Shown here: positions 1-64,000 of the stretch, piece by piece
How the letters are laid out: every line of letters begins with the position of its first letter
How positions within the stretch are numbered: position 1 is the first letter of the stretch
Source of the DNA: a phage
Reading direction: 5' to 3' (one strand)
NCBI GenBank assembly: GCA_029742005.1
Contig: GCA_029742005.1_4113.1
DNA length: 64,000 bases
Translations under genes and position numbers: made by a program
Notes under the pieces: model-generated
What the model was told of the DNA's origin: nothing
The model's input: only the letters and a program-made list of their open reading frames with translations
Database searches by the model: none

Positions 1-171
1 AAAATACTATGCTGATAGAATAAATTATTATCCCTTTTATATAAGATTAGATGCATTAATATCAAAAAAAGTTGTATATAAACGTTCTCAAGCTGAACTA
101 ACCAATATAGCATTCATTCTTGCAGTACTGTCTAAAATGGGATAATATTAAATTAAGATGGATATTAAGAG

Positions 172-348
172 ATGACACATGAAGAATGGTTAGATGAACT
201 AAAATTCAAACATAATCCTTTTGGTTTTGGTATACGCCAAGGTCATTATGATGTGTTAAAAGATAAACAACTTTTCAAATCATTTGTACTTGATGCGGAT
301 AGCAACCACTGGTTCATCTATGAGCTTGCAATTAGAGACAAAAAATAG
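172..348 (+). CDS. small hypothetical protein, MTHEEW-family paralog (58 aa)
   Basis: ATG..TAG ORF read manually (below the 60-aa track cutoff); N-terminus MTHEEWL shared with ORFs at 690, 1382 and 1543. Confidence 0.4.
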   Translation: MTHEEWLDELKFKHNPFGFGIRQGHYDVLKDKQLFKSFVLDADSNHWFIYELAIRDKK

Positions 349-353
349 TAAGA

Positions 354-452
<99 letters not shown>

Positions 453-472
453 TATAATAAAGGTGATTTAAT

Positions 473-688
473 ATGAAAGTCATTATCAATCCAGCAGGAA
501 ACTTTTTTGGTGAGGTTTTCGGTGCAGACTGTGTTGTGCAAAATTTTCCACGAATTGAAATTGACGGAATTGATGTTCAACAATATGGAAACCTGTACTA
601 TGTAGTTGATGAGACTGGTTCTATTGTTCATGACAGTGCTTTCTTTACAAAAGAAGAGATGAAGCACTTAATTGTACTGGATACATAA
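473..688 (+). CDS. hypothetical protein (71 aa)
   Basis: ORF track; AAGGTGA-like RBS upstream of ATG. Confidence 0.5.
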   Translation: MKVIINPAGNFFGEVFGADCVVQNFPRIEIDGIDVQQYGNLYYVVDETGSIVHDSAFFTKEEMKHLIVLDT

Positions 689-689
689 A

Positions 690-872
690 ATGACACACGA
701 AGAATGGATGTCCAAACAGTATAAAGAACATGACTGCTTTGGGAATGGTATTCGTCAGGTACATTATGATATTCTCAAAGATATAAATTTATTCATAAAA
801 TATGTTTTGGATGAAAATAAACATTGGTTTATATATGAGATTGCATATAGAAACTCAAATAAACAAAAATAA
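690..872 (+). CDS. small hypothetical protein, MTHEEW-family paralog
   Basis: Internal ATG of ORF 672..872 giving N-terminus MTHEEWM; paralogous to 172, 1382, 1543. Confidence 0.5.
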   Translation: MTHEEWMSKQYKEHDCFGNGIRQVHYDILKDINLFIKYVLDENKHWFIYEIAYRNSNKQK

Positions 873-886
873 ATAAGGAATATATT

Positions 887-1105
887 ATGGAAACAACGTT
901 ATTTGAAGTTATTCAAGCATTAAAAACTGGTGATGACATTCAAGTATTGCTACATGGTTATCGTTTAAAAGGCACTGTGGTTTTAGTTAATGACACAACG
1001 TTAGTTATTGCCGAAACAAATCCATATGATAGTAATCAAGTTGCTAATATCCATATTGATATTAAAAGCATTATTGGTGTAGGCGTAAATAAAAATCAAG
1101 AATAA
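887..1105 (+). CDS. hypothetical protein (72 aa)
   Basis: ORF track; AAGGAA RBS. Confidence 0.5.
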   Translation: METTLFEVIQALKTGDDIQVLLHGYRLKGTVVLVNDTTLVIAETNPYDSNQVANIHIDIKSIIGVGVNKNQE

Positions 1106-1184
1106 CAAATGTTTTTGAAAAAACCAGAAAATGAATGATTTTTTTTGGGACAACTCAAAAATATATGATATAATAATTAGTACA

Positions 1185-1274
<90 letters not shown>

Positions 1275-1278
1275 ATAT

Positions 1279-1379
<101 letters not shown>

Positions 1380-1381
1380 CC

Positions 1382-1546
1382 ATGACGCATAAAGAATGGA
1401 TGAATGACATTAATTTTAGATATGCAGGTTTCGGTAACTGGAGAAAGTATCATTGGGAAATCATGTCAGACCCAGCAGAATACGATAAACTTATAAACCA
1501 TGAAGCGTATCCGTGGTTCTTTATTGAAATAATGGTACGAACATGA
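1382..1546 (+). CDS. small hypothetical protein, MTHEEW-family paralog (54 aa)
   Basis: Manually read ORF, N-terminus MTHKEWM; stop overlaps next start (ATGA). Confidence 0.4.
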   Translation: MTHKEWMNDINFRYAGFGNWRKYHWEIMSDPAEYDKLINHEAYPWFFIEIMVRT

Positions 1547-1707
1547 CACATGAAGAGTGGATGAAACGCCAAAAATTAAAGTGGAATCCTTATTATCTCT
1601 CGTTAGAGCCGAGAATGTGGGATGTGATACGTGTTAAATGTATGTACAAATCATTTCTTTGTGATATAATGGATGTTGAAGTTCTGATGCATATTGTGTA
1701 CAGATGA
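1543..1707 (+). CDS. small hypothetical protein, MTHEEW-family paralog (54 aa)
   Basis: Manually read ORF, N-terminus MTHEEWM; translationally coupled to 1382..1546. Confidence 0.4.
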   Translation: MTHEEWMKRQKLKWNPYYLSLEPRMWDVIRVKCMYKSFLCDIMDVEVLMHIVYR

Positions 1708-1717
1708 TTAAAAAAAG

Positions 1718-2131
<414 letters not shown>

Positions 2132-2188
2132 CTAAATAATTCAGTACCAAGGAGATTAATATGTTTAAAGATGAACGTCCAGATTTGT

Positions 2189-2226
<38 letters not shown>

Positions 2227-2589
2227 GAATTCCACAATCAGACGTATATGGTGTAAGTTACGTCGATGCAATCCAGAACAAGATCTCTGGTACTCTAGGA
2301 AGTGGTGAATGTTAACCTAGACGGGTTTGATAATTGGACGATAGGCAATTATTACTTGACTAGCAGGTTTAAACTAGAGGTGATAGTCCTTCACCAAACT
2401 GGAAAACCGGATGGACTTTTATTTAAAAGGGTAAGGCGTGGAAATATGTTTACAGAAGTTGCTTTTAGTAGCCTGTACGCCCCACGTCAAGGTAGCCGAA
2501 AGGCAAGTTAAAACGGGTGGTTATAAAGCTGAATTAACAGCGGCGTTTAAAAGCGTCACCATCCATTTTTTTTAATTAAAGTTGGTGAT

Positions 2590-2979
<390 letters not shown>

Positions 2980-3004
2980 TATTCAGTACTGATATAATTA
3001 ATTT

Positions 3005-3241
<237 letters not shown>

Positions 3242-3314
3242 CTTTTTAATTTAAAAGTACTTTACTGTAGTGTTTAGTACCGTATAATGTAAACAAAAGG
3301 ATAAAATAAAACTC

Positions 3315-3839
<525 letters not shown>

Positions 3840-3861
3840 TTAAAAAATCAGTACTTTATTA

Positions 3862-4152
<291 letters not shown>

Positions 4153-4153
4153 T

Positions 4154-4246
<93 letters not shown>

Positions 4247-4263
4247 TTCACATGATATAGGGA

Positions 4264-4749
<486 letters not shown>

Positions 4750-4833
4750 AAGAACGAAATGTAGACGGTTGTATTCAGTACTGAATCACATGGGGAGGTT
4801 GTGATTCCCGATTCAGTAGCTTATAAAGCAATT

Positions 4834-4939
<106 letters not shown>

Positions 4940-4958
4940 AGAGGTACTTCGAGTATGC

Positions 4959-5084
<126 letters not shown>

Positions 5085-5086
5085 TA

Positions 5087-5173
<87 letters not shown>

Positions 5174-5228
5174 GACTGCCAAACAGCTTGAAGTACTTTG
5201 TAGTGCTGCACCTATGCCGACACTTGGC

Positions 5229-5338
<110 letters not shown>

Positions 5339-5342
5339 ATCT

Positions 5343-5413
5343 GGTTGATTAGTTAAATGGTATAACACGGATCTTGTAAGTCTGAGTCATTAGTTCGATT
5401 CTAATATTGACCA
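5343..5413 (+). tRNA. tRNA-Thr (anticodon TGT), CCA not encoded
   Basis: Manual fold: T arm ATTAG-TTCGATT-CTAAT, anticodon loop CTTGTAA, D stem GTTA/TAAC; several G-U pairs in acceptor. Confidence 0.6.
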
Positions 5414-5466
5414 CAAATATATTCTTAGAAATAACATTTTTCTTGAAAATAAATACTCCATACTAT

Positions 5467-5874
5467 ATGGAGAACTATATGAAAGAAAAACGTTATTGTG
5501 CATGTTGTAAAATTGAATTGGTTCGAAAGGGTCAAACAAAATATTGTAGTGTTGCATGTCAACAAGAGCTACAATATCAACAGAAAGTTGATAAATGGCT
5601 TAACGGTGAACATCCAGGATATAAAGGTATTACTATACAGTTATGTCCATTTGTGAGAAGATATCTACATGAAACACGCGGAACTGCATGTGAAGAGTGT
5701 GGATGGGATAAACGTCATCCAATAGATGGTGCAGTACTGACAGAAGTTGAGCACATTGATGGTGATGCTACAAATAATGACCTACCGAATTTAAAAATCC
5801 TTTGCCCTAATTGTCATTCGATGACACCAACATTCAGAGCGAGGAACAAGAACTCCGCAAGGAATCGTAAATAA
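5467..5874 (+). CDS. HNH endonuclease
   Basis: C-terminal HNH motif EVEHIDGDATNNDLPNLKILCPNCHS plus CxxC pairs; start set at internal ATG (MENYMKEK); directly downstream of tRNA-Thr. Confidence 0.7.
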   Translation: MENYMKEKRYCACCKIELVRKGQTKYCSVACQQELQYQQKVDKWLNGEHPGYKGITIQLCPFVRRYLHETRGTACEECGWDKRHPIDGAVLTEVEHIDGDATNNDLPNLKILCPNCHSMTPTFRARNKNSARNRK

Positions 5875-5891
5875 ATTTTTTAAGGTAAACT

Positions 5892-6308
5892 ATGAAATAC
5901 AACATTGTTAAAATGGTGAACTATGTATTAAAAAACAACAAATGGTCACTCCTGGATGAATATATAGATGATATTGGTGAAGTTAGAGTATTTTGCTATG
6001 ATCCATATTTGAATCAAACCACAGATTTGAGTAAATGTTTTAATATTTTTCTTGGTTATGAATTCAATAATCATTTTTATTCATTTGATGTGTATTTTGA
6101 AAAAGTTATATTCAGAAGTTATAAATGTGATAATCAAGATTATGATGAATCAATTGAATTGAATGTTAACGATATTGATACTGAAGAAAAATTCTTCCAG
6201 TACTGCCTCGTAAACGACCTACGTGGATTAACATTTGATGACATTAGTGCTATCCTTAAAGTTCAAAGATTGATTCCAGAAGAGGTATTAAATCCGTTAA
6301 ATGACTAG
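5892..6308 (+). CDS. hypothetical protein, C-terminal FFQYxLVNDLRGLT motif family
   Basis: ORF track; paralogous to 6301..6666 and others. Confidence 0.55.
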   Translation: MKYNIVKMVNYVLKNNKWSLLDEYIDDIGEVRVFCYDPYLNQTTDLSKCFNIFLGYEFNNHFYSFDVYFEKVIFRSYKCDNQDYDESIELNVNDIDTEEKFFQYCLVNDLRGLTFDDISAILKVQRLIPEEVLNPLND

Positions 6309-6666
6309 TCTAATAGTACGTATAATGCAAGATGTTTGTAATAACCTTTATACAGGCAATTTTGACGATCCGAACATAAAAATATTATGTTATGATGGTT
6401 TTACAATGGTACATCCAGCCTATTCAAATAATATCTACGTAGCATATACAGGTGAAAATCTATTATATCAATTTGATATATATAGTACAATGACAAAGAT
6501 AATTTTGGATGCATCTAAACCAGCAATCTTTATTGCTTCTCATGATTACCATTACACTGAAGAATCACTATTTCAGTACTCAATGATTAATGACATTGGT
6601 GGGTTGACATTGGATGAGGTTAATGCTATACTAGCTGTCTCACGTTTGGTTAAAACCCACAATTAG
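6301..6666 (+). CDS. hypothetical protein, same C-terminal motif family
   Basis: ORF track; C-terminus SLFQYSMINDIGGLTLDEVNAIL. Confidence 0.55.
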   Translation: MTSLIVRIMQDVCNNLYTGNFDDPNIKILCYDGFTMVHPAYSNNIYVAYTGENLLYQFDIYSTMTKIILDASKPAIFIASHDYHYTEESLFQYSMINDIGGLTLDEVNAILAVSRLVKTHN

Positions 6667-6675
6667 GAGATTCAT

Positions 6676-6867
6676 ATGTTCTGGAATTTATTATGCTTGT
6701 TTGGTCGTACATTGGTTCTTGCTATTATTCATACACCTGGTATTCGTAATTATGTTTCTTATGAATTTAAGAAAAATTATCACAACAATACTGAAGTTCG
6801 TACAACTAAGATGTGCAAAGACTTCAAGGTAGATGTTCCACCATTCAAGAAGTACGAGGATGAATAA
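6676..6867 (+). CDS. hypothetical protein (63 aa)
   Basis: ORF track; AGGAG RBS. Confidence 0.45.
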   Translation: MFWNLLCLFGRTLVLAIIHTPGIRNYVSYEFKKNYHNNTEVRTTKMCKDFKVDVPPFKKYEDE

Positions 6868-7151
6868 TGGAATTCATTGTTGCACCTGATGAACTTAAAA
6901 CATTCACGTTCAGAGATAATAACAATTATCCTTATACAAATCATTCATTGAATTCATTACATGTTATTGCAATCATTGCATCTGAATACAGGGATAATCC
7001 ATGTATTGATTTTAAAACCACTGATGGCGAATATACATGGGTGATCCCAAAAGATAAATATAGTTATCAAGGGGCAGTAGAAATTCGTGACTCGATTCTA
7101 AAACAAATCGAAGATGGAAATACTCATCCTAAACTAAACACTCAGTACTGA
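6867..7151 (+). CDS. hypothetical protein (94 aa)
   Basis: ORF track; start overlaps previous stop. Confidence 0.5.
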   Translation: MEFIVAPDELKTFTFRDNNNYPYTNHSLNSLHVIAIIASEYRDNPCIDFKTTDGEYTWVIPKDKYSYQGAVEIRDSILKQIEDGNTHPKLNTQY

Positions 7152-7340
7152 AATCGTTTAACCCGATAGCTTCTAGTCAGTACTGATTCCTCCTTATGTA
7201 TAGAAGCTATCACTTTTTTACGTATAATGATATTACCCTCAAATTCATTATATTCGTTACCCTCTAACAGTATCTTTTTATTCCTCTTGGATGCTGTAAT
7301 TTAGAAGTTGACTTTTTAACTTCTACTGTGTTATACTTAA

Positions 7341-7370
7341 GGCTGATTCGATGAATCGGCCTTTTTTCTT
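7341..7370 (+). terminator. rho-independent terminator
   Basis: Hairpin GGCTGATTC-GAT-GAATCGGCC followed by TTTTTTCTT. Confidence 0.6.
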
Positions 7371-7385
7371 ATATAGGTGAATGCA

Positions 7386-7805
7386 ATGAGTTATTTGTTT
7401 ACTTTAATTGATAAGTATGTTGACATTGTATACCGTCAAGTTTGTAGTGATACGTTTGAAACAAAAAACCCAATTAGAGATGGCATTTTTGATGTTGTCG
7501 TTGGATCATTTTTGAATGGATACACAGAGACATTATACAACAGTAATAATATTTTTATTTCAGTTCAATCCAGACATACATCAGACTATGCTGTTAGCAT
7601 TGATATTTGGGAAAATAATATAGAAATAGATATAACGGAACATACTAACATTCATGTTGATGATACATTTAATCAATTAACTGAAGAAATGTACTTGCAG
7701 TTGAATTTTGTACATGATCTTACAAATATCAGTTATGATACATTAAGGAAAATATGTTTTCTTAGTGGGGTGATCCGTAGTAATATGAGTAAGGATGGGA
7801 AGTGA
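7386..7805 (+). CDS. hypothetical protein, C-terminal motif family
   Basis: ORF track with start moved to ATG having AGGTGA RBS; C-terminus EEMYLQLNFVHDLTNISYDTLRKI. Confidence 0.5.
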   Translation: MSYLFTLIDKYVDIVYRQVCSDTFETKNPIRDGIFDVVVGSFLNGYTETLYNSNNIFISVQSRHTSDYAVSIDIWENNIEIDITEHTNIHVDDTFNQLTEEMYLQLNFVHDLTNISYDTLRKICFLSGVIRSNMSKDGK

Positions 7806-8223
7806 AATGTTAAAAATTCCACCTAAGTCGTTAACACATCTTATTGAATGTGGTGTAATATTTTCCGAAGGTGATACCTCATCATACACATTGGTCGATG
7901 AACCTTATAATTTTTCATACCAATCTTATAAAAATAATTCTAAAATTTCTTGTAGATATGCTGAAAACATATTAATAGATGTTTCGTTACATAATGTTCC
8001 GAAATTTTACATTGATATCTTTGGTGATTCTTTGACAATTCGAACATATGATTATTTTATTAATAAAGACCTCTTGAGTCTTCCAATTGAACATGATACT
8101 ATAGATTCAGAGATGTTCTTTCAGCTATCAACAGTTTACGATTTACAGGGTTTAACTGTTGAGCAGTTGAATGGAATATTTGAGATTTCACGAAACATAC
8201 GAAGCAGGAATAAAAATGTCTAA
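7795..8223 (+). CDS. hypothetical protein, C-terminal motif family
   Basis: ORF track; C-terminus SEMFFQLSTVYDLQGLTVEQLNGIFEISR. Confidence 0.5.
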   Translation: MGSEMLKIPPKSLTHLIECGVIFSEGDTSSYTLVDEPYNFSYQSYKNNSKISCRYAENILIDVSLHNVPKFYIDIFGDSLTIRTYDYFINKDLLSLPIEHDTIDSEMFFQLSTVYDLQGLTVEQLNGIFEISRNIRSRNKNV

Positions 8224-8626
8224 TATTTTAAATGAAAAAACAGTTGATGTTGTTATTGGTGTTCTTAACACCGCAACTTCATTTCAGAAGAAACACAGTG
8301 TTGTATACTTTGGTGAAGATTGTTGGCTGAACTATACTAATAATTCGTTTATAATTCGTGTAGAGGCTGATGATATTGGATTAACCGTTCAGGTAGGATG
8401 TGCCAAAACTGACAAACAAATCACTGTCATTGTTGATAAACTTACGTCTTCTTTTTATGATAGTATAGATGATTGTGAACACTATAGTTCAACATTTTAT
8501 GATACAGAAGAAGAACATTTTATGGAAAGTACTGTTCAAGAGTTAGCTATTCCATATAAGCTAATGAAAGCCGTGAGTGATTTAATTTTAAAATATAAAA
8601 AAATAGGAGTTACTAATGCAATTTAA
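8216..8626 (+). CDS. hypothetical protein, C-terminal motif family
   Basis: Internal ATG with AGGAATAAAA RBS; C-terminus EEEHFMESTVQELAIPY. Confidence 0.5.
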   Translation: MSNILNEKTVDVVIGVLNTATSFQKKHSVVYFGEDCWLNYTNNSFIIRVEADDIGLTVQVGCAKTDKQITVIVDKLTSSFYDSIDDCEHYSSTFYDTEEEHFMESTVQELAIPYKLMKAVSDLILKYKKIGVTNAI

Positions 8627-9062
8627 TGGTAAAGTTTCCAAAGTAGGTTTGGTTTTTGAAAACTGTGAATTTGTTGATATTGATGTAAAGAATGTTTTAT
8701 GGATGCATATTGCTGATGAGAAGACTCTTTGTAGCCGTTTTTCAAACGGACTGACAATTAGTACTGTTATCGGTGAGTTCGGTATTGCATTACGCAGCAA
8801 TACACCATCGGATTTCATGGACAACTCTACACTGTTAGACCGTTTAAAAATGCGTGACGTTACACACGTTTATCTATATGATACTAACGGTGTTGAACAG
8901 CGTTATGTAGTTGAATGGGCTAATTATAACCTTAGTGATCAATATTCAGTAAACCAGCGTGTTCAAATCACCCCTGGTGGTAATATTGTGTTTGTTAGTT
9001 CAACTGGTAAATTAATCAGTGTAGATGATAAAAATATTGATCTATTCACTGCATATAACTAA
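8616..9062 (+). CDS. hypothetical protein (148 aa)
   Basis: ORF track; AGGAG RBS. Confidence 0.55.
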   Translation: MQFNGKVSKVGLVFENCEFVDIDVKNVLWMHIADEKTLCSRFSNGLTISTVIGEFGIALRSNTPSDFMDNSTLLDRLKMRDVTHVYLYDTNGVEQRYVVEWANYNLSDQYSVNQRVQITPGGNIVFVSSTGKLISVDDKNIDLFTAYN

Positions 9063-9073
9063 CAAGAGCTTTT

Positions 9074-9493
9074 ATGAAAACAATCAAAGTGCATTTCAAA
9101 GACACATGGACAGAAGTGAGTACTGGTAATATTCAGGATATTTTATATAGTACTGAAACTATTCATGTTTATGATGAAGATACTGCTGCCGAGCAGTTAA
9201 AAGTTTTGCATCGTAGTGTTGGTGAGCACACTGAATATGGCATTAAACATACTCGTGAATTACTTAATACTAATCACATTGAAACCCGTAAAGCAAACTT
9301 ATCAAAAGAAGAAATGTTCGATTTCATCCTGAACCATAAAGTTCATATTGAGCCTGATGGGTCTATATGGGAGAACACTGCTGGACAAAAAGTGCTGAAA
9401 AAATATCATGTTTCAATTGATAATGTAAAAATGTCAGGGTATGATTTGGAAGATGCAATTAATGAATATGTATCTAGGCAGAGGGCAAATTGA
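9074..9493 (+). CDS. hypothetical protein (139 aa)
   Basis: ORF track. Confidence 0.5.
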   Translation: MKTIKVHFKDTWTEVSTGNIQDILYSTETIHVYDEDTAAEQLKVLHRSVGEHTEYGIKHTRELLNTNHIETRKANLSKEEMFDFILNHKVHIEPDGSIWENTAGQKVLKKYHVSIDNVKMSGYDLEDAINEYVSRQRAN

Positions 9494-9864
9494 TGAGCTT
9501 GATAACATTTACAATTATTTGTTGCATTACTATTGTACTTTGTCGCCTGATTCATGTATACTCATATCATAAAGCGTTGCGAATCGAACAAGAGATTTAC
9601 AACGAAAACCGAGAACCAGAACCAGTCAAGAAGCCACCATCACCTTATGGGTTGAAACGTGAGATGCATTCTCAAAGTAAAAAGTGGGGTTATGCAATTA
9701 CTAAAAATGGCTACATCTATACTGCAAGTAATGGTTATTTTCAAATTCACCACGAATTAGAAGTGGCAGTTCAAATTTTGTGGGAGATGGAGGACATTGG
9801 TGGTTATGAGCGTACTAAGTTTGAATTCATATCAAATGATCCAGGAACTTCACGAGAAACATGA
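9490..9864 (+). CDS. hypothetical protein with N-terminal TM helix
   Basis: ORF track; hydrophobic N-terminus LITFTIICCITIVLC. Confidence 0.5.
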   Translation: MMSLITFTIICCITIVLCRLIHVYSYHKALRIEQEIYNENREPEPVKKPPSPYGLKREMHSQSKKWGYAITKNGYIYTASNGYFQIHHELEVAVQILWEMEDIGGYERTKFEFISNDPGTSRET

Positions 9865-10009
9865 TATAATTGTTGATGTGGAGAAGAAGGAAGTCGTTAT
9901 GAAAAAGCAAGCATATAGAATTTTAGAAGACTTCCATCTAAAAGCATTTATAATGAAGTTCTGTACAGATGAACATCTTACCGGACGAGTAATACGTAAG
10001 GAGTTGTAA

Positions 10010-10351
10010 ATGAACTTAAGTTCAACAATTCAGTACTTGAGCAGTAACTTCGAGAAAATTATTTCTCGCGGTGGGATGATTGTACACCCAGAAACAGAGG
10101 AAATGTACATCATTGGATTTGATAAAAATTCTTATGATCAAGTACTTGTAATTTCCAAGTTAGAAAGTTATAATGAAGTTGTTCAGTTTTGCTGTACCGA
10201 ATTTGGTATCTATATTAAAGACGCTGAAACTAATACAATTTCGCATTATTTTTACCACACACTGATGGGTACTAAAGACTTCGGCTTGAAGTTCGATGAT
10301 TTAGTACAATGTCACTATATGTTTAAAACCTTCCCAGCTAGTGGGCATTAA
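10010..10351 (+). CDS. hypothetical protein (113 aa)
   Basis: ORF track. Confidence 0.5.
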   Translation: MNLSSTIQYLSSNFEKIISRGGMIVHPETEEMYIIGFDKNSYDQVLVISKLESYNEVVQFCCTEFGIYIKDAETNTISHYFYHTLMGTKDFGLKFDDLVQCHYMFKTFPASGH

Positions 10352-10364
10352 GGAGTATATCAAT

Positions 10365-11153
10365 ATGAGCAACATTTTCTTCAAAACTATTTCTTTCAAA
10401 AAAGCATCTTACTCCTACGCCTACGTTGATGGTAAAGTGCTTAATATTGTACTGGATGGTGTTGACGTACCAGTTGAATTTAAAACACATGAAGAAGCAG
10501 TTGAAGGTGCTAAAGAATTGAATTCAATTCTTAATGGTGAAGTAAGTCAAAAACAACATGTAAAATCTGATTTAGATGTACTTTTGGAAAAAATCAAAAC
10601 TGGTGAAGTATTAGAAATTTTAGACAACTGTAATGAAAAACTTCGTAATGTAGTTAATAATGTTCGTGACCAGATTCAAGAAAAAGCACTAGAGCAAGCA
10701 TTCAAACATGTATCCAAGAATGCTGAATCTCGTATTGACGGTATGGTTAAAAATCTTGATGATGTACTATCTCATCTCTTTACTAAAGAATACGAACAAG
10801 AAGTTGAAGAAGAACCAGTAAAAGAAACTAAAAAAGAAAAACGTAGCTTTGGCTCAGGTGATGATGTGTTTGGTTTTACGAATGTCCGAACAAGTGCAGA
10901 TGAACCAAAAGAAATTAGTGAGATGCTCATTGGTGACATGACAACTAAGCAGCTTCGTAATGAAATTGACAAGTTTGTAACTAGTTGTATCAAATCAGAA
11001 CGTGCACAAAGTATGTTTAAAAGCATTAGTGAGAACTTTGGTCCAGAAGCAACTGAGCAGGCACTAACTGCATTTAAAGAATTGATTTATAATGTAGCCA
11101 TTAGCAATCCAGATAAAACACTTGAAGAAGTTCTACGTGACAATTTCAAATAA
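10365..11153 (+). CDS. hypothetical acidic protein
   Basis: ORF track, start moved to ATG after AAGGAG RBS (MSNIFFK). Confidence 0.55.
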   Translation: MSNIFFKTISFKKASYSYAYVDGKVLNIVLDGVDVPVEFKTHEEAVEGAKELNSILNGEVSQKQHVKSDLDVLLEKIKTGEVLEILDNCNEKLRNVVNNVRDQIQEKALEQAFKHVSKNAESRIDGMVKNLDDVLSHLFTKEYEQEVEEEPVKETKKEKRSFGSGDDVFGFTNVRTSADEPKEISEMLIGDMTTKQLRNEIDKFVTSCIKSERAQSMFKSISENFGPEATEQALTAFKELIYNVAISNPDKTLEEVLRDNFK

Positions 11154-11167
11154 TTAGATAAAATTAA

Positions 11168-11193
11168 AGCCACTACAATGTAGTGGCTTTTTT
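11168..11193. terminator. bidirectional rho-independent terminator between convergent genes
   Basis: Perfect palindrome GCCACTACA-TGTAGTGGC flanked by A-run and T-run. Confidence 0.65.
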
Positions 11194-11195
11194 TA

Positions 11196-12350
11196 TTATG
11201 CGTTGTAACCAACTATTACGACTGAGCAGTCAAGCGGTTCTACTACTTTAAGAATTACATTATCATCTTCATCCACTTGTATTTCACTATGAACTACATG
11301 ATTGTCTGAAGAATATAATTGAACTTGTGGTAGTGCTTTACCATGTTCAGTTACTGGAACTGAGATAGAGTACATAGAGTCTTCACCGAGAACCCACTCA
11401 CTTAAAGTATATTCTTTATGGAAAGGAGTAGTATGCAGTGTTTTTCCGATTATACTCAAAGAAACAGGTAAATTATCAGTTTGATACACAGTAATATTAC
11501 CTTCTGCGTCTACAGAAAGATCTACACCAACTTGATATAAGTCACCACTGTATGCTTGAAGTGCTAAGTACTGTCCACGATCATGAACATCAAATGGAAC
11601 AACCGCAGAAAATACACCTTCCGAAACAGGTTCAAATTGGGATAGAAGAACTGATGTAACAAAATCAATATCCTCACCACTTTCAAGAACATCAAATTCC
11701 ACCACTTTAGTGTTATAATATGGAGAAGTGAGCGTAGCAGTACCTTTCCCTGATTGTGTGATAACATCAACTGGAATTGTAAATGCATCATTAACAAATT
11801 GGGTAGTAAAGTATTCTGTCCCGTCTGGTAATACGATTGTTATTACCATACCGTTAGTATCAATTTCTGAACCAGTGTTGAATAATTTACCACTAATTGA
11901 GTCATTACCAACAAATACTGGTGAAATGAGAATATTATCTATATCACGATCTATAATACCACATTCAGGTGTATACATATGATACAAGGTTTGTGAACTA
12001 CCTAAAATTGTTTTATGTAGCATAAATTTATATACAAATCCAGTATCAGTTTCTTGTGGCTCTTCAGAATATCCACGAACAAAGAAACAATTTTTATTAA
12101 TTTCACTTAATAGTTGGTCATTAGTTTTATTGTAATTTAATAGATAACCTTTATTATCTTTAGTTGTTATTTGTACTTTACGATATATTATATTAGTTCT
12201 TGGATCAATTAAATCATATAATCTATGGCTTCTTTGGCGATAGATTCTAATATTTTTTAGTCTAGTTCCATCGTTGAGGATTGCACCATCAACAACATAA
12301 CCACATTCACCAAACTTATAGTGTCCAGCCGCAGCAATTGACCTTGACAT
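11196..12350 (-). CDS. hypothetical protein (384 aa), only minus-strand gene in the first 42 kb
   Basis: Long ORF on minus strand bracketed by terminator and intergenic promoter region. Confidence 0.6.
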   Translation of the reverse strand: MSRSIAAAGHYKFGECGYVVDGAILNDGTRLKNIRIYRQRSHRLYDLIDPRTNIIYRKVQITTKDNKGYLLNYNKTNDQLLSEINKNCFFVRGYSEEPQETDTGFVYKFMLHKTILGSSQTLYHMYTPECGIIDRDIDNILISPVFVGNDSISGKLFNTGSEIDTNGMVITIVLPDGTEYFTTQFVNDAFTIPVDVITQSGKGTATLTSPYYNTKVVEFDVLESGEDIDFVTSVLLSQFEPVSEGVFSAVVPFDVHDRGQYLALQAYSGDLYQVGVDLSVDAEGNITVYQTDNLPVSLSIIGKTLHTTPFHKEYTLSEWVLGEDSMYSISVPVTEHGKALPQVQLYSSDNHVVHSEIQVDEDDNVILKVVEPLDCSVVIVGYNA

Positions 12351-12466
12351 TTATCCCTCCATTGGTATAATTATTATAACGTATTTATTATGAATATCCA
12401 AAAAATGAGCTTGACTGGTGTATGATTTGGTGTTATCATGTAGTGAATGAATAATGAGGTGTTTTT

Positions 12467-13051
12467 ATGAATGTTATTGATAATAGATTAGTACTGAAAA
12501 ATGGAAAAATGACTGTTAAGTTATATAAAGATGAAGCAGATTCTTTTATGGCAAAAGCGATTGAAAAATCAGAACGATATAAACTTTTGGCTCCAGCCAG
12601 TAAATCGCCATATGGTTTTAATCATGCACATAGTCATTTTGTTGGTATGGTATGTGAGCACGCATCTTTAGTACTTTTTAATGAAATTGAAAACAATACT
12701 GGTATTAAACTTAATATCGATCCAGCATTCCAAAATGAAGCACGTGACGGTGAATGTGATATTAAGGTAAACAACCTTCGTATTGAAGTAAAAGGTATCA
12801 AGTATAAATCATGGACTGACTTTGGACCATGTGTTAGTACTCGACAGTTAAAAAATATCCAGAAAAAAGCTGACGTAATACTATGGGTATTGTATAATGA
12901 GAAAAAACAAGAGTTCACGTTTGAGGGATTCAACTATGTAAAAGATATTAGTTCTATCCCAGTTATCCTCACTGGTGTACCAGGGCGACCAATGATTGAA
13001 AATCACCCAGTACTCGGTATTATGAAACCACTACAGGAGTTACCATTGTGA
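12467..13051 (+). CDS. hypothetical protein, possible PD-(D/E)xK-like nuclease
   Basis: ORF track; weak motif ARDGECDIKV...EVKG. Confidence 0.45.
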   Translation: MNVIDNRLVLKNGKMTVKLYKDEADSFMAKAIEKSERYKLLAPASKSPYGFNHAHSHFVGMVCEHASLVLFNEIENNTGIKLNIDPAFQNEARDGECDIKVNNLRIEVKGIKYKSWTDFGPCVSTRQLKNIQKKADVILWVLYNEKKQEFTFEGFNYVKDISSIPVILTGVPGRPMIENHPVLGIMKPLQELPL

Positions 13052-13275
13052 TTACTGCAACTGTATATCAAGATATCAATGAAGAATTTCATTCTAAAAT
13101 TGCGTTCTTATCATTTCCTGTACTCCCAGCAGTTGGGTCAACGTTGAATCTTACCATTTGTGGTTTTGAGAAATATTATAAAGTACTAGATATTGAGTAC
13201 TGTGCTGATGTATATTCATGTAATAGTGAAATTGCAATTCCAGTATCAATCGATATTATTGTAAAAGAGGTTTGA
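13048..13275 (+). CDS. hypothetical protein (75 aa)
   Basis: ORF track; coupled start. Confidence 0.45.
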   Translation: MITATVYQDINEEFHSKIAFLSFPVLPAVGSTLNLTICGFEKYYKVLDIEYCADVYSCNSEIAIPVSIDIIVKEV

Positions 13276-13277
13276 TT

Positions 13278-13733
13278 ATGTTTAAGAATTTTATGGTTAT
13301 CGTAGCAGTACTGTTTGGTACATCATGTTTCATTTCCCCAGTACACGCAGAAGAACAACGTCAAACTATTAAAACTATTGGGACTGGTAAAACTCCCCCT
13401 AAACGTACTGCTGAAGAATACATGCCTGAAATGCGTGAACGTTATCGTCAGACATACAGGGAAAAACATGCTAATGATAAACCCATCAAGAAGCATAAAT
13501 GGGAAGTTGTTAAATCTCCTTCATTTTGTGCTGGATATGCTAAAGTAAAGATTGAGCAGCACAAAAAACAGTACTATAAAGATATGTATTACTTCTATGA
13601 CTCCAGAATTTCTGACACAGATATGATGGCAGGGAAGGTTGATAAAGAAGAATTTCTACAAGGCTATGATATGATGGACGATGACAAAATCATGGAATGC
13701 GTTGAAGTGTATGAAAAATACAGAGGCTTCTGA
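13278..13733 (+). CDS. secreted hypothetical protein
   Basis: Signal-peptide-like N-terminus MFKNFMVIVAVLFGTSCFISPVHA. Confidence 0.55.
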   Translation: MFKNFMVIVAVLFGTSCFISPVHAEEQRQTIKTIGTGKTPPKRTAEEYMPEMRERYRQTYREKHANDKPIKKHKWEVVKSPSFCAGYAKVKIEQHKKQYYKDMYYFYDSRISDTDMMAGKVDKEEFLQGYDMMDDDKIMECVEVYEKYRGF

Positions 13734-14209
13734 TGTTAACAATAGTGTTGTTGGTAAGTCCATTTGTGTATTTTGTGCTGTATAATATTTTTAGTAATGC
13801 TAATCATTTTAAATATGCACAAACAATTGCAAAACATGAAGGATTTTGGAATTTTTTCCCAGCGTTACTATGCTCATATCTATACCATGAACGCTATTTC
13901 ATTTTCCCTGAATATAAAAATTATGGTTATGATTCTAAAGTAAATGGTATAATTGAGTACTGTATAAGAAATTATCTTAATAATAATGATAACGTCCAAG
14001 TAAGAATAGGAAATGGTAATATACCAAGAATAGTTTTCATACCTGATATACAAGACCCAATATACTTATATCCATATGATTATAGTATTAGTGTAGGTTG
14101 TTCGATACATGGTAGTAAATCTATGTACGATTACTTTATCTTACCACCAACACAAATTAGATTAATAGAAAAATATTTGATGGAAAAGTTTGACAACAAA
14201 GATTCTTAG
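13733..14209 (+). CDS. hypothetical protein with N-terminal TM segment
   Basis: ORF track. Confidence 0.5.
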   Translation: MLTIVLLVSPFVYFVLYNIFSNANHFKYAQTIAKHEGFWNFFPALLCSYLYHERYFIFPEYKNYGYDSKVNGIIEYCIRNYLNNNDNVQVRIGNGNIPRIVFIPDIQDPIYLYPYDYSISVGCSIHGSKSMYDYFILPPTQIRLIEKYLMEKFDNKDS

Positions 14210-14250
14210 TATTATAATTAACACACCAAGTAACCCAAGGGGGATGGAAA

Positions 14251-14709
14251 ATGGATGTATTAGCTACAAATTTCAAACGTAATGTTGAAGAGCGTGAAGG
14301 TTATTTTAGTATTAGTGAAGTTGTCGATGACAATTTTAAACAATACATTTTTAATAGTGCAATTAAATTAAAATGCACAAAGGATTCACCTGATCGTAGC
14401 TTTACTAAATGGATTGCATATTGGGAGGATTCACCAGTTGCAATTGAAATGACTGTGATTACAACAGTACTTGAAACTGGTTACATCAAAGCCATTATAG
14501 TTGATAAGAAAGTCCGTACTCTTGATGAAATTAATCCATATCCAGCCCGAAATTCTAAAGTTTTTGGTGTGTTGGTTGATGGTAAATTTATGATAGAAAA
14601 AGATGCAAAGGAATATGTAATTAATAAACTTCAAACTACATCAGAAAAAAAGGAAGTATTGGATCAAAACTCTGTTGATGCAATCAAAAAAGCATGGGGA
14701 CTAAAGTAA
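14251..14709 (+). CDS. hypothetical protein (152 aa)
   Basis: ORF track; GGGGGA RBS. Confidence 0.55.
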   Translation: MDVLATNFKRNVEEREGYFSISEVVDDNFKQYIFNSAIKLKCTKDSPDRSFTKWIAYWEDSPVAIEMTVITTVLETGYIKAIIVDKKVRTLDEINPYPARNSKVFGVLVDGKFMIEKDAKEYVINKLQTTSEKKEVLDQNSVDAIKKAWGLK

Positions 14710-14710
14710 T

Positions 14711-15133
14711 ATGTTCACACTAAGTAATGCAAAATATCTTTTTCTTATTAGTATTATTGGTTGGGTTATGGCTCCAGTGCTAAATGCACTGGGGTTTTCC
14801 GATGAACATAAACTTTTAAATGTTTCAGGTTTAATTCAGGGTATTTCATGGTATACATTAATTACATTTTCAGTGTGCATCAATACATTTGCCCGTGAAC
14901 ATCGACGTTTGTTATATCTGAAAGTATTTGGAACTACCCGATATAGTTTTGTTTACACTTTCATTTTAGTACCGTGTATGTTATATGCATTTGTATTTGA
15001 TTACTATACATATCTATGGGTATGTGGAACTATGTTTGTTATGTTGGAATACATCAGAACTGTTCAAAACTCATATGCCGATGAATTTCATGATCTAGAA
15101 GTTAAACGAAAATTAACGGAGCTAAACAAATGA
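14711..15133 (+). CDS. integral membrane protein
   Basis: ORF track; multiple hydrophobic segments. Confidence 0.5.
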   Translation: MFTLSNAKYLFLISIIGWVMAPVLNALGFSDEHKLLNVSGLIQGISWYTLITFSVCINTFAREHRRLLYLKVFGTTRYSFVYTFILVPCMLYAFVFDYYTYLWVCGTMFVMLEYIRTVQNSYADEFHDLEVKRKLTELNK

Positions 15134-15555
15134 GAGGTTATAATAAGATTTGTATTTTTGTATTTTTAGTTTGTGCATTCAATTCGTTTGGTTACTACTG
15201 TACAGAAAATAATATTTCATATGGTTTAAATCCTTTGTGGTTTACAATTTCTAATGTAGCACAAATTGGTATTGCTCTTATGTCTGCACTTATGTTCTGT
15301 CCAATTGTCACTATGGATACTGATCATGAAAGGCTTGGATTTCTCCGTGATACTGGAGACGAACCTTACAGTAGATTGATTGTGTTGTATCCATTTATTG
15401 TTATTTTAGGTACTAACATCCAACTTGGGTCATTATCTAATAGTGTTACATCAGCAGCTATTGCTATATTTGCATTCACATTTTTTATGGTACACAAATC
15501 AGTACTTAATTGGTATATCACAAAAATGGCAGAAGAAGGTACTAAAAATACTTGA
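15130..15555 (+). CDS. integral membrane protein
   Basis: ORF track; multiple hydrophobic segments. Confidence 0.5.
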   Translation: MRGYNKICIFVFLVCAFNSFGYYCTENNISYGLNPLWFTISNVAQIGIALMSALMFCPIVTMDTDHERLGFLRDTGDEPYSRLIVLYPFIVILGTNIQLGSLSNSVTSAAIAIFAFTFFMVHKSVLNWYITKMAEEGTKNT

Positions 15556-15580
15556 CATAATTTAGTATGTTATATATAAT
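15552..15580 (+). promoter_or_regulatory. sigma-70-like promoter
   Basis: TTGACA-N17-TATAAT. Confidence 0.5.
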
Positions 15581-15614
15581 TATTTTGTTAAAAACAAATT
15601 AGAGTAAGGAACTT

Positions 15615-15866
15615 ATGAACATCGATAAGGTCAAAGAACTTAGTGCTGCACTAATTAAGAATGAAGAAGTTTGTGAAGAACTTCGCAGTACTATCAAAGT
15701 TGAGTACGCACGACTCCAAGGTATGCTTCAAGAATCAGAATGGGTAGTAACTAAATCTATCGAAGCAATCTATAAGGATATCGAATCCCTTTTCAACAAG
15801 AAAAGTAAGATTGAATCTGATTCATATAACAAACGTAAAGAGTTATCTACTGCACTTGGTATCTAA
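15615..15866 (+). CDS. hypothetical protein (83 aa)
   Basis: ORF track; AAGGAA RBS. Confidence 0.5.
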   Translation: MNIDKVKELSAALIKNEEVCEELRSTIKVEYARLQGMLQESEWVVTKSIEAIYKDIESLFNKKSKIESDSYNKRKELSTALGI

Positions 15867-15940
15867 AAGTATTTGACATAACAAATAATATGGAGTACAA
15901 TGTGCTCCTAATTTAATTATCAGCTAAAAAGGAAAACATT

Positions 15941-16201
15941 ATGAAATCTATTCTCGTTGCAGTTAACCTGGTTGCTTCCCCATCTTTCAACTTCAAACAA
16001 GTTGTTGCTGATAATCTGAAGAAGATCTGTCCAAACGCTGAATTAACTTTCTGTGTGTTTGATTCAGAAAAAGTAACTAAAGTTGATCTAAACTATCTTT
16101 TGAACGAAGTAAAAAGCGTTTCTGGTGAAAGTAACTTAAAAGTTCTTCATGATATTGCTGATGATTATGATGATACACTTGTAATTTCGGAGAAATTCTA
16201 A
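15941..16201 (+). CDS. hypothetical protein (86 aa)
   Basis: ORF track; AAGGAAA RBS. Confidence 0.5.
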   Translation: MKSILVAVNLVASPSFNFKQVVADNLKKICPNAELTFCVFDSEKVTKVDLNYLLNEVKSVSGESNLKVLHDIADDYDDTLVISEKF

Positions 16202-16206
16202 ATAAA

Positions 16207-16626
16207 ATGTTTAGATTTCTTCAGTACTTAATCATTAAGTTCTTTGGTTATCATACGATTGAAGGAAAAGCTACACTTGCACATAAAATCTTTGTAGCAT
16301 TATGTACGGGTGATTATGACGTATTGAATAAGTACTGTAAATCGCAAGCATGTATTGATATAATGGCACTTCGTATCTATGAGTGCCAGTTCAATAGATA
16401 TAATTTTTACCAGTACAGATTTGATAAAGAAGAATTTGATAGCATCAAAATGCTAAAGAATTTATGTAACAATAAAAAGAATATGCATATATCAGAATTT
16501 GTTGCTTTGTATTTTTATTTAAAAAGTTCATTGTATATGAACACGATGCAAAGATTCGATACTAGAATTAATGTATTCACCGATAAAGAATTTTATATAT
16601 ACGATAAATTCTTAGATAAGGTTTAA
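16207..16626 (+). CDS. hypothetical protein (139 aa)
   Basis: ORF track. Confidence 0.5.
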   Translation: MFRFLQYLIIKFFGYHTIEGKATLAHKIFVALCTGDYDVLNKYCKSQACIDIMALRIYECQFNRYNFYQYRFDKEEFDSIKMLKNLCNNKKNMHISEFVALYFYLKSSLYMNTMQRFDTRINVFTDKEFYIYDKFLDKV

Positions 16627-16627
16627 T

Positions 16628-17125
16628 ATGACAACTGTTTATATTGATAAACGATTAAATTTATTGATTACCGATTCTAGAGTTACGTCAACTATACCAC
16701 GAAACTTATTTGGTTTTTTTCCACTAAGACCAAAATATCAATATGGAGTTGTTAATCAAAAAACTTTATATGTACATGACCGTTTATTCAGTGCTAGTGG
16801 GGCAGTAAGTGAAATTGATAAAGTACTGGATTGGTTAATTAATAAAGTACCAGTTATACCTGACAGAAAGTTAAGTTGCCATTGTGTGCTTCTTTCTAAA
16901 GATTATGTTATTCATATGATTTTAACTAAAGGAAAGTTTATTAAAAAACTTGAATATCTACATGAAGACTACACTTTCTTTATGGGAAGTGGTGGAGAAT
17001 ACATGGTAGATGCTGCTATTCATGAAGAACATACAACTTTATATGATAAAGTGTTTAGTACTTTCATGGATGTGCATAACCATGATTGCTTCACAGATGA
17101 TAATATTAATGTATATCGATTTTGA
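16628..17125 (+). CDS. hypothetical protein (165 aa)
   Basis: ORF track. Confidence 0.5.
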   Translation: MTTVYIDKRLNLLITDSRVTSTIPRNLFGFFPLRPKYQYGVVNQKTLYVHDRLFSASGAVSEIDKVLDWLINKVPVIPDRKLSCHCVLLSKDYVIHMILTKGKFIKKLEYLHEDYTFFMGSGGEYMVDAAIHEEHTTLYDKVFSTFMDVHNHDCFTDDNINVYRF

Positions 17126-17146
17126 TTTCGTCATTAGGAGATGTAA

Positions 17147-18112
17147 GTGAAAAAGCTTGATTTAAATACAATTGCCGAAGAAGTTCTGGATGAATGTTTT
17201 GCTAATGAAGAAGTCAACACACTAGAAGCCTTAGATTTCGTTGAAGATAAAGATGAAAATGAAGGTAAAGTACAAAGCAGTTTCAAATATAATATTACAC
17301 TTAAGCGACCACCAAATGTTTCCAATGAAGATCTAATTCGTGATATTCAAGCTGGTATCAATGTAAAGAAAAACACTGAACTGTTAGTTCGTTACAATTA
17401 TGGACTGATTATTGATGTAGCAAGTAAATGTACTTGTTATATCCCATTTGAAGATAAGATTTCATATGGTGTTGAGGGGTTCATGAGAGCACTAAAAACC
17501 TTTGATCTTAATAAGAATGTGAAGTTCATTACCTATGCTTCTTCTAGTATTTACATGACAGTTTATAACGAAAGTTCTGACGCTAACTATATGGTACACT
17601 TCCCACGTTATATGAGTGTTCATAAGATCAAAGTAAAAAGATTCTGCCAGGAATATATGCGTAAACATGGTGTTCGCCCAACTCCTGAAATAATCTCAGA
17701 GGGTACTGGGATTGAGATTCAGCATGTTAATAATTGTTTGTTATTTCAAAGCGAATACACTTCACTGGATGCACCATTAGACGGTGTTACAGATGGTACA
17801 CTAGGTGACATTATTCATTCACCTGCTTCTGATTTTAACCTCAATGTTGATAGTATTCGTGCACCTTTACGTTATGCTATCAATGAACTGACTAACGAAT
17901 TGAGTACTAAAGAACGTGAGATTATCCAGCGTGTTCATGGTCTAGGTGAATATGAACCTGAAACGCTTCGTGAGATTGCTGATAATGGTTTTGTTGATGA
18001 TAATGGAAAATATGTTAAATCCCGTTCATCAATACACCGAAAGTACAGTGAAGCTATGCAAAAGCTTAAGAAGCTAGTACTTGCAAAAGGGTACGAATAC
18101 GAAGATTTCTAA
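17147..18112 (+). CDS. sigma-70 family RNA polymerase sigma factor (GTG start)
   Basis: Region-2-like LVRYNYGLIIDVASK and FITYASSSIYMTVYN, region-4 HTH-like LSTKEREIIQRVHGLGEYEPETLREIADNGFV...KSRSSIHRKYSEAMQKLKK; RBS TAGGAG before GTG. Confidence 0.65.
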   Translation: MKKLDLNTIAEEVLDECFANEEVNTLEALDFVEDKDENEGKVQSSFKYNITLKRPPNVSNEDLIRDIQAGINVKKNTELLVRYNYGLIIDVASKCTCYIPFEDKISYGVEGFMRALKTFDLNKNVKFITYASSSIYMTVYNESSDANYMVHFPRYMSVHKIKVKRFCQEYMRKHGVRPTPEIISEGTGIEIQHVNNCLLFQSEYTSLDAPLDGVTDGTLGDIIHSPASDFNLNVDSIRAPLRYAINELTNELSTKEREIIQRVHGLGEYEPETLREIADNGFVDDNGKYVKSRSSIHRKYSEAMQKLKKLVLAKGYEYEDF

Positions 18113-18120
18113 AGAAAAAA

Positions 18121-18146
18121 GGTTGGCATAAGCCAACCTTTTTTTA
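18121..18146 (+). terminator. rho-independent terminator
   Basis: GGTTGGC-ATAA-GCCAACC followed by TTTTTTT. Confidence 0.7.
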
Positions 18147-18671
18147 TGGGATGAAGTAAAAGTTTGTGATATAATTATCTTGTACAATTCTGTTGGCATG
18201 ATATTCATGTACCTGATCCACTCGAAAACGTAGAGGGCAGTTGAGCAGTCCGACAGTGCGAACAGCAAAAGAAACCCGTTAGATGTGGGCATAGTTTGAA
18301 CCCCTCACGGCAATGCGGCTGTATAAAGAACCACGTTAGGATAGCTGGTGGTTCCTTGATAGACATATAAGGATAACACCTTACGAATTATCTAAGGGAG
18401 AGTTATCAAATTTTGTACAGGAAAGTTGCGTCCAGAATTTGAGTACTCACATTAAGTATTTGATTGCATAGATACTTAATGAAGATACACTATGTTTAAA
18501 AGTGTAGACCGTCATATGAAACTGAAGTAGAGAGAAACAGGATGACCCGCTTTCGCACTCGTTATGAGTAATCTTCAATGCAATAGCTCTGATACCATCA
18601 GCGTCAAATTTCCCTCCTTGTGGGGGGGGAAGAAAAATCCCTTCCTCAAATCCCGTCAATATTAAAAGTCC

Positions 18672-18700
18672 TTGACAGTTATTAATCATTCGCGTAGAAT
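18672..18700 (+). promoter_or_regulatory. sigma-70-like promoter
   Basis: TTGACA-N17-TAGAAT upstream of ORF 18765. Confidence 0.5.
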
Positions 18701-18764
18701 ACGTAGTATTAGAAGCGAACAGACATCTCTTCGAGATGGATGATTAACCATTAAGGAATATCAA

Positions 18765-18974
18765 ATGAATTCAGTAATCTTTTTAGTAGTCGCTTTCTCT
18801 GTTAATTCCGGTGTACAAATAACCCCAATGAATTCCATGAATCAATGCATAGCAGTACGTGATAGTACATACGAACAAGTAAACAAAGATATTTGGATTA
18901 CAGTTAATAAAGAACAAATGTGGTGTTACAATAGTAATACTAACACAAAGCTTATTGTAGGACAAACTCAATGA
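18765..18974 (+). CDS. secreted small protein
   Basis: ORF track; hydrophobic N-terminus MNSVIFLVVAFSVNS. Confidence 0.5.
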   Translation: MNSVIFLVVAFSVNSGVQITPMNSMNQCIAVRDSTYEQVNKDIWITVNKEQMWCYNSNTNTKLIVGQTQ

Positions 18975-19201
18975 GTTATGGTGTTCGTTTTGAGATTCGT
19001 TCTATTGTCATCGATGCAGAGAAACAAGTATCGTTAGATGGTGATATACGTGAAATTTATCTATCATGTATCCGTGCGAAATCTGAAGCAGATGCCTTAG
19101 TACAAATGTATAGTTTTAACTTTTCAAATGGATTCTATTTGGTACGAGTTGTTGAAGTTAAAAAAGTAATTCTTGGTTGTTGCATAGAAGGAATAATGTA
19201 A
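18971..19201 (+). CDS. hypothetical protein (76 aa)
   Basis: ORF track. Confidence 0.5.
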   Translation: MSYGVRFEIRSIVIDAEKQVSLDGDIREIYLSCIRAKSEADALVQMYSFNFSNGFYLVRVVEVKKVILGCCIEGIM

Positions 19202-19990
19202 ATGAGCACTATCGATGAACTGATTCAACGGAATTCAAAATATTACCAACCATCAGAAATTGTGGATAACATTACTAAATCTGAGTTTGGACCGAACACA
19301 CGCAAACTCATTCATGTAATGTCACGTGATGGCTTTAAATGTGATTGTTGTGGTGAATCAAATGTAGTATTCACTTTACACAAGCACAGTACTAAAGAAC
19401 GTTATAAATTCAGACATTATGTACTTAAAGGGAAACGTCTTGTACGCATGACGTTAGACCATAACGTACTGGACTGTCTTCAGGGCGGTAATGATAAAGA
19501 GAACATGACTGCACTGTGTGAAGATTGTAACGCATTACGCCAGCATAAGTTTGCTGAATACAGTGAGTTTAAACACTGGTATCATAACGCGGATCGTTCA
19601 ATCGAGCCTGACGTTAACTACTGCTTCATTGAGTACATTAAGAATGCAAAAGATACATACATTCTTAAATCAATGTCACCTATTACCGTGTTTCCTGAGA
19701 ACCTATTCACTACATTAAAGAATAGTTTTATTGTAGGTGATATTGATGCATTCAAGTATTTTGACAAAGGTGCAAAACATTTTGAAATTCAATGTCTTAG
19801 TACTGCACTATGTGAACTCATTAAAATTTACATAAAAGAGTATTTGGGTATTGACAATGTACGTGTACCAGAGTATACTTTTTCTATTGAATTCGATTGT
19901 GAATCAATCAAAGAGTTTGGAATTCTTTTCAATAAACAAATAGAACTTGCAATTCAAAACGAAATCAAGTACTATACTACTAACATTTAA
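19202..19990 (+). CDS. HNH endonuclease-like protein
   Basis: CDCCGE ... LDHNVLDCLQGGNDKENMTALCEDCNALR motif. Confidence 0.6.
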   Translation: MSTIDELIQRNSKYYQPSEIVDNITKSEFGPNTRKLIHVMSRDGFKCDCCGESNVVFTLHKHSTKERYKFRHYVLKGKRLVRMTLDHNVLDCLQGGNDKENMTALCEDCNALRQHKFAEYSEFKHWYHNADRSIEPDVNYCFIEYIKNAKDTYILKSMSPITVFPENLFTTLKNSFIVGDIDAFKYFDKGAKHFEIQCLSTALCELIKIYIKEYLGIDNVRVPEYTFSIEFDCESIKEFGILFNKQIELAIQNEIKYYTTNI

Positions 19991-20005
19991 TCAGAGGAAA
20001 TTATC

Positions 20006-20188
20006 ATGCAAATCATCATTCTTATCGTTGGTATCATGTTAGGTGTTTATGGTCACTCATGGATGAACGAGAAGTTTCCTAATACGCGTCCTGAATATTG
20101 CAGTACTAATGTATTCCAGAATGGTGAGAAACCAAAGGAAAGTATTGGTAAAAAGCTGGACAAAGTACTTGATGTAATCAACGAATAA
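20006..20188 (+). CDS. small membrane protein
   Basis: ORF track; N-terminal TM MQIIILIVGIMLGVYG. Confidence 0.45.
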   Translation: MQIIILIVGIMLGVYGHSWMNEKFPNTRPEYCSTNVFQNGEKPKESIGKKLDKVLDVINE

Positions 20189-20197
20189 GGGGAAAGT

Positions 20198-20398
20198 ATG
20201 TTTAAATCAAATTCGAATGTTGGTAAGAAGGTTCAATTACTTGAGGATGTATCCACTCTGAGTGGGATTTTCCCAAGAGGTCACATCATGACTATTATTG
20301 CCGAAACATCCCGTGGTTGGGACTTGGAAGATGCTGATGGTAATCGCATCCTTGAGGCTGGCTTCTATGGTCATCGTGAATATAAAATTATCGATTAA
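20198..20398 (+). CDS. hypothetical protein (66 aa)
   Basis: ORF track. Confidence 0.45.
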   Translation: MFKSNSNVGKKVQLLEDVSTLSGIFPRGHIMTIIAETSRGWDLEDADGNRILEAGFYGHREYKIID

Positions 20399-20494
20399 GG
20401 ATATAAAATGATGTTAGAGGCTATCGTTGGTATTGTTAGTTTTAGTCATCTGTGTTGCTTGCTTTGGGTATATGATGATTTTTGGTGATTAATA

Positions 20495-20522
20495 CTTGAC
20501 AGAAGATATCAGTACTGTATAA
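20495..20522 (+). promoter_or_regulatory. sigma-70-like early promoter (class A)
   Basis: TTGACAGAAGATATCAGTACTGTATAAT. Confidence 0.6.
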
Positions 20523-20568
20523 TGTTTATATCAAACGAAATCCACTTTAACAAATGATAGGAAATATT

Positions 20569-20847
20569 ATGTCTTTTTCTAAAGAAGAACGTGACCTTAT
20601 TAAAAAAGCAATTTGGTTTTATGCTAATGAAGGGAAGTGCGATGAAGAAAAAGCACGTGAACTGTGTAATATCCTTGAGAAGAAACAAGAACTGAAAGTG
20701 TTTCGTATCCGTGATTTGGATGAAGGGGATCGTATTGTCCTAGCTGAAACAAAAGAAGAAGCAGAACAAATCTTCACTGATAAAAACGAAAATCCACATT
20801 GGATGGAAGAAGTCTGTGATGTTAAAAAAGGTACTTATATCGATTGA
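20569..20847 (+). CDS. hypothetical protein
   Basis: ORF track with start moved to MSFSKEER. Confidence 0.5.
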   Translation: MSFSKEERDLIKKAIWFYANEGKCDEEKARELCNILEKKQELKVFRIRDLDEGDRIVLAETKEEAEQIFTDKNENPHWMEEVCDVKKGTYID

Positions 20848-20872
20848 CAGTACTGAATAATAGCAGTATAAT
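20844..20872 (+). promoter_or_regulatory. sigma-70-like early promoter (class A)
   Basis: TTGACAGTACTGAATAATAGCAGTATAAT, 17-bp spacer. Confidence 0.55.
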
Positions 20873-20965
20873 GTTTATATCAAAGGGAATGCAGTGAAAG
20901 GAAAGACAGCATAATCGTACTCGTCACTGCGTTCCCGCCCTTTTAAATTAAATGAGGAATTAACT

Positions 20966-21274
20966 ATGTTTCAAACTAACACTCAAGGTTTTGTAATCAT
21001 CGATTTGAATCAAAACAGCGGTTATTGGATGAAACCTACTGACGCATGTATGCAGTTTGATTTCTTAGGTTACAGAATTAGTGTAAGTACTGGTGCTTCT
21101 GTACTGAGAGGTGGTTGTATCGTTGAACATCTGGTAACTGATCCAGAAGGTCGTGAGTATGAAATCGCAGGTTCAGTACAAGATGCCATTATGTTTGTAT
21201 GTCAGCGTGAAATGAATGGTTCGAATTCAAATGCACTGACTCATGCTCTTTCTCAAGAAGTGGAGGTTCGTTAA
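20966..21274 (+). CDS. hypothetical protein (102 aa)
   Basis: ORF track; GAGGAA RBS. Confidence 0.5.
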   Translation: MFQTNTQGFVIIDLNQNSGYWMKPTDACMQFDFLGYRISVSTGASVLRGGCIVEHLVTDPEGREYEIAGSVQDAIMFVCQREMNGSNSNALTHALSQEVEVR

Positions 21275-21519
21275 TGAAATATATTGTAGCAGTACTAATC
21301 GCTTTTCTACTCACTGCATGTGATGCTTCTACCAAAGAACGTACAAGTGATTTTGTTCTACCTGCTGAATTAAAAGAAGCAGGGTGTAAGATTTATCGTA
21401 TGCAACAAGATGGTGCTGGTGCGACTTTGTACACTGTGTACTGTCCTAATGCAAACACTTCTACGTCGCATACGAGTGGGAAAATTCGTATGAATACATC
21501 AGTGGTTCATGGAGAATAA
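21274..21519 (+). CDS. putative lipoprotein
   Basis: Signal peptide plus lipobox-like LLTAC (MKYIVAVLIAFLLTACDAS). Confidence 0.55.
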   Translation: MKYIVAVLIAFLLTACDASTKERTSDFVLPAELKEAGCKIYRMQQDGAGATLYTVYCPNANTSTSHTSGKIRMNTSVVHGE

Positions 21520-21521
21520 CA

Positions 21522-21890
21522 ATGAGTCTTGATACAACTCGTGCAGCAAATATCTTAGAACGTTTGAATGATGAAGAATATCTTGCTAATGCAAAATATC
21601 AGCTTGAAAAACTCATTCGAAATGTAAAATATGTTGATATCACTACACAGCTTCCACTAGATGAATATCATAAGCTAAACGAAAATATTGTATATCACCC
21701 AAATGAAATTTGGATTGAGTGGGAATCATGGACCCATTCGGTTCTCCGTATCGAGGGCTATTGTGTGAAATATGAAAGTTCACCAGGTGATTTTACAAAA
21801 AAACTGTCGATATTGTGCACTGACACACATGAAATAGTTGAGGTGAATTTGAATCATATGAAGGGTTGCCGTTGGGGAGATCTTAAATGA
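21522..21890 (+). CDS. hypothetical protein (122 aa)
   Basis: ORF track. Confidence 0.5.
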   Translation: MSLDTTRAANILERLNDEEYLANAKYQLEKLIRNVKYVDITTQLPLDEYHKLNENIVYHPNEIWIEWESWTHSVLRIEGYCVKYESSPGDFTKKLSILCTDTHEIVEVNLNHMKGCRWGDLK

Positions 21891-22162
21891 TTAAAAAACT
21901 ATTGACTGTGTTTGTTGTATTCTGTACAATGTTTCTTACAGCATGTAATGATGACGGCAGGTTTAGTGCAAAAGACTTAGTTCGTCAGGATTGTACATTC
22001 ACAGGCAAGTCTTTTATTAACGAGTATGAAATATGTACACAATCAGGTCGTATCTGTGGTGGTTGGGAAAAACGTCAGGAGCGATTGTATGTATATGAAT
22101 GCCCTGGACATCACAACAAAGTACTAAGCACACACAAACTTGTTTATGATAAGGTTGAATAA
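21887..22162 (+). CDS. putative lipoprotein
   Basis: Signal peptide plus lipobox-like FLTAC (MIKKLLTVFVVFCTMFLTACNDD). Confidence 0.55.
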   Translation: MIKKLLTVFVVFCTMFLTACNDDGRFSAKDLVRQDCTFTGKSFINEYEICTQSGRICGGWEKRQERLYVYECPGHHNKVLSTHKLVYDKVE

Positions 22163-22377
22163 TGACTACCAATGAAATGATGCAGGTTATTTGGGATAAA
22201 GGTTGTGATATTAAAATCACTAGTACTGATGTTCGTGTATTCAAAACTGAATATATGGAGTACTTGGATCTTGATACTTATAATAATATTGTATCAATCG
22301 AACACAAAGGTGCAGTACTGGAAACGATTGATGTAGTACTCAAGAAAGCTACCGACCTATTAGGAGTGGCAGTGTGA
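22162..22377 (+). CDS. hypothetical protein (71 aa)
   Basis: ORF track. Confidence 0.5.
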   Translation: MTTNEMMQVIWDKGCDIKITSTDVRVFKTEYMEYLDLDTYNNIVSIEHKGAVLETIDVVLKKATDLLGVAV

Positions 22378-22531
22378 ATAACAAAGAGTGGGAAGATTAC
22401 CGCAAGAAGTGCCGAGAGTTTGATAAAGAACTCACAGGTGCAGTGAACGCGGTAATGTGGGTATCTGCAATTATTGCAGTACTTGGTTTGGGTGCTATTA
22501 TTATTATTAATAAATTATTGTAAGGACTAAT

Positions 22532-22732
22532 ATGTTTACTTTATATCTTGCAGTAGTACTAACTAATGGTGAAATCACTCGCACCGTTGGTGAAGGTGTA
22601 TATAAAACACCTGAGCAGTGTTACTCTGCAACTCATTGGCCTCGTGATGCTGGTGATGAATCTCGCACTGAATACAAATGTATGAAGGTTAAAGGTGATT
22701 TTGTAAATCTAAAGGTTATTGAGACTAAGTAA
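22532..22732 (+). CDS. secreted small protein
   Basis: ORF track; hydrophobic N-terminus. Confidence 0.45.
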   Translation: MFTLYLAVVLTNGEITRTVGEGVYKTPEQCYSATHWPRDAGDESRTEYKCMKVKGDFVNLKVIETK

Positions 22733-23250
22733 TGGATATTAATGAGTTGTTGAAATTAGTGTTTAATCGTGAACGCCGCGATACAAGACCAATTGAATAT
22801 CAAGATGTGATACGCATTGAAACTGATTTCTGTTATGGTAAAACAACTCATGACCTTTTGAATCTCTCTGGAAAACGCTATGCTGATGTTTGTTTTTCAG
22901 AGAGAAGTGATGGTTCAGAAATAACGAGTACTGATATTGTTTGTTACGCACGCAGTGCTGATAAATCTTATGAAATAGAACTTATATATTCCCCTAGTTC
23001 TAAAACAAATCATCACCGCCATATTTTATATGATGTTTACACACCACCTGGTATTGCTGAATATTTTGTTATTGATTATAGTACTGAAGAAAATGTGTTT
23101 CAACAAAGTTTGATTCATAACTTTGAGGTGAATGATCCATTAGTACCAAAGTTGTTCAAACTACTTGACACCATAGATGTTGATTTTGAATTTGTTATGT
23201 GCATTAGAACTTCTTTATTCAATGAATTCATGGAACTTTTTAATATATGA
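22732..23250 (+). CDS. hypothetical protein (172 aa)
   Basis: ORF track. Confidence 0.5.
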   Translation: MDINELLKLVFNRERRDTRPIEYQDVIRIETDFCYGKTTHDLLNLSGKRYADVCFSERSDGSEITSTDIVCYARSADKSYEIELIYSPSSKTNHHRHILYDVYTPPGIAEYFVIDYSTEENVFQQSLIHNFEVNDPLVPKLFKLLDTIDVDFEFVMCIRTSLFNEFMELFNI

Positions 23251-23468
23251 ATAGATACTATGTTGTGTATGAACACGTCTCTGAATTTAATAACATACGC
23301 GGGTTTTCCAGAGTAGTCACCAAGATGGATGTATTCATTCGTGCTCTTAGTGAAGTAGATGCACTGTTTAAATTGTTTGATGAAATTACAAAGTATAACA
23401 CACCTAAAACACACCGCTATGTGGAAACTGTACATAGCATTATGCTAACTGAAAGTGATGAGGAATGA
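23247..23468 (+). CDS. hypothetical protein (73 aa)
   Basis: ORF track; coupled start. Confidence 0.5.
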   Translation: MNRYYVVYEHVSEFNNIRGFSRVVTKMDVFIRALSEVDALFKLFDEITKYNTPKTHRYVETVHSIMLTESDEE

Positions 23469-23471
23469 TAA

Positions 23472-23690
23472 ATGAATTTATATCTAGTTGAAGGTTTAGT
23501 ACAAGTCTATAAACCAGAAGGTGAAGGTCAACGTTTTTCACACGTAGAAGAATTTAAGTACGTTGTACAGGCTGATGGTCAGTACGATGCGGAAATTCAA
23601 GTAGATGAATCATTCCGTAAGAAAAATGAAATTGGTAAATTTCAATACCAGAACTTACAATATAAAGTATGGCCTAGTATAAATGACTAA
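23472..23690 (+). CDS. hypothetical protein (72 aa)
   Basis: ORF track. Confidence 0.5.
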   Translation: MNLYLVEGLVQVYKPEGEGQRFSHVEEFKYVVQADGQYDAEIQVDESFRKKNEIGKFQYQNLQYKVWPSIND

Positions 23691-23898
23691 GATGTGGTGG
23701 TGTCATGGTGTATATAACGTGTATGTAAATGGTAGATATAAAATGTCTAGTACCTATACAAGACGTGTTAATGCGAACAACCAAGTTGATGCTGCTTGTG
23801 AGATCATTGAGTGGTATGCTGAGTTCAATGCACCTGACTATATGTACGAAATAGTTACAATAAATGTTGTACAAATCGATACATCTTTGATACAATAA
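23683..23898 (+). CDS. hypothetical protein (71 aa)
   Basis: ORF track. Confidence 0.45.
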   Translation: MTKMWWCHGVYNVYVNGRYKMSSTYTRRVNANNQVDAACEIIEWYAEFNAPDYMYEIVTINVVQIDTSLIQ

Positions 23899-23929
23899 CC
23901 ACATCAAAAAATTGCATCTGAGGATACTT

Positions 23930-24592
23930 ATGTTAGTTAATCTTAATTTCATCACTTCACCTGACTGGGCATTACGTGGGGTTTCTTTAAACTTCAAGGA
24001 AACTATGTTTGATTACATTGGTGAGTGTACATTGGTAAATGCAACTTTTGACCCAAATCATCCGTTCTGGGCTGAAATTCATGATCCAACTGTAAACAAC
24101 AATACATCTGTTATGACTATTGTCCAGACTAAACATGCAGGTATCCTTGCAGGTTATCGATCTGCACATGCAATTGAACACTTCACTGATTACGATGTCG
24201 TGGATGAATACCCAATGATCCATGAAGATGGAAGTCTATACACATCTGAAGACTTCCGTGCTATCTTTAATAGTACTGATGATATTCTACCAAGTGGACG
24301 TCCACGTCCTGAGTCTTATCTTATGCATCCATCTTATGGTGTAGCAGATACGCTTGAACAGATTATGAATAAGTACAAGAACCTAATTGAAGGTCCAGAA
24401 GAAATTGTCCTGTGCTATCACCCAGTACTGAAGTCTGAACAACCAAAGGATGGTGGATGGCGTTGGCATAAGAATGGTGAGTATATCGGTACTAAACGAA
24501 GTAAAGAACGTTTTGAGTACTTGTATGATGAGCCAGATGTTGATGTGGTTTTGTGTTATAATTTTATTAAGGTGAAAAAGAAATGTATCTAG
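23930..24592 (+). CDS. hypothetical protein
   Basis: ORF track, start moved to MLVNLN with AGGATA RBS. Confidence 0.5.
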   Translation: MLVNLNFITSPDWALRGVSLNFKETMFDYIGECTLVNATFDPNHPFWAEIHDPTVNNNTSVMTIVQTKHAGILAGYRSAHAIEHFTDYDVVDEYPMIHEDGSLYTSEDFRAIFNSTDDILPSGRPRPESYLMHPSYGVADTLEQIMNKYKNLIEGPEEIVLCYHPVLKSEQPKDGGWRWHKNGEYIGTKRSKERFEYLYDEPDVDVVLCYNFIKVKKKCI

Positions 24593-24825
24593 TACTAAGT
24601 TTTGTTGTTGCACTATTGTTTATGTTTTATCCTACACTAGTAGCATTAGCCACTAAACGACCGATTGTAGATATCACTACTGTATTCTTGCTAAACGTGG
24701 CATTAGTACTGGTGTCTATTATCATTCCAGTGAGCTTTACAGTTATTGATATTATTTCGGTATTACTCTTCGTGTTAAGTTATCTTATGCTTATTGAAGA
24801 AACAAATGTTGACAAACGTTCGTAG
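24583..24825 (+). CDS. small integral membrane protein
   Basis: ORF track; two hydrophobic helices. Confidence 0.5.
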   Translation: MYLVLSFVVALLFMFYPTLVALATKRPIVDITTVFLLNVALVLVSIIIPVSFTVIDIISVLLFVLSYLMLIEETNVDKRS

Positions 24826-24836
24826 TACTGTATAAT
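24809..24836 (+). promoter_or_regulatory. sigma-70-like promoter (class A-like)
   Basis: TTGACAAACGTTCGTAGTACTGTATAAT. Confidence 0.5.
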
Positions 24837-24882
24837 GGTTCCTGTAGTCTGAAACTTAACACTTAAACTTGAGGTAAAAAAT

Positions 24883-25209
24883 ATGCTATCAGTACTAATT
24901 TCAATTCCGTCTTTAATTCTGATTTGGCTTCTGGTTTACGAATGCTTTATTACTGATGATAATGATAAAAAAGAGTTCTCTGAGTTGTTTATGCTTGATT
25001 CACCAATTGTACGTATTTTCTATACAGTCGTTGTGGTTTCAGTAATTGTATGGGTTTTGAGTTTTATCTTCCCACTCGGTGCAGTAGTTAAAACTTTGGA
25101 TTTGGTTGAGAACTTTGTTGCAATTATGTGGCTAATTAAAGCACTATTTGCAGGAAATGTTAAAATTTGGATTGATATTATCAAATTCAAGTTCACGAAT
25201 AAGATGTAA
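24883..25209 (+). CDS. integral membrane protein
   Basis: ORF track; hydrophobic segments. Confidence 0.5.
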   Translation: MLSVLISIPSLILIWLLVYECFITDDNDKKEFSELFMLDSPIVRIFYTVVVVSVIVWVLSFIFPLGAVVKTLDLVENFVAIMWLIKALFAGNVKIWIDIIKFKFTNKM

Positions 25210-25287
25210 CAGTCAAAATACCTCTATAGTATTAAATACTTCTGTACATATATATAGTACAGAAGTATTTCTCGTTAGAGGTTTGTT

Positions 25288-25647
25288 ATGAAAAGTTATA
25301 TAAAATTAATAGCACTTGTGTGTGCATTATTTTCATGTTTTAGTTATGGTGCAGCAGCAGAAACATATTGTCGTAGTACTAAGGGAACGTGGCATGTATT
25401 GACTAACGACCCTAGAAATGGTAAAAATATAGTTGTTGATGGTGTGATTTATCGTTTTAAAGTAGAAAGTATTATCGGTAATAAAAAAATCTCGACTTAT
25501 AGAGATGATTCTGGTACATTAGCAAACGTAATATTAATTGTAGACCCAAGAACTGGTAATGGTGATATCTATATAGTAATTTACTTGGACTCATCGGTAC
25601 GCCGTGACCTAGATATAGATAAATTGAACTTACACTGTGAAATATAG
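25288..25647 (+). CDS. secreted protein, paralog of 26039..26389
   Basis: Signal peptide MKSYIKLIALVCALFSCFSYGAAAE. Confidence 0.55.
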   Translation: MKSYIKLIALVCALFSCFSYGAAAETYCRSTKGTWHVLTNDPRNGKNIVVDGVIYRFKVESIIGNKKISTYRDDSGTLANVILIVDPRTGNGDIYIVIYLDSSVRRDLDIDKLNLHCEI

Positions 25648-25658
25648 GACTTAAAAAA

Positions 25659-26036
25659 ATGGTAAACACTATTTTACTTTTGTTGTTGAATATTCCAATT
25701 ATTCTGTCTTTTTTAATTTCTATTTTTATGGCAGGATATTGTTTAGTTGCAGTAATTCATTTCATTTTAACAAACAAATATGTCCTAATTTCTAAGCTTG
25801 ATTCTATTTTTGCTTGCGATTCGATTGCTTATAACTTGTGGTTAATTTGTTCTTGCATTATGGGAGTAACTTTCCTTCTGTATGTATTTGATGTCCTTGA
25901 CCAAAAGTTCGTATATATCAGTACTGGATTGGCTCTTTATCCTGCTACGTGGTACTTGATTTACGTTGGTGATATATGGTATAGTACTTATAAAGAATAT
26001 CAGTACAAGAAATCACTTAACGTTGGAGGAAAATAA
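25659..26036 (+). CDS. integral membrane protein
   Basis: ORF track; hydrophobic segments. Confidence 0.5.
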   Translation: MVNTILLLLLNIPIILSFLISIFMAGYCLVAVIHFILTNKYVLISKLDSIFACDSIAYNLWLICSCIMGVTFLLYVFDVLDQKFVYISTGLALYPATWYLIYVGDIWYSTYKEYQYKKSLNVGGK

Positions 26037-26038
26037 TC

Positions 26039-26389
26039 ATGAAAATTATTTTATTTTTTGTATGTATGTTAATGTGTGGATTGTCATATGCTGAACCATT
26101 GGAAGGTTTAGTTTGTACAGATGGTAATATTAAACATATCTATCAAGGTGATAGTGACGATCGAGATATTGTATATATTGATGGACAATCATATACGTTT
26201 GTTAAAGAGCATACAGTAGGCGACATTAGCTTCACTGAGTTTTCTAACGACACAGACCCTAACTTCTTAGCGTTTATTGAAGTAGATGTATATGAAGATA
26301 GTAATGGCACACAATATGCTAAATTAGTTATGATGCGTCGTGGTGCTAAAGAAACTAGTTTTGGTGGCTTGTGTAAATATAAGGATTGA
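26039..26389 (+). CDS. secreted protein, paralog of 25288..25647
   Basis: Signal peptide MKIILFFVCMLMCGLSYAEP. Confidence 0.55.
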   Translation: MKIILFFVCMLMCGLSYAEPLEGLVCTDGNIKHIYQGDSDDRDIVYIDGQSYTFVKEHTVGDISFTEFSNDTDPNFLAFIEVDVYEDSNGTQYAKLVMMRRGAKETSFGGLCKYKD

Positions 26390-26393
26390 TATT

Positions 26394-26585
26394 ATGTTGA
26401 TTTATCAAAGTGATAATATTCGTGTTATGCAGCATCCCTACTTACAAATCTTTGATGTGCAGCAGTATATGGAAGGTGATGACCCAAGAACCTATGGTCG
26501 TAAGTATGATTACTTCACTGTAAAGCAGTGTAAAAATATTAACGAAGTACGACAATTAGTTCAAGAACTTCAAAACAAAGGTTGA
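26394..26585 (+). CDS. hypothetical protein
   Basis: Internal ATG after AAGGA RBS (MLIYQSDN). Confidence 0.45.
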   Translation: MLIYQSDNIRVMQHPYLQIFDVQQYMEGDDPRTYGRKYDYFTVKQCKNINEVRQLVQELQNKG

Positions 26586-26611
26586 CTTCGGTCAGCCTTT
26601 TTTGTTATAAT
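26580..26611 (+). promoter_or_regulatory. combined terminator-like stem-loop and sigma-70-like promoter (class B cassette)
   Basis: GGTTGAC-TTCG-GTCAGCC hairpin plus T-run; TTGACT inside the stem, TATAAT 17 bp downstream. Confidence 0.6.
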
Positions 26612-26639
26612 TCTCTTAATAAATTAGAGGATTTTAATT

Positions 26640-27080
26640 ATGTATGTATATCGTTTTGAACTTAAATTTAGTTACATTGAACCTAACTTAGATCCTGCAC
26701 GAACTGTAGGTCCGTTTGCACGGTATTCAACCAGATACAGTACTAAAAATGGATTTGACCGTTTGCTCATGACTACACCTTCTCAATTCCAACCTGAACC
26801 AACTGAGGATGGGATCTATTCAATCAAAAGTGGATGGGTATTTGGCTGTCAAAGTTTGAAAGATTTGTTCAGATTCTTCACTATGGACTTAGGTAAATTG
26901 CATCGTGCTGGGTTTGCTATATCTGTATATGAAGTTCCAGACCACCATGTAGACATTGGTCGTAATCAGGTTCAGTACTATTGCGGTAGTGCTAAATTAG
27001 TTCGTATCATGTCAGTTAAGGAAGCAAAGGATGAGTTCCGACAAAGTAAAAGAGAAACAAATGAGGTAATATATGGATAA
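26640..27080 (+). CDS. hypothetical protein (146 aa)
   Basis: ORF track; AGAGGA RBS. Confidence 0.55.
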   Translation: MYVYRFELKFSYIEPNLDPARTVGPFARYSTRYSTKNGFDRLLMTTPSQFQPEPTEDGIYSIKSGWVFGCQSLKDLFRFFTMDLGKLHRAGFAISVYEVPDHHVDIGRNQVQYYCGSAKLVRIMSVKEAKDEFRQSKRETNEVIYG

Positions 27081-27417
27081 AACTCAAATAGAATTAAAGA
27101 AATTTGTTTCATTCTATCTTCCTGATGACCCACGTAATTCACAAAAAGATATTGAATATTATAATATCCTATCTAAACAGTTAATGAGAAAGTTTCAACA
27201 GTGTTTAACAATATTCAATACAGATGGAAGACGTAGATACCGAATCGTTTCAATGAATGATGAAAACGCAAATTTCTTTGATTACGATGTGGTTTTTAGA
27301 GCATATAATGATGATCGTATAAAATTAAATTATGATCAAATTATACTTGACCTGAATGTTATATGTGTTATAATCACTCACGTAGCCGAACTTAATGGTT
27401 TTAAAGAATGGTATTGA
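27073..27417 (+). CDS. hypothetical protein (114 aa)
   Basis: ORF track. Confidence 0.5.
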   Translation: MDKTQIELKKFVSFYLPDDPRNSQKDIEYYNILSKQLMRKFQQCLTIFNTDGRRRYRIVSMNDENANFFDYDVVFRAYNDDRIKLNYDQIILDLNVICVIITHVAELNGFKEWY

Positions 27418-27431
27418 ATAGAGGATAACAT

Positions 27432-27698
27432 ATGAAGCTTAAATTACAATATAATGGATTTACTTTACGTAATGATACTGAATTTATTAATCGTTCTCCT
27501 GGTGCTGAACTGTTTTTACGAGAGATGAACATTCCTTTCATCATTACTACAGTGGGCGACCGTGAAGTTCTACAATACGCAGAGCATCCGATCATTGATG
27601 TTCCTTGGTACTCTGAGCATATGTACATGGATATGGCACGTCGCTACAACTGTAAGTTCGTAGTTGAAGGTGATAAAATTACAGTCGAATTTAAATAA
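27432..27698 (+). CDS. hypothetical protein (88 aa)
   Basis: ORF track; AGAGGA RBS. Confidence 0.5.
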   Translation: MKLKLQYNGFTLRNDTEFINRSPGAELFLREMNIPFIITTVGDREVLQYAEHPIIDVPWYSEHMYMDMARRYNCKFVVEGDKITVEFK

Positions 27699-27709
27699 GG
27701 TAAATTAAA

Positions 27710-28003
27710 ATGATCAGTACTTCAGTTAATGAAAGCATCGTCGCTGACGTAGAAATGGTTAAAGAATGTGCAGATGAAACTCTTCGTGATATGTACATTA
27801 ATGATTTAATTACTGAATACGGTAGTCGTGGTGTACACGAATTTATTCGTTTAAGTGGAGAGTTGATGAAAAATCGAATTCGTATGAAGCTTAACGTACA
27901 TCCAAAAGCATGGGCATTTACATTAAAATACGCAGAAGATATTGTGAATTTGCGTCGAACTGAAGTATATGAACGTTTGCACAATGGTATGTTAGATAAA
28001 TGA
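27710..28003 (+). CDS. hypothetical protein (97 aa)
   Basis: ORF track. Confidence 0.5.
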   Translation: MISTSVNESIVADVEMVKECADETLRDMYINDLITEYGSRGVHEFIRLSGELMKNRIRMKLNVHPKAWAFTLKYAEDIVNLRRTEVYERLHNGMLDK

Positions 28004-28055
28004 TTGTAAAATAGGAATTCTTAAATGAATTCCTTTTTGTTTATAAGGTATAGTA

Positions 28056-28277
28056 ATGAAATATATAGTACTTGTACTGATATTATTCAGTACTGTTGTA
28101 AGTGCTAAACAAAAAGAATATGTTAAATGTATAAATTATGAAGAGAAATATGTTGAAACATATAAAAAAAGTATAATTAAAAACGTTTCGATTACTAACA
28201 GAGCAACAATCATTGTACTTAAAAATGGGTTAATTATGCTATATAAACCACACGTTAAATGTGAAATTATTAATTGA
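28056..28277 (+). CDS. secreted small protein
   Basis: Signal peptide MKYIVLVLILFSTVVSA. Confidence 0.5.
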   Translation: MKYIVLVLILFSTVVSAKQKEYVKCINYEEKYVETYKKSIIKNVSITNRATIIVLKNGLIMLYKPHVKCEIIN

Positions 28278-28284
28278 GGAAATT

Positions 28285-28857
28285 ATGAATCGTAAAGGTC
28301 GTTTTAAAGTATCAAAAAAGAACAAAAGTTCTAGGTTTAAACCTATTGTTTTAACAGTTAAATCTAACAAAGATTTAACTGCACTTAGTAAAAAGATAAT
28401 TTCATCTAAGATTGAAGTATCATACGTAAATTCATTAAAATATATGAATGTCAAACCACTGGACCAACTCATTTCACTTATATTTGAACGTAATGATTTT
28501 GAGATATCAGTAGATGATTATAGAGCCTATAATGCTGGTTTCATTAATGTTACTTGTAATAAAAAACTAACTGAGTTGGAAAATTTGTCATGTATAATAA
28601 ATCTAGATAAAGGTGTTGTGAAGTACCATTTTGTACATTTCACTAATATCAATAATGGAATGGGTGTACAATCCAGACCTATAGTGCCTACATGTGATGT
28701 TACTAAATTAGCAAAGCTCAATGATGAAGAATATTTTCAAGAAAGTATTGTGACTGAGCATTTAGATGATATAATAGCTACTTACAAAGAGTGCATATGG
28801 GTTTTGAATTCTATAAAGCCTAAATTGTGTTTAATGAATATTGTTCGTGATTTATGA
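28285..28857 (+). CDS. hypothetical protein, C-terminal EEYFQESIVTEHL motif family
   Basis: Internal ATG after GAGGAA RBS. Confidence 0.5.
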   Translation: MNRKGRFKVSKKNKSSRFKPIVLTVKSNKDLTALSKKIISSKIEVSYVNSLKYMNVKPLDQLISLIFERNDFEISVDDYRAYNAGFINVTCNKKLTELENLSCIINLDKGVVKYHFVHFTNINNGMGVQSRPIVPTCDVTKLAKLNDEEYFQESIVTEHLDDIIATYKECIWVLNSIKPKLCLMNIVRDL

Positions 28858-28870
28858 ATGGGGAATCGTA

Positions 28871-29314
28871 ATGAGTTGGGTAAATGTTAATAGTATTGAA
28901 CTTAACGAACAAGATATTTTTGCATTTGTAAATTTAACCAATAATACAGTACTAAAAGGGCGTTTGTTCAGTGCGAGTGATGGATATAAATGGATCTCTT
29001 TGATGGATGATAGTGGTGTGATTTATAATGTAATGCAATTACCCCAATGGGTATATAGTAACACTGCCGACGATGTTCTTGCCGCAGTTATGCGTGAGTT
29101 TGAAAAACTCCCAGGTGGTGATATCAAAAACAAAGTTTTTAATGCAGAACGGAAAAATTATACAGCACAGCAGTTGGAATCCCTTGCCATTGCTGCTTAT
29201 CAAGCTGCTATTAAGAAGCCAGAGTGCGTTATTCTTAAGTATGTACCAGACTTAAAACTTACGTTGGAAGACATGGATGCATTCATTTTTACATCTGAAC
29301 TTGATCAGTACTAA
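28871..29314 (+). CDS. hypothetical protein
   Basis: Internal ATG (MSWVNVN). Confidence 0.5.
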   Translation: MSWVNVNSIELNEQDIFAFVNLTNNTVLKGRLFSASDGYKWISLMDDSGVIYNVMQLPQWVYSNTADDVLAAVMREFEKLPGGDIKNKVFNAERKNYTAQQLESLAIAAYQAAIKKPECVILKYVPDLKLTLEDMDAFIFTSELDQY

Positions 29315-29429
29315 TTTAACTTTGGGACAACCATTCTTATTATGATATAATGTTTTATGTCATTCGATATAAATGACAACGGAACTATAAATATTATAGT
29401 AAAATTTATCTCTTATAGGAGTTATAAAA

Positions 29430-29813
29430 ATGGTTGATAAATGGAATAAGAAAGATCCATCACATGATGTTGATATTTCTGGTCTAGACAATGCACATAA
29501 GCACAAGTATCTAGATTCACTAGGTCTTCTAAAACCAGACCAAAGTCTTGCACATGATCGTCCATCCCGTGAAAAAGCATTTAGCCTAGAATCACTAGGT
29601 CATGAGCTTAATCGTGTGTTTGAGGATCACCCAATCTATGTACGTGATATTATCGAGAAACTTAAAGTAACTCCTAAAGAGCACTTTAAAGCAACTGTAC
29701 ACTCTGCATTCCGTGCATTACATGAATCTCTAAAGAAAACTCACAATCTTCGTAAAATTCATGATGAAATCGTGAATGCAATCGAAAGTGAAAAACATAA
29801 GTTCAAGAAGTAA
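29430..29813 (+). CDS. hypothetical protein, shares LGLL N-terminal motif with 31120..32364
   Basis: ORF track; AGGAG RBS. Confidence 0.55.
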   Translation: MVDKWNKKDPSHDVDISGLDNAHKHKYLDSLGLLKPDQSLAHDRPSREKAFSLESLGHELNRVFEDHPIYVRDIIEKLKVTPKEHFKATVHSAFRALHESLKKTHNLRKIHDEIVNAIESEKHKFKK

Positions 29814-29821
29814 TAAAAAGG

Positions 29822-29858
29822 GGTTGACTTCGGTCGGCCTTTTTTTATATAGTAAATA
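29822..29858 (+). promoter_or_regulatory. terminator-like stem-loop with embedded TTGACT (class B cassette, weaker -10)
   Basis: GGTTGAC-TTCG-GTCGGCC plus T-run, then TATATA. Confidence 0.5.
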
Positions 29859-29891
29859 TATGAAATAATAAAGATTCAGGGATTATATTTC

Positions 29892-31076
29892 ATGGCTAGT
29901 GGGATACGATTAACACAAGAAGAAGCTGAAAAATTAGTAGCGAATAGATGTTTAGAAGAAAATTATACATATAAACCTTTCACTTATATTAACACTAAAA
30001 CAATATTAGAACTTAAATGTGATAACTTTGAACATGAAGAATGGAAATGTAAATTTAGTAAATTCATTTACAAAAGAACTGGGTGTCCAGAATGTAAAGG
30101 AAGAAATTCTTTAAAAGAAAAAACAGCAAGAACTAAAGTTCATGAAATATGTGAATTAAAAGGATATACTTATGAACCATTTGATTTTAACGGTGCTATA
30201 GGAACAAAAATAATAATTCATTGTGGAGTTGACTCTCATAAACCACATGAAACTAATTATAATTCTTTAGTTAATAAGAAAAATGGATGTATTGAATGTG
30301 GTGGAAAGTTAAAATTAACCCAACAACAAGCAGAATTAAATGTAATTAACATATGTAATACTACTGGATATACTTATAAACCTTTTGAATATAAAAATAA
30401 TAGAACTAAAATTACATTAAAATGTTGCAATCCCGACCATGATGAATTTAGTTTAAGTTATGATAAATTTGTATATCAAGGTAATGGGTGTGTAAAATGT
30501 GGAAATCAATCTACAGCTAGAAAACTTTGTCTTTCGCAAGATGAATCAATTAAAAGGCTTAATGAAATTTGTACATCTAAAGGATATACTTATAAACCAT
30601 TTATATATAAAAATGTACATACATTAATTACATTAAAATGTTCAGAATGTGAACATCCTGAATGGACAACTCGATATCAAAATATTGTTCAAAAGCAACG
30701 AGGTTGTCCAAGTTGTAGTCGAGGTGGATATGACCCAAATAAACCTGGTTATTTTTATATACATCGAGTTCTAGGTAATGGTAGGATATATTATAAATTT
30801 GGTATAACAAACAATTATATATACAGATTTGAACAATATAATAAGAATTTATTTAGAACTGAAAAATATAAAACATATTACAGTACTAATGGTATTTTAA
30901 TCAAAGAACTTGAATATTTTATTAAACATATGAGTGGCATAAAAAGAAAAGTTATTGATAAAATAAATTATTTAGATGGGTATACTGAAACAATCAATGA
31001 ATCAGAATATGAAAAATTAATAAAAATAATTGAATCATATAATGTACAAGAACTTGATGTGAACAGTATTAAGTAG
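29892..31076 (+). CDS. protein with four tandem zinc-ribbon repeats and C-terminal T5orf172/GIY-YIG-like domain
   Basis: Four ~65-aa repeats each with GYTYKPF and CxxC pairs; C-terminal GYFYIHRV...YYKFGITNN. Confidence 0.6.
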   Translation: MASGIRLTQEEAEKLVANRCLEENYTYKPFTYINTKTILELKCDNFEHEEWKCKFSKFIYKRTGCPECKGRNSLKEKTARTKVHEICELKGYTYEPFDFNGAIGTKIIIHCGVDSHKPHETNYNSLVNKKNGCIECGGKLKLTQQQAELNVINICNTTGYTYKPFEYKNNRTKITLKCCNPDHDEFSLSYDKFVYQGNGCVKCGNQSTARKLCLSQDESIKRLNEICTSKGYTYKPFIYKNVHTLITLKCSECEHPEWTTRYQNIVQKQRGCPSCSRGGYDPNKPGYFYIHRVLGNGRIYYKFGITNNYIYRFEQYNKNLFRTEKYKTYYSTNGILIKELEYFIKHMSGIKRKVIDKINYLDGYTETINESEYEKLIKIIESYNVQELDVNSIK

Positions 31077-31119
31077 TATAATAAATAATAATATATTTTA
31101 TGCTAAAGGAGGGCACACG

Positions 31120-32364
31120 ATGCCTAGTGATTATAATAATGGTGATATGAAGCACAGAAATGGTGCAATTGTTCAACATTCAAAACGCAAGTCGGAGTAC
31201 CGCCCTGCTGGAAACTATCATAGTGGTAGAAAAATGAGTCGTAACCAAAGCACTGGTGCACAAGGTGTAGAAAATGCAAAGCCGGGTGAAGTAACAGATA
31301 CTTCCAAAATGAATCAACATGAAAAATTAAAATACATGAATGCTTTGGGATTACTTAATGCTCATCAAAAAGAGCAACTAGCTGCAATGGATAAAGCACA
31401 AGAACGTCCAGAAGCAGCAGAAGCCCCCGCACAATCAAAAGCGACTAACCCTGTCAAAGAACTGTCTGATAAGTTAGGTAAGATTTTTGCTAATAAACCA
31501 CAACTTATCCAAGGTATTGTGAAAGAATTGCAATCTGTACCTAAAGAAGAATTAAAAGTCAAAGCACAAGCTGTACTTGATGCAATGAGTGGAAATACCA
31601 GTACTGAACCAACTGAAGTATTCAGTACTATAATGCGTGCACTTGAAGGTACGCAACAAGGTGATGTGCCTGCACAAGAGGAAGTAAGTCTTGAAAGCGT
31701 ACTTAAAACATTTGATAGTATTGGTAAAGAAGACCGTGCTAATGCTCAACAAGTTAAGAATGTACTAGCTAAGTTAGAAAACCGTCTGGAAGGTAAAGAC
31801 GATAAGATTAAATTAGTATCTGATGCAGTTAACGATGCACTTAAATCTTATGTACAAGGTGAAAAGAGTCGTTTTGTAACTGCAATGGATGCTGCATTCA
31901 ATACTATGAAAAAGTATGAAGCTGATCATGGTGAGAAGGTTACACGAGATGGTTATCTGATGCGTGATGATGAAGAAGGTGCAGTAGAACAGAATGATGT
32001 TCATTCAGACGAAGAAATTGATGACATGGAAGCTGAACTGTCACAAGACCGCCAAATGACTGAAAAATCCCATAACGAACTACAGAAATTAATGCAATGG
32101 GTTGCAGATGTTGGTGAAAAAGCTGGTGCTGATAAGAAGAGTATAAACCGAAATCTTAGTTGGATTAAAGATAAAGTTGGTAACAACGCTCGTAAACTAC
32201 AAAAAGCGTGGACTGATGTAGTGAATGGTGCTGTTGACATTGATGTTGAATCCGGTGAGGCATATGATTATGCATTGACTACACTTGATGACTCTTTCCG
32301 TGATTACGAAAATGGAAATGTAACTCCTTGGGAAAAGGATATCATGAGCAAATACGGTAAATGA
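31120..32364 (+). CDS. hypothetical acidic protein (414 aa)
   Basis: ORF track; AAGGAGGG RBS. Confidence 0.6.
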   Translation: MPSDYNNGDMKHRNGAIVQHSKRKSEYRPAGNYHSGRKMSRNQSTGAQGVENAKPGEVTDTSKMNQHEKLKYMNALGLLNAHQKEQLAAMDKAQERPEAAEAPAQSKATNPVKELSDKLGKIFANKPQLIQGIVKELQSVPKEELKVKAQAVLDAMSGNTSTEPTEVFSTIMRALEGTQQGDVPAQEEVSLESVLKTFDSIGKEDRANAQQVKNVLAKLENRLEGKDDKIKLVSDAVNDALKSYVQGEKSRFVTAMDAAFNTMKKYEADHGEKVTRDGYLMRDDEEGAVEQNDVHSDEEIDDMEAELSQDRQMTEKSHNELQKLMQWVADVGEKAGADKKSINRNLSWIKDKVGNNARKLQKAWTDVVNGAVDIDVESGEAYDYALTTLDDSFRDYENGNVTPWEKDIMSKYGK

Positions 32365-32374
32365 TAAAACAAAA

Positions 32375-32406
32375 GGTTGACTTCGGTCAGCCTTTTTTTT
32401 GTAAAT
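32375..32406 (+). promoter_or_regulatory. terminator-like stem-loop with embedded TTGACT (class B cassette)
   Basis: GGTTGAC-TTCG-GTCAGCC plus T8. Confidence 0.55.
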
Positions 32407-32436
32407 ACAAAAGAGGAATTAAGAAGAGGGATTACA

Positions 32437-32688
32437 ATGAAAAAATATATTATATTTGGAATTGTATTATTTTCCAGTACTACTTATGGTGCAGATTATC
32501 ATTGCTCCGTAGCAAGGCAGGATTTCAGAAATGGGGAGTTCTATACTACCTCATACACAAAAGGAATAATACACGACACCGACAGAACTATTGGATTTAA
32601 TGCGTTTGACAACAAAGATTCATATACTTCAGGTATACTATCTGAGCGTAAGACGGATGTACTCGGAATAGAAAAAGAGTTTCGGTGA
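32437..32688 (+). CDS. secreted small protein
   Basis: Signal peptide MKKYIIFGIVLFSSTTYGA; internal ATG after AGAGGG RBS. Confidence 0.5.
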   Translation: MKKYIIFGIVLFSSTTYGADYHCSVARQDFRNGEFYTTSYTKGIIHDTDRTIGFNAFDNKDSYTSGILSERKTDVLGIEKEFR

Positions 32689-32698
32689 TTCCGTGGCA

Positions 32699-33022
32699 AT
32701 GTGTAATGACATTGAAAGTACTAAAAAAATTTATTATAATAATGAAATAAATTATCGTTTTCATAATTTAACCACAAATAAAAGTTTACTATTTTACAAT
32801 TGTAAAGAAGTAAAATTCCCACCAGACAATAGCTGTACTCCAACTAATCAACCCCCAGCACAATGTAATACTCCCTCTGAACCTGATAAAAATAAAAAAG
32901 ACAAAGATAAAGATAAAAAAGAAGACAAAAAACCTTTAAAAGATAAAAAGAAAGATAAAAAACCTAATCCGTTTAAAAATAATAAACCAGCACAACCCGA
33001 TATGACGTGTAAAATAAAATAA
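32699..33022 (+). CDS. hypothetical Lys/Asp-rich low-complexity protein
   Basis: ORF track; KDKDKDKKEDKKPLKDKKKDKKPNP tract; start uncertain. Confidence 0.4.
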   Translation: MCNDIESTKKIYYNNEINYRFHNLTTNKSLLFYNCKEVKFPPDNSCTPTNQPPAQCNTPSEPDKNKKDKDKDKKEDKKPLKDKKKDKKPNPFKNNKPAQPDMTCKIK

Positions 33023-33031
33023 GGATATAAA

Positions 33032-33451
33032 ATGAAAAAGATTTTTTTAAGTATTATTTTAGTACTTTTTAGTTTTAATGTATATGCAGCAGATGCTAAA
33101 CAGGTTGCTAATACAGTAAAAGATGTTATAGTAGACAATGCTCCTACCTTAGAGGAAATTGGGGTAAAAACTTGTGATATTGTAATATATAATTTAGTTA
33201 ATGATGAACGAGTTATGTTGAATACGTATGAACAAGTAGTCCCATTGGTTGAATCTGGTGCTGCTTTTAGCTTTACATATAAAGTTAAATTAACAGGAGG
33301 GGTTGAAGTTAATCTTGACATTGATACCGCTTCAGTACTAAAAGATAAACTAGGATATGTGTTCAATCGTATTCGTGAAGAAGGTCATCTTAAGTATGTT
33401 TATGAAAGTAAAATACTAAAACGTGCAATAGTTATAGAAAACTGTAAATGA
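33032..33451 (+). CDS. secreted protein
   Basis: Signal peptide MKKIFLSIILVLFSFNVYAADA. Confidence 0.55.
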   Translation: MKKIFLSIILVLFSFNVYAADAKQVANTVKDVIVDNAPTLEEIGVKTCDIVIYNLVNDERVMLNTYEQVVPLVESGAAFSFTYKVKLTGGVEVNLDIDTASVLKDKLGYVFNRIREEGHLKYVYESKILKRAIVIENCK

Positions 33452-33460
33452 TAATAAAAG

Positions 33461-33492
33461 GGTTGACTTCGGTCAGCCTTTTTTGTTATGAT
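33461..33492 (+). promoter_or_regulatory. terminator-like stem-loop with embedded sigma-70-like promoter (class B cassette)
   Basis: GGTTGAC-TTCG-GTCAGCC-TTTTTTG-TTATGAT. Confidence 0.55.
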
Positions 33493-33520
33493 GTTGATAT
33501 TAACTACAGAGGATAAAGTA

Positions 33521-34162
33521 ATGACTAAGCAAGAAATATTCAAAACTTTAATTGACATTTTGCGTCCATCAAAAACTCGTTGTGCGATGGAGTTTGATAT
33601 TCCTTATGCTGAACGCGTAATCTTTCCACAAGTTAAAGCTGCTGGACTTACTTTGCTTGGAATGGGGATGTACTCTGTAGTAGTTGAACATAAAAACTAT
33701 CCTGGGCGTGCATTTAAAGTAACCACTTCACGCTGGGATGGTTTTCGTGCTTATGCAATGTACTGCATTGAAAACGCAGGAACCAAGTTTCTTCCAGTGA
33801 TCTACAGTGCAAACGAACAAGGAAACTTTGGATGGTATGAGATGGACAAGTACTATCCTATAATTAAACAAAAAAATAATTATGATGACTTTGTTAGTAC
33901 TAAAATTGGAGATTTATATTCTTATGCACATGCTGGTCAGTATGCTACTTCAGTGAATGATATGCGTGGAAATTCTGAAGAGATTGCTATTGCGACGGTC
34001 GCTGCTAACATCATGAAAGAGTTTCACGGGCGTTTTGTACCAGACATTCATTCCAGTAATGTCATGATGGATAAAGATGGCAATGTATTCATTACTGATC
34101 CTCTTTCGTGTGATGTACGTAGAGAAATACCAGTTACTGAAGAAGATCCAGTTTTTTATTGA
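33521..34162 (+). CDS. protein kinase-like fold protein
   Basis: Catalytic-loop-like DIHSSNVMMDKDGNVFITDP; start at internal ATG after AGAGGATAAAG. Confidence 0.5.
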   Translation: MTKQEIFKTLIDILRPSKTRCAMEFDIPYAERVIFPQVKAAGLTLLGMGMYSVVVEHKNYPGRAFKVTTSRWDGFRAYAMYCIENAGTKFLPVIYSANEQGNFGWYEMDKYYPIIKQKNNYDDFVSTKIGDLYSYAHAGQYATSVNDMRGNSEEIAIATVAANIMKEFHGRFVPDIHSSNVMMDKDGNVFITDPLSCDVRREIPVTEEDPVFY

Positions 34163-34224
34163 CAGAACTGATGTAATGAGGTATTCTTAATAAACCATTA
34201 AAAAGTGCGGTAAAGGATAAAATC

Positions 34225-34506
34225 ATGCGTTCATTTGAAAACTTAATAGGTAAGAATCTTTTATCTGAAATTGATGCAGACGTTAAAGAATTATCCAAAT
34301 CAAAAAGTTACATTCATTTGGATGAACTATTTGTTAAGTACGGTGAGATTGGTTTTAAGTCATTATTTGTTTTTACTATGAAAGTACATAGTTTAAAGTA
34401 CTTCGATTTGAGTGCTAAAGATGGTGAACCGAATCTATATTACATGTATTACCTTAAGAACAAAGATGAAGCTAATACATTACTCTCTGAATATATATTG
34501 GGGTAA
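34225..34506 (+). CDS. hypothetical protein (93 aa)
   Basis: ORF track; AAAGGA RBS. Confidence 0.5.
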   Translation: MRSFENLIGKNLLSEIDADVKELSKSKSYIHLDELFVKYGEIGFKSLFVFTMKVHSLKYFDLSAKDGEPNLYYMYYLKNKDEANTLLSEYILG

Positions 34507-34508
34507 AA

Positions 34509-34847
34509 ATGGAACAATATTTTGAATTAATAAACAAAGTATCATTTTATGTAGTATCTTTGGTTTGGGTGTATTATATGTTTTGCTACATTATTGCATT
34601 CTTCCGATACACTACTTTATATGAACGTATCTACTATGATGCCCCAATTTCATTCTTGATGTTTTGTGCATGTACGTGGGGAATATTAGAAGTACTGATA
34701 TGTGGGTATAGTACTGATGAATTAAATCTGGTATCGGTGTTGACTGGGTTTTCATTTGTTGTTATGATAGCTGCCGTTCCAGTATGGTTGTTCTTTGGAC
34801 TAGTTCATCGCATTGATATATGGCGTTCTAATATCCCTGAAAAGTAA
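34509..34847 (+). CDS. small 3-TM membrane protein, array member
   Basis: Three hydrophobic helices; C-terminal RSNIPEK. Confidence 0.55.
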   Translation: MEQYFELINKVSFYVVSLVWVYYMFCYIIAFFRYTTLYERIYYDAPISFLMFCACTWGILEVLICGYSTDELNLVSVLTGFSFVVMIAAVPVWLFFGLVHRIDIWRSNIPEK

Positions 34848-34850
34848 GGA

Positions 34851-35198
34851 TTGGTAATGATTTATTACACTAACATGTTTGCCTATGCTGTTGCTTGCAT
34901 TTACATTGTTTACTTCTTATTCGGTGGAGTACTGTGCTTCTTTAAGTACAAAACGTTGTTCAACCGAATGTACCCAAATCATCCAATTGTAGTTGTACTT
35001 TTGATTCTTTCAGTTTCTCAAATAATCGTTGAAACTACAATGGGTATCAGTAGTGTACATTATAGTTTTGGTACTATAGTAATTATTACTATGCTTATTG
35101 CATACATTTTAGTACTTGGATATGGTATCTTTGGTAATATTGGTATGAAAATGTATCATCGAATTAAAACATTACGTGATAATCTACCGGAGCGTTGA
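34851..35198 (+). CDS. small 3-TM membrane protein, array member
   Basis: Paralog; C-terminal RDNLPER. Confidence 0.55.
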   Translation: MVMIYYTNMFAYAVACIYIVYFLFGGVLCFFKYKTLFNRMYPNHPIVVVLLILSVSQIIVETTMGISSVHYSFGTIVIITMLIAYILVLGYGIFGNIGMKMYHRIKTLRDNLPER

Positions 35199-35199
35199 T

Positions 35200-35544
35200 A
35201 TGTATAATTTGAACCTAATCTCATATATTATAACAACACTGTTTACATTCTATGCCTTTGTTGGTATAATCCTACTGTACTTTAAATTTTATAAAGTGTT
35301 TAACCGTTTCTATCCTTCAATGGAGAATGAGTTTTTCTTTGTGTTGTACGTATGTTACACATTCATGGCTACATGTTTCACTGTAGTCGATGGTGTCATC
35401 GGCATTAAAACTGCTGCACCAAATGGTAGTACGCTGGTTGCATTTATTCTTACCGGATTCCTTGCAACTTATATTGCCTTCATTGCAACATGGTCAGTGG
35501 TTGAATTTCTCTTGCGACTACGAAAGAATATGCCGAATCGATAG
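35200..35544 (+). CDS. small 3-TM membrane protein, array member
   Basis: Paralog; C-terminal RKNMPNR. Confidence 0.55.
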   Translation: MYNLNLISYIITTLFTFYAFVGIILLYFKFYKVFNRFYPSMENEFFFVLYVCYTFMATCFTVVDGVIGIKTAAPNGSTLVAFILTGFLATYIAFIATWSVVEFLLRLRKNMPNR

Positions 35545-35553
35545 GAGACATAT

Positions 35554-35808
35554 ATGTTTGCATTGCGTAACAAAAACACTAAAGAAATATTATGTTTAGA
35601 TACCGTATGGGATTGTGCGGGATCAACTACAGTTCTTGAAGAAGGAACTGGATATTGCGTGTTTGTTGTACATGATAGGAATGAACTCGAATTATTACTT
35701 GCTGAGTTCAATGCTGGTGGTAATCCTAACAGTACTGAATACCCTGAGATTATCAATCCAGCACCACCAGGCTCTTATGAAATTCTACAACTGTGGGAGT
35801 TGAAGTAA
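35554..35808 (+). CDS. hypothetical protein (84 aa)
   Basis: ORF track; GGAGA RBS. Confidence 0.5.
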   Translation: MFALRNKNTKEILCLDTVWDCAGSTTVLEEGTGYCVFVVHDRNELELLLAEFNAGGNPNSTEYPEIINPAPPGSYEILQLWELK

Positions 35809-36188
35809 TGCGTCAAATGCACAAAGTAACCGAGCTAAACAAGCGTCTGGTTAAACAATCAATGTTCGAGGATAAAGAGTCTTATTATAACTTTAAACGT
35901 GCAGTAGAGGCTGCTATCCACATTCAGAAGCTTAAAGAACGTGGTTGTATTATTCTGGAAAATGGTTCGGAAGTTGTAACGGATGACTTTAGTGTAGCGT
36001 TTGATGTTTCACCTGACGGGACGCTATCAATGCCCCGCTTAGGAACTGGAAACATGACTGTTTGGGTTGGCTTCACTATGGGGAATGTACCTGGTACTGT
36101 GTACGTAGATGATGCGGAATTGAAAGACAGTTTCAAAAACTTATCTTATCTTGAACCACAATACGCACATGAAATGAATTTATTTTGA
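35808..36188 (+). CDS. hypothetical protein
   Basis: ATG overlaps previous stop (TAATG). Confidence 0.5.
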   Translation: MRQMHKVTELNKRLVKQSMFEDKESYYNFKRAVEAAIHIQKLKERGCIILENGSEVVTDDFSVAFDVSPDGTLSMPRLGTGNMTVWVGFTMGNVPGTVYVDDAELKDSFKNLSYLEPQYAHEMNLF

Positions 36189-36189
36189 G

Positions 36190-36217
36190 TTGACAAACAC
36201 ATTCAGTACTGTATAAT
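36190..36217 (+). promoter_or_regulatory. sigma-70-like early promoter (class A)
   Basis: TTGACAAACACATTCAGTACTGTATAAT. Confidence 0.6.
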
Positions 36218-36264
36218 GCTTATCAAGGGGATGAATTTCTCATCCCTACAATCGAGGAACTACC

Positions 36265-36819
36265 ATGATTACTTTTAAGAAAACTGCTAACCACATCCAT
36301 GAAATCTACATTAACGGTCACAAAGCTGGCCTTCTTCGTTTACTCGCCCATCATCCTGATGTTACCGTATCTGATAATGAACCTAAAGATTGGCGTGTAT
36401 TTTTCTTTGGAAAGTACAGTGATTTTCAAGTATCAAACCTGAAGAACATTCGTTCAGTATGCACGTTAACTGAAATTAAAGAAAAGTTAGAAAAAGCATT
36501 GAAAACTAATCCAGATGGTGTTCTTCCACCTGATAACTTTGTAGAGAAAGGTTATGCATTAGCTCATTTCAAAGATGGTACTATTCAATCTATCAGTACT
36601 GAATATGAATATCAATGGACTGAGTACTTCACTTATGGATCGCGTAATACATTGATGGCTTCACGTAGTAAATTGGAAGAAGTACTGACTCGTATGAATG
36701 AACGCGAACGTCAATTTTATGACAAACCAGAAATGTGGAGTTCAACTTACATTGACCGTATTGACTATGTTATTATGACTCCAATCTTTGACACTGCTTA
36801 CTATGATTCTTTGAAATAA
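36265..36819 (+). CDS. hypothetical protein (184 aa)
   Basis: ORF track; GAGGAA RBS. Confidence 0.55.
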   Translation: MITFKKTANHIHEIYINGHKAGLLRLLAHHPDVTVSDNEPKDWRVFFFGKYSDFQVSNLKNIRSVCTLTEIKEKLEKALKTNPDGVLPPDNFVEKGYALAHFKDGTIQSISTEYEYQWTEYFTYGSRNTLMASRSKLEEVLTRMNERERQFYDKPEMWSSTYIDRIDYVIMTPIFDTAYYDSLK

Positions 36820-36830
36820 GGATAACTTAT

Positions 36831-37007
36831 ATGAAACTACGTACTCGTAATCGACTGATGGATGCACTGTACCATGAACAGCTTTCACTGAATGAAGTGA
36901 AGCGACAGTTAATGTACACATATCTGTTACCCGCTCGCATTGCAAAACAACGTGCTAAAGAATTGCTGAAAGAAGCAATCGAGTACTGGGAATCTGATTC
37001 GTACTAA
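36831..37007 (+). CDS. small basic hypothetical protein (58 aa)
   Basis: Manually read ORF below track cutoff; AAGGA RBS. Confidence 0.4.
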   Translation: MKLRTRNRLMDALYHEQLSLNEVKRQLMYTYLLPARIAKQRAKELLKEAIEYWESDSY

Positions 37008-37035
37008 TTGTCACGTTAATTAAGTGAGGCGATAA

Positions 37036-37287
37036 ATGAAAATTTTATTAGTTCTAATACTACTAATTGTTTTACCATTTACGTTAGTATCCCCTGGACT
37101 TGCATGGAATGTGTTTGTGTACTTAGTATGTACTATTGTAGTAAATGGTATCTTGTTCTTAGTTCTATTCATAAATGGAATAGGACACGGTGGAGGATGG
37201 ACCAGTACTGCTGATATTGTACATAAAACCACTATGTCTTTATTTGTAGTGTGGAATTTATTCTGGACTTGGTTTGTGTTCTTCTAA
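37036..37287 (+). CDS. small integral membrane protein
   Basis: ORF track; hydrophobic throughout. Confidence 0.5.
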   Translation: MKILLVLILLIVLPFTLVSPGLAWNVFVYLVCTIVVNGILFLVLFINGIGHGGGWTSTADIVHKTTMSLFVVWNLFWTWFVFF

Positions 37288-37299
37288 TTAAAAAAAAAT

Positions 37300-37671
37300 A
37301 TGAATATAGATTTGAAAGGTGCAACCCGAACTGTCATACTCATTGGGGAATATGCTATCAAGATTCCAACCTTTAAAAGTTGGAAGCTATTCTTAACAGG
37401 GATGATAGCTAACCTCAATGAACGTTCTTGGATGCAGTACTCCAAGCGTAGTGATAGTGGTATCTGCCCTACGTTGTGGTCATCATGTACTGGACTAGTA
37501 ACTGTACAGAAACGTTGTAAGCCAGTACAACATAGGGGTTTATTTTGGGTGGAGTTGTGTGCTTTAGCATTGAATTCAGAGTTAAGTACTGACTTCTTCT
37601 ATTCAGATGCGAAGCCAGAAAACTTTGGGTATCTGGGTGGTAAGTTAGTTAAACTTGATTATGGAGATTAA
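37300..37671 (+). CDS. minimal protein-kinase-like protein (123 aa)
   Basis: Ordered kinase-like motifs: G-rich LKGATRTVILIG, YAIKIP, DAKPENFGY, KLDYGD. Confidence 0.45.
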   Translation: MNIDLKGATRTVILIGEYAIKIPTFKSWKLFLTGMIANLNERSWMQYSKRSDSGICPTLWSSCTGLVTVQKRCKPVQHRGLFWVELCALALNSELSTDFFYSDAKPENFGYLGGKLVKLDYGD

Positions 37672-37672
37672 T

Positions 37673-38095
37673 ATGTACGCACTGTATAATAAAGAAAAGA
37701 AACAATTTGCTAAGGTTGAAAAATCGATTGATACATTTGGCATGTTTAAGTACTGTATTGTGACGGACCCATATGCTAACTTGTATTACGTTCTTGATGA
37801 CGTATCAGTACTGCAACGATTGCTTGAACGTTCCAAAAGCCAATGCCAAGGTATCCATGATGGTTCAACTTATGAAACACCTGAGTGTTCCTATGGCTAT
37901 CTGGATGGGTATGAGATTGTGAAGTTGGGTGCATTGTTGATTAATGAGGAATTTATGAAACTATGTACATGTGATGATTGTGGTAAACAAATACCAGAAA
38001 GTGAAGTATATCGTAATGAAACTGCATTCGGTGATGATGGTGACTACTGCCAGGATTGTTTTTACGAGAACCATTATGATTTTGGCGATGATTAA
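37673..38095 (+). CDS. hypothetical protein with C-terminal zinc-ribbon
   Basis: CTCDDCGKQ ... YCQDCFYENHYDF; internal ATG after GGAGA RBS. Confidence 0.5.
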   Translation: MYALYNKEKKQFAKVEKSIDTFGMFKYCIVTDPYANLYYVLDDVSVLQRLLERSKSQCQGIHDGSTYETPECSYGYLDGYEIVKLGALLINEEFMKLCTCDDCGKQIPESEVYRNETAFGDDGDYCQDCFYENHYDFGDD

Positions 38096-38101
38096 AACAA
38101 A

Positions 38102-38134
38102 GGGTTGACTTCGGTCAGCCCTTTTTGTTATAAT
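38102..38134 (+). promoter_or_regulatory. terminator-like stem-loop with embedded sigma-70-like promoter (class B cassette)
   Basis: GGGTTGAC-TTCG-GTCAGCCC, T-run, TATAAT. Confidence 0.6.
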
Positions 38135-38162
38135 CATTTCATCGAAACGAGAGGATGAATAC

Positions 38163-38678
38163 ATGACACGCATTAACTTAGTACACGTTAAAGAACTTGC
38201 TGACCAACATCTGATGGCTGAATATCGTGAACTCCCACGTGTATTTGGTGCTGTACAAAAACACGTTCAAGCACGTAAGCGTGTACGTGATTTCAAAATT
38301 AACAGTACTTACCTGTTAGGTTCAGGTCATGTAACATTCTTCTACAACAAGTTATTGTACTTACAGAAGCGTCATATTGATATTGTTAACGAATGTTTGC
38401 GTCGTGGTATGAAGATTCAAAACACTGAAGTAAACGACATTAGCGGATTCCCTGCTGAGTTTTGTAATGACTACGTACCATCGGAGTCAGAGATTAAAAT
38501 GTCTCGTGAGCGTTTGATTGAGAAGCTACAGATGAAGCCTACGTGGTATAAATTTACTGACGTTGAACGCCCACAGTATGTTAAAGATATGCAGGACGTA
38601 AGTAGTAATATAGAATCTAGTACTGATTTGTTCGACGAAATTGAAGAACAAATCAAAGATGAAATGAATAATTATTAA
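38163..38678 (+). CDS. denV: endonuclease V, pyrimidine-dimer DNA glycosylase
   Basis: N-terminal two-thirds closely matches T4 DenV as recalled from memory (MTRINL...[18 protein letters not shown]...KRVRDFKI...GHVTFFY); extra acidic C-terminal tail. Confidence 0.85.
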
Positions 38679-38685
38679 AGAAAAG

Positions 38686-38718
38686 GGTTGACTTCGGTCA
38701 GCCCTTTTTGCTATAATT
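38686..38718 (+). promoter_or_regulatory. terminator-like stem-loop with embedded sigma-70-like promoter (class B cassette)
   Basis: GGGTTGAC-TTCG-GTCAGCCC, TTTTTG, CTATAAT. Confidence 0.6.
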
Positions 38719-38745
38719 ATTTCATCAACTGATGAGGATAACGAA

Positions 38746-39516
38746 ATGACCAGAGAAGCACGTAGCATTCAAATCCAGAAAAACTTCAACTCCATGATGG
38801 TTGCTCTTGAGTGTTTGCTCGATGATAGCAGTACTGTAAAAAGTATGGTTGTCAGCGGTGCACCTGGTGTTGGTAAGACTTACACCCTGTCACAACGCCT
38901 CCAGAAAGCTCATGACGCAGCAGAATGGAACGTAGCTACTATCAGTGGTAAGATGACTACTCTTGCTCTGTATGAAGTTCTGTACAAGAATCGTCACAGC
39001 ACTAACGTATTAGTACTGGATGATATGGACAGCATCTTTGATTCAGAAGACGGTATGAACCTGCTCAAAGCAGTACTGGACAGCGGTAAACGTACTGTGT
39101 CTTACATGACTAGCTCTAAGTACTTAACTACCAACGGTATCCCTAACAGCTTTGATTTTAACGGTCGTATCGTATTCATTACTAACAAAGATTTAGCACT
39201 GAATGCTAAAGCTAAAACCAAAATGTCTGCTCACTATGCTGCTCTTATGTCTCGCTCTGTGTATGTTGACTTACAGATCCAGACTAAAAGCGATATCATG
39301 ATTCACATTGAAAACGTAATGAACAAGACCAACATCCTGTCAACTAAAGGTGTTAATAGTAATGGTAGTAAAGCAATCCTGAATTGGATGCTGAAACATG
39401 AAGATGCACTTCGTGCCCCTTCACTGCGTATGCCTCTGTTGATTTCAGCAGTATACAACAACAACCCGTATGATTGGGAAGAGCAGTGCGAAAACTTGTT
39501 CCTTGAGAAAATTTAA
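38746..39516 (+). CDS. P-loop NTPase (Walker A GAPGVGKT)
   Basis: Walker A motif VVSGAPGVGKTYT and Walker B-like VLVLDDMD. Confidence 0.6.
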   Translation: MTREARSIQIQKNFNSMMVALECLLDDSSTVKSMVVSGAPGVGKTYTLSQRLQKAHDAAEWNVATISGKMTTLALYEVLYKNRHSTNVLVLDDMDSIFDSEDGMNLLKAVLDSGKRTVSYMTSSKYLTTNGIPNSFDFNGRIVFITNKDLALNAKAKTKMSAHYAALMSRSVYVDLQIQTKSDIMIHIENVMNKTNILSTKGVNSNGSKAILNWMLKHEDALRAPSLRMPLLISAVYNNNPYDWEEQCENLFLEKI

Positions 39517-39583
39517 TTACATGTATTGACAGTACTACACTATGGTAGTACTATAACTTAATATTCACCACCGGAGATACGAT

Positions 39584-39922
39584 ATGCTTGAGTTTTTTAA
39601 TTCAGATACAATGCTTAGTATTACTTTGATTTATCTGTTTGGTTTTTTCTTTTATCATGCACTAGTTGTAGTACTATGGTATTTTAAAAAGAAAATCGTT
39701 TTCAAACTGTATCCTGATGGAAACATTTCACTACTTCTTTTCACTATTATCCAAGGTATGTTTGCAATTGTTGGTCTTATCGCACACTTAATTTATTGTG
39801 CTAATCCACAGTTGAACTCAATATCACAATATATTGTATTCCTTGGATTACTAATTTGGGTGCTGATATACTTGTTTAATCTCATCATTAATGGTAGAGC
39901 AAAAATTCGTGGGGACTTCTAA
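39584..39922 (+). CDS. small 3-TM membrane protein, array member
   Basis: Paralog of 34509-35544 family. Confidence 0.55.
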   Translation: MLEFFNSDTMLSITLIYLFGFFFYHALVVVLWYFKKKIVFKLYPDGNISLLLFTIIQGMFAIVGLIAHLIYCANPQLNSISQYIVFLGLLIWVLIYLFNLIINGRAKIRGDF

Positions 39923-40269
39923 TGTTTGAATCTTATCTTGAGTTTTTAAAGAGTAGTTCTGTTGCACATTCAATTGCAGGGATTATTCTAACAGGTTATG
40001 TAACATTTTGGGTAGTTATGTTTCTAGGATGGTATTTTAAACGACAATTCTATAAGCGTAATGGTGAAGATTTTATGAATTCTTTCATTAATCAATCGTT
40101 GTTTGCATCAACATTGATAGCATGTATTGTAGCAACACTCACAGGAAAGGTACTGCCAGCATTCTCCGCAGTTTACGGTACATTGGGTATGATATGTGTA
40201 GTTTTTTACTTGACCATTAAACTTTGTTGTGTTATGATTGAACTTCGAAACAAGATACCGGAGGAATGA
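39922..40269 (+). CDS. small 3-TM membrane protein, array member
   Basis: Coupled start; C-terminal RNKIPEE. Confidence 0.55.
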   Translation: MFESYLEFLKSSSVAHSIAGIILTGYVTFWVVMFLGWYFKRQFYKRNGEDFMNSFINQSLFASTLIACIVATLTGKVLPAFSAVYGTLGMICVVFYLTIKLCCVMIELRNKIPEE

Positions 40270-40604
40270 TGGAATATTTTTTACACTTACTGCCGTGGTA
40301 TATGAAAGTTAGTACTATGTACTATATTCTTAGTGCTGGATTCTACTTTCTGATGTGGTTCTTCAAACGACCAATTTCAGTATTCATCTCTGATAACATG
40401 CTGCAATTAAAATTACACGCATGGTTTTTTATGGCGATGTTTATGCCTATTATTCACTACTCAATGATTAGTAGAGGTTTACGTTCTAATGGTGAACCAA
40501 TTATATTAGTATTCTATTGGGGTTCAACTATTGCATATGTAAGTTTGTTGTTGATCCCAGCCGTTCATAAATTACGTGCTAAAGTTCCTGATGTGAGGTA
40601 CTAA
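40266..40604 (+). CDS. small 3-TM membrane protein, array member
   Basis: Overlapping ATGA junction. Confidence 0.55.
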   Translation: MMEYFLHLLPWYMKVSTMYYILSAGFYFLMWFFKRPISVFISDNMLQLKLHAWFFMAMFMPIIHYSMISRGLRSNGEPIILVFYWGSTIAYVSLLLIPAVHKLRAKVPDVRY

Positions 40605-40918
40605 TGGATATCTTAACATTGATTTACACGTTGTATTCATTCTATTTTATTATGTGTTGGGTTGGATTTTTATTTGTACTGAAGATGTTTGATTATGTTG
40701 AAAAACAGATAAAAGAATTTTGTATTCCTTTTATTGGGTCAACCATTATTAGTATTACTTGTTTGTATTATTTGGTATGTGATCCACCTGATGATACAGC
40801 TATGATTGATTTCATGTTATTGCCAACAACTGTTATTTTTTTATGTAGTCTGATGCCACCGATTAGCCGTGGACTAACTGAATTTAGACGCAATCAAAAG
40901 CGTAAACGAGGGATGTGA
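40604..40918 (+). CDS. small 3-TM membrane protein, array member
   Basis: Coupled start. Confidence 0.55.
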   Translation: MDILTLIYTLYSFYFIMCWVGFLFVLKMFDYVEKQIKEFCIPFIGSTIISITCLYYLVCDPPDDTAMIDFMLLPTTVIFLCSLMPPISRGLTEFRRNQKRKRGM

Positions 40919-41286
40919 TGGAAATTGCACTTATTATATTAACTGCTATGTTGTTTATTAGTACAATTGTTATTATTGGCAAGTTCTTCTGTGTATCCTT
41001 CTTGGAAACCGTATACGATGAAATTGCTGATGATTATGAATTACATGCGGGATTTTTTACTACGTATTGGATTAGTTTATTACTACTTATCACTGTATGG
41101 ATTTTACATATATTCAAATGGGGTATGGTAGATGGTGATCCAGTACTGGCAATTATCTGTGTAGTGTTTGGTCTACTCGGTGGTGCTGTCCATAATCTGA
41201 TGGTAATTTGGCAAACCGTACAATATGTATTAGTTCCACATTTTCAGAGAATGCACCAAAGCATCAAATACCGCAAACGAGGATAA
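40915..41286 (+). CDS. small 3-TM membrane protein, array member
   Basis: Overlapping junction. Confidence 0.55.
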   Translation: MMEIALIILTAMLFISTIVIIGKFFCVSFLETVYDEIADDYELHAGFFTTYWISLLLLITVWILHIFKWGMVDGDPVLAIICVVFGLLGGAVHNLMVIWQTVQYVLVPHFQRMHQSIKYRKRG

Positions 41287-41287
41287 C

Positions 41288-41650
41288 ATGAATAATATTG
41301 AATTATCTTTTATTGGTCAATTAATGGTAATGGCGTATACATTTATCTTCTCACTGAATGCATTCGTGTGCATTGGGAAGTACTTCCATAAGCGACCATT
41401 ATCAAATATATATGATGTAATCCAAAAGAGATATAGTCCAGCATATACTGTGTTGGGTACAGTATTCAATTTTGGTTTTATTGTATTAATAATTGGACTG
41501 TTCACATCCTCTTTGAATACAATAACCTTCGGTCTTATGATATGTTCATTGGTATTAGCCGTAATTATATGTTGTTTAGTACTACACCTTGTGATACTAT
41601 TATATATAAAGATCTCTGAAATCCACCAACGTTTGGGTATGAGGAAATAA
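41288..41650 (+). CDS. small 3-TM membrane protein, array member
   Basis: Coupled start. Confidence 0.55.
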   Translation: MNNIELSFIGQLMVMAYTFIFSLNAFVCIGKYFHKRPLSNIYDVIQKRYSPAYTVLGTVFNFGFIVLIIGLFTSSLNTITFGLMICSLVLAVIICCLVLHLVILLYIKISEIHQRLGMRK

Positions 41651-41651
41651 T

Positions 41652-42023
41652 ATGAGTTACCGTGAGATATTTTCCATTATTTCAATTATTATGTTCAGTA
41701 CTGGAACACTGGTATGGTTATTATATTTCTTCTGTATTAATCCAGTGTATAATATGTTATGTAATATTAAATCAAGTGCCGGATATATCACTTTTATGGT
41801 CTTTATGGGATATTATTGTCTAAGCATTTTAGGTGTTGTTTTGGTTGTTATATTTGATGTGGGGCCAAATAGTGATGGTATGGAAATACATGAATTAATA
41901 ACCATGTTTGGATGTATGATACCAACAGCACTACTGTTTGTAGCTACTGGTAGTGGATTGATAAAATTATATAATTATTTAAAATCCATTCATAATTCCA
42001 TTCATAATAAGCGTATGTCATAA
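41652..42023 (+). CDS. small 3-TM membrane protein, array member
   Basis: Coupled start. Confidence 0.55.
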   Translation: MSYREIFSIISIIMFSTGTLVWLLYFFCINPVYNMLCNIKSSAGYITFMVFMGYYCLSILGVVLVVIFDVGPNSDGMEIHELITMFGCMIPTALLFVATGSGLIKLYNYLKSIHNSIHNKRMS

Positions 42024-42065
42024 TAAAAAATCCAGTACTATTAAGTACTGGATGTATAAGGAGTT

Positions 42066-42728
42066 ATGATGAAATCAAAATTAGGTTTGTTTTATAAAAA
42101 CTATTTTGTTAAACAACGTAAATTTATAAAAAAATATTTCTCTGGTGAGAAGTCTAGTCCTATAATTTTTAAAAGACCAAGTTATAATACTTACTTAGCT
42201 GGTGCTAAACAGTCTAAGAAATTTATTACTCTTTTAAATAAAAACAAAATTAAAGCTTCTTATGTTGAAACGAGAAGAAACTCATCAATAACTCCTGGTG
42301 ATTTTATTGAGTACGGATGTTTCAATATTAAGTATAATGATAATACATACTTTATGGATATTGATTGTAATACATCCAATCTTTTTAACATTGTAGTAAA
42401 TCCATTAAAACAATATAATGTTTATGGTGATTCTATTATCAAATTAATAAAAAACAAAGATGGCTTTGATTTTGAAATAAATGTTTTAGATGATAATTTT
42501 GACGAAGTACCCGTAAACCCTGAAATCTGTGATATTTTAAACAGTTTAAAAGGTAGTACCTACAATATATCATCTGATTTAATGTTTCAGTACTCATTAA
42601 TCCATAAAGATATTGAAAAGTATATTGAATGCTCCAGAATTTTGAATTTTCTCTATGATGAATTTAAAAAGAGTTCTAAAATAACTGCATACACTTTGTA
42701 CAATATTCCTAAAATGGTGAATCTTTAA
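42066..42728 (+). CDS. hypothetical protein (220 aa)
   Basis: ORF track; AAGGAG RBS; last plus-strand gene before strand switch. Confidence 0.55.
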   Translation: MMKSKLGLFYKNYFVKQRKFIKKYFSGEKSSPIIFKRPSYNTYLAGAKQSKKFITLLNKNKIKASYVETRRNSSITPGDFIEYGCFNIKYNDNTYFMDIDCNTSNLFNIVVNPLKQYNVYGDSIIKLIKNKDGFDFEINVLDDNFDEVPVNPEICDILNSLKGSTYNISSDLMFQYSLIHKDIEKYIECSRILNFLYDEFKKSSKITAYTLYNIPKMVNL

Positions 42729-43132
42729 CAAATACAGTACTGGCAACTCCACCGTCTGTAATATATTGTCCAGTACTGTAAATTTGTATACCATCGGTTA
42801 AGTAAGTTCTGTATAAAGTTGCTGTAACATATACGTTATTCATATTCATCTCTATTGGTAGTACACATTTGGTATAGGCCGACACATCTGTTTGTGTACC
42901 TATACCCAATTGACCTGCGTTATCGCCTGTGTTATTACCAGTTGCGTAAACACCCAATGAAGTTATAATATGATTAGAAAAATATGAATAACCCAAACTC
43001 TTGAGATTCTCTACTGTACAACGTACCATCTGACATAAGGGCAAAAACTGTTGTATCAGATGAAGCTATTTTTGTTACAGAAGGTTGTATGTTCTGTTTT
43101 GATGATGTGATAATTCTTCGAAAGGGTAGCAT
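42709..43132 (-). pseudogene. truncated and frameshifted RCC1-like paralog
   Basis: N-terminus MLPFRRI in one frame (42974..43198) continues in another frame (42709..43044) carrying GNNTGDNAGQLGIGTQTD. Confidence 0.5.
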
Positions 43133-43203
43133 TGTATCCTCCAAATGTAAATCGTTATTATATTTAGGACAAAAAATGCCAGTACAAGGCACTGGCATAA
43201 AAT

Positions 43204-44373
43204 CTAAGCAGAAGGCATATCCTTCATCTTAATAAATGAAAATTGTGTACCAGTATTTGTGGTTTGATCAGTAAAATATGAATTACTACCAGCCCAGTAC
43301 AATTCATTATTAACTATACAATATATAACAGAACTCGAACTCTGTGAATACACACGACTTATATTTGATGGTTCTACTCCAGTACTGAACTGAACCGAAC
43401 CCAACTGTGAACTTGGTATCACATCAGTTGGTCTACCTAAACCATTAACACCAGCCCCACCACCACATGTATATACCCCAGTACTATCAGTTGATATATT
43501 AACATAACCATTCCCGGCATTTTCAAATAGTATTTCACTGGGAGCAACACCAAATCCTGTAAGATCTATTTTCCTGAATGTAGTGTAAACAGTAGAACCA
43601 CCAACACCTCTTCCACCATAATCATTAGAACCAGCCATATAGATACTATATCCAGAACTTCCTAAACATAATAACTGTACGTTGTCATATAATATTTGCA
43701 TAGATATAACGTTATCAGGAATACTCAATACCGTAAAAGTAGTTAAAGAAGAACTTCCAATATTACTACCAACCGATGTTCCACATCTGTAGTACTTACC
43801 GCCTTTTATATAATGGAACGATGAACCCCCTAACTTATGTGCTCCTATTGCACTTACCTCAGTATCTATGAGAATGGGAGATACAACTTTGTTATTAACA
43901 CCTAACTCAGATCTACTGTTCATACCGAACCCATATAAACGACCATCTAACATCAATATTAGTGTACTACCGGAAGTACCCGCTGACGTAAATTCTATAT
44001 TCTTTATTTGCGACACGTCAATACCTACAAATAATGAAGTTACTTCAGTCCAGTTAACATATGAACCACTAGCCCCAAAATATCCACCCATGTATAGACC
44101 TGCACAATATAATTTATTATCAACAGTCTTTATTAATGTACCGGATACACACGCCCAAAAATCATCAACTTCATAGGGTACATGTACCCAACCACCTAAT
44201 ACATCACTAGCATCCCCTGTACCTAATTTATAGTTCGAACCAGAACCACGCATGTACATATTCCCTGTACTATAAAGTAATCCGACATGTAATTGACTAC
44301 CATCCAATTTCTTTATTTCGGGAAGAGTTGGTTTAATATTTCCGTACTTTAACATTCTTCCAAAAGGTAACAT
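43204..44373 (-). CDS. RCC1-like beta-propeller repeat protein, array member 1
   Basis: Start at MLPFGRMLKYGN after AAGGAGG RBS; repeated Y-x-x-G-x-N-x-x-G-x-L/G-G motifs. Confidence 0.7.
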   Translation of the reverse strand: MLPFGRMLKYGNIKPTLPEIKKLDGSQLHVGLLYSTGNMYMRGSGSNYKLGTGDASDVLGGWVHVPYEVDDFWACVSGTLIKTVDNKLYCAGLYMGGYFGASGSYVNWTEVTSLFVGIDVSQIKNIEFTSAGTSGSTLILMLDGRLYGFGMNSRSELGVNNKVVSPILIDTEVSAIGAHKLGGSSFHYIKGGKYYRCGTSVGSNIGSSSLTTFTVLSIPDNVISMQILYDNVQLLCLGSSGYSIYMAGSNDYGGRGVGGSTVYTTFRKIDLTGFGVAPSEILFENAGNGYVNISTDSTGVYTCGGGAGVNGLGRPTDVIPSSQLGSVQFSTGVEPSNISRVYSQSSSSVIYCIVNNELYWAGSNSYFTDQTTNTGTQFSFIKMKDMPSA

Positions 44374-44444
44374 AATTCCTCCTTTATTCATTATACTATA
44401 TTTAATACAAAAAGAAAAGCCAGTACAGAGTACTGGCCTATATT

Positions 44445-45164
44445 TTAGACTGAATTGTTAGGATAATATCTCCCACGTCCCCATATTATTCGCACAGCAC
44501 CACCACCAGCAGCCGTATAAGAAAAATTATCCCATATACTACCACCACCACCATACATCTTACCAGCACCACCACTACCAGCACCACCATTATATGAACC
44601 ATCGTATCTACCGCCAATACCATTAGCACCTTGAACAATGATACCAGTACCACCACCCGTACCAATGAACGAGGTATTATAGAATGCACCACCACCGCCG
44701 CCGCCGCCAGCACCATTTTCACCAGTGATTGCATCTCCGTTACCACCTTTACCAGTGTAGCCACCAGCACCACCACCAATGACTGCACCACCACTTACAC
44801 CAGCGTTGCCCCCATTACCACCACCATCATTAATAGCGTTAGCAGCTTTCCCACCTAGTCCACCAACCCTATATTCACCAGTGAAGCTAACACATAGTTT
44901 TTCAGTTCCACGATATAAACCGTTTTCAACTGGTGTAGTAGTGTTGGGATGTGTAAGAGAAACACTTAAGTACTCACCACTAGTAACCGGAATATTATTA
45001 CGCCACGATAAGCCGCCACCAGCACCACGTTGACCACCCGGCGAAATAACACATACTGATATTTCGGTAACGCCAGCAGGAACTGTAAATTGTGTTGTTC
45101 CTATTGTCGTGATTAATTGTTCACCATGTGGCTTATATTCAATTTTATTCCCTCCTTTATTCAT
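44445..45164 (-). CDS. glycine-rich repeat protein (start codon uncertain)
   Basis: ~100-aa N-terminal domain then GGxGG-rich tract ending GGGAVRIIWG; same upstream cassette as RCC1-like genes. Confidence 0.55.
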   Translation of the reverse strand: MNKGGNKIEYKPHGEQLITTIGTTQFTVPAGVTEISVCVISPGGQRGAGGGLSWRNNIPVTSGEYLSVSLTHPNTTTPVENGLYRGTEKLCVSFTGEYRVGGLGGKAANAINDGGGNGGNAGVSGGAVIGGGAGGYTGKGGNGDAITGENGAGGGGGGGAFYNTSFIGTGGGTGIIVQGANGIGGRYDGSYNGGAGSGGAGKMYGGGGSIWDNFSYTAAGGGAVRIIWGRGRYYPNNSV

Positions 45165-45218
45165 TATAATATATTTAATACAAAAAAGAAAAGCCAGTAC
45201 TCTGTACTGGCTTTTACA

Positions 45219-46409
45219 TTACAATTGTCTAGGTGTATCCAGTACATATCTATTTGTACGAGGACCACCATCATCATGCGTTCCGGTTGAATATATATTT
45301 TTCATATCAGCAGTTAGGAAAGTACGATACGAACCGCGATATATTTTAATTTTATCATACATAGAATATGTTATTCCTGACGGCAATGGACATGCAGTAA
45401 ATTTACCAATGGTAACATTAGAACCAACACCTAATGTACCAGCATAACCACTCGCATTTAAACCAGTTGCATATACACCTGTACTCGTAACTAGTATACT
45501 AGATTGTGATGCATATCCAGTATGGATTGAATAATAAGTTCCTGATGGTAATGTAGTACTATTATTCCCTAATACTGCTAGTGCTGTACTATTCGTAGTG
45601 TTATTACCCCATGCCCCATTATTAGCTAATCCACCAACTAGAAACTGACGTGCTCCTGTATTTGGATTCTCCACTAAAGCACTGACAGCACCAAATGAAC
45701 AAACAGTATATTGTAATGTTTTTGTATATGTGGTACTTGGCTTATACAAAGTATATTCATTAAATGGTGTCCATGTGGTACTAGTACTTATGCCAGATGT
45801 ACTACCACCAATATATAAATTATTTTGTGTATCAAAAAACATTGCACAGTAATTTGTTGACTGTATTTGTGCAATATCTACATCTGGTGTTACCGCTTTA
45901 ACAAATGAACCATCTGATATTTGATAAGTAGTTCCTGTACCATCTGCGAATTGTCTAGCACTATTCCACCCTGTACTCCATATTGTATTATTATCCATTA
46001 AGAAAGTAAACCATGTAGTACCTGCATACATCTGTTTAATTGAAGTACTTGAACTTTGTTTGTACAATTTTTCAATATATTGGTTATAACTTAAAAATGA
46101 TGTAGTACTAGTTTCTAAACCAATATGACTACCATATCCACAATAAAAATAATTTAAGTCCTTATCTTGAACTAACAAAGTTCCTTGTGTCATCCAGCAA
46201 TCTTTGACATTTTCTCTAATTAATGTCCACGACCTTACTGCATTATTATTTCCTCTACCAAACTTCCCAAAACTATTACTGCCTCGTGCGTATAGTTGAC
46301 CGTCGGTATAAAGTACAACAACCTCAGTATCAGTTGGTATTATTTTCTTAATTTGAAGAGGTTCAGGTGTGATATTCCCATAATCAAACATTCTAACAAA
46401 AGGTAACAT
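45219..46409 (-). CDS. RCC1-like beta-propeller repeat protein, array member 2
   Basis: N-terminus MLPFVRMFDYGN. Confidence 0.7.
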   Translation of the reverse strand: MLPFVRMFDYGNITPEPLQIKKIIPTDTEVVVLYTDGQLYARGSNSFGKFGRGNNNAVRSWTLIRENVKDCWMTQGTLLVQDKDLNYFYCGYGSHIGLETSTTSFLSYNQYIEKLYKQSSSTSIKQMYAGTTWFTFLMDNNTIWSTGWNSARQFADGTGTTYQISDGSFVKAVTPDVDIAQIQSTNYCAMFFDTQNNLYIGGSTSGISTSTTWTPFNEYTLYKPSTTYTKTLQYTVCSFGAVSALVENPNTGARQFLVGGLANNGAWGNNTTNSTALAVLGNNSTTLPSGTYYSIHTGYASQSSILVTSTGVYATGLNASGYAGTLGVGSNVTIGKFTACPLPSGITYSMYDKIKIYRGSYRTFLTADMKNIYSTGTHDDGGPRTNRYVLDTPRQL

Positions 46410-46478
46410 ATTTCCTCCTTATTCATTATACTATATTTAATACAAATAAGAATGCCAGTATCAAGTACTGGCATTATG

Positions 46479-47588
46479 TTATTTTGGTAAATCAATTTTA
46501 GTAAAGACTGCAACATCCTCGATTGCACCTGGAATGGCGTAATACGATCCAGTACTATACACATCTCCATTTTTGGTTAATATCGATGTCAAACCATCAC
46601 TAAAAAGAACATCCCTAATCTCACTAACTTCAACGGGTAATTGTAAATTGGTAGCACTATATATAGCACCAGTTTGAGAATTGTTTAATCCCAAACCACG
46701 GTTCGCCCCAACACCCTTCTGATATGTACTAGTAATTACCATTTGTGTAGCAGTATTTAAGGCAGGTGAATTCGTCATAAACAACGGAGAACTATTAGGC
46801 AAAGTACTTACAGGAACGGCACGGAATGTAGTCGTGCCTGAACTAAGAAAGTTTGGAGTTTGACCACATACGAAATATGATGTACCATTATAGTAATTGA
46901 ATGCATTACCACCAATGGCTGCATCGATTACACCAGAACTACGCAATCCCCAAGTGTTAATTTGTGTTTGGTTCCCCGTACCATGCTGTCCACTACTATT
47001 CCATCCAGAACTATATAGCTTATTATCTAATGTAAGATACATACTATCATTCGCATTGGTCATTACTTTACGAACGTTCGTAGCACATTGAGTTAATGTG
47101 TAAATTGATGAGGAACCAATACCCAAAGAACCACGATATCCATTATCTCCTGCACCATAGAGTACTGAATTAGTGCTAAGTACAAATATTAAACCATTTG
47201 TACATACAATATTAGCAATTTCACTTACTGGTATAGCATTGGTAAACCAATTAGTCCTTTCAACTAATACAGTACTGTAAGAAGTAGTTGTAGAAGATGA
47301 GAACCAGTACGTTTGACCTGATGTCCATATCGTATTATCATTTTTAATAATAACAAGTGTACGATCACCCACGAAAAAATTAGAAACATCTGCACTTACT
47401 AATATCCATGAAGATACCGTGTTGGTATTACCATTTCCAGATTCACCACCTTGATTTCTACCTATGTAATATAAATCATGTGAATCAGTCAATAAGAATT
47501 GACCTTGTGTAGAAGCACCAACTTTAATTATATTTTTAGGACCAGGTACAATATTTCCGTACTTAACCATTCTTGCAAAAGGTAACAT
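46479..47588 (-). CDS. RCC1-like beta-propeller repeat protein, array member 3
   Basis: N-terminus MLPFARMVKYGN; C-terminus FTKIDLPK. Confidence 0.7.
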   Translation of the reverse strand: MLPFARMVKYGNIVPGPKNIIKVGASTQGQFLLTDSHDLYYIGRNQGGESGNGNTNTVSSWILVSADVSNFFVGDRTLVIIKNDNTIWTSGQTYWFSSSTTTSYSTVLVERTNWFTNAIPVSEIANIVCTNGLIFVLSTNSVLYGAGDNGYRGSLGIGSSSIYTLTQCATNVRKVMTNANDSMYLTLDNKLYSSGWNSSGQHGTGNQTQINTWGLRSSGVIDAAIGGNAFNYYNGTSYFVCGQTPNFLSSGTTTFRAVPVSTLPNSSPLFMTNSPALNTATQMVITSTYQKGVGANRGLGLNNSQTGAIYSATNLQLPVEVSEIRDVLFSDGLTSILTKNGDVYSTGSYYAIPGAIEDVAVFTKIDLPK

Positions 47589-47598
47589 AATTCTCTCC

Positions 47599-48729
47599 TT
47601 AATTTAATAATGCCCCTGGCAAATCCACTTTGACGAATTGTGCATATGCTGAGGAATTTTGATCAAAGTTTGGTCCCAATCCATAAAATGAGCTAATGCC
47701 GTCTTCATTTGTGTATATGATATAAACGTTCTTTACATCATTTCCGCATATAAATCGAATGTCTTTCGTTTGTGTTCCCGCTGGAACATTACGAAGGTTC
47801 ACAACGCCATTACTTGCATTGTTATCAGCCGACGCAATTGGTAATTGATTTTGACCATATTGACCACGCATATTTTTTGCATCTAAACCAAACACAGTAT
47901 TTGATACCGCACCAACTTTCAAAAATGAACCAAAACTATTATTGAATGACTTTGGAAATGTACCACTATAAACACTTCTCCCATCTGATAATACCGCTGA
48001 ACTGAATTTCCCGTTATTCGATATGGCAAATTCATTGTAAGGAAGTGTACCCATTTTGGTATATACAGAATATGAATTAGTGGAAGTATTATCAATAATC
48101 TTATTACCATTATATCCAATACCATACTGGTATCCGTCTGCATCTTGAACTATACACAAAGGACCACTTGGGGTTTGTGTCAACGAAACAACACGTTCAA
48201 CTTGTATATCACCAAATGTATTTCTTCGCCATGTTCTATCTATTATAGTACTAGTATTACCCAAAGATAATTCCACACTATATAATAGATTGTTTTCAGT
48301 AAAAATGGCAACATAATATGCGTGGTTAATAACTTGCTTCATCCCAGCATCAATAACTTCCTGTGGAATATGATCAGTAACATCCAACCAATCAAGGTTA
48401 GATGATGCAATATCTGGAGTACTGAATTTGTCAAATCTAGTTGAGCCACAAACTAGCACTCTATCATCATTTGTCAAAGCCACTGTGCTAGTCTGCATAT
48501 TAGAACTGAATGATTTAACATTACTAATGTTAGACTTGTACCAACCCTTATCAGCAGCACCCACCGTGAATCCGGTTCCCATTGATCCACTTGTACTTGT
48601 ACCATAAGCCCACATCTCACCACTATATGTTAGTGCCATACAGTGGCTTCCATTTGCTTGGAAATCCTTTATACCAGTGGGAGCAACCACTGTATTCCCA
48701 TAATCAAACATTCTAACAAAAGGTAACAT
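47599..48729 (-). CDS. RCC1-like beta-propeller repeat protein, array member 4
   Basis: Start at MLPFVRMFDYGN; C-terminus FVKVDLPG. Confidence 0.7.
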   Translation of the reverse strand: MLPFVRMFDYGNTVVAPTGIKDFQANGSHCMALTYSGEMWAYGTSTSGSMGTGFTVGAADKGWYKSNISNVKSFSSNMQTSTVALTNDDRVLVCGSTRFDKFSTPDIASSNLDWLDVTDHIPQEVIDAGMKQVINHAYYVAIFTENNLLYSVELSLGNTSTIIDRTWRRNTFGDIQVERVVSLTQTPSGPLCIVQDADGYQYGIGYNGNKIIDNTSTNSYSVYTKMGTLPYNEFAISNNGKFSSAVLSDGRSVYSGTFPKSFNNSFGSFLKVGAVSNTVFGLDAKNMRGQYGQNQLPIASADNNASNGVVNLRNVPAGTQTKDIRFICGNDVKNVYIIYTNEDGISSFYGLGPNFDQNSSAYAQFVKVDLPGALLN

Positions 48730-48804
48730 AACTAAAATCTCCATATAATAATTATAATGTATTTACAAAAAAATACCAGTACATATTTCAGTACTGGCAT
48801 TTTG

Positions 48805-49932
48805 TTAAAATGGTAAATCTATTTGTTTAGTAAATGTCATACTTAGTGGTATTGAACACATTGACGCATTTCTCCCATTTAAATTGGACGGAGGCTGTCC
48901 GTTCATCCATATATTGGTATCGTCGTAAAAAGTACTCCACCACGTAGAACCTTCCGTATGAAGATTAATATTAAAATCAGGGAATTGACATTCTTGAAAA
49001 ACATCAAAAAACGGGATAGATGATACACTACTACCAGTAAATGGAGTGTAGCCTGTTGACATTAATTTATTAGTATCCGAATTTACCAAAAAGATAACAG
49101 AACCAGTATTGAATGGTGAATATTTTGGATACAAATTACTCATATCACCGATAGTGAAGTTGATATCAAATATTTTACTATGCTTACCAGTTCCTGAAAG
49201 TGTAGTACCAGTTACATATATTTTATTATCAGTTGTTCCCATGACAAACCCAATTCCAAATCCCACACAAAATGTTATGTCATATGGTATATTATCAAAG
49301 AGTGGGACAAACGTTGTGGCATCACCAGTAGTAGCTTTTATTTGATAGCTATTATTTGCCCCAGCACCCCAAACAGTACCATTTGATTTCACTTTGAATA
49401 TACTATCTCCTATGTAGTGACCGTATATACTATCAACTTCAGTATCAAGTTTTGTCCATTGTGATACAAAGTTTTTATGCCCTAAACCTAAACAACCATT
49501 GCGGTTTAGTCCCCTGCCGTATAGTGTACCATCATTCATCAGTACAAATGTTGTGTATCCACAAAGCATTTTTTTGATTTGTGTAACATCAATACCAGCA
49601 AAAAAACCACTCCAATCAGTATATCCTTGTTGGATTGCGTTTGATTTGGTGAATGACATAGTTGGTCCTGAACCATATATTTTACCATCTTTTATAATCA
49701 CTGAATAAGAACCTAACCATACATCTTGAACATTCTCACTAATTGTTTTCAATTCACCATATGCAGAGAATGGAGTACTTTGCCCTGCACTATATGATGA
49801 ATCTTCACCGTGTGCATATAATGTTCCATTTTCTGTTAGAATCATTTCCAAATATACACAATTGACAATTTTCTTTATTTTATTAACTTCTATTTTATTT
49901 CCGTACGCTAACATCCTTGCAAAAGGTAACAT
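48805..49932 (-). CDS. RCC1-like beta-propeller repeat protein, array member 5
   Basis: Start at MLPFARMLAYGN; C-terminus FTKQIDLPF. Confidence 0.7.
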   Translation of the reverse strand: MLPFARMLAYGNKIEVNKIKKIVNCVYLEMILTENGTLYAHGEDSSYSAGQSTPFSAYGELKTISENVQDVWLGSYSVIIKDGKIYGSGPTMSFTKSNAIQQGYTDWSGFFAGIDVTQIKKMLCGYTTFVLMNDGTLYGRGLNRNGCLGLGHKNFVSQWTKLDTEVDSIYGHYIGDSIFKVKSNGTVWGAGANNSYQIKATTGDATTFVPLFDNIPYDITFCVGFGIGFVMGTTDNKIYVTGTTLSGTGKHSKIFDINFTIGDMSNLYPKYSPFNTGSVIFLVNSDTNKLMSTGYTPFTGSSVSSIPFFDVFQECQFPDFNINLHTEGSTWWSTFYDDTNIWMNGQPPSNLNGRNASMCSIPLSMTFTKQIDLPF

Positions 49933-50007
49933 AACTAAAATCTCCATATAATAATTATAATGTATTTACAAAAAAATACCAGCACATATTTCAGTACTGG
50001 TATAATG

Positions 50008-51180
50008 TTATGGTAAAATAATAGCTTGTAACGAACTCATACCCAATGTTGGAACACTCGCCTGTGGTGCTGGTGCATTCACTTTTGGTGATGAAACCGC
50101 ATAAGTCATTCCTGTACCCAAATCTGGATCAAAAACTACAGAACAATAATCCCCATTGTATATAAGTCCATTAGTATATCCTTGTACACTTTGAATGCAT
50201 TTCGTGAACGTACCAATGTCAGTAGTGGCATTTATTAAGTTCCTCCCACGGTAGCCACATGTGTATATGAAATTATCATCACCTATGTACATACTCGCAT
50301 TCCCAGAAGAACTACATAGATAAGACATATAAGCACGCATGTTTTTAGGAGCAACTGACAATGTACCAGCATAGAATTTATTATTCATACCCGAAATATC
50401 ACCATCACCCAAAGCACCAAAACTCCCCCAACCAGTACCATAATATCTCTTATCACTCAAGAATATAATACAGTTGTTATTACACATCTTGACTTGATAT
50501 ATCAATGAAGGATCAACCCCAGGGAATGATTCAGTGTATGTTAGAACAGCCAGATCAGTACTGGCATTACATTGATGATATGTATTAGTACCAGCGGACA
50601 ATATTGTACCATCAACTAATAGAATCCTCGAAGTGCCAGTACCAGCAATACAAGCAACAGCATTACCTGTATATATTTTTCTGAAAGTAAAGAAACCAAC
50701 AGTCTTACTCCCCTGTCCACTCCAACCAGTATTATCAACACCACATGCCCATACTGAACCATCTTGCATGATCATCATTACACCATAGCGTTCTATCGAA
50801 ATATAGACAATCTTCGTAGTATCAACTGCACTAAATCTAGAAGTTATATCAGTCCAAACCTTTACACTCACCGCCGTCGCACCGAAAGTAGGATCTTCCC
50901 CTGCTATCATTATCCTACCATTGTTAGTCAGATACATTGTCTGACTATAACCAGTACTACAAAACTTAACACTATCAGTCTCTGGAACTTTTAACCACTC
51001 GTTGTAACGTGTTACGTTAGTGTTATTATCTAACTGATAATAGTTATTCATCCCAGATACATATAACACACCATCCTTTATTAAACTATAAGTCGCACTA
51101 TAGTCACTACAGGTATAACGTGTACCCACAGGTCGCTCAACGACGTTCCCATATTCTAACATCCTTACAAAAGGCAACAT
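50008..51180 (-). CDS. RCC1-like beta-propeller repeat protein, array member 6
   Basis: Start at MLPFVRMLEYGN. Confidence 0.7.
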   Translation of the reverse strand: MLPFVRMLEYGNVVERPVGTRYTCSDYSATYSLIKDGVLYVSGMNNYYQLDNNTNVTRYNEWLKVPETDSVKFCSTGYSQTMYLTNNGRIMIAGEDPTFGATAVSVKVWTDITSRFSAVDTTKIVYISIERYGVMMIMQDGSVWACGVDNTGWSGQGSKTVGFFTFRKIYTGNAVACIAGTGTSRILLVDGTILSAGTNTYHQCNASTDLAVLTYTESFPGVDPSLIYQVKMCNNNCIIFLSDKRYYGTGWGSFGALGDGDISGMNNKFYAGTLSVAPKNMRAYMSYLCSSSGNASMYIGDDNFIYTCGYRGRNLINATTDIGTFTKCIQSVQGYTNGLIYNGDYCSVVFDPDLGTGMTYAVSSPKVNAPAPQASVPTLGMSSLQAIILP

Positions 51181-51221
51181 AACTAAATACCAGAACATAT
51201 TTCAGTACTGGTATCGTAGCG

Positions 51222-52364
51222 TTAAAATGGCATCTTAACCTCTTTATATACTAATATATCACCGGATAAACCAGGAAACGCAGAACCATTACCACATGCA
51301 TATATAGTACTGTCATTCCACGCCGCTTGATGGTAATTACCTATAGTACATTTATAATTCGATAAATCAGTCACACCAGGTGTTAGTACATAATATACTG
51401 GTCCACTAGGTAAATTAAAATCAAATCTACCAAAGTAGTTCAAACCAGATGAATAGGACTTGTCATTAGCAAATATTACAGTACCATCTTCTGTAAAAGA
51501 ACTGTGAGAAATGTCTTTGAGATTGTTCACAACACCAGACGGTATTGATGTATTCAACGTAAAGGACGTCAATGGTGCTGCACTCGGTGTGTTGTTCGCC
51601 GTGTAACCATAATATGCATAACCAGCTACATATACACTCGAATCTGAACAAAATAAAAATGCACTCCTATAACCCAACCTAATACTCTCTATAGTCTTAC
51701 TAAAAGTAACTTTAGTAAAGGTAGGAACTAAACCACTATATCCTACCCCACATGTACCAAAATCATTCTTCCCAGTACTGTACAATTCGTTATTATTTGT
51801 AAGGTAAAATGACGCAGCAGCACCGCTATCTAAAGTACTGTAAACGTCTTTTACATTACTCGCAATCAATTTAAATGCACTCAATACGGTAGCCGAACCA
51901 TTGTTAGACAGCGTTGTTGAATCCGTGCCTTGTCCTATTGTATATAAATCTCCAGTACTAGTCAAAACAAATATACCATTAGTCGCCATAACAATTCTGT
52001 CATTCTTTAAATTAAATGAACTAAAAAGTGTACTTATATCAGTAAAGGTAGTATAACGCCCACTCTGCCCTATACTCGATAAATTCCCACTCAAATAAAC
52101 CTTATTATCATTACCAACAGCTACATAACAACCCCACCCAGCATATATCTGATCAATGCCTTGTATCGGTATTTGTAACCATTCACTACCAGTTACCGAA
52201 GCAGTACTTCCAGTTCCAAGTTCACCAGAGTTATTAGCTCCGAATACATATAAATTCCCACTATCCGATAAAACAACTGTATTACCAACTCCAGTTTTTA
52301 TATCCTTGATACCATTCTTAGGAGCAACATTCCCATAATCAAACATTCTAACAAAAGGTAACAT
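51222..52364 (-). CDS. RCC1-like beta-propeller repeat protein, array member 7
   Basis: N-terminus MLPFVRMFDYGN; C-terminus YKEVKMPF. Confidence 0.7.
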   Translation of the reverse strand: MLPFVRMFDYGNVAPKNGIKDIKTGVGNTVVLSDSGNLYVFGANNSGELGTGSTASVTGSEWLQIPIQGIDQIYAGWGCYVAVGNDNKVYLSGNLSSIGQSGRYTTFTDISTLFSSFNLKNDRIVMATNGIFVLTSTGDLYTIGQGTDSTTLSNNGSATVLSAFKLIASNVKDVYSTLDSGAAASFYLTNNNELYSTGKNDFGTCGVGYSGLVPTFTKVTFSKTIESIRLGYRSAFLFCSDSSVYVAGYAYYGYTANNTPSAAPLTSFTLNTSIPSGVVNNLKDISHSSFTEDGTVIFANDKSYSSGLNYFGRFDFNLPSGPVYYVLTPGVTDLSNYKCTIGNYHQAAWNDSTIYACGNGSAFPGLSGDILVYKEVKMPF

Positions 52365-52436
52365 ATTTCCCTCCTTTATTCATTATACTATATTTAATCA
52401 AAAATAAAAGCCAGTACTTGAGTACTGGCATAGTAT

Positions 52437-53564
52437 TCAAAAAGGTAAATCAATTTGCTTAGTAATAATAGTATCTAACGGTATTGAACACAATGAGAAA
52501 TTCTTTCCACCCGTATTTTCAGGATTATATCCATTCATCCATACATTATTACCTTCGTAAAATGTATTCCAGTATAAAGCCCCACTATATCGTGTATTCG
52601 AATTGAACGATGGAAAGTTGAATTCTTGGAATGATGTAAAATATGGAATGGAACTTGAACTACTTCCCGTAAATGGGGTATACCCAGTTGCTATTAGTTT
52701 GTTTGTATCTGCATTAATTAAAAATACAACACTAGTCGAATAGTCCAACGAATCAGGATGATATATATTACTCATATCACCTATAGTAAAACCAACATCA
52801 AAAACTTTACTATGTGCACCACTACCAGCAAAAGTAGTTCCAGTTGCATATATTTTATTATCAGATGTTATCATTACAAAACCAACACCAGAAACAAAAC
52901 TGCATTTTATATCATAAGATATATCATCAAACAACGGAACAAATGTGGTTGCATCACCCGATGTTGCTTTAACTTGAAAGCTGTTATTTGAACCTGAACC
53001 ATATACAGTTCCATCGTTTTTAATCTTAAACAATGTATCGCCAAGGTAACCGCCAAATATATTATCCACATTAGTGTCAAGTACAGTCCACGCTGAAACA
53101 TAATTTTTATGTCCTAAACCTAATGCACCACTTCGATTCCATCCTCTTCCATAAAGTGTTCCGTCTTTCATTAATATAAATGCTGTATAACCACATAACA
53201 TTTTTTTAATTTGGGTAACATCTATACCAGTGAAATACACAGCCCAGTCAGTATATCCTTGTTGGAAAGTATCAGAATTCGTGAATGCATATGTTGGACC
53301 TGAACCATATATTTTATCACCTTTAATAACAACGGAAAACAATCCTAACCATAAGTCATCAACTTCAGTTGTGATTTGTTGAACTGCTCCTAACGATACA
53401 AACTTTGTACTTAAACCCGCATTATAGTTTGAATCTTCACCGTGTGCATATACAGTGCCATCTTGCATTAGAAACATTTCAAGAGTGCCACTAACAACAC
53501 TTTTCTTTATATTATTAACTTCGATTATATTCCCATAATCAAACATTCTAACAAAAGGTAACAT
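52437..53564 (-). CDS. RCC1-like beta-propeller repeat protein, array member 8 (close paralog of member 5)
   Basis: N-terminus MLPFVRMFDYGN; C-terminus ITKQIDLPF. Confidence 0.7.
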   Translation of the reverse strand: MLPFVRMFDYGNIIEVNNIKKSVVSGTLEMFLMQDGTVYAHGEDSNYNAGLSTKFVSLGAVQQITTEVDDLWLGLFSVVIKGDKIYGSGPTYAFTNSDTFQQGYTDWAVYFTGIDVTQIKKMLCGYTAFILMKDGTLYGRGWNRSGALGLGHKNYVSAWTVLDTNVDNIFGGYLGDTLFKIKNDGTVYGSGSNNSFQVKATSGDATTFVPLFDDISYDIKCSFVSGVGFVMITSDNKIYATGTTFAGSGAHSKVFDVGFTIGDMSNIYHPDSLDYSTSVVFLINADTNKLIATGYTPFTGSSSSSIPYFTSFQEFNFPSFNSNTRYSGALYWNTFYEGNNVWMNGYNPENTGGKNFSLCSIPLDTIITKQIDLPF

Positions 53565-53636
53565 AATTCCCTCCTTTATTCATTATACTTTATTTAATAC
53601 AAATAAGAATTCCTGTATCGAGTACTGGCATTCAAT

Positions 53637-54785
53637 TTATTGTAAAAAGGACATATCTACTTCTGTATAACTAAGAATGTTTTGACCAGCAATTCCACCC
53701 ATTACTACTATTGCATACCCACAATAATATAATTTCCCAGTGTCCGTAAGTATAAGTGAACCAGAAGGTGTTCTTACCAAATTACACGAACTATTAAAAG
53801 AAGTATACGAAGGAGTATAGGAGTACTGATTAATATTATTACCAACACCTAATTGACCACCCCTATTCGAACCAGATGCATAAAGTACTTCATCTGCTTT
53901 GACAATATGTGATGCCATGTTAGCAACACATGCATATACACCATATACCCCTGTACTCAATAATGTAGGAGTCTTGTATTGAATATCAGTACTAGTAGAT
54001 GTTCCACCTGTGCCAAATTCATTACCATATTGTGCTCCGTACTGCTTCCCACATGCGTACAAATTATTATCCGATTTGATAAAAAATGTACTCTGATAAC
54101 TTACATCAAAATCTATAACATCCGAAGAAATCATCGTTACCCCAGTAATCGAAGTTTGATTACCAGTACCCAACTGGTAGTAATAGTTAAAACCACAACC
54201 CCATAAAGTATTATCTTCTTTTAGGTATATGTTACCAACTGCCTTTTTAACCGAAGTTATAGTATCTACCCTTTTGAATGTGTTAAAAGAATTAATGTTT
54301 GTACCATCACCAAATGATGATAGGTTCGAGTTATTGTTAACTCCACAACAATACAACGTACCATCGTTTGTTATCAAATTCACCTTCATATCATTAAAAC
54401 TACTCATGTATTTTATATCAGAAACATTAATACCACCTGATGTTATCCATGTAGTACAGTCCGTCCATAACGTCTTCCTATCAGTTACCCCAGTAAATGC
54501 CTTCGTGTTACCAGTGATAAACACTTTACCAGTACCCTTTTCTTCATACAATTGACAATCACTACTGTTATCTTCCAATAAAACCCTCTGTACATTCTCT
54601 GCACAAAGAATAAATTTACTCGATGCTACACCTGTTCCAGTACCCCAATTCGTCGCAGAAGATGCATACAACTTATGTGTTAGTGTATCATGCAAATACA
54701 TAGAACCACTAGAATATATTTTAAAACGCCCAGAGTTGGTAGGTGCTTCATTCCCATAATCAAACATTCTAACAAAAGGTAACAT
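53637..54785 (-). CDS. RCC1-like beta-propeller repeat protein, array member 9
   Basis: Start at MLPFVRMFDYGN; C-terminus YTEVDMSF. Confidence 0.7.
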   Translation of the reverse strand: MLPFVRMFDYGNEAPTNSGRFKIYSSGSMYLHDTLTHKLYASSATNWGTGTGVASSKFILCAENVQRVLLEDNSSDCQLYEEKGTGKVFITGNTKAFTGVTDRKTLWTDCTTWITSGGINVSDIKYMSSFNDMKVNLITNDGTLYCCGVNNNSNLSSFGDGTNINSFNTFKRVDTITSVKKAVGNIYLKEDNTLWGCGFNYYYQLGTGNQTSITGVTMISSDVIDFDVSYQSTFFIKSDNNLYACGKQYGAQYGNEFGTGGTSTSTDIQYKTPTLLSTGVYGVYACVANMASHIVKADEVLYASGSNRGGQLGVGNNINQYSYTPSYTSFNSSCNLVRTPSGSLILTDTGKLYYCGYAIVVMGGIAGQNILSYTEVDMSFLQ

Positions 54786-54827
54786 ATTTCCTCCTTTATT
54801 CATTATATCATATTTACCCCATAACCC

Positions 54828-54856
54828 TTGACATCCTTTCAGTACTGGTGTACTAT
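54828..54856 (+). promoter_or_regulatory. sigma-70-like promoter at strand-switch, driving the plus-strand small-gene array
   Basis: TTGACATCCTTTCAGTACTGGTGTACTAT. Confidence 0.5.
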
Positions 54857-54881
54857 AGAAGGAATATAAGGAGAACTACAC

Positions 54882-55109
54882 ATGACAGCTACACTTAAGT
54901 ACTACATTAATACTCTAAATGAACTAGAGTACGGTAAGTTTCTCGCGGATTGTTCGTGGCTAATAGAGCTAAAAACACATAACAGTACTGGATGTAACCT
55001 TATGCTGAACAATGCACTTGATACCCTTGTAGTGAGTATTTTACACAGCAACATCTGCGGGAATAGCAATAAACAATTATCAAAAATCTTAGTACTGGTA
55101 GCTATATGA
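54882..55109 (+). CDS. small hypothetical protein, first gene of small-paralog array
   Basis: ORF track; AAGGAGAA RBS. Confidence 0.5.
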   Translation: MTATLKYYINTLNELEYGKFLADCSWLIELKTHNSTGCNLMLNNALDTLVVSILHSNICGNSNKQLSKILVLVAI

Positions 55110-55318
55110 ACACTATGAACATTAAACAGTACTACATCGATGCACTACCAACAAAAGGTCTACGAGAAAGCCTACTGTATACACAAAATAATTTTATACA
55201 CTACAAACGTTATCCTAAACTCCTGAACTCGTACAGGAATAATAACATAAGAAATGCTTTACAAGGGGTAGAAAGTATGCAATACTATTACATCCTTACC
55301 CTTTTAATCGAGTACTAA
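55106..55318 (+). CDS. small paralog-array protein (YY-N-term, LLIEY C-term)
   Basis: ORF track; coupled start. Confidence 0.5.
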   Translation: MNTMNIKQYYIDALPTKGLRESLLYTQNNFIHYKRYPKLLNSYRNNNIRNALQGVESMQYYYILTLLIEY

Positions 55319-55319
55319 T

Positions 55320-55505
55320 ATGTATAAAGAATTCTACTGTAGTAAGCTGCACAAGCAATACCGAGATTCATTCCCCAATGAACCTATGGACATGAATAGT
55401 CCATTTTATAAATTTGACTTCAGACTGGAGACACGTTATGCAATAGAACATCAATTTCCTGAAACTAAGTACTTATCTATCATGAACCTCATCTTTAAGT
55501 TCTAA
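55320..55505 (+). CDS. small paralog-array protein
   Basis: ORF track. Confidence 0.5.
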   Translation: MYKEFYCSKLHKQYRDSFPNEPMDMNSPFYKFDFRLETRYAIEHQFPETKYLSIMNLIFKF

Positions 55506-55516
55506 AAGAGTACTAT

Positions 55517-55729
55517 ATGAAAACTATGAACATTCATCAGTACTACTTAGATATTCTCCCTAAAGATGTGCAGAACATCCTTAAACAAGAATTCAGTACT
55601 TTAAAAAACCTTAAAAGATCCGCACCGAATGTACTCATCCTGCACCAAATAAATGTAGTTGATAATATTCTACAAGGTGTACCAGGAACCGAGTACTTTA
55701 ATATAGTAAGGCTAATTACATTACAATGA
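55517..55729 (+). CDS. small paralog-array protein
   Basis: ORF track; similar to 55106..55318. Confidence 0.5.
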   Translation: MKTMNIHQYYLDILPKDVQNILKQEFSTLKNLKRSAPNVLILHQINVVDNILQGVPGTEYFNIVRLITLQ

Positions 55730-55911
55730 ATCATATAAGCTACTATTACCAAAAACTATCCGACCGAGACAAGTACAGCCACAACTCCCATGTATGGTAC
55801 TACAAACGCGGTAGTATAAGGGACAAACAACATTACTTCTGTACTGCTATAAAAGAAAAACTAACAACTAAGTACACGTACAGAGCAGTACTGAAACTTA
55901 TTGATATGTAA
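55726..55911 (+). CDS. small paralog-array protein
   Basis: C-terminus KYTYRAVLKLIDM. Confidence 0.5.
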   Translation: MNHISYYYQKLSDRDKYSHNSHVWYYKRGSIRDKQHYFCTAIKEKLTTKYTYRAVLKLIDM

Positions 55912-55921
55912 AGAGAATACT

Positions 55922-56107
55922 ATGAATACATTTGAGTACTATACAAATAAACTATCTATGCCAGAAAGATCTCATCTCTATGTGTGGAGAAATGCGTATA
56001 AAAGCGGCAATAAACTTATACAAAGAAATTCCCTTACAGTGTGTACAAATTTAATTAAAGCAGAGTACCGCACATATATTGAAGTACTGAAACTAATCTC
56101 TATCTAA
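55922..56107 (+). CDS. small paralog-array protein
   Basis: Internal ATG (MNTFEYY); C-terminus YIEVLKLISI. Confidence 0.5.
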   Translation: MNTFEYYTNKLSMPERSHLYVWRNAYKSGNKLIQRNSLTVCTNLIKAEYRTYIEVLKLISI

Positions 56108-56115
56108 GGTACTCT

Positions 56116-56295
56116 ATGCAAGAATTCTATATCTATAAACTTCAGCACAAAGATAGATACAACTATAATAAATTCCAAAGGTACTACACAGTCGGGAACA
56201 AAAGAGATAAAAAACGATACTTTCTATCATGTACAGTAGAAGCACAAAACGAAAAGTACACGTACAGAGAAGTACTGAAACTCATCTCAATCTAA
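56116..56295 (+). CDS. small paralog-array protein (59 aa)
   Basis: Manually read ORF below track cutoff; C-terminus KYTYREVLKLISI. Confidence 0.45.
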   Translation: MQEFYIYKLQHKDRYNYNKFQRYYTVGNKRDKKRYFLSCTVEAQNEKYTYREVLKLISI

Positions 56296-56303
56296 GGAAT
56301 AAT

Positions 56304-56483
56304 ATGCAAGAATACTATATAGAACACATAAGCATTAAAGACCGTTTCATGTACGACACCTTCGTGAAGTACTACAACCTGGCAACTAACAGTACTAAAA
56401 ATATTAATCTCAATAGCTGCATTCATCAGGCACTAACAAAAGATAATCCCTTCAGGGAAATCCTCGCTCTCGCATCTGTATAA
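56304..56483 (+). CDS. small paralog-array protein
   Basis: Internal ATG (MQEYYIEH) after AAGGAA RBS. Confidence 0.5.
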   Translation: MQEYYIEHISIKDRFMYDTFVKYYNLATNSTKNINLNSCIHQALTKDNPFREILALASV

Positions 56484-56494
56484 AGGAATCTAAT

Positions 56495-57154
56495 ATGAAA
56501 CTTAATGCACACAGTAAACAATACCTTAAGCACTTTAAGTACCTCAACAGTATTCAAGCAGAATCTTTTACACCAACATATACTTACGACCCGTGTGTAC
56601 TAAAGAAACGAAATAAAAAGAAAAAATCCAGAAATGTTCTCGTATCTAAGAACCTCAAATCGTACTTGAAGAAAAATAATATAGCTCTTGCTTTTATTAA
56701 TATCTATAATACTGATTTAAAAGTATTGAGTACTAATACCAGCACAAAAGCACTAAAGAATGCATCTATCTATATACACATGGATAATATCCCGTGTACT
56801 ATAATTCTATCTTTCGGGAATGTATACTTCTTCGGGAATTGTAATAGCACCCATGATATCAGTACTGCACAATTCCAAATCGGCGATATGTACTGCATGG
56901 GTTCAGAAAAAATACACGATAACATGCACTTCTTCCAAAAGCAACGTACTAACGAAACTGATACAGTACTGCAATTCCTCAAAGAATTACAAGGCAAAGA
57001 ATTATCAGAAGAAGATCTATTCATGTACAGTACTGTAATCGATAATCCAGAACTCTATAAAAACGCGTACAATCTAACAAAACATGTACAGGAACTTATC
57101 AGTACTGATAAGAAATTTCATCACCTCATTACGTATATTTCAAACTATGTATAA
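56495..57154 (+). CDS. hypothetical protein (219 aa) embedded in small-paralog array
   Basis: ORF track; AAAGGAA RBS. Confidence 0.55.
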   Translation: MKLNAHSKQYLKHFKYLNSIQAESFTPTYTYDPCVLKKRNKKKKSRNVLVSKNLKSYLKKNNIALAFINIYNTDLKVLSTNTSTKALKNASIYIHMDNIPCTIILSFGNVYFFGNCNSTHDISTAQFQIGDMYCMGSEKIHDNMHFFQKQRTNETDTVLQFLKELQGKELSEEDLFMYSTVIDNPELYKNAYNLTKHVQELISTDKKFHHLITYISNYV

Positions 57155-57329
57155 AGAATACTACAAAGATAAAATCCCAATGCATCTACAACACCATATA
57201 CCAAACGTTGCATTGGGTATCAAAGATCACGCAAAGATAATGTTCCAACAATGTACTAAGTACACGCTCATATACGATGATAATCCATATATGCTGTACT
57301 ACGTAGTAATGCTAACATTCAGGTACTAA
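57147..57329 (+). CDS. small paralog-array protein
   Basis: Internal ATG (MYKEYYKDK) overlapping previous stop; C-terminus VVMLTFRY. Confidence 0.5.
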   Translation: MYKEYYKDKIPMHLQHHIPNVALGIKDHAKIMFQQCTKYTLIYDDNPYMLYYVVMLTFRY

Positions 57330-57330
57330 T

Positions 57331-57510
57331 ATGAATACTTATAAAGAATTCTACCTCTCGTACCTTAATTCCGATATAGTAACATCCAATACATTCAGTA
57401 CTAAAATTATCTATAATGAATTAATGAAAGAATGTATTAACGGTGCTATTAACCCTAAAGATACGTATGACTTGTACTATGCAGTACTAACCCTTGTTTT
57501 CACGAAATAA
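57331..57510 (+). CDS. small paralog-array protein (59 aa)
   Basis: Manually read ORF below track cutoff (MNTYKEFY...); TAATATG junction. Confidence 0.45.
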   Translation: MNTYKEFYLSYLNSDIVTSNTFSTKIIYNELMKECINGAINPKDTYDLYYAVLTLVFTK

Positions 57511-57518
57511 CACATAAT

Positions 57519-57710
57519 ATGAATAACCACAAAGAATACTACATAGAGAAACTCCCAATGTATCTCCAACACCTTGTACCAACAGAACCATTGGGTATAG
57601 AAAAAAACTACGAAAAAGACTACTTCATTCAGTGCACTAAATCCTCGATATATATTGAAGACTATAATCGAGTACTGTATCACATCCTTTTACTAATATA
57701 TAGGTACTAA
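57519..57710 (+). CDS. small paralog-array protein
   Basis: MNNHKEYYIEKLP ... LLLIYRY. Confidence 0.5.
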   Translation: MNNHKEYYIEKLPMYLQHLVPTEPLGIEKNYEKDYFIQCTKSSIYIEDYNRVLYHILLLIYRY

Positions 57711-57711
57711 T

Positions 57712-57894
57712 ATGCACAAAGAATACTACACACAATTTCTCCCCAGCATTTTTGAACACTACGCCAGATACAAAGTCCCTATGGATAACGATTTGGCAGT
57801 ACTGGGATTCAATAACTGCATAGAACGAAGTATAGAAAATAGTAGTAGTTATGACCAGCTATATAACACTATCCTACTTATATTCAGGTACTAA
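57712..57894 (+). CDS. small paralog-array protein
   Basis: MHKEYYTQFLP ... ILLIFRY. Confidence 0.5.
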   Translation: MHKEYYTQFLPSIFEHYARYKVPMDNDLAVLGFNNCIERSIENSSSYDQLYNTILLIFRY

Positions 57895-57895
57895 T

Positions 57896-58081
57896 ATGCA
57901 TAAAGAATACTACACACAATTTGTTAAAGGGAACTACAAACATGCCGTACCCAGAACCCCTTTAAATTCTCATGACCCAAGTACTATATTCTTGTTTAAT
58001 GACGCAATACGTACAGTACTCAATACTAAAGATGAAGATGTGCAGTACGTATTCTTACTATTACTTATATACAGACACTAA
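57896..58081 (+). CDS. small paralog-array protein
   Basis: Internal ATG (MHKEYYTQFVKG); C-terminus LLLLIYRH. Confidence 0.5.
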   Translation: MHKEYYTQFVKGNYKHAVPRTPLNSHDPSTIFLFNDAIRTVLNTKDEDVQYVFLLLLIYRH

Positions 58082-58086
58082 CTAAT

Positions 58087-58296
58087 ATGAATAAAGAACA
58101 TAAAGAATTCTACTCCAAATACATAAGCCCCTCAGAACAAATGTTTCTAAGGACTACTCCACCTTTAAGTACTAATACATTTTTCGGCAGAGTATGCTAC
58201 AATAATTGTATTCAAATGACTTTAAACGCAAACGAAGATGGTAACAGTACTAACCTGTACTCAGGTATCATAGGTATACTATTCCTGTATGAATAA
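58087..58296 (+). CDS. small paralog-array protein
   Basis: MNKEHKEFYSKY ... Confidence 0.5.
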   Translation: MNKEHKEFYSKYISPSEQMFLRTTPPLSTNTFFGRVCYNNCIQMTLNANEDGNSTNLYSGIIGILFLYE

Positions 58297-58477
58297 TTAC
58301 AAAGACTTCTATTTGAATACACTACCTACTGTACTTTCTCTAAGTGCTCAATGTAAAATCCCGCTGGATAATGCTTACGCCAGATATAGCTATTCCATAA
58401 CTGTTAATCGATGTATAGAGAATCATTGCAGTACTAACCAGTACTATAACATAATCCTACTTATATTCAGGTACTAA
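58289..58477 (+). CDS. small paralog-array protein
   Basis: MNNYKDFYLNTLP ... ILLIFRY. Confidence 0.5.
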   Translation: MNNYKDFYLNTLPTVLSLSAQCKIPLDNAYARYSYSITVNRCIENHCSTNQYYNIILLIFRY

Positions 58478-58478
58478 T

Positions 58479-58625
58479 ATGAATAAAGAACATAAAGAAT
58501 TCTATATACGAAAACTAACATTCGTCCCCGTAAGAATATATAAAGAATGCGACCCAAGATTATACCTATGGCACTTCAATGAGTGCATAAAAGATTCTAT
58601 ATACCATAAGAACTATAAAGAATAA
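58479..58625 (+). CDS. small paralog-array protein, short variant (48 aa)
   Basis: Manually read ORF (MNKEHKEFYIRKL...); may be a truncated copy. Confidence 0.35.
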   Translation: MNKEHKEFYIRKLTFVPVRIYKECDPRLYLWHFNECIKDSIYHKNYKE

Positions 58626-58676
58626 TTGTGCTCAGTACTAACACTAGTACTATCATATTAATTAATAGAGAATACT

Positions 58677-58868
58677 ATGTATAAAAACTTCTATATAAGT
58701 AAACTAAAAGAAAATGAACAAGTATGGATTAGATCTATAATTCCACTGGCATTTAATAGATATGCATTTAACAGATGTACCGAGATTGCTATAGACCCTT
58801 ATAATATTAAAGAGAATGTACAGTATAATCAGTACTACTATATCTTAATGCTTATATATAGAAAGTAA
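58677..58868 (+). CDS. small paralog-array protein, last member
   Basis: MYKNFYISKL ... ILMLIYRK. Confidence 0.5.
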   Translation: MYKNFYISKLKENEQVWIRSIIPLAFNRYAFNRCTEIAIDPYNIKENVQYNQYYYILMLIYRK

Positions 58869-59506
58869 TTAAACACAAGTAGACAGGGGAAGCTCCTAGT
58901 GAACAACCTTTATGTACAGGCGAATTGTTAAAATTCAGCCTGGACAAATGCGATCACTAGGATTCTCCCCAGGCTAAACCCCGTAATCATAGGTAGTCAT
59001 AAGTAATCATATATAAACATTTATATGAGCACCGTAGAATCACAGAATGATTATATATGATTCAGTACTGATTAGTATAGACAAGATTGCTCAAGAATGC
59101 ACGGAAATGTGTGTGAATGATTCAGTACTGATATCCCACTAAGTAGGCAGAGGAAGTCTGCCGTACTTTTTAGTTTCCAAGCTCCTTTTCCATTTTTCAA
59201 ATTACATCAAATGTAATCAAAAGTAATCACGCAATGATTAGTACTGAATTATTACTTTCACCTTAATTTCAATGACCCCTTTACCCTTCGGGGTAAAATT
59301 CCATTACCCCTTGAGGCTCCAGCAAAAAGTTGGTTAGTACTCCATCCTAAATCTCGATCCTAAAAATTTTGGAGTACCTATGAAATAAAAGTTGGATCTT
59401 CGAAAGTTGAAATTTACGTTGGGACGTTTATGATTTGTGGGATATAATGATGTTTGTAGTCGGGTAGTTCTCAAGAATATCAGTACTGAATAATGAAAGA
59501 AAGCTA

Positions 59507-59533
59507 TTGACATTATGATTCAGTACTGTATAA
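59507..59533 (+). promoter_or_regulatory. sigma-70-like promoter inside the ORF-free region
   Basis: TTGACATTATGATTCAGTACTGTATAAT; no ORF downstream. Confidence 0.5.
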
Positions 59534-59920
59534 TGTTCTACATAGCTTCAAGGGGTGATGAGTTGCTGCGAACAATTCATTTACTCTACCTCCTGTCGTG
59601 AGACAGTACAGAAAAGATAGTTCCTCCTGTGGTGGTACATCTTTTTGAACCTCATATGAAAATCGTAATAACAGTACTGATATTAACAGAATGGTGTCAG
59701 TACTGATTTTAATCTAAAGCATTATGCCACCAGCACAAGCTGGTGGATTCCCTCTAACAGTATTCAGTACTACATGATAGTCTTCATCCTCCTAGGGTAA
59801 CATAGTGAGGGCTATGATGGCAGTACTGAATACTCCCTTTCAAAAGATAGATCTATGGTATAGTACTGACGGATTTTGGGCGTAGTTACCCTGGATGGAT
59901 TTTGGACGTAGATATGTCTA

Positions 59921-60060
59921 GCCCTCCAGAAGTCTGGAAGTAAAGATGGCTATCCATCTAGACGGCTAAACGGCTAGATTTCTGGATGGCTGGATGGCTA
60001 GACGTTTGGACGGCTAAACGGCTAGATGGTTACACGTCTGGAAGTATAGACGGCTAAATC
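59921..60060. repeat. cluster of short direct repeats (iteron-like)
   Basis: GACGGCTAAACGGCTAGAT x2, GTCTGGAAGTA x2, multiple GGATGGCT copies. Confidence 0.6.
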
Positions 60061-60220
60061 AAAATTTTATTTTGTTTTTTCCAATAGTTCCCCTACCGCG
60101 TGGGGATAGTTTCCCCGCAGTATCTGGAGTTAGATTTTTCTGAATCTGGAATCATTATCTTATAAACTGGGGGCAATGTCAACCGCCTGGACGGATATTT
60201 TTAAAAATTTTTTCAGTACT

Positions 60221-60295
60221 GAATTTTGGGCGTAACTATGCACCCGGTGGGCTATAGTCTTTCTCGACTTGATGGAACTATTATACAGTACTGAA
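60221..60295. repeat. ~70-bp repeated element, copy 1
   Basis: GAATTTTGGGCGTAACTATGCACCCGGTGGG...; related copies at 60436 and 63774. Confidence 0.5.
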
Positions 60296-60435
60296 AAAAT
60301 AAAGCAATACCCTGGAAGCAAAAAAGTTTTAATTAATTTGCTTGCCATCCTGGGCCGTACTATGGTACTATATTTCAGTACTGAGAAAGTGCGTTTACCT
60401 GCTAGGGTGCGGGAGTGTATCCTTTTTTTATATCT

Positions 60436-60505
60436 TGAATTTTGGGCGTAATTCCGCACCCTCTGGGGTTTCCGCTTTCTCGCGTCTATGTAGTAATTAT
60501 ACGCT
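60436..60505. repeat. ~70-bp repeated element, copy 2
   Basis: GAATTTTGGGCGTAATTCCGCACCCTCTGGGG...TAGTAATTATACGC. Confidence 0.5.
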
Positions 60506-60816
60506 TTTTCAGGATCAAGTCAATACCTAAAAACAAAATAATTGAAAATAATTTAACGCGTTTAAACGGCCCGTAACGCCCTGGAATGATTGGAATGGTG
60601 CAAATGTATAGCTTAGGTGTATTAATGCGTTAGAATGCGTCTGAGGCCGTTTTACGGGGTATGGGGATGATTTAGTGGATTGATTCAGTACTGAATGATA
60701 GTACTACTATATAGAAAGATAGTTCCCCTGGATGGTTGCAGTACTGAATGATAGTACTGAATAATAGTTCCCCTATATAGAAAGAAAACTATTTTAAAAG
60801 TATTTGTAGAAAGTAC

Positions 60817-60876
60817 TTGCAAACTATGTTTAACGGCGTATAATGTTTTACATCGAGAGCGGGAACACTTCCCGCT
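60817..60876 (+). promoter_or_regulatory. class C cassette: sigma-70-like promoter plus GC-rich leader hairpin
   Basis: TTGCAA-N16-TATAAT then hairpin GCGGGAAC...TTCCCGC. Confidence 0.6.
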
Positions 60877-60899
60877 ACACTTTAAGAGAGATTAATACG

Positions 60900-61262
60900 A
60901 TGGCGACTCAAATCACTAAAATCATGCTTAACCTGGTAAACTTCCGCGATGAGATGAAAGGTCTTCCGGCTGAAACTGTAAAAATTCACATTGCAGCTTA
61001 TCGGGAACTTATTGCAATGTTGCCGCTTAAGCGTGAACAATACGCCGCTACTTTGATGCTTGATTCAATGATCCATATAATGATCTCAAATGATTTAACG
61101 ATGGTTTATCAGTATATGGGTGAATTGTTCGCGGTGTATAGTAAACCAGTACCAGGAATGGAAAGTACAGAAGTATTACACGGTTTAAATTTAAAACAAG
61201 ATGCATGGGATAATATGCCTCGTTTCCTGGTATGGGCTGACAGTGGCAAGATTTACGAATAA
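60900..61262 (+). CDS. hypothetical protein
   Basis: Internal ATG (MATQITKIM) downstream of leader hairpin. Confidence 0.55.
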   Translation: MATQITKIMLNLVNFRDEMKGLPAETVKIHIAAYRELIAMLPLKREQYAATLMLDSMIHIMISNDLTMVYQYMGELFAVYSKPVPGMESTEVLHGLNLKQDAWDNMPRFLVWADSGKIYE

Positions 61263-61276
61263 GTTTTAGAAAGTAC

Positions 61277-61335
61277 TTGCAAACTAAGTTTAAAAGCGTA
61301 TAATGTTTTACATCAGGTGGGGAATAGTTCCCCAC
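61277..61335 (+). promoter_or_regulatory. class C cassette: promoter plus leader hairpin
   Basis: TTGCAA-N16-TATAAT then GTGGGGAA-TAG-TTCCCCAC. Confidence 0.6.
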
Positions 61336-61355
61336 TATATAAGAGGATTAAAAAA

Positions 61356-61595
61356 ATGGCTAAATCAAAAATGTTCTTGGGTCACAAAAACAAAACTCAT
61401 TGGAATGTAAGCCTTTGGATTAATAACGATGAGTCATTGTACCGGTTGGCCCAGGACTTTATTGCCGCCAATACTAATCGCAATGATGCGGCCCGTCATA
61501 TGATGTTATTTTTAGAACAGACTGGACAATATAAAACACCGGACGGATTCAAATATAGCACTACTGCGATCCGTGCGGCGATGGTTGGAATGTAA
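61356..61595 (+). CDS. hypothetical protein
   Basis: ATG after AGAGGA RBS (MAKSKMFLG). Confidence 0.55.
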   Translation: MAKSKMFLGHKNKTHWNVSLWINNDESLYRLAQDFIAANTNRNDAARHMMLFLEQTGQYKTPDGFKYSTTAIRAAMVGM

Positions 61596-61680
61596 TAGAA
61601 TTTATTTAAAGTACTATCGCAAAAAATGATAGTACTTTATAATAGTGTTTTATTCATACACCAACGATAAGGGCAACAGC

Positions 61681-61947
61681 ATGAATATTAAGTATTTTGC
61701 GACGCGTGAACAAGCTCGGATCGCCGCACGCCAGGACGGGGCAACGTTTAAAGATATGGGCGTACAATCGGAACGTGGTAAACGTTGGGCCATTATAAAG
61801 CGTAGTACCGCCAGATCATTACAGTACTGGCTATCTGCTTTAAAGCGTCCTGATAGTGTATCGCGTCGCGTGGTAGAAATAAAGCACGACCGCAAGGGCA
61901 ACCGCGTTACTGTGTACAGTACTAAAAAGATAGCAGTACTTGAATAA
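61681..61947 (+). CDS. hypothetical basic protein
   Basis: ATG after AAGGGCAA (MNIKYFATREQ). Confidence 0.5.
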   Translation: MNIKYFATREQARIAARQDGATFKDMGVQSERGKRWAIIKRSTARSLQYWLSALKRPDSVSRRVVEIKHDRKGNRVTVYSTKKIAVLE

Positions 61948-61953
61948 AAGTAC

Positions 61954-62022
61954 TTGCATACTATGTTTAAAGGCGTATAATGTTTTACATCAGGACGGGG
62001 AACGAAATAAGTAACTTCCCGT
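61954..62022 (+). promoter_or_regulatory. class C cassette: promoter plus leader hairpin
   Basis: TTGCAT-N16-TATAAT then ACGGGGAAC...CTTCCCGT. Confidence 0.55.
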
Positions 62023-62071
62023 TAAGTAGCCCAGGAGTAAGGCACACGAAAAACTCCCCTGATAAAATAGT

Positions 62072-62099
62072 TTGACAAATGTTTTTAAAAGCGTATAAT
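62072..62099 (+). promoter_or_regulatory. sigma-70-like promoter
   Basis: TTGACA-N16-TATAAT upstream of ORF 62132. Confidence 0.55.
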
Positions 62100-62131
62100 A
62101 CTTACATCAACTACTGAATGAGGGTTACAAA

Positions 62132-62743
62132 ATGAAAACTATCACTACTACTACTTTCGTTATGGCTTTTTCTGAATTGAACGCAGAACAACAAACGTCA
62201 GCTATCGAACTGGTTCGGGATCGGGAACGTTCAAGCGGTGATGATTTCTTTTCTGAGTCAGTGATCGAGTACTATAAAGAAACAGTACTACCAGAATATG
62301 GAATTGATGACGCTGATTTGCAATTCAGTGGTTTTTGGTCGCAGGGTGACGGTGCATCAATCAGTACTGACCACGTTGACGCAGTGAAGTTTTTACGCAA
62401 GATTAAAGCATTAACTAAGTATCGTTCTATCCGTCACCTGCTGAATGAAGATGATTTGGCGATGAGTGTAAAGCGTTCTCACTCCCACTACTCGCATGAA
62501 AACACTGTAAGCGGGTACATTGAATCGGGGTACACTGATTTAACCGCAAAACAAGAAACGTTAGTTAATGAGCTTGAGGAACTACTCACTGAAACTATTC
62601 GTGAATTATCCCGCAAGTTGTACCGTGATTTAGAGAATGCATATGAGGATCAATTCACTACTGAAAACATTACGGCACTGATTGAGGGTAACGAATATCA
62701 ATTCAATGTTATTGATGGCGTAGTAGAATCTATCGAATATTAA
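62132..62743 (+). CDS. hypothetical acidic protein (203 aa)
   Basis: ORF track; GAGGG RBS. Confidence 0.6.
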   Translation: MKTITTTTFVMAFSELNAEQQTSAIELVRDRERSSGDDFFSESVIEYYKETVLPEYGIDDADLQFSGFWSQGDGASISTDHVDAVKFLRKIKALTKYRSIRHLLNEDDLAMSVKRSHSHYSHENTVSGYIESGYTDLTAKQETLVNELEELLTETIRELSRKLYRDLENAYEDQFTTENITALIEGNEYQFNVIDGVVESIEY

Positions 62744-62799
62744 TTCAGTACTGAATCAATGGCGGGAGTGGTTCCCGCCTATAACCAGGAGTAAGCATC

Positions 62800-63033
62800 A
62801 TGTTCGAACAAATTCAAACGACCACAAGCCGGAGCGGAACGAAAGTACATTACATCGCTGATACTGATAAAGGTGTACCCTATTGTGCTGTACACGTAAA
62901 TACTGACGGTGACTATTGGTTAACTGTATACGGGCGTTACTCGTTTGCTTTTAGTGCACATTGTAAGATCCTGGAAGTAGTGAAGCCTACCGGTAAGAAT
63001 ATCACGCCGGGAAAATGTTTTACTAAGCACTAA
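62800..63033 (+). CDS. hypothetical protein, paralog of partial ORF at 63955
   Basis: N-terminus MFEQIQTTTSRSG vs MLEQIKSTSSNVTG. Confidence 0.55.
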   Translation: MFEQIQTTTSRSGTKVHYIADTDKGVPYCAVHVNTDGDYWLTVYGRYSFAFSAHCKILEVVKPTGKNITPGKCFTKH

Positions 63034-63040
63034 AAAGTAC

Positions 63041-63101
63041 TTGCATACTAAGTTTAAAAGCGTATAATACTTTATATCGAGGCGGGGGAATGGTTCCCGC
63101 C
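63041..63101 (+). promoter_or_regulatory. class C cassette: promoter plus leader hairpin
   Basis: TTGCAT-N16-TATAAT then GGCGGGGGAA-TGG-TTCCCGCC. Confidence 0.6.
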
Positions 63102-63119
63102 TTTACTGAGGATTATCTA

Positions 63120-63407
63120 ATGAGCAAAGTAATTAACTATACAGTACTAAGCAAGTCATTATCTATTAGCCAGTGCACCGATGGTTTTTGGCTGTACGAT
63201 GAAACGCGTGGCATGAATTTAGCTATGCGGGAGAAAACTGCTGAGGCGGCGTATTTACAAGCCCTGGAATACTACCAGGAACGTTTAAAGGAAGTAGAAA
63301 ACAATTATCAAAATTTAAAAGAGAAAGTAGATAATTTCGTTGGTCAATTCGTTGACGATGACGAGGAAGACGGGCACTACTGCAACCGTTGCGGATCTTA
63401 CAATTAA
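63120..63407 (+). CDS. hypothetical protein with C-terminal CxxC
   Basis: ATG after GAGGA RBS (MSKVINYT). Confidence 0.55.
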   Translation: MSKVINYTVLSKSLSISQCTDGFWLYDETRGMNLAMREKTAEAAYLQALEYYQERLKEVENNYQNLKEKVDNFVGQFVDDDEEDGHYCNRCGSYN

Positions 63408-63411
63408 GTAC

Positions 63412-63471
63412 TTGCAATTAGTTTTCAGTACTGTATAATGGTTTACATCAAAGGGAGAAATGGTTCTCCCT
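63412..63471 (+). promoter_or_regulatory. class C cassette: promoter plus leader hairpin
   Basis: TTGCAA-N16-TATAAT (spacer has CAGTACTG) then AGGGAGAA-ATGG-TTCTCCCT. Confidence 0.6.
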
Positions 63472-63489
63472 GGTAATGAGGAAAATAAA

Positions 63490-63711
63490 ATGGCTAATAT
63501 CACTACTCTTTCCCAACTGGAAGCACTGGTTAAATCTATGCGGGAACATGCCGACAAAATCGGCGTACAAGATCCAGCCGTTTGCTTTTGCGACGAATTG
63601 AATGATGATACCCTGGTAATAGCAGAAGTCCAGGACGTTTCTAACTATTCCTCGCGTTACACTGGCGGCGTAGCAAATAAAGGTGACTTCTGTTTATACC
63701 TTACAAAATAA
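63490..63711 (+). CDS. hypothetical protein
   Basis: ATG after GAGGAA RBS (MANITTLSQ). Confidence 0.55.
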   Translation: MANITTLSQLEALVKSMREHADKIGVQDPAVCFCDELNDDTLVIAEVQDVSNYSSRYTGGVANKGDFCLYLTK

Positions 63712-63773
63712 CAACGCGGGGAGATAATAACTCCCCGTTACTTTTTCAGTACTGAATCATTTAATAGACGGAT

Positions 63774-63826
63774 CTATGCACCCGGTGGGTTAGTGACTGT
63801 TTCGTCTTGATGTAGTAATTATGCCA
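63774..63826. repeat. ~70-bp repeated element, copy 3
   Basis: TCTATGCACCCGGTGGGTTAGTGACTGTTTCGTCTTGATGTAGTAATTATGCC. Confidence 0.45.
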
Positions 63827-63879
63827 GTACTGGATGCACTTGTCAACAATTATTTTTCAAATACTTTTTATTAAAATAC

Positions 63880-63933
63880 TTGCAATTAGTTTTTAAACGC
63901 GTATAATGTTTTGCATAGGGGGAGCGGTTCCCC
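63880..63933 (+). promoter_or_regulatory. class C cassette: promoter plus leader hairpin
   Basis: TTGCAA-N16-TATAAT then GGGGGA-GCGG-TTCCCC. Confidence 0.6.
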
Positions 63934-63954
63934 TGGTAACTAAGGAATAATAAA

Positions 63955-64000
63955 ATGCTTGAACAAATCAAATCAACGTCTTCGAATGTAACGGGAACGG
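63955..64000 (+). CDS. hypothetical protein, 5' partial at window edge
   Basis: ATG after AAGGAA RBS; ORF runs off the window. Confidence 0.4.
   Translation, partial: MLEQIKSTSSNVTGT

Follow-up and report, generated by a model that had tools for sequence, protein, structure and literature searches.

Small envelope proteins are made early in infection by the virulent myovirus T4, among them Imm, an inner-membrane protein that blocks DNA entry, and Spackle (Sp, gp61.3), which is helical. Sp resides in the periplasm, where it inhibits the tail lysozyme that an incoming phage brings (PMC7677548, PMC7650644). Small phage lipoproteins are represented by T5 Llp, which is made soon after infection (bioRxiv 10.64898/2026.03.26.714494; PMC9586334), by Cor of T1, phi80 and N15, and by the Rz1-type o-spanins of the outer membrane. 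In jumbo phage 121Q, the spanin pair corresponds to genes 511/512 at 245 kb, approximately 150 kb from the region described here (PMC6139136 supplement). It was also reported that in the related phage CBB, RpoD-like promoters are concentrated in a short-ORF region that was read as early genes (PMC5259590).

Rak2/121Q jumbo phages are under development for therapy, and more than 80% of their genes are without known function. The DNA analysed here is a stretch of 64,000 nucleotides (the window; GCA_029742005.1, contig GCA_029742005.1_4113.1) from an Asteriusvirus, a 121Q/PBECO4-like jumbo coliphage; the window is 96-98% identical to 121Q, PBECO4, and SHEFM2K. Genes are designated by their start positions in the window. 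The region 21274-33451 very probably encodes genuine exported, early, non-virion proteins, and the reading preferred here, function included, is that these proteins modify or protect the infected cell's envelope (probability about 0.4).

Export signals and their clustering

Export signals were scored by a rule-based check of n/h/c-regions, AXA, and lipobox, not by SignalP/LipoP. Signal peptidase (SPase) I substrates were defined by a positively charged n-region, then 7-15 uncharged residues (or slightly more) as the h-region, with small residues at -3/-1 not further than about 15-30 residues from the N-terminus; lipoproteins were recognised by [LVI][ASTVI][GAS]C ending the h-region, its Cys falling at about position 15-35, together with a basic residue close to the N-terminus. 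The Sec-type (SPase I) pattern was found in 25288, 26039, 28056, 32437, 33032, and 13278, whereas 21274 and 21887 are predicted to be lipidated as SPase II/Lgt substrates. The first-pass annotation had claimed at least eight ORFs with signal peptides, two of them with lipobox-like LTAC/FLTAC motifs, within 21274-33451; the scan was positive for all eight, of which 13278 lies outside that range, and both lipoboxes are present. The start coordinates it gave are all correct, with a Shine-Dalgarno-like motif 5-10 nt upstream of each gene.

Within 21274-33451, seven genes carry canonical export signals (two lipobox and five SPase-I-type), and four small membrane proteins are interspersed among them. 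Seven of the eight exported soluble proteins of the window fall in this range. By gene counts, which are approximate because they derive from a greedy ORF call, export signals occur in 7/31 genes of the region and 1/85 other plus-strand genes of the window (Fisher p=3.6e-4), the background being a 64-kb window of a 350-kb genome. A scan statistic that allows for the post-hoc choice of boundaries gave p=0.007, so the proposed secreted and lipoprotein-like cluster exceeds chance. Signal peptides are conserved in orthologues of 41-78% identity. The region is not a single tight operon; it comprises three or four transcription units split by genes for cytoplasmic proteins, and a sigma factor and a T7 gp0.7-like kinase are encoded there as well. 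Outside it, 13278 heads a second group of small membrane proteins (13733, 14711, and 15130). The low-complexity KDK-repeat character claimed for the 32699 product was borne out, and this protein is not exported, its N-terminus being without a hydrophobic stretch.

A cysteine pair occurs in four of the five SPase-I proteins, with the second Cys 2-5 residues from the C-terminus, which fits periplasmic disulfide formation; conservation of the pair suggests a disulfide in these four putative soluble periplasmic proteins. It is highly improbable that the hydrophobic N-termini are uncleaved membrane anchors, or the ORFs products of chance, and that there is no secreted-protein cluster. Such a view could draw on the purely rule-based signal prediction and on three genes that the phAPEC6 annotators did not call, but the n/h/c architecture with AXA or lipobox is retained in orthologues at 35-78% identity, the h-regions (8-18 residues) are too short for most transmembrane (TM) anchors, and all of the genes have ribosome-binding sites and PHROG families. 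In addition, the mature domain of 25288 is predicted with high confidence to be a soluble beta-barrel.

Table 1. Predicted genes and transcription signals of the region and its surroundings (a slash marks a predicted cleavage site)
Feature	Position	Strand	Remarks
Signal-peptide protein, 151 aa	13278..13733	+	VHA/EE; outside the clustered range
Perfect sigma-70 promoter TTGACA-17-TATAAT	20844..20872	+	12/12 match; gap 5' of gene 20966 and the lipoprotein genes
Putative lipoprotein 1, 81 aa	21274..21519	+	Lipobox LTAC, Cys16, +2 Asp; phrog_902
Putative lipoprotein 2, 91 aa	21887..22162	+	Lipobox LTAC, Cys20, +2 Asn; phrog_31263
49-aa protein, one C-terminal hydrophobic segment (tail-anchored)	22374..22523	+	phrog_38271, unknown function
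80-aa protein, three predicted TM segments	24583..24825	+	First gene of the module; syntenic RaK2 orthologue 43% identical
Perfect sigma-70 promoter TTGACA-16-TATAAT	24809..24836	+	Upstream of 24883
108-aa multi-pass membrane protein, 3-4 TM	24883..25209	+	phrog_31401; RaK2 orthologue 29% identical
Putative secreted protein, 119 aa	25288..25647	+	Cleavage near residues 21-24; predicted eight-stranded beta-barrel
125-aa multi-pass membrane protein, 3-4 TM	25659..26036	+	phrog_31707; syntenic RaK2 orthologue 22% identical
Putative secreted paralogue of 25288, 116 aa	26039..26389	+	SYA/EP; Cys26, Cys112; RaK2 orthologue 42% identical
Terminator hairpin AAAGGTTGACTTCGGTCAGCCTTT	26577..26611	+	Stem bears -35 TTGACT, then TATAAT
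Terminator-like hairpin	28013-28034		5' of 28056
Putative secreted protein, 73 aa	28056..28277	+	VSA/KQ; Cys25, Cys69
Terminator/-35 hairpin, second copy	32371..32396	+	Between virion-protein gene 31120-32364 and 32437
Putative secreted protein, 83 aa	32437..32688	+	TYG/AD
KDK-repeat low-complexity protein, 107 aa	32699..33022	+	Between two secreted-protein genes, co-transcribed
Putative secreted protein, 139 aa	33032..33451	+	VYA/AD; Cys48, Cys138
Hairpin element, third copy	33459..33480	+	End of the 32437-33451 unit, ahead of the protein-kinase gene

Promoters and expression timing

The plus strand of the window contains ten perfect sigma-70 consensus promoters (0.1 expected) and 24 near-perfect ones (2.6 expected), and two of the perfect promoters lie directly 5' of the lipoprotein unit and of the membrane/secreted-protein module, the latter ahead of 24883. 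Since consensus sigma-70 promoters precede the exported genes, their context suggests early expression. A composite terminator/-35 hairpin element occurs in six copies on the same strand, where none is expected. The copy at 26577 would end the five-gene module 24583-26389 and restart transcription. The position of the second copy shows that the following gene starts at ATG 32437, and not with the longer ORF of some records.

The two predicted lipoproteins

The signal of 21274, MKYIVAVLIAFLLTA, is followed by the lipobox Cys, and the mature part of about 65 aa contains a conserved Cys38-Cys57 pair. The lipobox is found in 151/157 homologues, and C38 and C57 are invariant. Its family, phrog_902, has 227 representatives at 50% clustering. 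It occurs in about 570 phage genomes from at least five unrelated virulent lineages and in about 1% of sequenced phage genomes, and its genes have small genes of the early or replication region as neighbours. The Asp at +2 predicts retention of 21274 at the inner membrane, on its periplasmic face. The AF2 model is of moderate quality only (pLDDT 68). It is conceivable, though unlikely, that the phrog_902 lipoprotein is a new and widespread factor that serves exclusion or counter-defence at the inner membrane.

The signal of 21887 ends in ...MFLTA/C and is followed by four more Cys in the mature part; this protein is probably sent to the outer membrane. Its family, phrog_31263, is confined to Asteriusvirus, and the orthologue in Turkey5 is 35% identical, with all mature Cys kept, an LTGC lipobox, and Asp at +2. 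A short 'LYVYECP'-like motif is common to 21274 and 21887, but hhalign aligns their signal peptides only, which does not support paralogy.

A module of membrane and predicted periplasmic proteins

The gene order of the five-gene module is TM/TM/SP/TM/SP (SP, signal peptide), and synteny extends to Klebsiella phage RaK2. The two secreted proteins had been described as paralogs; their pairwise similarity is weak (22% identity, E=4e-6), and the relationship was confirmed when RaK2 intermediates were included in an alignment of the family, which has two invariant Cys and two invariant Asp. In 25288, the candidate cleavage sites are SYG/AAA and AAA/ET, and Cys28 and Cys117 are invariant. Both proteins are predicted to be disulfide-stapled eight-stranded beta-barrels. 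The fold matches are generic for such barrels, with Cap15, Tp0751, OmpA-like, and designed barrels scoring as well as or better than PliC. The module's three membrane proteins show no similarity to one another, and comparison with the barrel family ruled out 28056 and 32437 as members. fEgEco12 g554 gave a weak hint only against this family (E=0.0012, probability 20%).

Three multi-pass membrane proteins alternate with two paralogous putative periplasmic barrels, and they probably function as membrane-protein/periplasmic-protein pairs; additional TM+SP pairs are found at the module loci of fEgEco12 and Turkey5. It is conceivable, if unlikely, that 24883+25288 and 25659+26039 form a two-component envelope system that has so far gone unrecognised in Rak2-like jumbo phages. 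A PliC-like periplasmic barrel would then be kept in place or controlled by a small partner in the inner membrane and would neutralise the tail lysozyme or the DNA-entry step of superinfecting phages, as a convergent analogue of T4 Imm/Sp with different folds that diversifies by duplication.

The same pairing of small periplasmic and small multi-pass membrane proteins would also suit lysis-timing control, with antiholin or holin-regulator components that act like T4 RI/RIII on holin T, sense the periplasm, and delay lysis by a membrane-tethered (SAR-type) endolysin. The Rak2-like endolysin (121Q gp532) has an N-terminal TM segment and a lysozyme domain (PMC5259590), which a PliC-like barrel could in principle restrain. 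However, the spanin and endolysin loci are distant from these genes, the promoters are of early rather than late type, and neither RI and RIII nor the holin families showed similarity to them, which leaves this explanation quite unlikely.

Divergence and possible function

In the comparison with fEgEco12, divergence is faster for the exported and membrane proteins (mean identity 69-70%) than for the cytoplasmic proteins encoded nearby (86%; Mann-Whitney p=0.012-0.018). The fastest-diverging gene of the region is 33032, which is 41-42% identical in fEgEco12 and Turkey5 where its neighbours are 81-95% identical; its orthologues keep the signal peptide, and a search of 5.8 billion proteins returned only close (near-identical) relatives. 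The fEgEco12 orthologue of 28056 is 49% identical, while Turkey5 has a non-homologous signal-peptide protein instead. In both phages, loci have been refilled by non-homologous signal-peptide or TM genes. The cause of this fast divergence could be a weaker constraint on small proteins and not an arms race. In the virion proteome of phAPEC6, the neighbouring gp035c and gp037c are present and the exported proteins are all absent (PMC7247149).

Pfam, NCBIfam, and PHROGs searches with the candidates and their neighbours assigned known functions only to virion proteins, a kinase, and an endonuclease, and BFVD returned uncharacterised relatives only. A precomputed Pfam tag on close homologues, PF16225, was disregarded, since hmmscan did not recover it even with matches up to E<=10 allowed. 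A literature search found no paper on these exported genes, and none of them is mentioned in the Sharanji and fEgEco12 papers.

On the preferred reading, an early region transcribed by host RNA polymerase is enriched in small proteins (two lipoproteins, five soluble periplasmic proteins, and four small membrane proteins) that would be exported soon after infection by the host Sec/Lol machinery, most likely so as to modify or protect the infected cell's envelope. This could take the form of superinfection exclusion at the periplasm/inner-membrane step or of a shield against outside attack, in functional analogy to T4 Imm/Sp and T5 Llp but via unrelated proteins. Superinfection exclusion or envelope protection is plausible, and we infer such a function from localisation, timing, and evolutionary rate. 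The first-pass annotation had proposed superinfection exclusion or envelope modification; the conserved export signals, the promoters, and the non-virion and non-spanin character of the proteins favour an envelope role, while no tie to a known exclusion family was found.

A possible though doubtful alternative is host takeover or counter-defence at the envelope, aimed at host functions rather than at other phages; the proposed targets are membrane-associated abortive-infection/defence effectors, envelope stress sensing, outer-membrane vesiculation, and uptake systems. Early expression by promoter context, the nearby sigma factor and gp0.7-like kinase (both classic takeover genes), rapid diversification with same-locus replacement as in anti-defence genes, and the occurrence of phrog_902 in the early or replication regions of many virulent phages that are unrelated to each other are all consistent with it. 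However, no similarity to known anti-defence proteins was found, and the circumstantial evidence is identical to that behind the exclusion reading and favours neither over the other.

The region marks where a jumbo phage of this group concentrates its predicted envelope-directed early proteins, and if any of them excludes other phages, this would bear on the combination of phages in cocktails. The five-gene module of E. coli and Klebsiella jumbo phages, the phrog_902 lipoproteins, and the fast-evolving secreted orphans are cheaply testable targets.

Comparison with known envelope proteins of phages

Orthologues of 21274, 21887, and 32437 carry the name 'Cor' or 'lytic conversion lipoprotein' in some database records. 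No homology was found to annotated exclusion/immunity families, Cor and Llp included. Like T5 Llp and the Cor proteins of T1, phi80, and N15, 21274 and 21887 are small phage lipoproteins of about 60-70 aa in mature form. Weak matches to phrog_1119 (Cor) occur in 32/116 members of the 21274 family (best E=2e-5), but hhalign of the 116-sequence profile with T1 Cor covers 19 columns, all in the signal peptide, and because the alignment is confined there, the matches are most likely a signal-peptide effect. In addition, T1 cor adjoins tail genes, whereas 21274 and other phrog_902 genes are not beside tail-fibre or receptor-binding genes.

With regard to Llp, a PDB profile search with 21274 matched 8a60_B at residues 1-18 only (E=3.6), and Foldseek of the 21274 model gave nothing with E<3 and no Llp-like match. 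Llp works on FhuA from the inner leaflet of the outer membrane, whereas the predicted inner-membrane location of 21274 makes it a poor fit to the masking of an outer-membrane receptor. Unlike Llp, 32437 is without a lipobox, as is its fEgEco12 orthologue, which is nevertheless labelled 'lytic conversion lipoprotein'.

Rz1-type o-spanins are like 21274 in kind; one homologue is annotated as 'putative spanin', and 13/116 family members weakly match a spanin PHROG. A spanin role was rejected, since the 121Q/PBECO4 spanins are encoded elsewhere and there is no adjacent i-spanin, the neighbours 20966, 21522, and 22162 having no N-terminal TM segment. The promoter context of the region is also of early type, not late. 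Judged from these sequence comparisons, the labels 'Cor', 'Llp', and 'spanin' on these genes appear to be artefacts that stem from similar signal peptides and should not be passed on to further records.

The likeness of 25288/26039 to PliC/MliC is one of general architecture only, with 4-5% sequence identity; none of the 21 barrel-family members matches Pfam, including its MliC model, and a PDB sequence search was also without a match. The lysozymes of this phage group include a lysozyme-family protein of the virion (phAPEC6 gp241) and the endolysin. Membership of the T4 Imm or Spackle families was not found at the family cut-offs of PHROG, Pfam, and NCBIfam, and the PHROG matches are to families of unknown function. 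The membrane/periplasmic pairing seen here is functionally reminiscent of T4 Spackle and Imm. However, Spackle differs in fold from 25288, which is predicted to be an all-beta barrel, and, unlike those of T4 Spackle/Imm, the genes in this region are adjacent and duplicated.

Clustering of genes for exported proteins

Among the approximately 116 plus-strand ORFs of the window, 8 are predicted to encode soluble exported proteins or lipoproteins (named here by gene start coordinates), and 7 of them fall within the 31 genes of the region 21274-33451. With the 64-kb window as background, Fisher's test gives p = 3.6e-4 for this concentration, and the value is p = 0.007 under a scan statistic in which the 31-gene window is placed freely. 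The same stretch also encodes four small membrane proteins (22374, 24583, 24883, and 25659). The cluster is loose, comprising at least four transcription units with genes for cytoplasmic proteins between them. The favored reading, to which a probability of about 0.85 is assigned, is that these are genuine host-exported small proteins, concentrated in a sigma-70-driven early region, and components of neither the virion nor the spanins.

The perfect promoter at 12344 precedes a second small envelope-directed group (13278-15555), made up of the secreted protein 13278 and, after it, the membrane proteins 13733, 14711, and 15130, the last of which has a signal-like N-terminus and three transmembrane (TM) segments.

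Coordinates of features in and around the cluster (window positions; a slash marks predicted cleavage)
Position	Feature	Detail
21274	lipoprotein	lipobox LTAC, Cys16, +2 Asp
21887	lipoprotein	lipobox LTAC, Cys20, +2 Asn
25288	signal-peptide protein	SYG/AAA
26039	signal-peptide protein	SYA/EP
28056	signal-peptide protein	VSA/KQ
32437	signal-peptide protein	TYG/AD
33032	signal-peptide protein	VYA/AD
13278	signal-peptide protein, outside the region	VHA/EE
24583, 24883, 25288, 25659, 26039	five-gene module	43, 29, 31, 22, 42% identity to RaK2 ORF263-267
5028, 12344, 14190, 15552, 20496, 20844, 24809, 36190, 59507, 62072	perfect promoters	plus strand
26578, 29820, 32373, 33459, 38101, 38684	hairpin copies	plus strand
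29430-29813	annotated 'virion structural protein'	
31120-32364	annotated 'virion structural protein'	
just 3′ of the region	annotated T7 gp0.7-like protein kinase	

Export signals

Export was called by our own rule-based test of n-region charge, h-region length and hydrophobicity, the -3/-1 rule, and the lipobox. Every gene coordinate in the first-pass annotation was confirmed by this check, which found LTAC in both claimed lipoproteins (21274 and 21887) and SPase-I-type sites in all six proteins said to have signal peptides (25288, 26039, 28056, 32437, 33032, and 13278). The product of 32699-33022, described as KDK-repeat low-complexity, is indeed KDK-rich and of low complexity; the same check found no hydrophobic N-terminus, and it is therefore not regarded as exported. 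A Shine-Dalgarno-like motif precedes every one of these genes. Some records annotate a longer ORF for 32437, whose start was fixed at the ATG chosen in the first pass because a terminator hairpin stands immediately upstream.

Mis-prediction of these signals is highly improbable. They are kept in orthologues from fEgEco12, Turkey5 (both Asteriusvirus), and the Klebsiella phage RaK2 at 31-78% identity; orthologues of 33032 share 41-42% identity, yet have the N-termini MLKVIFRSISSLLLMISSVCYA/NE and MKKTILSVIGTVLFMVTSVASA/AT. In Turkey5, the orthologue of 21887 is 35% identical and retains a lipobox and all four mature cysteines. A Cys pair occurs in four of the five SPase-I proteins, with the second Cys 2-5 residues from the C-terminus, which would fit disulfide-stapled periplasmic domains.

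Promoters and expected timing of expression

Perfect TTGACA-N16/17-TATAAT promoters number 10 on the plus strand versus 0.1 expected, and sites matching at 11 or more of the 12 positions number 24 (2.6 expected), with 4 on the minus strand. Throughout the small-gene region, the signal for host-type promoters is very strong. The perfect promoter at 20844 lies in the gap upstream of the lipoprotein unit, and that at 24809 in the gap upstream of the membrane/secreted module. In addition, a 22-nt hairpin, AAGGTTGACTTCGGTCAGCCTT, occurs in six plus-strand copies versus none expected. It is a terminator stem containing the -35 hexamer TTGACT; a T-run comes next, in many cases with a -10 box, and the hairpin is therefore a combined terminator/promoter punctuation element. 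The copy at 26578 marks the module end, and those at 32373 and 33459 flank the 32437-33451 unit. Blastn matches the hairpin in two other phages, CBB, where it is labelled 'redundant repeat', and GAP32, where the label is 'terminator'.

CBB is a related phage in which RpoD-like promoters cluster in a short-ORF region, and this region was interpreted as early (PMC5259590). In the present phage, too, a sigma-factor gene lies directly upstream. Because of the abundance of sigma-70 promoters, the CBB parallel, and this sigma-factor gene, there are good grounds to infer from promoter context that the exported genes are expressed early by host RNA polymerase.

Phage identity and genomic surroundings

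The window is phage DNA of ~33% GC, with small plus-strand genes packed densely as far as ~42 kb. Megablast of 21000-34000 matches 49 phage records, and the top matches (96-98% identity) are to Asteriusvirus jumbo phages of Escherichia, including SHEFM2K, 121Q, PBECO4, phAPEC6, and G17, among others. The counterpart of the region is 121Q genes 175-204, nearly all annotated 'hypothetical', the two virion structural proteins being exceptions. In the phAPEC6 record (MK817115), no annotation is given for the orthologues of 21274, 21887, and 25288 (775-1023, 1391-1663, and 4709-5158).

The 31120-32364 product corresponds to the phAPEC6 virion protein gp035c, annotated 'chromosome segregation protein', and varies to an unusual degree between phages that are nearly identical elsewhere (67-83% identity, partial coverage); it has an N-terminal domain family (phrog_16530) in common with the smaller 29430-29813 product. 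Between them, the product of 29892-31076 (394 aa) combines repeated CapR/treble-clef zinc-finger modules with a C-terminal endonuclease portion (phrog_681/559). By tblastn, this gene is missing at the equivalent site in all five other Asteriusvirus loci compared (121Q, SHEFM2K, phAPEC6, fEgEco12, and Turkey5), and the 'endonuclease' ORF274 of RaK2, at the same relative site, is 65% identical; it looks like a sporadically distributed insertion of homing-endonuclease type.

Elsewhere in the window, seven tRNA genes (Gly, three Ser, one of them with the unusual anticodon ACT, Met, Asn, and Thr) occupy 376-5414. Two tandem arrays, 34509-35544 (3 genes) and 39584-42023 (7 genes), encode membrane proteins of ~104-123 aa, mostly with three predicted TM segments; similar sizes and N-terminal patterns suggest that these are paralogue families. 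On the minus strand, 43204-54803 holds 9-10 tandem genes of ~370-396 aa with the common N-terminus MLPFVRMFDYGN, and one shorter gene (239 aa) without it; these may be counterparts of the 'DNA condensation proteins' detected in the phAPEC6 virion. The plus-strand stretch 54882-58868 is a large mini-protein paralogue array of ~15 tandem genes (48-84 aa), the products of which resemble one another at the N-terminus (M-N/K-..-K-E-F-Y...).

Distinct from virion proteins and spanins

The phAPEC6 virion proteome includes the adjacent gp035c and gp037c and not one of the exported proteins (PMC7247149). The spanins of 121Q and PBECO4 are curated as genes 511/512, at ~245 kb (PMC6139136 supplement), and no i-spanin neighbour was found beside lipoproteins 21274 and 21887. 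Comparison with Pfam, NCBIfam, and PHROGs placed no exported protein in a family whose function is known.

The lipoprotein family phrog_902

Lipoprotein 21274, a member of phrog_902, is the only exported protein of the region with a broad family. It has tblastn matches in 569 of 50,697 phage records, among them Vibrio phages, Felixounavirus/Ounavirinae, Vequintavirinae such as CR3, a schitovirus, and the Serratia jumbo phage BF, and an exhaustive HMMER search gave 227 representatives at 50% clustering. The lipobox is present in 151 of 157 homologues. The mature part is ~62 aa, with Cys38 and Cys57 invariant and the motif Y-x-L-P-x-E-L-x-D-C-K-x-Y...V-V-R-C-P-N-S-x-T-x-T....G-K. In E. coli, Asp at +2 causes retention in the inner membrane by the Lol-avoidance rule. 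Since +2 Asp characterizes the Asteriusvirus clade (47 members overall have it), 21274 is predicted to be an inner-membrane lipoprotein.

Labelling is inconsistent across records: homologues of 21274 are labelled 'Cor superinfection exclusion protein' in vB_Ec-M-J and 'putative spanin' in PhiImVa-1, and fEgEco12 applies 'lytic conversion lipoprotein' to orthologues of 21274, 21887, and the non-lipoprotein 32437, the last of which (g556) has no lipobox despite the label. The Cor PHROG is matched weakly by 32 of 116 family members, and profile-profile alignment with T1 Cor covers 19 columns only, all signal peptide. The T5 protein Llp (8a60_B) is reached in a PDB profile search only at residues 1-18 (E = 3.6). 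The AlphaFold2 model of 21274 (pLDDT 68) is a small beta-sheet with no fold match in the PDB. Because the alignments are confined to the signal peptide and no fold matches, the Cor, Llp, and spanin labels are artefacts of signal-peptide similarity.

In other phages, the family gene lies among small genes near replication functions, and in those examined it never adjoins tail-fibre or lysis genes.

In phages that are 97-100% identical elsewhere, 21274 and the adjoining 21522 form allelic mosaics (21274-21890): 21522 is 100% identical in SHEFM2K and only 65% in 121Q, phAPEC6, and fEgEco12, with flanking genes at 97-100%. This pattern suggests a recombination or replacement hotspot.

A conserved module with predicted barrel-like paralogues

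According to a tblastn matrix against six relatives, the five genes of 24583-26389, in the order TM/TM/SP/TM/SP (SP, signal-peptide protein), are syntenic in RaK2 and every Asteriusvirus examined. The three membrane proteins have no detectable relationship to one another. The genes 25288 and 26039 are paralogues, weakly similar as a pair but linked by an eight-sequence alignment with RaK2 intermediates, in which two Cys and two Asp are invariant and the pattern N-D-G/D-P-x-N/I-D-G-x-x-Y-x-F recurs. Among 5.8 billion proteins their family accounts for no more than 20 clusters, every one from Rak2-like phages. The confident AlphaFold2 model of 25288, built from this alignment (mean pLDDT 82, >90 over most of the mature domain), has a signal helix followed by eight beta-strands. 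No sequence model supports membership of 25288/26039 in PliC/MliC, and the likeness of the predicted barrel to that family is therefore one of architecture only.

Divergence and gene turnover

In fEgEco12, the 17 cytoplasmic neighbours have a mean identity of 86%, compared with 69% for the exported proteins (Mann-Whitney p = 0.018) and 70% for the membrane proteins (p = 0.012); the lowest values (41-49%) are those of 33032, 28056, and 25659. At the locus of 28056, Turkey5 has a non-homologous signal-peptide protein instead. Extra TM and SP genes occur at the same places in fEgEco12 and Turkey5, and fEgEco12 has a TM+SP pair where the window has the endonuclease gene; the SP protein of this pair gives a weak hint of barrel-family membership. 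Such turnover would fit proteins in conflict at the cell surface; relaxed constraint may instead be its source.

Possible function and relation to known systems

The genes are already public as hypothetical proteins, no paper discussing them was found, and small exported early proteins belong to a recognized class of phage gene products. New here are the demonstrated clustering, the TM/SP module common to Asteriusvirus and RaK2 together with the barrel fold predicted in it, the extent of the phrog_902 family, and the rejection of Cor, Llp, and spanin as labels. With regard to function, we tentatively infer that the exported proteins may modify or guard the envelope, most likely by superinfection exclusion at a periplasmic or inner-membrane step. 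Envelope-directed host takeover or counter-defence is an unlikely alternative, and control of lysis timing a still less likely one. For the favored role, T4 Imm and Spackle are the proposed analogues (PMC7677548, PMC7650644); T5 Llp (PMC9586334) would be an analogue only for an outer-membrane lipoprotein.

Follow-up and report, generated by a model that had tools for sequence, protein, structure and literature searches.

Six near-identical copies of a cassette approximately 70 nt in length were found in an early, small-ORF region of a 64-kb window, the whole stretch of phage DNA analyzed. They are probably composite elements of the promoter-early stem-loop (PeSL) type, combining a terminator with a promoter and serving also as sites at which whole modules are exchanged, as judged from sequence and genome comparison. 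Based on 96–98% identity, the source phage is an Asteriusvirus-type jumbo coliphage of the 121Q/PBECO4/JP4 group.

Occurrence and arrangement of the cassettes

Searching the window with GGTTGACTTCGGTCAGCC, allowing at most one mismatch, gave 6 matches, all on the + strand; in 100 shuffled versions of the window, the mean was 0.02 and 6 was never reached. Five of the copy positions listed in an earlier note on this DNA (26580, 29822, 32375, 33461, and 38686) were reproduced, and the remaining one, given as 38102, was corrected to 38103. The copies were confined to 12.1 kb (P approximately 0.001 for six uniformly placed points), with 45–50 nt of near-identity in direct repeat between them. Such a concentration of repeated copies in a hyperplastic small-ORF region is a property of PeSLs. 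Most of the ORFs flanking the cassettes had no Pfam hit. In phage 121Q, the homologous 14 kb contained 8 full copies and 1 truncated copy, and BLAST located 10 places genome-wide.

All six cassettes were situated between a stop codon and the Shine-Dalgarno (SD) sequence and ATG of the next gene, in spacers of 54–78 nt, the median intergenic gap elsewhere being 12.5 nt. As in PeSLs, the spacers had at their 5′ side an AT-rich stretch containing the stop codon of the preceding gene and at their 3′ side the SD and start codon; at cassette 1, the stop of the upstream ORF is the TGA within GGTTGAC itself (26583–26585). Features of the individual copies are listed in Table 1. At gathering thresholds, an Rfam search of the whole window returned six tRNAs only, and no curated RNA family fitted the cassette.

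Table 1. Cassettes and associated features in the window, with promoter elements as predicted from the sequence
Feature	Position	Strand	Hairpin	Putative −35	Putative −10	RNA fold (kcal/mol)	Next start codon and remarks
Cassette 1	26570–26639	+	core 26580–26597, A/U extension 26577–26600	TTGACT, 26582–26587	TGn + TATAAT, 26606–26611	−14.1 (z −4.8)	26640; SD GAGGA
Cassette 2	29814–29891	+	29822–29839; 3′ arm variant GTCGGCC, giving two G.U pairs	29824–29829	TATAGT, 29848–29853	−18.3	29892
Probable homing endonuclease gene	29892–31076	+					394 aa; directly after cassette 2 promoter
Cassette 3	32365–32436	+	32375–32392; U8 tract			−15.1	32437
Module D	32399–33443	+					three small ORFs (32437–32688, 32693–33022, 33032–33451) between cassettes 3 and 4
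Cassette 4	33452–33520	+	33461–33478	33463–33468	TGn + TATGAT, 33487–33492	−16.9	33521, protein-kinase gene
Cassette 5	38096–38162	+	38103–38120, extended 38099–38124	38105–38110	TGn + TATAAT, 38129–38134	−17.6	38163, denV; leader CATCGAAACGAGAGGA; predicted transcription start near 38141
Module F	38121–38703	+					denV (pyrimidine-dimer glycosylase), 38163–38678; sole gene of a unit flanked by cassettes 5 and 6
Cassette 6	38679–38745	+	38686–38703	38688–38693	TATAAT, 38712–38717	−18.9	38746; leader CATCAACTGATGAGGA

Terminator and promoter features

The hairpin showed the features of an intrinsic terminator, namely a GC-containing stem, a short loop (the cUUCGg tetraloop in the window), and a U-tract directly after it on the transcribed strand, from which we infer termination of the upstream transcript. 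The T-run described in the earlier note was present behind every copy, with 5–8 T. Folding of the + strand RNA gave −14.1 to −18.9 kcal/mol with z of −4.8 to −6.2 for the six copies; the minus strand of the same hairpins reached only −9 to −12 kcal/mol because a conserved U.G pair becomes C.A. A simple terminator scan flagged 3 of the 6 copies, missing the others because the A/U extension of the stem consumes part of the T-run. Homologous hairpins in phage G17 carry terminator annotations made with ARNOLD, at −13.5 to −17 kcal/mol, and the GenBank records of both G17 and UE-S1 label them terminators. Among 108 unrelated instances of the stem in IMG/VR, stable RNA tetraloops were frequent (TTCG 41, GAAA 10, and GAGA 8), and the unconstrained closing pair was paired in all 108, against 90 expected under independence (G-C 84, A-T 13, G-T 7, and T-A 4). 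Covariation of the closing pair, variable loops favoring UUCG/GNRA, and tolerance of G.U on the sense strand only indicate selection on structure over sequence.

A −35 element in the 5′ arm (TTGAC) followed in most copies by a TATAAT-like hexamer, as had been suggested earlier, was found in 5 of the 6 copies, with the spacer after TTGACT being 18 nt and not about 17 bp. This is one nucleotide above the optimum and counts against the promoter reading. These five copies scored 10–11 of 12 against the sigma-70 consensus, and four carried TGn. The cassettes resemble PeSLs, whose −35 and −10 hexamers are about 17 nt apart, in having a putative sigma-70-like early promoter and a stable stem-loop at that promoter; the stem-loop was present in all six, its 5′ arm containing the −35. 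The copy at 32375 had no usable −10 hexamer at the expected spacing; by its sequence, cassette 3 is a terminator-only or "degraded" copy, matching the "degraded PeSL" category of PMC4122927.

Two simpler accounts of the hairpin were weighed against this dual role. The copies might be ordinary Rho-independent terminators duplicated regionally, in which TTGAC and the −10-like hexamer are incidental to AT-rich DNA and initiate nothing. The annotators of G17 and UE-S1 named the hairpins as terminators only, cassette 3 lacks the −10 hexamer, and a promoter scan gave 105 sites in shuffled sequence and 98 in the real region. However, among the 108 independent IMG/VR instances, a −10 hexamer (identical to TATAAT at five or more of its six positions) was locked at a spacing of 17–18 in 95, compared with 0–12 at twelve other offsets, and TGn was present in 79; moreover, the −10 accompanied 96 of 123 stems with the G-wobble and only 14 of 64 perfectly palindromic stems. 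Homologous elements in phage nt-1 were published as promoter-terminator units (PMC4122927), and work on RB49 with lacZ reporters detected activity of PeSL promoters and of one PeSL stem-loop terminator (PMC2839356). A terminator devoid of promoter activity is therefore very improbable, and promoter activity of the cassettes is inferred here from the same sequence features. Even less credible is that the inverted repeat acts mainly as a DNA operator, bound over the −35 by a dimeric protein of phage or host that silences early promoters, with termination secondary or absent. Its overlap with the −35 and the conservation of the stem far beyond the needs of a terminator, recurring across phage genera, would suit an operator, but the half-sites are always unequal (GGTTGAC versus GGCTGAC on the other strand), which fits an RNA U.G pair and not a symmetric operator; likewise, the loops vary yet favor RNA tetraloops, the closing pair covaries, a U-tract follows in every case, and a stop codon invariably lies directly before the element. 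Protein binding to the inverted repeat as an added function is compatible with the evidence.

In the proposed working of the composite cassette, an A-rich stretch containing the upstream stop codon would come first, followed by a hairpin of 7–11 bp with the cUUCGg tetraloop and a U-tract, acting as intrinsic terminator of the upstream transcript. The hairpin would also make up part of a host sigma-70-type promoter, its 5′ arm supplying the −35 TTGACT and its 3′ arm together with the T-run supplying the 18-nt spacer to an extended −10, TGnTATAAT. Transcription is predicted to start about 7 nt past the −10, and a short leader would follow at once, then a GAGGA ribosome-binding site and the next gene; since this start lies downstream of both the hairpin and the −10, the new mRNA would be free of the hairpin. 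Polymerases arriving from upstream would be released before crossing the −10/+1 region, and the genes behind each cassette would form a self-contained, insulated early expression module. Being direct repeats with 45–50 nt of near-identity, the cassettes would also be sites of homologous exchange, through which modules could be deleted, inserted, or replaced, the same model as proposed for the PeSLs of T4-like phages.

Gain, loss and replacement of modules in related genomes

Division of the region at its cassettes, carried out for 11 related genomes, gave a map of modules that were present, absent, or replaced as wholes between cassettes, and the check called for in the earlier note, whether cassettes mark module boundaries across relatives, was thus positive. 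Whole-segment variation was observed for segments H, S, D/T, R, J, and K/M/N/O/V, and segments A, B, and E, which contain no cassette, were kept in all 11 genomes. Module D, a segment of 1045 nt (1085 nt in the module map) bounded by cassette 3 on the left and cassette 4 on the right, is absent from UE-S1 and ph0011. Each of these phages has instead one hybrid cassette, whose left flank is that of copy 3 and whose right flank is that of copy 4; within it, 41–47 nt align to both copies of the window, a signature of homologous exchange between repeats. In fEgEco12 and WPEC3, module D is replaced by an unrelated module of 682 nt.

At cassette 2, homology to all 10 relatives ends at 29850–29861, 11–22 nt past the hairpin. 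Cassette 5 bounds a variable segment on its right; in JP4 and fEgEco12, this segment contains an HNH gene. At cassette 6, phages 121Q, G17, JP4, ELP-22, PBECO4, and UE-S1 carry 0.7–2.9 kb of extra genes, with the junction inside the hairpin; in 121Q, the left end of the 2.9-kb insert is a truncated hairpin (GGTTGACTTCGGT/TACAC) and the right end a full cassette. Module F contains denV, whose product matched Pfam PF03013 (E 9e-15). Leaders were mosaic between copies, the pre-denV cassette of 121Q having the 5′ leader of neighboring copies. The position of cassette 1 was identical in 11 of 11 genomes, an invariant junction that counts against a role in recombination.

Cassettes, making up 2.3% of the sequence, contained 7 of 30 distinct homology breaks (binomial P = 4e-6). 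Among intergenic breaks, 6 of 13 fell in cassette-bearing (class B) spacers, which account for 18% of the spacers and 32% of the intergenic bases, so that the excess relative to other long spacers is modest. Indels and replacements coinciding with the element, with crossovers inside it, are a further property shared with PeSLs, to be read with this modest excess in mind. While exchange of modules at cassettes is shown by the genome comparison, homologous recombination is its presumed mechanism.

Part of the indel signal is confounded by genes for homing-type endonucleases, which could create indels without any role of the cassettes. Such genes occupy three variable junctions, i.e., the gene behind cassette 2, the HNH gene that precedes cassette 5 in JP4 and fEgEco12, and the slot between cassettes after denV, which holds a mosaic endonuclease in 121Q, JP4, ELP-22, PBECO4, and WPEC3. 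The gene behind cassette 2 probably encodes a free-standing homing endonuclease, with similarity to PHROG 681 "endonuclease" (E 3e-66) and HNH PHROG 559 and with CapR/treble-clef zinc domains. It is absent from 10 relatives, which have a small gene and an extra cassette in its place, and present in phage TH47 (97.6% identity) and RaK2 (75%).

The endonuclease genes allow a reading in which the cassettes terminate and promote transcription and mark boundaries only passively, indels arising by homing endonucleases or illegitimate recombination and surviving when they respect the borders. The modest enrichment and the cassette-free indels in three intervals (27696–28268, 28168–28281, and 37007–37299) agree with it. 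On the other hand, modules without an endonuclease (H of 183 nt, D, J of 699 nt, T, and S) are gained and lost with cassettes as their exact limits, hybrid cassettes aligning to both parental copies form the junctions, and leader segments have been swapped between non-orthologous cassettes; we therefore regard purely passive marking as unlikely. A bolder possibility, also rather doubtful, is that the cassette is a discrete regulatory element travelling horizontally, a portable docking site, analogous to the attC site of integrons, at which unrelated large phages exchange ready-to-express modules. A unit of about 50–75 nt is common to RaK2-like jumbo phages of enterobacteria and to Straboviridae of Vibrio and Aeromonas, and it includes a leader needed for neither promoter nor terminator function. 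If so, the adjoining mosaic endonuclease genes might assist or exploit the exchange, and the conserved U.G asymmetry would destroy an antisense −35 and keep the cassette one-directional.

Implications

Asteriusvirus-type jumbo phages have about 600 genes, more than 80% of which are without known function, and their gene content shifts quickly between isolates. A short, recognizable cassette with the dual role of insulating expression and marking exchange points would make it possible to demarcate transcription units as well as accessory modules in these genomes and help to predict where new genes, such as anti-defense genes, enter. The cassettes may also be useful as compact terminator-promoter parts in phage engineering. 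With these copies, the PeSL model would reach beyond Straboviridae, as the authors of that model anticipated, raising the question of whether the cassettes themselves move between phage families.

Comparison with known systems

The resemblance to PeSLs proposed in the earlier note was borne out by alignment of the cassettes with intergenic sequences of phage nt-1 and by the published division of PeSLs into five subclasses, among them the "stem-loop overlapping the −35 box" (Arbiol et al. 2010, PMC2839356). Its reference to RB49-like phages did not hold for host or type, the phage being an Asteriusvirus and the nearest published PeSLs being those of nt-1/KVP40. The alignment covers the A-run, GGG, the −35 in the stem, CCC, the T-run, the −10, and the CATCGAAACGA/CATCAACTGA leader, and the leader of cassette 5 matches an nt-1 cassette at 55.55 kb. 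The matching sequences lie at 51–56 kb of nt-1, described as PeSL-rich (Comeau et al. 2014, PMC4122927), so that the match is at the level of the region.

Like the PeSLs of nt-1/KVP40 (PMC4122927), the cassettes consist of A3–4 G3, a stem bearing the −35, a loop of 3–4 nt, C3 T3–5, TGn and TAWWAT at 17–18 nt, and a CATCGAAACGA or CATCAACTGA leader followed by SD and ATG; both cluster in variable small-ORF regions and adjoin indels between close relatives. They differ in residing in a jumbo phage, an Asteriusvirus of about 350 kb that does not belong to Straboviridae, in having a −35 (TTGACT) nearer to the sigma-70 consensus than the TTGYVH consensus of nt-1, and in having the stem GGTTGAC/GTCAGCC, whereas most nt-1 copies have GGGTTGC/GCAGCCC; the TTGAC version of the stem also occurs in nt-1, phi-Grn1, and Aeromonas phage AS-szw.

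The PeSLs of RB49/phi1 likewise combine a sigma-70-like early promoter and a terminator stem-loop in a unit of about 100 bp extending from stop codon to SD, and they flank ORFan modules, with crossovers mapped inside the elements, one of them in the loop (PMC2839356). Their stems are typically Gn-loop-Cn, unlike the stem here, and experiments demonstrated that they act as promoters and terminators and form mini-circles, whereas the present cassettes are known from sequence. The denV unit is also similar to the lambdoid morons discussed in PMC2839356 in that a lone gene lying among others has regulatory signals of its own, a promoter in front and a terminator behind, which here are putative; morons, however, are without conserved repeats at their boundaries, and their movement is not attributed to their regulatory signals.

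In RaK2-like jumbo phages, predicted sigma-70-like (RpoD-like) promoters were reported to be concentrated in regions of short hypothetical ORFs (CBB paper, PMC5259590). Within that clade (PMC5259590; G17 and UE-S1 records), the same hairpins appear as terminators, and promoters and terminators are listed separately; in the literature searched, we found no mapping of RNA 5′ or 3′ ends for this phage group and no description of promoter-terminator overlap, a repeat family, or a link to module exchange. Judged by their sequence, the cassettes are a PeSL-type element in a new host group and not a new mechanism, because this type of element was already described in T4-like phages.

Class-B cassettes and their setting

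A window search with GGTTGACTTCGGTCAGCC, allowing 3 mismatches, detected six sites, all on the + strand, compared with 0.02 in shuffled sequence. All six copies of the earlier note were re-found, five at the exact coordinates, but the position of the fifth (38102) was wrong by one. No additional intergenic TTGAC-loop-GTCA copies were present in the window beyond these six.

The region is 96–98% identical to jumbo coliphages of the 121Q/PBECO4/JP4 group (Asteriusvirus, about 350 kb). From 1 to 42 kb, small ORFs, most of them without annotation, follow one another on the + strand as a block with a median gap of 12.5 nt, and spacers become longer solely at regulatory motifs. Upstream of each cassette is an A-rich stretch with the stop codon of the preceding gene; in copy 1, the TGA within GGTTGAC is this stop codon. 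Downstream of each hairpin are 5–8 T and, about 40 nt further on, a GAGGA-type ribosome-binding site and ATG. The genes behind the cassettes encode a T7 0.7-like protein kinase (as annotated in 121Q), DenV (PF03013), an AAA-type ATPase, a lipoprotein-like small ORF, and an endonuclease.

Cassettes were numbered from the first G of GGTTGAC (p). The hairpin core is usually extended by 2–4 A-U pairs between the flanking A-run and the T-run. The hairpin's TTGAC had been proposed to double as a -35 element, and TTGACT does lie in the 5′ arm; the TATAAT-like hexamer expected downstream in most copies was found in copies 1, 2, 4, 5, and 6, but the spacer is 18 nt instead of about 17. TG is located one base 5′ of this hexamer in copies 1, 4, 5, and 6. 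Copy 3 is considered a terminator-only copy because just TTGTAAATAC is found at the -10 position.

Positions of cassettes, cassette parts, variable junctions and other elements (window coordinates unless another phage is named; p, first G of GGTTGAC)
Feature	Position	Strand	Remark
Copy 1	26580	+	-10 TATAAT
Copy 2	29822	+	one mismatch, GTCGGCC; -10 TATAGT
Copy 3	32375	+	
Copy 4	33461	+	-10 TATGAT
Copy 5	38103	+	-10 TATAAT
Copy 6	38686	+	-10 TATAAT
Hairpin core	p to p+17		7 pairs including conserved U.G; cUUCGg tetraloop
-35 hexamer	p+2 to p+7		TTGACT, 5′ arm
Spacer			18 nt; hairpin 3′ arm plus T-run
-10 hexamer	p+26 to p+31		
Endonuclease ORF, 394 aa	29892–31076		PHROG 681, HNH PHROG 559; repeated CapR/treble-clef zinc domains
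Second variable junction	before cassette 5		HNH gene in JP4, fEgEco12
Third variable junction	L001 17444–19612		slot between two post-denV cassettes in a relative's locus; homologous slots in loci L002, L003, L010, L013
Palindrome CAGTACTG, examples	1733, 20510, 36204, 48789, 59521		8 nt, includes ScaI site
tRNA cluster	1185–5413		six genes, CAGTACTG-type promoters interspersed
Promoter-like unit AAGTACTTGCA..N..GCGTATAATGTTTTACAT	60791–63916		six repeats, some followed by GC hairpin (families D8, D10, D20)
GC-rich repeat, 54 nt	60231, 60447, 63769		three copies (families D8, D10, D20)
Short array in spacer	59957–60056		8-nt periodicity, GGCTAGAC/GGCTAAAC-type units; TRF periods 16, 24, 32, 48
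Paralogous gene array	44300–54850	-	about nine genes, near-identical 5′ ends (..TTTGTTAGAATGTTTGATTATGGGAA, coding strand), each followed by GCCAGTAC..GTACTGGC terminator hairpin; spacing about 1.2 kb (families D1, D2, D5)
Promoter/hairpin composites	39517–39583, 7300–7340		

Terminator and promoter signals

RNA folding of the + strand cassettes gave -14.1 to -18.9 kcal/mol, with z from -4.8 to -6.2, and the complementary strand merely -9.3 and -12.0 kcal/mol, since the U.G pair turns into C.A. A bidirectional terminator was rejected: the minus-strand fold is 5–7 kcal/mol weaker, and the flanking genes are all on the + strand. Searching IMG/VR viral contigs for GGTTGAC-N4-GTCAGCC-N-TTTT gave 108 non-identical instances, in which the free loop positions were TTCG (41), GAAA (10), or GAGA (8), all three being classic stable tetraloops of RNA. 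The search left the next pair outward from the pattern unconstrained; it was paired in 108/108 (90 expected under column independence), as G-C in 84, A-T in 13, G-T in 7, and T-A in 4. Homologous hairpins are annotated as ARNOLD terminators (-13.5 to -17 kcal/mol) in the phage G17 record and likewise as terminators in that of UE-S1. An Rfam scan of the whole window at gathering thresholds returned tRNAs only.

A simple promoter scan would not by itself have revealed the link between hairpin and -10, as shuffled sequence yielded as many sites as the real region did. In the 108 IMG/VR instances, a match of at least 5/6 to TATAAT at a spacer of 17 or 18 from TTGACN was present in 95, with 0–12 at twelve other offset pairs, and TG preceded the -10 hexamer in 79. 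In a second scan, with the T-run left free, the -10 accompanied 96 of 123 asymmetric stems (GTCAGCCC) versus 14 of 64 perfectly palindromic ones (GTCAACCC). Because of this spacing lock and the difference between the two stem types, the -10 is tied to the class-B hairpin and not to AT-richness. A scan with TTGAC-N4-GTCA-N3-4-TTTTT, concerned with convergence versus common descent, yielded mostly noise; among the matches listed, 14 of 112 had the extended stem and a -10, with mixed clamps.

Cassettes at module boundaries

The homologous region of ten relatives and the window was compared after cutting each genome at its own cassettes, the resulting segments being lettered. Representative maps read A-B-C-D-E-F-G in the window, A-B-H-I-D-E-F-J-K-G in 121Q, A-B-I-E-L-G in UE-S1, A-B-I-E-R-F-G in ph0011, and A-B-S-I-T-E-F-G in fEgEco12. 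Segments A (5.6 kb), B (3.2 kb), and E (4.5 kb), which are long and lack cassettes, were found in all genomes compared, and short inter-cassette segments were present, missing, or substituted as entire units. The suggestion that cassettes mark gene-module boundaries across related genomes was therefore borne out.

Three junctions were examined base by base. Window positions 32399–33443 (segment D) are missing from UE-S1 and ph0011, where a single cassette matches copy 3 in its left flank and copy 4 in its right; 41–47 nt of this hybrid align to both copies alike. After denV, 121Q and G17 have a hairpin cut off after GGTTGACTTCGGT, then about 2.9 kb, and then a full cassette whose downstream side is that of window copy 6; a single cassette stands here in the window, fEgEco12, and ph0011. 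Within the 2.9-kb insert, the 121Q endonuclease module is flanked by two cassettes identical over about 45 nt, and UE-S1 has one hybrid cassette at this site. Leaders were also exchanged among non-orthologous cassettes; for example, the 121Q pre-denV cassette and fEgEco12 cassette 1 carry their neighbours' ATTATTTCATCAA leader.

Homology break points at 24–42 kb fell in cassette zones (2.3% of the sequence) in 7 of 30 distinct cases, with 0.68 expected (binomial P = 4e-6). Under a stricter null the effect was smaller: class-B spacers, which account for 18% of all spacers by number and for 32% of the intergenic bases, hold 6 of the 13 break points that lie within or close to an intergenic spacer. 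Moreover, homing-type endonuclease genes are found at three variable junctions, and such genes alone could be the source of some indels. The ORF at 29892–31076, likely a free-standing homing endonuclease, is placed between the cassette 2 promoter and a virion-protein gene; it is missing from 10 relatives, but TH47 (97.6%) and Klebsiella phage RaK2 (75%) have it at this site. The post-denV slot, which the window does not have, is filled in 121Q, JP4, ELP-22, PBECO4, and WPEC3 by mosaic endonuclease genes that differ from phage to phage, with only partial identity (40–60%) over separate domains. Window positions 37945–38095 were considered as a remnant of the JP4 HNH gene and rejected, as no similarity was found. 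Given the stricter null and the endonuclease genes at junctions, the case for cassettes as recombination substrates is carried chiefly by the hybrid junctions and the endonuclease-free modules H, D, J, S, and T, not by raw enrichment.

Proposed mechanism

Sequence and genome comparison show the parts of the cassette and the constant geometry in which they are arranged, as well as strand specificity, cross-genus conservation, and coincidence with module junctions. Upstream transcripts would end in the U-tract, about 13–20 nt ahead of the next start site, and host sigma-70 RNA polymerase would start about 7 nt past the -10, so that the new mRNA would not contain the hairpin. A terminator within the promoter would free incoming polymerases before the -10/+1 region is occluded, and each module would therefore be expressed on its own account. 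The 45–50 nt identity of the direct repeats would give the phage recombination system enough homology for deletion, insertion, or exchange of modules. As a speculation, the conserved G of GTCAGCC may break the antisense -35 copy (GGCTGAC, not GGTTGAC) and weaken the antisense hairpin.

Other repeats and promoter/hairpin elements

The palindrome CAGTACTG occurs 63 times in the window (0.9 expected), in genes and spacers. A second promoter class (TTGAC..CAGTACTGTATAATG) carries it in the stretch separating -35 from -10, and the 44–55 kb array has it in its minus-strand terminator stems; class-B cassettes are without it. A 321-nt segment, 20545–20865 (region 20495–20880), is missing from ELP-22, fEgEco12, ph0011, and WPEC3, with a 28-nt junction overlap. 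Repeats belonging to that second promoter class (..CAGTACTG..TATAATGTTTATATCAAA) contain both of its ends, so a second cassette type undergoes indels from repeat to repeat in like manner.

A class-B-like cassette with a T-A closing pair was observed at position 1965 of L033, a 121Q locus outside the window region, and at several IMG/VR loci. A conserved GC-rich stretch (..GCCCACAGGGTGCAGGAG.., ..CCCATAGGGTGCGGCAATC..) follows it in place of SD and ATG and recurs behind the cassette in several jumbo-phage contigs; it may represent a cassette-driven small RNA. For the promoter-like units and the 54-nt repeats beyond 60 kb, an Rfam scan of 57–64 kb, with E up to 1, gave no match. Just beyond the paralogous gene array, the relatives' annotation lists RCC1-like 'regulator of chromosome condensation' genes. 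Of the two promoter/hairpin composites, one (TTGAC-AGTACTAC-ACTATG-GTAGTACT-ATAACT) has a stem-loop between -35 and -10, and in the other (AGAAGTTGAC-TTTT-TAACTTCT) a different stem (-9.8 kcal/mol) encloses the -35; they would be additional PeSL (promoter-early stem-loop) subclasses in the same genome.

Distribution and relationship to published PeSLs

BLAST detected the 37–51 nt core in 185–252 phage records, with 7–13 cores per genome in RaK2-like jumbo phages of Escherichia, Klebsiella, Salmonella, Cronobacter, Pectobacterium, Erwinia, Serratia, and Yersinia, and 1–4 in KVP40-like and Aeromonas T4-like phages. The 93 distinct proteins downstream of cassettes formed 61 clusters, a diversity indicating that the cassette is a general-purpose unit and not part of one gene. 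None of the 61 clusters was one of at least 3 proteins joining KVP40-like and jumbo contigs, and denV was behind a cassette only within the RaK2-like clade; thus, there is no evidence of module transfer between phage families.

No description of PeSL-type cassettes in Asteriusvirus or other RaK2-like phages was found in the literature: the CBB paper gives RpoD-like promoters and terminators separately (PMC5259590), and the fEgEco12 and Sharanji papers mention neither. Nor were transcript maps found for these phages; the distant PA5oct alone has one.

PeSLs were described by Arbiol et al. (2010) as sigma-70-like early promoters and a terminator stem-loop in one element, with an AT-rich 5′ side containing an upstream stop codon and SD/ATG on the 3′ side; five subclasses were distinguished by stem position, one being overlap with the -35, and promoter activity, terminator activity, and mini-circle formation were demonstrated for RB49/phi1 PeSLs (PMC2839356). 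Comeau et al. (2014) extended PeSLs to PST/T4 and the Vibrio phages nt-1/KVP40, giving the nt-1 consensus A3-4G3-loop-C3T3-4; TTGYVH-N17-TAWWAT and a PeSL-dense stretch at 51–56 kb of nt-1 (PMC4122927). The class-B cassettes were compared with intergenic sequences of the nt-1 stretch named in that paper. In those at 50.54, 54.95, and 55.55 kb, the parts follow one another as in class B and the stem includes the -35. These sequences also share leaders with copy 5 (ACATCGAAACGAGA) and copy 6 (ACATCAACTGAGAG), which supports the resemblance to PeSL cassettes proposed in the earlier note. The GGGTTGAC...GTCAGCCC stem itself is present in nt-1 (17.09 kb), phi-Grn1, and Aeromonas phage AS-szw. The class-B cassettes bring a known element type into a new group of host phages, and their sequence family is shared with Vibrio and Aeromonas Straboviridae.

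Follow-up and report, generated by a model that had tools for sequence, protein, structure and literature searches.

Judged from its sequence, a gene of an Asteriusvirus jumbo phage (E. coli host) encodes, with a probability of about 0.7, a free-standing homing endonuclease of the T5orf172 class, which belongs to the GIY-YIG superfamily. The gene lies in a window of 64,000 nucleotides, the whole stretch of DNA that was analyzed. Its predicted product joins an array of four zinc-finger modules to a divergent C-terminal nuclease domain, and in its genomic context the gene behaves as a mobile element.

The gene and its regulatory context

The open reading frame is complete and exactly fills the interval singled out by the preliminary description of this DNA. 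It is a real, intact gene, with a weak Shine-Dalgarno sequence (AGGGA) 9 nt upstream of the start codon. The 394-aa protein matches the PHROG family phrog_681, "endonuclease", at 2.8e-66, and a search of NCBIfam with it returned only sub-threshold zinc-finger noise. No paralogue of the gene was found elsewhere in the window with tblastn. The features of the region are as follows.

29430..29813, plus strand: upstream virion structural protein gene, 127 aa, outside the mobile block
29822..29853, plus strand: composite stem-loop/terminator and sigma-70-like promoter (PeSL-like), from sequence reading and a promoter scan
29892..31076, plus strand: complete open reading frame of the putative free-standing T5orf172-class homing endonuclease, 394 aa
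31120..32364, plus strand: downstream virion structural protein gene, 414 aa, phrog_20398 at 1.1e-152 and the 121Q annotation

The stem upstream of the endonuclease gene reads GGTTGAC-TTCG-GTCGGCC and is followed by a T-run. The promoter scan placed a predicted −35 element (TTGACT, 29824-29829) inside the stem and a −10 element (TATAGT) at 29848-29853. This stem-loop/promoter motif occurs in six copies within the window, against 0 expected, and the cassette at 29822..29853 forms the left border of the mobile block. The 127-aa upstream structural protein is paralogous to the N-terminal portion of the 414-aa downstream one. The two had been considered as halves of a gene split by an insertion; this was rejected, as they are paralogues and both are intact in phages that lack the endonuclease gene.

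Zinc-finger repeats and the C-terminal domain

The preliminary description had proposed four internal repeats, and the internal-repeat alignment bears this out. The repeats are tandem, about 67 aa each, and anchored on Y[TE]Y[KE]PF at aa 25, 92, 160 and 232, with spacings of 67, 68 and 72 aa between anchors. Pairwise identity is 31-46%, and the local alignment scores of the repeat pairs (91-165) far exceed those of shuffled sequences (∼25 ± 5; z = 12.8-26.7).

29907..30107, plus strand: zinc-finger repeat 1, aa 6-72, ligands C43, H48, C65 and C68
30108..30311, plus strand: zinc-finger repeat 2, aa 73-140, ligands C111, H116, C133 and C136
30312..30512, plus strand: zinc-finger repeat 3, aa 141-207, ligands C178, H183, C200 and C203
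30528..30728, plus strand: zinc-finger repeat 4, aa 213-279, ligands C250 (and C253), H255, C272 and C275

The motifs assigned to every repeat in that description hold in part. The core GYTYKPF is exact in repeats 3 and 4 only; it reads NYTYKPF in repeat 1 and GYTYEPF in repeat 2. Paired CxxC motifs occur only in repeat 4, where C250-x2-C253 provides a second one; the pattern common to all four repeats is C-x4-H-x16-C-x2-C, and repeats 1 to 3 have this in place of the pair. The ligands are well retained in the family: in 69 homologues with 128 repeat units in total, 127 units have the first Cys and 100 have the His, and the two cysteines of the CxxC occur in 127 and 126. The three Cys columns are invariant in the repeat alignment.

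The multi-zinc-finger reading is supported by Pfam. The full protein matches the CapR homology domain (PF21817) over three stretches with 57.9 bits (cut-off 24.2) and the DUF4379 treble clef (PF14311) at 4.5e-10 with 40 bits (cut-off 24.5). When the repeats were searched in isolation, repeats 2, 3 and 4 scored 23.2, 30.7 and 31.6 bits against the CapR model (cut-off 24.2), and repeat 4 scored 24.1 bits against DUF4379; the fragment used for repeat 1, which had no CapR match, had been cut before C68. These matches support the assignment of the repeats as predicted zinc-binding modules of a family in which DNA binding has been demonstrated, for CapR only, and there depends on the cysteines (PMC8096241). 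We infer that the endonuclease protein itself would bind zinc and DNA. In contrast to the CapR pattern CxxC...CxC, the second zinc ligand here is usually His (C-x4-H). A search of the PDB with the repeat profile found no solved relative beyond a marginal match to a DUF4379 mitoribosome assembly factor (E 0.012). No CapR-type finger, alone or bound to DNA, has a solved structure.

The last repeat is joined through a conserved G-Y-x-P-x-K-P-G junction to the C-terminal domain.

30720..31073, plus strand: divergent T5orf172-like (GIY-YIG superfamily) nuclease domain, as predicted, aa 277-394, 118 aa

The strings that had been noticed after the repeats are indeed there, GYFYIHRV at aa 286-293 and YYKFGITNN at aa 300-308. 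Their proposed likeness to T5orf172/GIY-YIG was not recovered by direct comparison with Pfam: T5orf172 (PF10544), MUG113 (PF13455) and GIY-YIG (PF01541) gave no match with the full protein at E<=1 or with the isolated C-terminal domain at E<=0.001 and E<=10. It was recovered through the homologues of the domain, 126 of which were found at E<=1e-3 in 1.84 billion representatives (phmmer). Among the 122 scanned with Pfam, MUG113 is present in 24 and T5orf172 in 20, and in P0045, P0033, P0010 and P0020 these matches lie inside the aligned C-terminal region, above the Pfam cut-offs. P0045 also reaches 18.4 bits against PF01541, which is below the cut-off of 22.6. The hhalign comparison of the family profile with a profile of T5orf172-type C-terminal domains gave 99.0% probability and E 7e-18 over 89 columns; that target profile was built from three C-terminal domains, two of them Pfam-positive above cut-off (P0010 and P0020) and one without a T5orf172/MUG113 match (P0012). 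Because of this profile-profile comparison with Pfam-positive homologues and the transitive matches, placement of the C-terminal domain in the T5orf172 branch of the GIY-YIG superfamily is supported, although the relationship is not directly visible to Pfam. The reading put forward in the preliminary description thus has both profile matches and conserved cysteine ligands behind it.

Seven residues, Y289, K302, G304, R312, E341, G363 and E366, are invariant in alignments of 123 and 41 sequences. In the hhalign comparison they align with the LY, KIG, R, E and G..E of the Pfam-positive domains: the Tyr falls in strand 1, the K-x-G in strand 2, the Arg in helix 1, the Glu in helix 2, and the last two form a G-x-x-E motif. 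The AlphaFold model of the C-terminal domain (pLDDT 96.5) has a beta-beta-alpha-beta-alpha topology, so that the domain is predicted to have the GIY-YIG alpha/beta fold, a three-stranded sheet in which the two motif strands come first and helices follow; the single-sequence model of the whole protein had a pLDDT of 39.7, too low for use. The 394-aa protein is predicted to be a nuclease. The family profile aligned with I-TevI 1-97 (sequence checked against 1MK0) at a probability of 0.2% in hhalign. Because this is not a significant alignment, we infer the equivalence of E341 with I-TevI E75 from the order of the secondary-structure elements.

Comparison of the C-terminal family profile with PDB sequences returned chance matches only, and a Foldseek search of the PDB with the C-terminal model gave no significant match; the best E values were about 0.7-1, and SLX1 was one of the highest-ranking matches. 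SLX1 and HIGLE are eukaryotic structure-specific DNA-repair enzymes with a RING/PHD partner domain. The protein described here has only 11-15% sequence identity to these GIY-YIG nucleases (PDB 7wme, 6seh and 7cq2) and no functional relationship with them.

Distribution among phages and the mosaic block

The endonuclease is 97% identical in phage TH47. The gene is absent at this locus from SP27 and 121Q, where the flanks are 98.8% identical, and most other Asteriusvirus genomes likewise lack it. Phage UB carries a divergent allele with two repeats at the same site, and RaK2, which belongs to another genus, has a four-repeat orthologue there (gp261, "endonuclease", P0002; 65% aa identity). Members of the family turned up in 184 phage records, and single jumbo phage genomes carry several paralogues.

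29851..31430, plus strand: mosaic (recombination/co-conversion) block of ∼1.6 kb, TH47-like inside and SP27-like outside

Besides the endonuclease gene, the block takes in the first ∼310 nt of the downstream structural gene. Over about 29800-31430 the sequence is 95-100% identical to TH47, against 70-88% outside, whereas identity to SP27 is 49-59% at 31120-31420 and 97-100% outside the block. Homology with the gene-less SP27 ends at 29850. The right edge, which is approximate to within one 150-nt bin, lies within the coding sequence of the structural gene, ∼310 nt in, where no stem-loop/promoter motif is found.

In the gene-less phages the locus holds a 37-aa ORF bracketed by two stem-loop/promoter motifs, and the locus is thus a replacement, not a simple insertion. 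A tblastn search revealed no degraded remnant of the gene at the SP27 and 121Q loci, and the gene-less alleles are therefore not decayed copies. The first ∼300 nt of the structural gene travel with the endonuclease gene and are therefore the likely neighborhood of the cleavage site in gene-less genomes.

Proposed homing, alternative explanations and significance

The proposed mechanism is as follows. The gene would be transcribed from its own sigma-70-like promoter inside the stem-loop cassette. The four CapR-type Cys-His-Cys-Cys modules, arranged as beads on a string, would jointly read a long DNA target, and the last of them would pass through the short G-Y-x-P-x-K-P-G junction into a compact C-terminal nuclease with the set of residues that an active GIY-YIG-type site calls for. 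Where a mixed infection brings in a related phage without the gene, the enzyme would cleave that phage's allele, probably within or close to the 5' end of the neighboring virion structural gene. Repair templated by the gene-carrying genome would then copy the endonuclease gene across, along with a few hundred bases of flank. Homing itself and this position of the target are suggested by the sequence patterns: a presence/absence polymorphism at a fixed locus and a flanking tract that travels with the gene are both features of the homing class, and both are found here.

This architecture is known from a class of phage homing endonuclease genes that was described earlier (PMC10448857). Its members combine a T5orf172 domain with repeated CapR/DUF723/DUF4397 zinc fingers and lie at boundaries of genetic exchange; among them, ICP1 gp174, gp165, gp121 and their relatives have, like the protein here, an N-terminal CapR-type array and a C-terminal T5orf172 domain (Barth, Dunham & Seed 2023, PMC10448857). 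The gene described here shares with them a patchy presence among close phages, structural-gene neighbors, a position at the boundary of a recombination block and a repeat number that varies between alleles (two in UB, four here). Its nuclease domain differs from the classical members in having a G-Y-T-E-T motif in place of E-W-F and belongs to a divergent subgroup. CapR of the Vibrio cholerae PLE satellite (Netter et al. 2021, PMC8096241), after which PF21817 is named, has a homologous finger module; it is a small stand-alone repressor without a nuclease, whereas here four modules are joined to a nuclease domain. Odn, ICP1 gp88 (Barth et al. 2021, PMC8263062), belongs to the same nuclease superfamily as the protein described here. 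It is the only T5orf172 protein with experimentally shown endonuclease activity: it cuts DNA and loses this activity when the Glu aligned to I-TevI E75 is mutated. Odn is, however, an anti-satellite weapon whose RepA_N DNA-binding domain was acquired from the satellite that it targets, not a zinc-finger homing enzyme. In I-TevI and the Seg proteins of phage T4 the nuclease is N-terminal and is followed by a long linker and then a single zinc finger and a helix-turn-helix, whereas here it is C-terminal and connected by a very short junction to a four-fold finger array.

Several observations count against homing: the protein has no direct Pfam match to T5orf172, MUG113 or GIY-YIG, the family profile has no significant alignment with I-TevI, the locus is of the replacement type, and the left block edge coincides with a repeated stem-loop/promoter motif that could itself mediate recombination. 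The gene could be a passenger: shuffling of PeSL-type cassettes or ordinary homologous recombination, not cleavage by its own product, would then have given rise to the mosaic block and to the patchy distribution of the gene. The left boundary lies exactly at the motif with six copies in the window, the gene-less phages have two such motifs around a different small ORF at the site, and PeSLs have been proposed as mediators of cassette exchange of this kind (PMC2839356, PMC4122927). We nevertheless regard this explanation as very unlikely, since the right boundary falls inside the structural gene, away from any motif, the cargo belongs to a nuclease family repeatedly found at exchange boundaries (PMC10448857), and members of the family are found at this site in two genera and as two divergent alleles.

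The finger array could also serve a domesticated regulator that binds a phage promoter or operator and controls transcription, with a C-terminal domain that no longer cuts; the target could be, for example, the promoter of the adjacent virion structural genes or the gene's own. I-TevI represses its own promoter. The position of the gene, which has virion structural genes directly on both sides and a promoter/stem-loop cassette just ahead of it, would suit a regulatory role, which CapR, the namesake of the repeat family, plays for the PLE satellite as a transcriptional repressor derived from such endonucleases (PMC8096241). CapR, however, lacks a nuclease domain, whereas the protein here keeps the domain and every family-invariant residue; moreover, every close relative should carry a regulator that had become fixed, yet the gene is missing from SP27, 121Q and most other members of Asteriusvirus, and the block moves horizontally, all of which makes regulation a highly improbable function. 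A weapon against competitors, cutting the DNA of a co-infecting phage, a satellite or the host and spreading its gene as a by-product, has a precedent in Odn, a T5orf172 nuclease retargeted to destroy the DNA of a parasite, the PLE satellite (PMC8263062). T5orf172 domains have been discussed in the context of phage-satellite conflicts (PMC10448857), and several paralogues per jumbo phage genome would fit an arsenal. We consider this role improbable, given that no PADLOC defense model matched the endonuclease protein or its two neighbors, that the DNA-binding part is a standard homing-type CapR array, whereas that of Odn comes from a satellite, and that the co-transferred flank is a signature of homing-type repair. 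The weapon and homing roles are not mutually exclusive.

Since the family and the architecture of the proposed homing endonuclease are already described, the finding leaves existing knowledge unchanged. The T5orf172/CapR-finger homing endonuclease class now extends to the Asteriusvirus and Alcyoneusvirus jumbo phages; the Asteriusvirus coliphages are a lineage absent from the earlier study (PMC10448857). Current Pfam models overlook the "GYTET" nuclease subgroup, about four fifths of the 122 homologues. A further idea, which we hold to be rather unlikely, is that each finger of a modular array reads one DNA sub-site, so that gain, loss or swap of modules retargets the enzyme, and that the GYTET domain is a distinct GIY-YIG subclass with a fixed cut-site geometry. 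Touching on retargeting, the module counts are two in UB and four here and in RaK2; touching on geometry, a nuclease invisible to Pfam is joined rigidly to the last finger by G-Y-x-P-x-K-P-G. Were both ideas true, nature would have supplied a new programmable zinc-finger/nuclease scaffold. The locus is also an unusually clean natural case in which two diverged phages share an exchange block, 1.6 kb long and associated with an endonuclease, and its sharp boundaries would ease the experimental search for the target site.

Zinc-finger repeats and the C-terminal domain

The interval 29892..31076 (+ strand) holds a single open reading frame that starts with ATG and encodes 394 amino acids, exactly the span given in the preliminary description. 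The anchor Y[TE]Y[KE]PF occurs at residues 25, 92, 160 and 232, marking four tandem repeats spaced by 67, 68 and 72 residues and sharing 31-46% pairwise identity. Local alignment of repeat against repeat gave scores of 91-165, versus ~25 ± 5 for shuffled partners (z = 12.8-26.7), which shows that the repeats first noticed in the sequence are genuine and no effect of composition. The GYTYKPF core attributed to them is exact in repeats 3 and 4, but not in repeats 1 and 2. Instead of the paired CxxC motifs described for each repeat, the pattern is C-x4-H-x16-C-x2-C, an extra CxxC being present in repeat 4 only. Of 128 units taken from 69 homologues, 127 keep the first Cys and 100 the His, with the CxxC cysteines present in 127 and 126; in a 23-unit repeat alignment the three Cys columns are invariant. 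As had been noted, GYFYIHRV (286-293) and YYKFGITNN (300-308) lie beyond the last repeat. Except for the ligand pattern, the initial observation is thus confirmed.

In Pfam, the repeat region hits the CapR homology domain PF21817 in three stretches (E 1.1e-15; 57.9 bits, cut-off 24.2 bits), and repeats 3 and 4 each exceed this cut-off when isolated. It also matches DUF4379, a "probable treble clef zinc finger" (4.5e-10), and phrog_559, "HNH endonuclease," in PHROGs. CapR, from the PLE satellite of Vibrio cholerae, is a small repressor; it binds DNA in gel shift, binding is abolished by mutating its four cysteines, and it was recognized as a domesticated copy of the DNA-binding region found in T5orf172 endonucleases of phage ICP1 (PMC8096241). 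In a sequence search of the PDB, the finger module had no close relative of solved structure; the top match was a DUF4379 mitoribosome assembly factor (E 0.012).

No Pfam match to T5orf172, MUG113 or GIY-YIG was obtained with the full protein or with isolated residues 273-394, even at E<=10, so that the check suggested for the GIY-YIG/T5orf172 resemblance fails in its simplest form. An NCBIfam search of the protein also gave nothing, and PHROGs assigned it to phrog_681, "endonuclease" (2.8e-66). Residues 277-394 retrieved 126 homologues at E<=1e-3 from 1.84 billion representative proteins. Among 122 C-terminal-domain homologues scanned with Pfam, 24 matched MUG113, 20 T5orf172, 59 CapR, 38 DUF4379 and 16 DUF723; in two homologues, P0045 and P0033, the above-cut-off T5orf172 match coincides with the stretch aligned to the query. 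A 41-sequence profile of the domain was compared by hhalign with the C-terminal domains of three further homologues, of which P0010 and P0020 are Pfam-positive for both T5orf172 and MUG113 and P0012 is negative for both, giving a probability of 99.0% (E 7e-18, 89 columns). The resemblance is therefore supported through hhalign and Pfam-positive homologues rather than by a direct match.

The AlphaFold model of the domain, built from a 123-sequence alignment, has a mean pLDDT of 96.5 and the order strand-strand-helix-strand-helix. Foldseek found no significant match to this model in the PDB; among predicted viral structures it retrieved 76 phage proteins at E<=0.001, most of the named ones being "CapR homology domain-containing protein" and the allele of phage UB "Homing endonuclease." Seven positions are invariant in the family: Y289 (strand 1), K302, G304 (strand 2), R312 (helix 1), E341 (helix 2), G363 and E366. 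Their counterparts in classical T5orf172 domains, as aligned by hhalign, are the LY, KIG, R, E and G..E(WF) motifs. Since the family profile gave no significant alignment to I-TevI (sequence in agreement with PDB 1MK0), we infer only from fold position that GIY-YIG enzymes have their Tyr, Arg and catalytic Glu where this domain has Y289, R312 and E341. The T5orf172 domain of ICP1 Odn is a working nuclease that depends on the corresponding Glu (PMC8263062). We conclude that the C-terminal domain is of the T5orf172 type, a divergent member within the GIY-YIG superfamily, and that it keeps the residues expected for an active enzyme. It falls in the "GYTET" subgroup, largely missed by Pfam models. 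The CapR and DUF4379 matches, together with the T5orf172 homology, support the early suggestion of a nuclease-related protein with multiple zinc fingers that may bind nucleic acid.

The locus and its mosaic block

The window belongs to an Asteriusvirus jumbo coliphage of the PBECO4/121Q group (about 350 kb, 33% G+C). Seven tRNA genes cluster at 376-5414 (Gly-TCC, Ser-TGA, Ser-GCT, Ser-ACT, Met-CAT, Asn-GTT and Thr-TGT); the tRNA-Ser at 3901-3992 with the unusual anticodon ACT was confirmed by Rfam (49.9 bits), and the tRNA-Gly gene at 376-448 is below the Rfam gathering score. GC skew is negative between about 42 and 58 kb and positive on either side; the sign changes at about 42000 and about 58000-60000 suggest an opposite-strand gene block.

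On either side of the endonuclease gene lies a gene for a virion structural protein, at 29430..29813 and at 31120..32364; the two are paralogues and share a match to phrog_16530, "virion structural protein." Residues 55-156 of the downstream protein (414 aa) align with the 127-aa upstream protein (26% identity, E 2e-10). Relatives differ strongly in the N-terminal part of the larger gene, whose product measures 414 aa here, 417 in SP27, 495 in 121Q, 515 in UB and 565 in RaK2.

Upstream of the endonuclease gene lies the stem-loop GGTTGAC-TTCG-GTCGGCC followed by a T-run, with a -35 TTGACT inside the stem and a -10 TATAGT 18 nt downstream. This composite terminator/promoter motif has six + strand copies in the window, with 0 expected. 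Its consensus is AAAGGGTTGACTTCGGTCAGCCTTTTTTGTTATAAT, a GC-rich stem-loop with a UUCG-type loop and the -35 TTGACT in the stem, then a T-run and a -10 TATAAT; every copy precedes a gene start.

Copies of the composite motif in the window
26580-26600, + strand
29822-29842, + strand
32375-32395, + strand
33461-33481, + strand
38103-38123, + strand
38686-38706, + strand

The motif resembles the PeSL promoter/terminator cassettes of T4-like phages, which have been proposed to mediate modular shuffling there (PMC2839356, PMC4122927); no description of it in Asteriusvirus was found in the literature.

In nucleotide searches by megablast, the gene occurs in one of 50,697 phage records, that of TH47 (97.4%), and its flanks are present in 49.

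State of the locus in relatives
SP27 and 121Q: gene-less; 98.8% identity in the upstream flank, as far as window 29850
UB: locus L002, 2893-3666; divergent two-finger allele of 257 aa at the same locus
RaK2 (another genus): four-finger orthologue P0002, annotated "endonuclease"; 65% aa identity

The RaK2 orthologue occupies the same place, ahead of the same structural gene. The nuclease domain of the UB allele is only 43% identical to the window copy, which indicates that the site was invaded or replaced more than once. The SP27 and 121Q loci showed no remnant of the endonuclease gene and carry a hydrophobic ORF of 37 aa with a copy of the stem-loop motif on either side (MQGLKFVVAALIAAVLVGGVFYVVDQKVNPPAQEQSK; 2885-2998 of SP27 locus L001 and 2683-2796 of 121Q locus L005), predicted from sequence to encode a single-pass membrane peptide. 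The endonuclease block replaces this ORF and is not inserted beside it.

Sliding identity to TH47 is 71-89% from 28281 to about 29800, 92-100% from about 29800 to 31430 (95-100% from 29931 to 31280) and 79-86% beyond about 31430-31450, a right boundary that is approximate to one 150-nt bin. Against SP27 it is 95-100% from 28281 up to 29850; inside the block the gene is absent and identity is 49-59% over 31120-31420; beyond about 31430-31450 it is 91% in the first bin and then 95-100%. The window is thus an SP27-like backbone with a TH47-like block of about 1.6 kb, comprising the endonuclease gene and the first roughly 310 nt of the adjoining structural gene. The gene is intact, ordinary and apparently recently transferred. 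At the protein level, the family extends to 184 phage records, often with several copies per genome and frequently annotated "endonuclease," in RB49-like T4-type phages, Vequintavirinae, jumbo Klebsiella/Pectobacterium/Xanthomonas phages, and Aeromonas and Vibrio phages.

Probable homing and its alternatives

The gene product is most likely a free-standing homing endonuclease. The four fingers would bind an extended DNA target, and the nuclease domain, tied on by a short conserved G-Y-x-P-x-K-P-G junction, would cut close by. In a mixed infection, the enzyme would cleave a gene-less allele, and repair templated by the gene-carrying genome would bring in the endonuclease gene along with a stretch of the neighbouring structural gene. 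Gene-carrying genomes would escape self-cleavage through the divergent 5' end of their own structural gene.

That the protein is a CapR-like regulator with a dead nuclease is unlikely, given that the active-site residues are kept and the gene is patchily distributed. An Odn-like weapon against competitors would be compatible with homing, but PADLOC returned no match and this role is unlikely. Passive shuffling through the stem-loop cassettes seems less probable still: it accounts for the left boundary of the block, but not for a right boundary that falls within a coding sequence.

A homing endonuclease gene of this kind belongs to a class already described by Barth, Dunham and Seed. Zinc fingers of the CapR, DUF723 or DUF4397 type are present in 87% of 229 T5orf172 homing endonuclease genes, often multicopy as "beads on a string," with repeat number altered by inter-repeat recombination (PMC10448857). 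That paper makes no mention of RaK2, 121Q, PBECO4 or jumbo phages. The present gene differs from the class as described in its Pfam-invisible nuclease subgroup, in the Cys-His-Cys-Cys ligand set of its fingers and in being carried by a jumbo phage. Genes of this class adjoin essential or structural genes and mark the boundaries of genetic exchange (PMC10448857).
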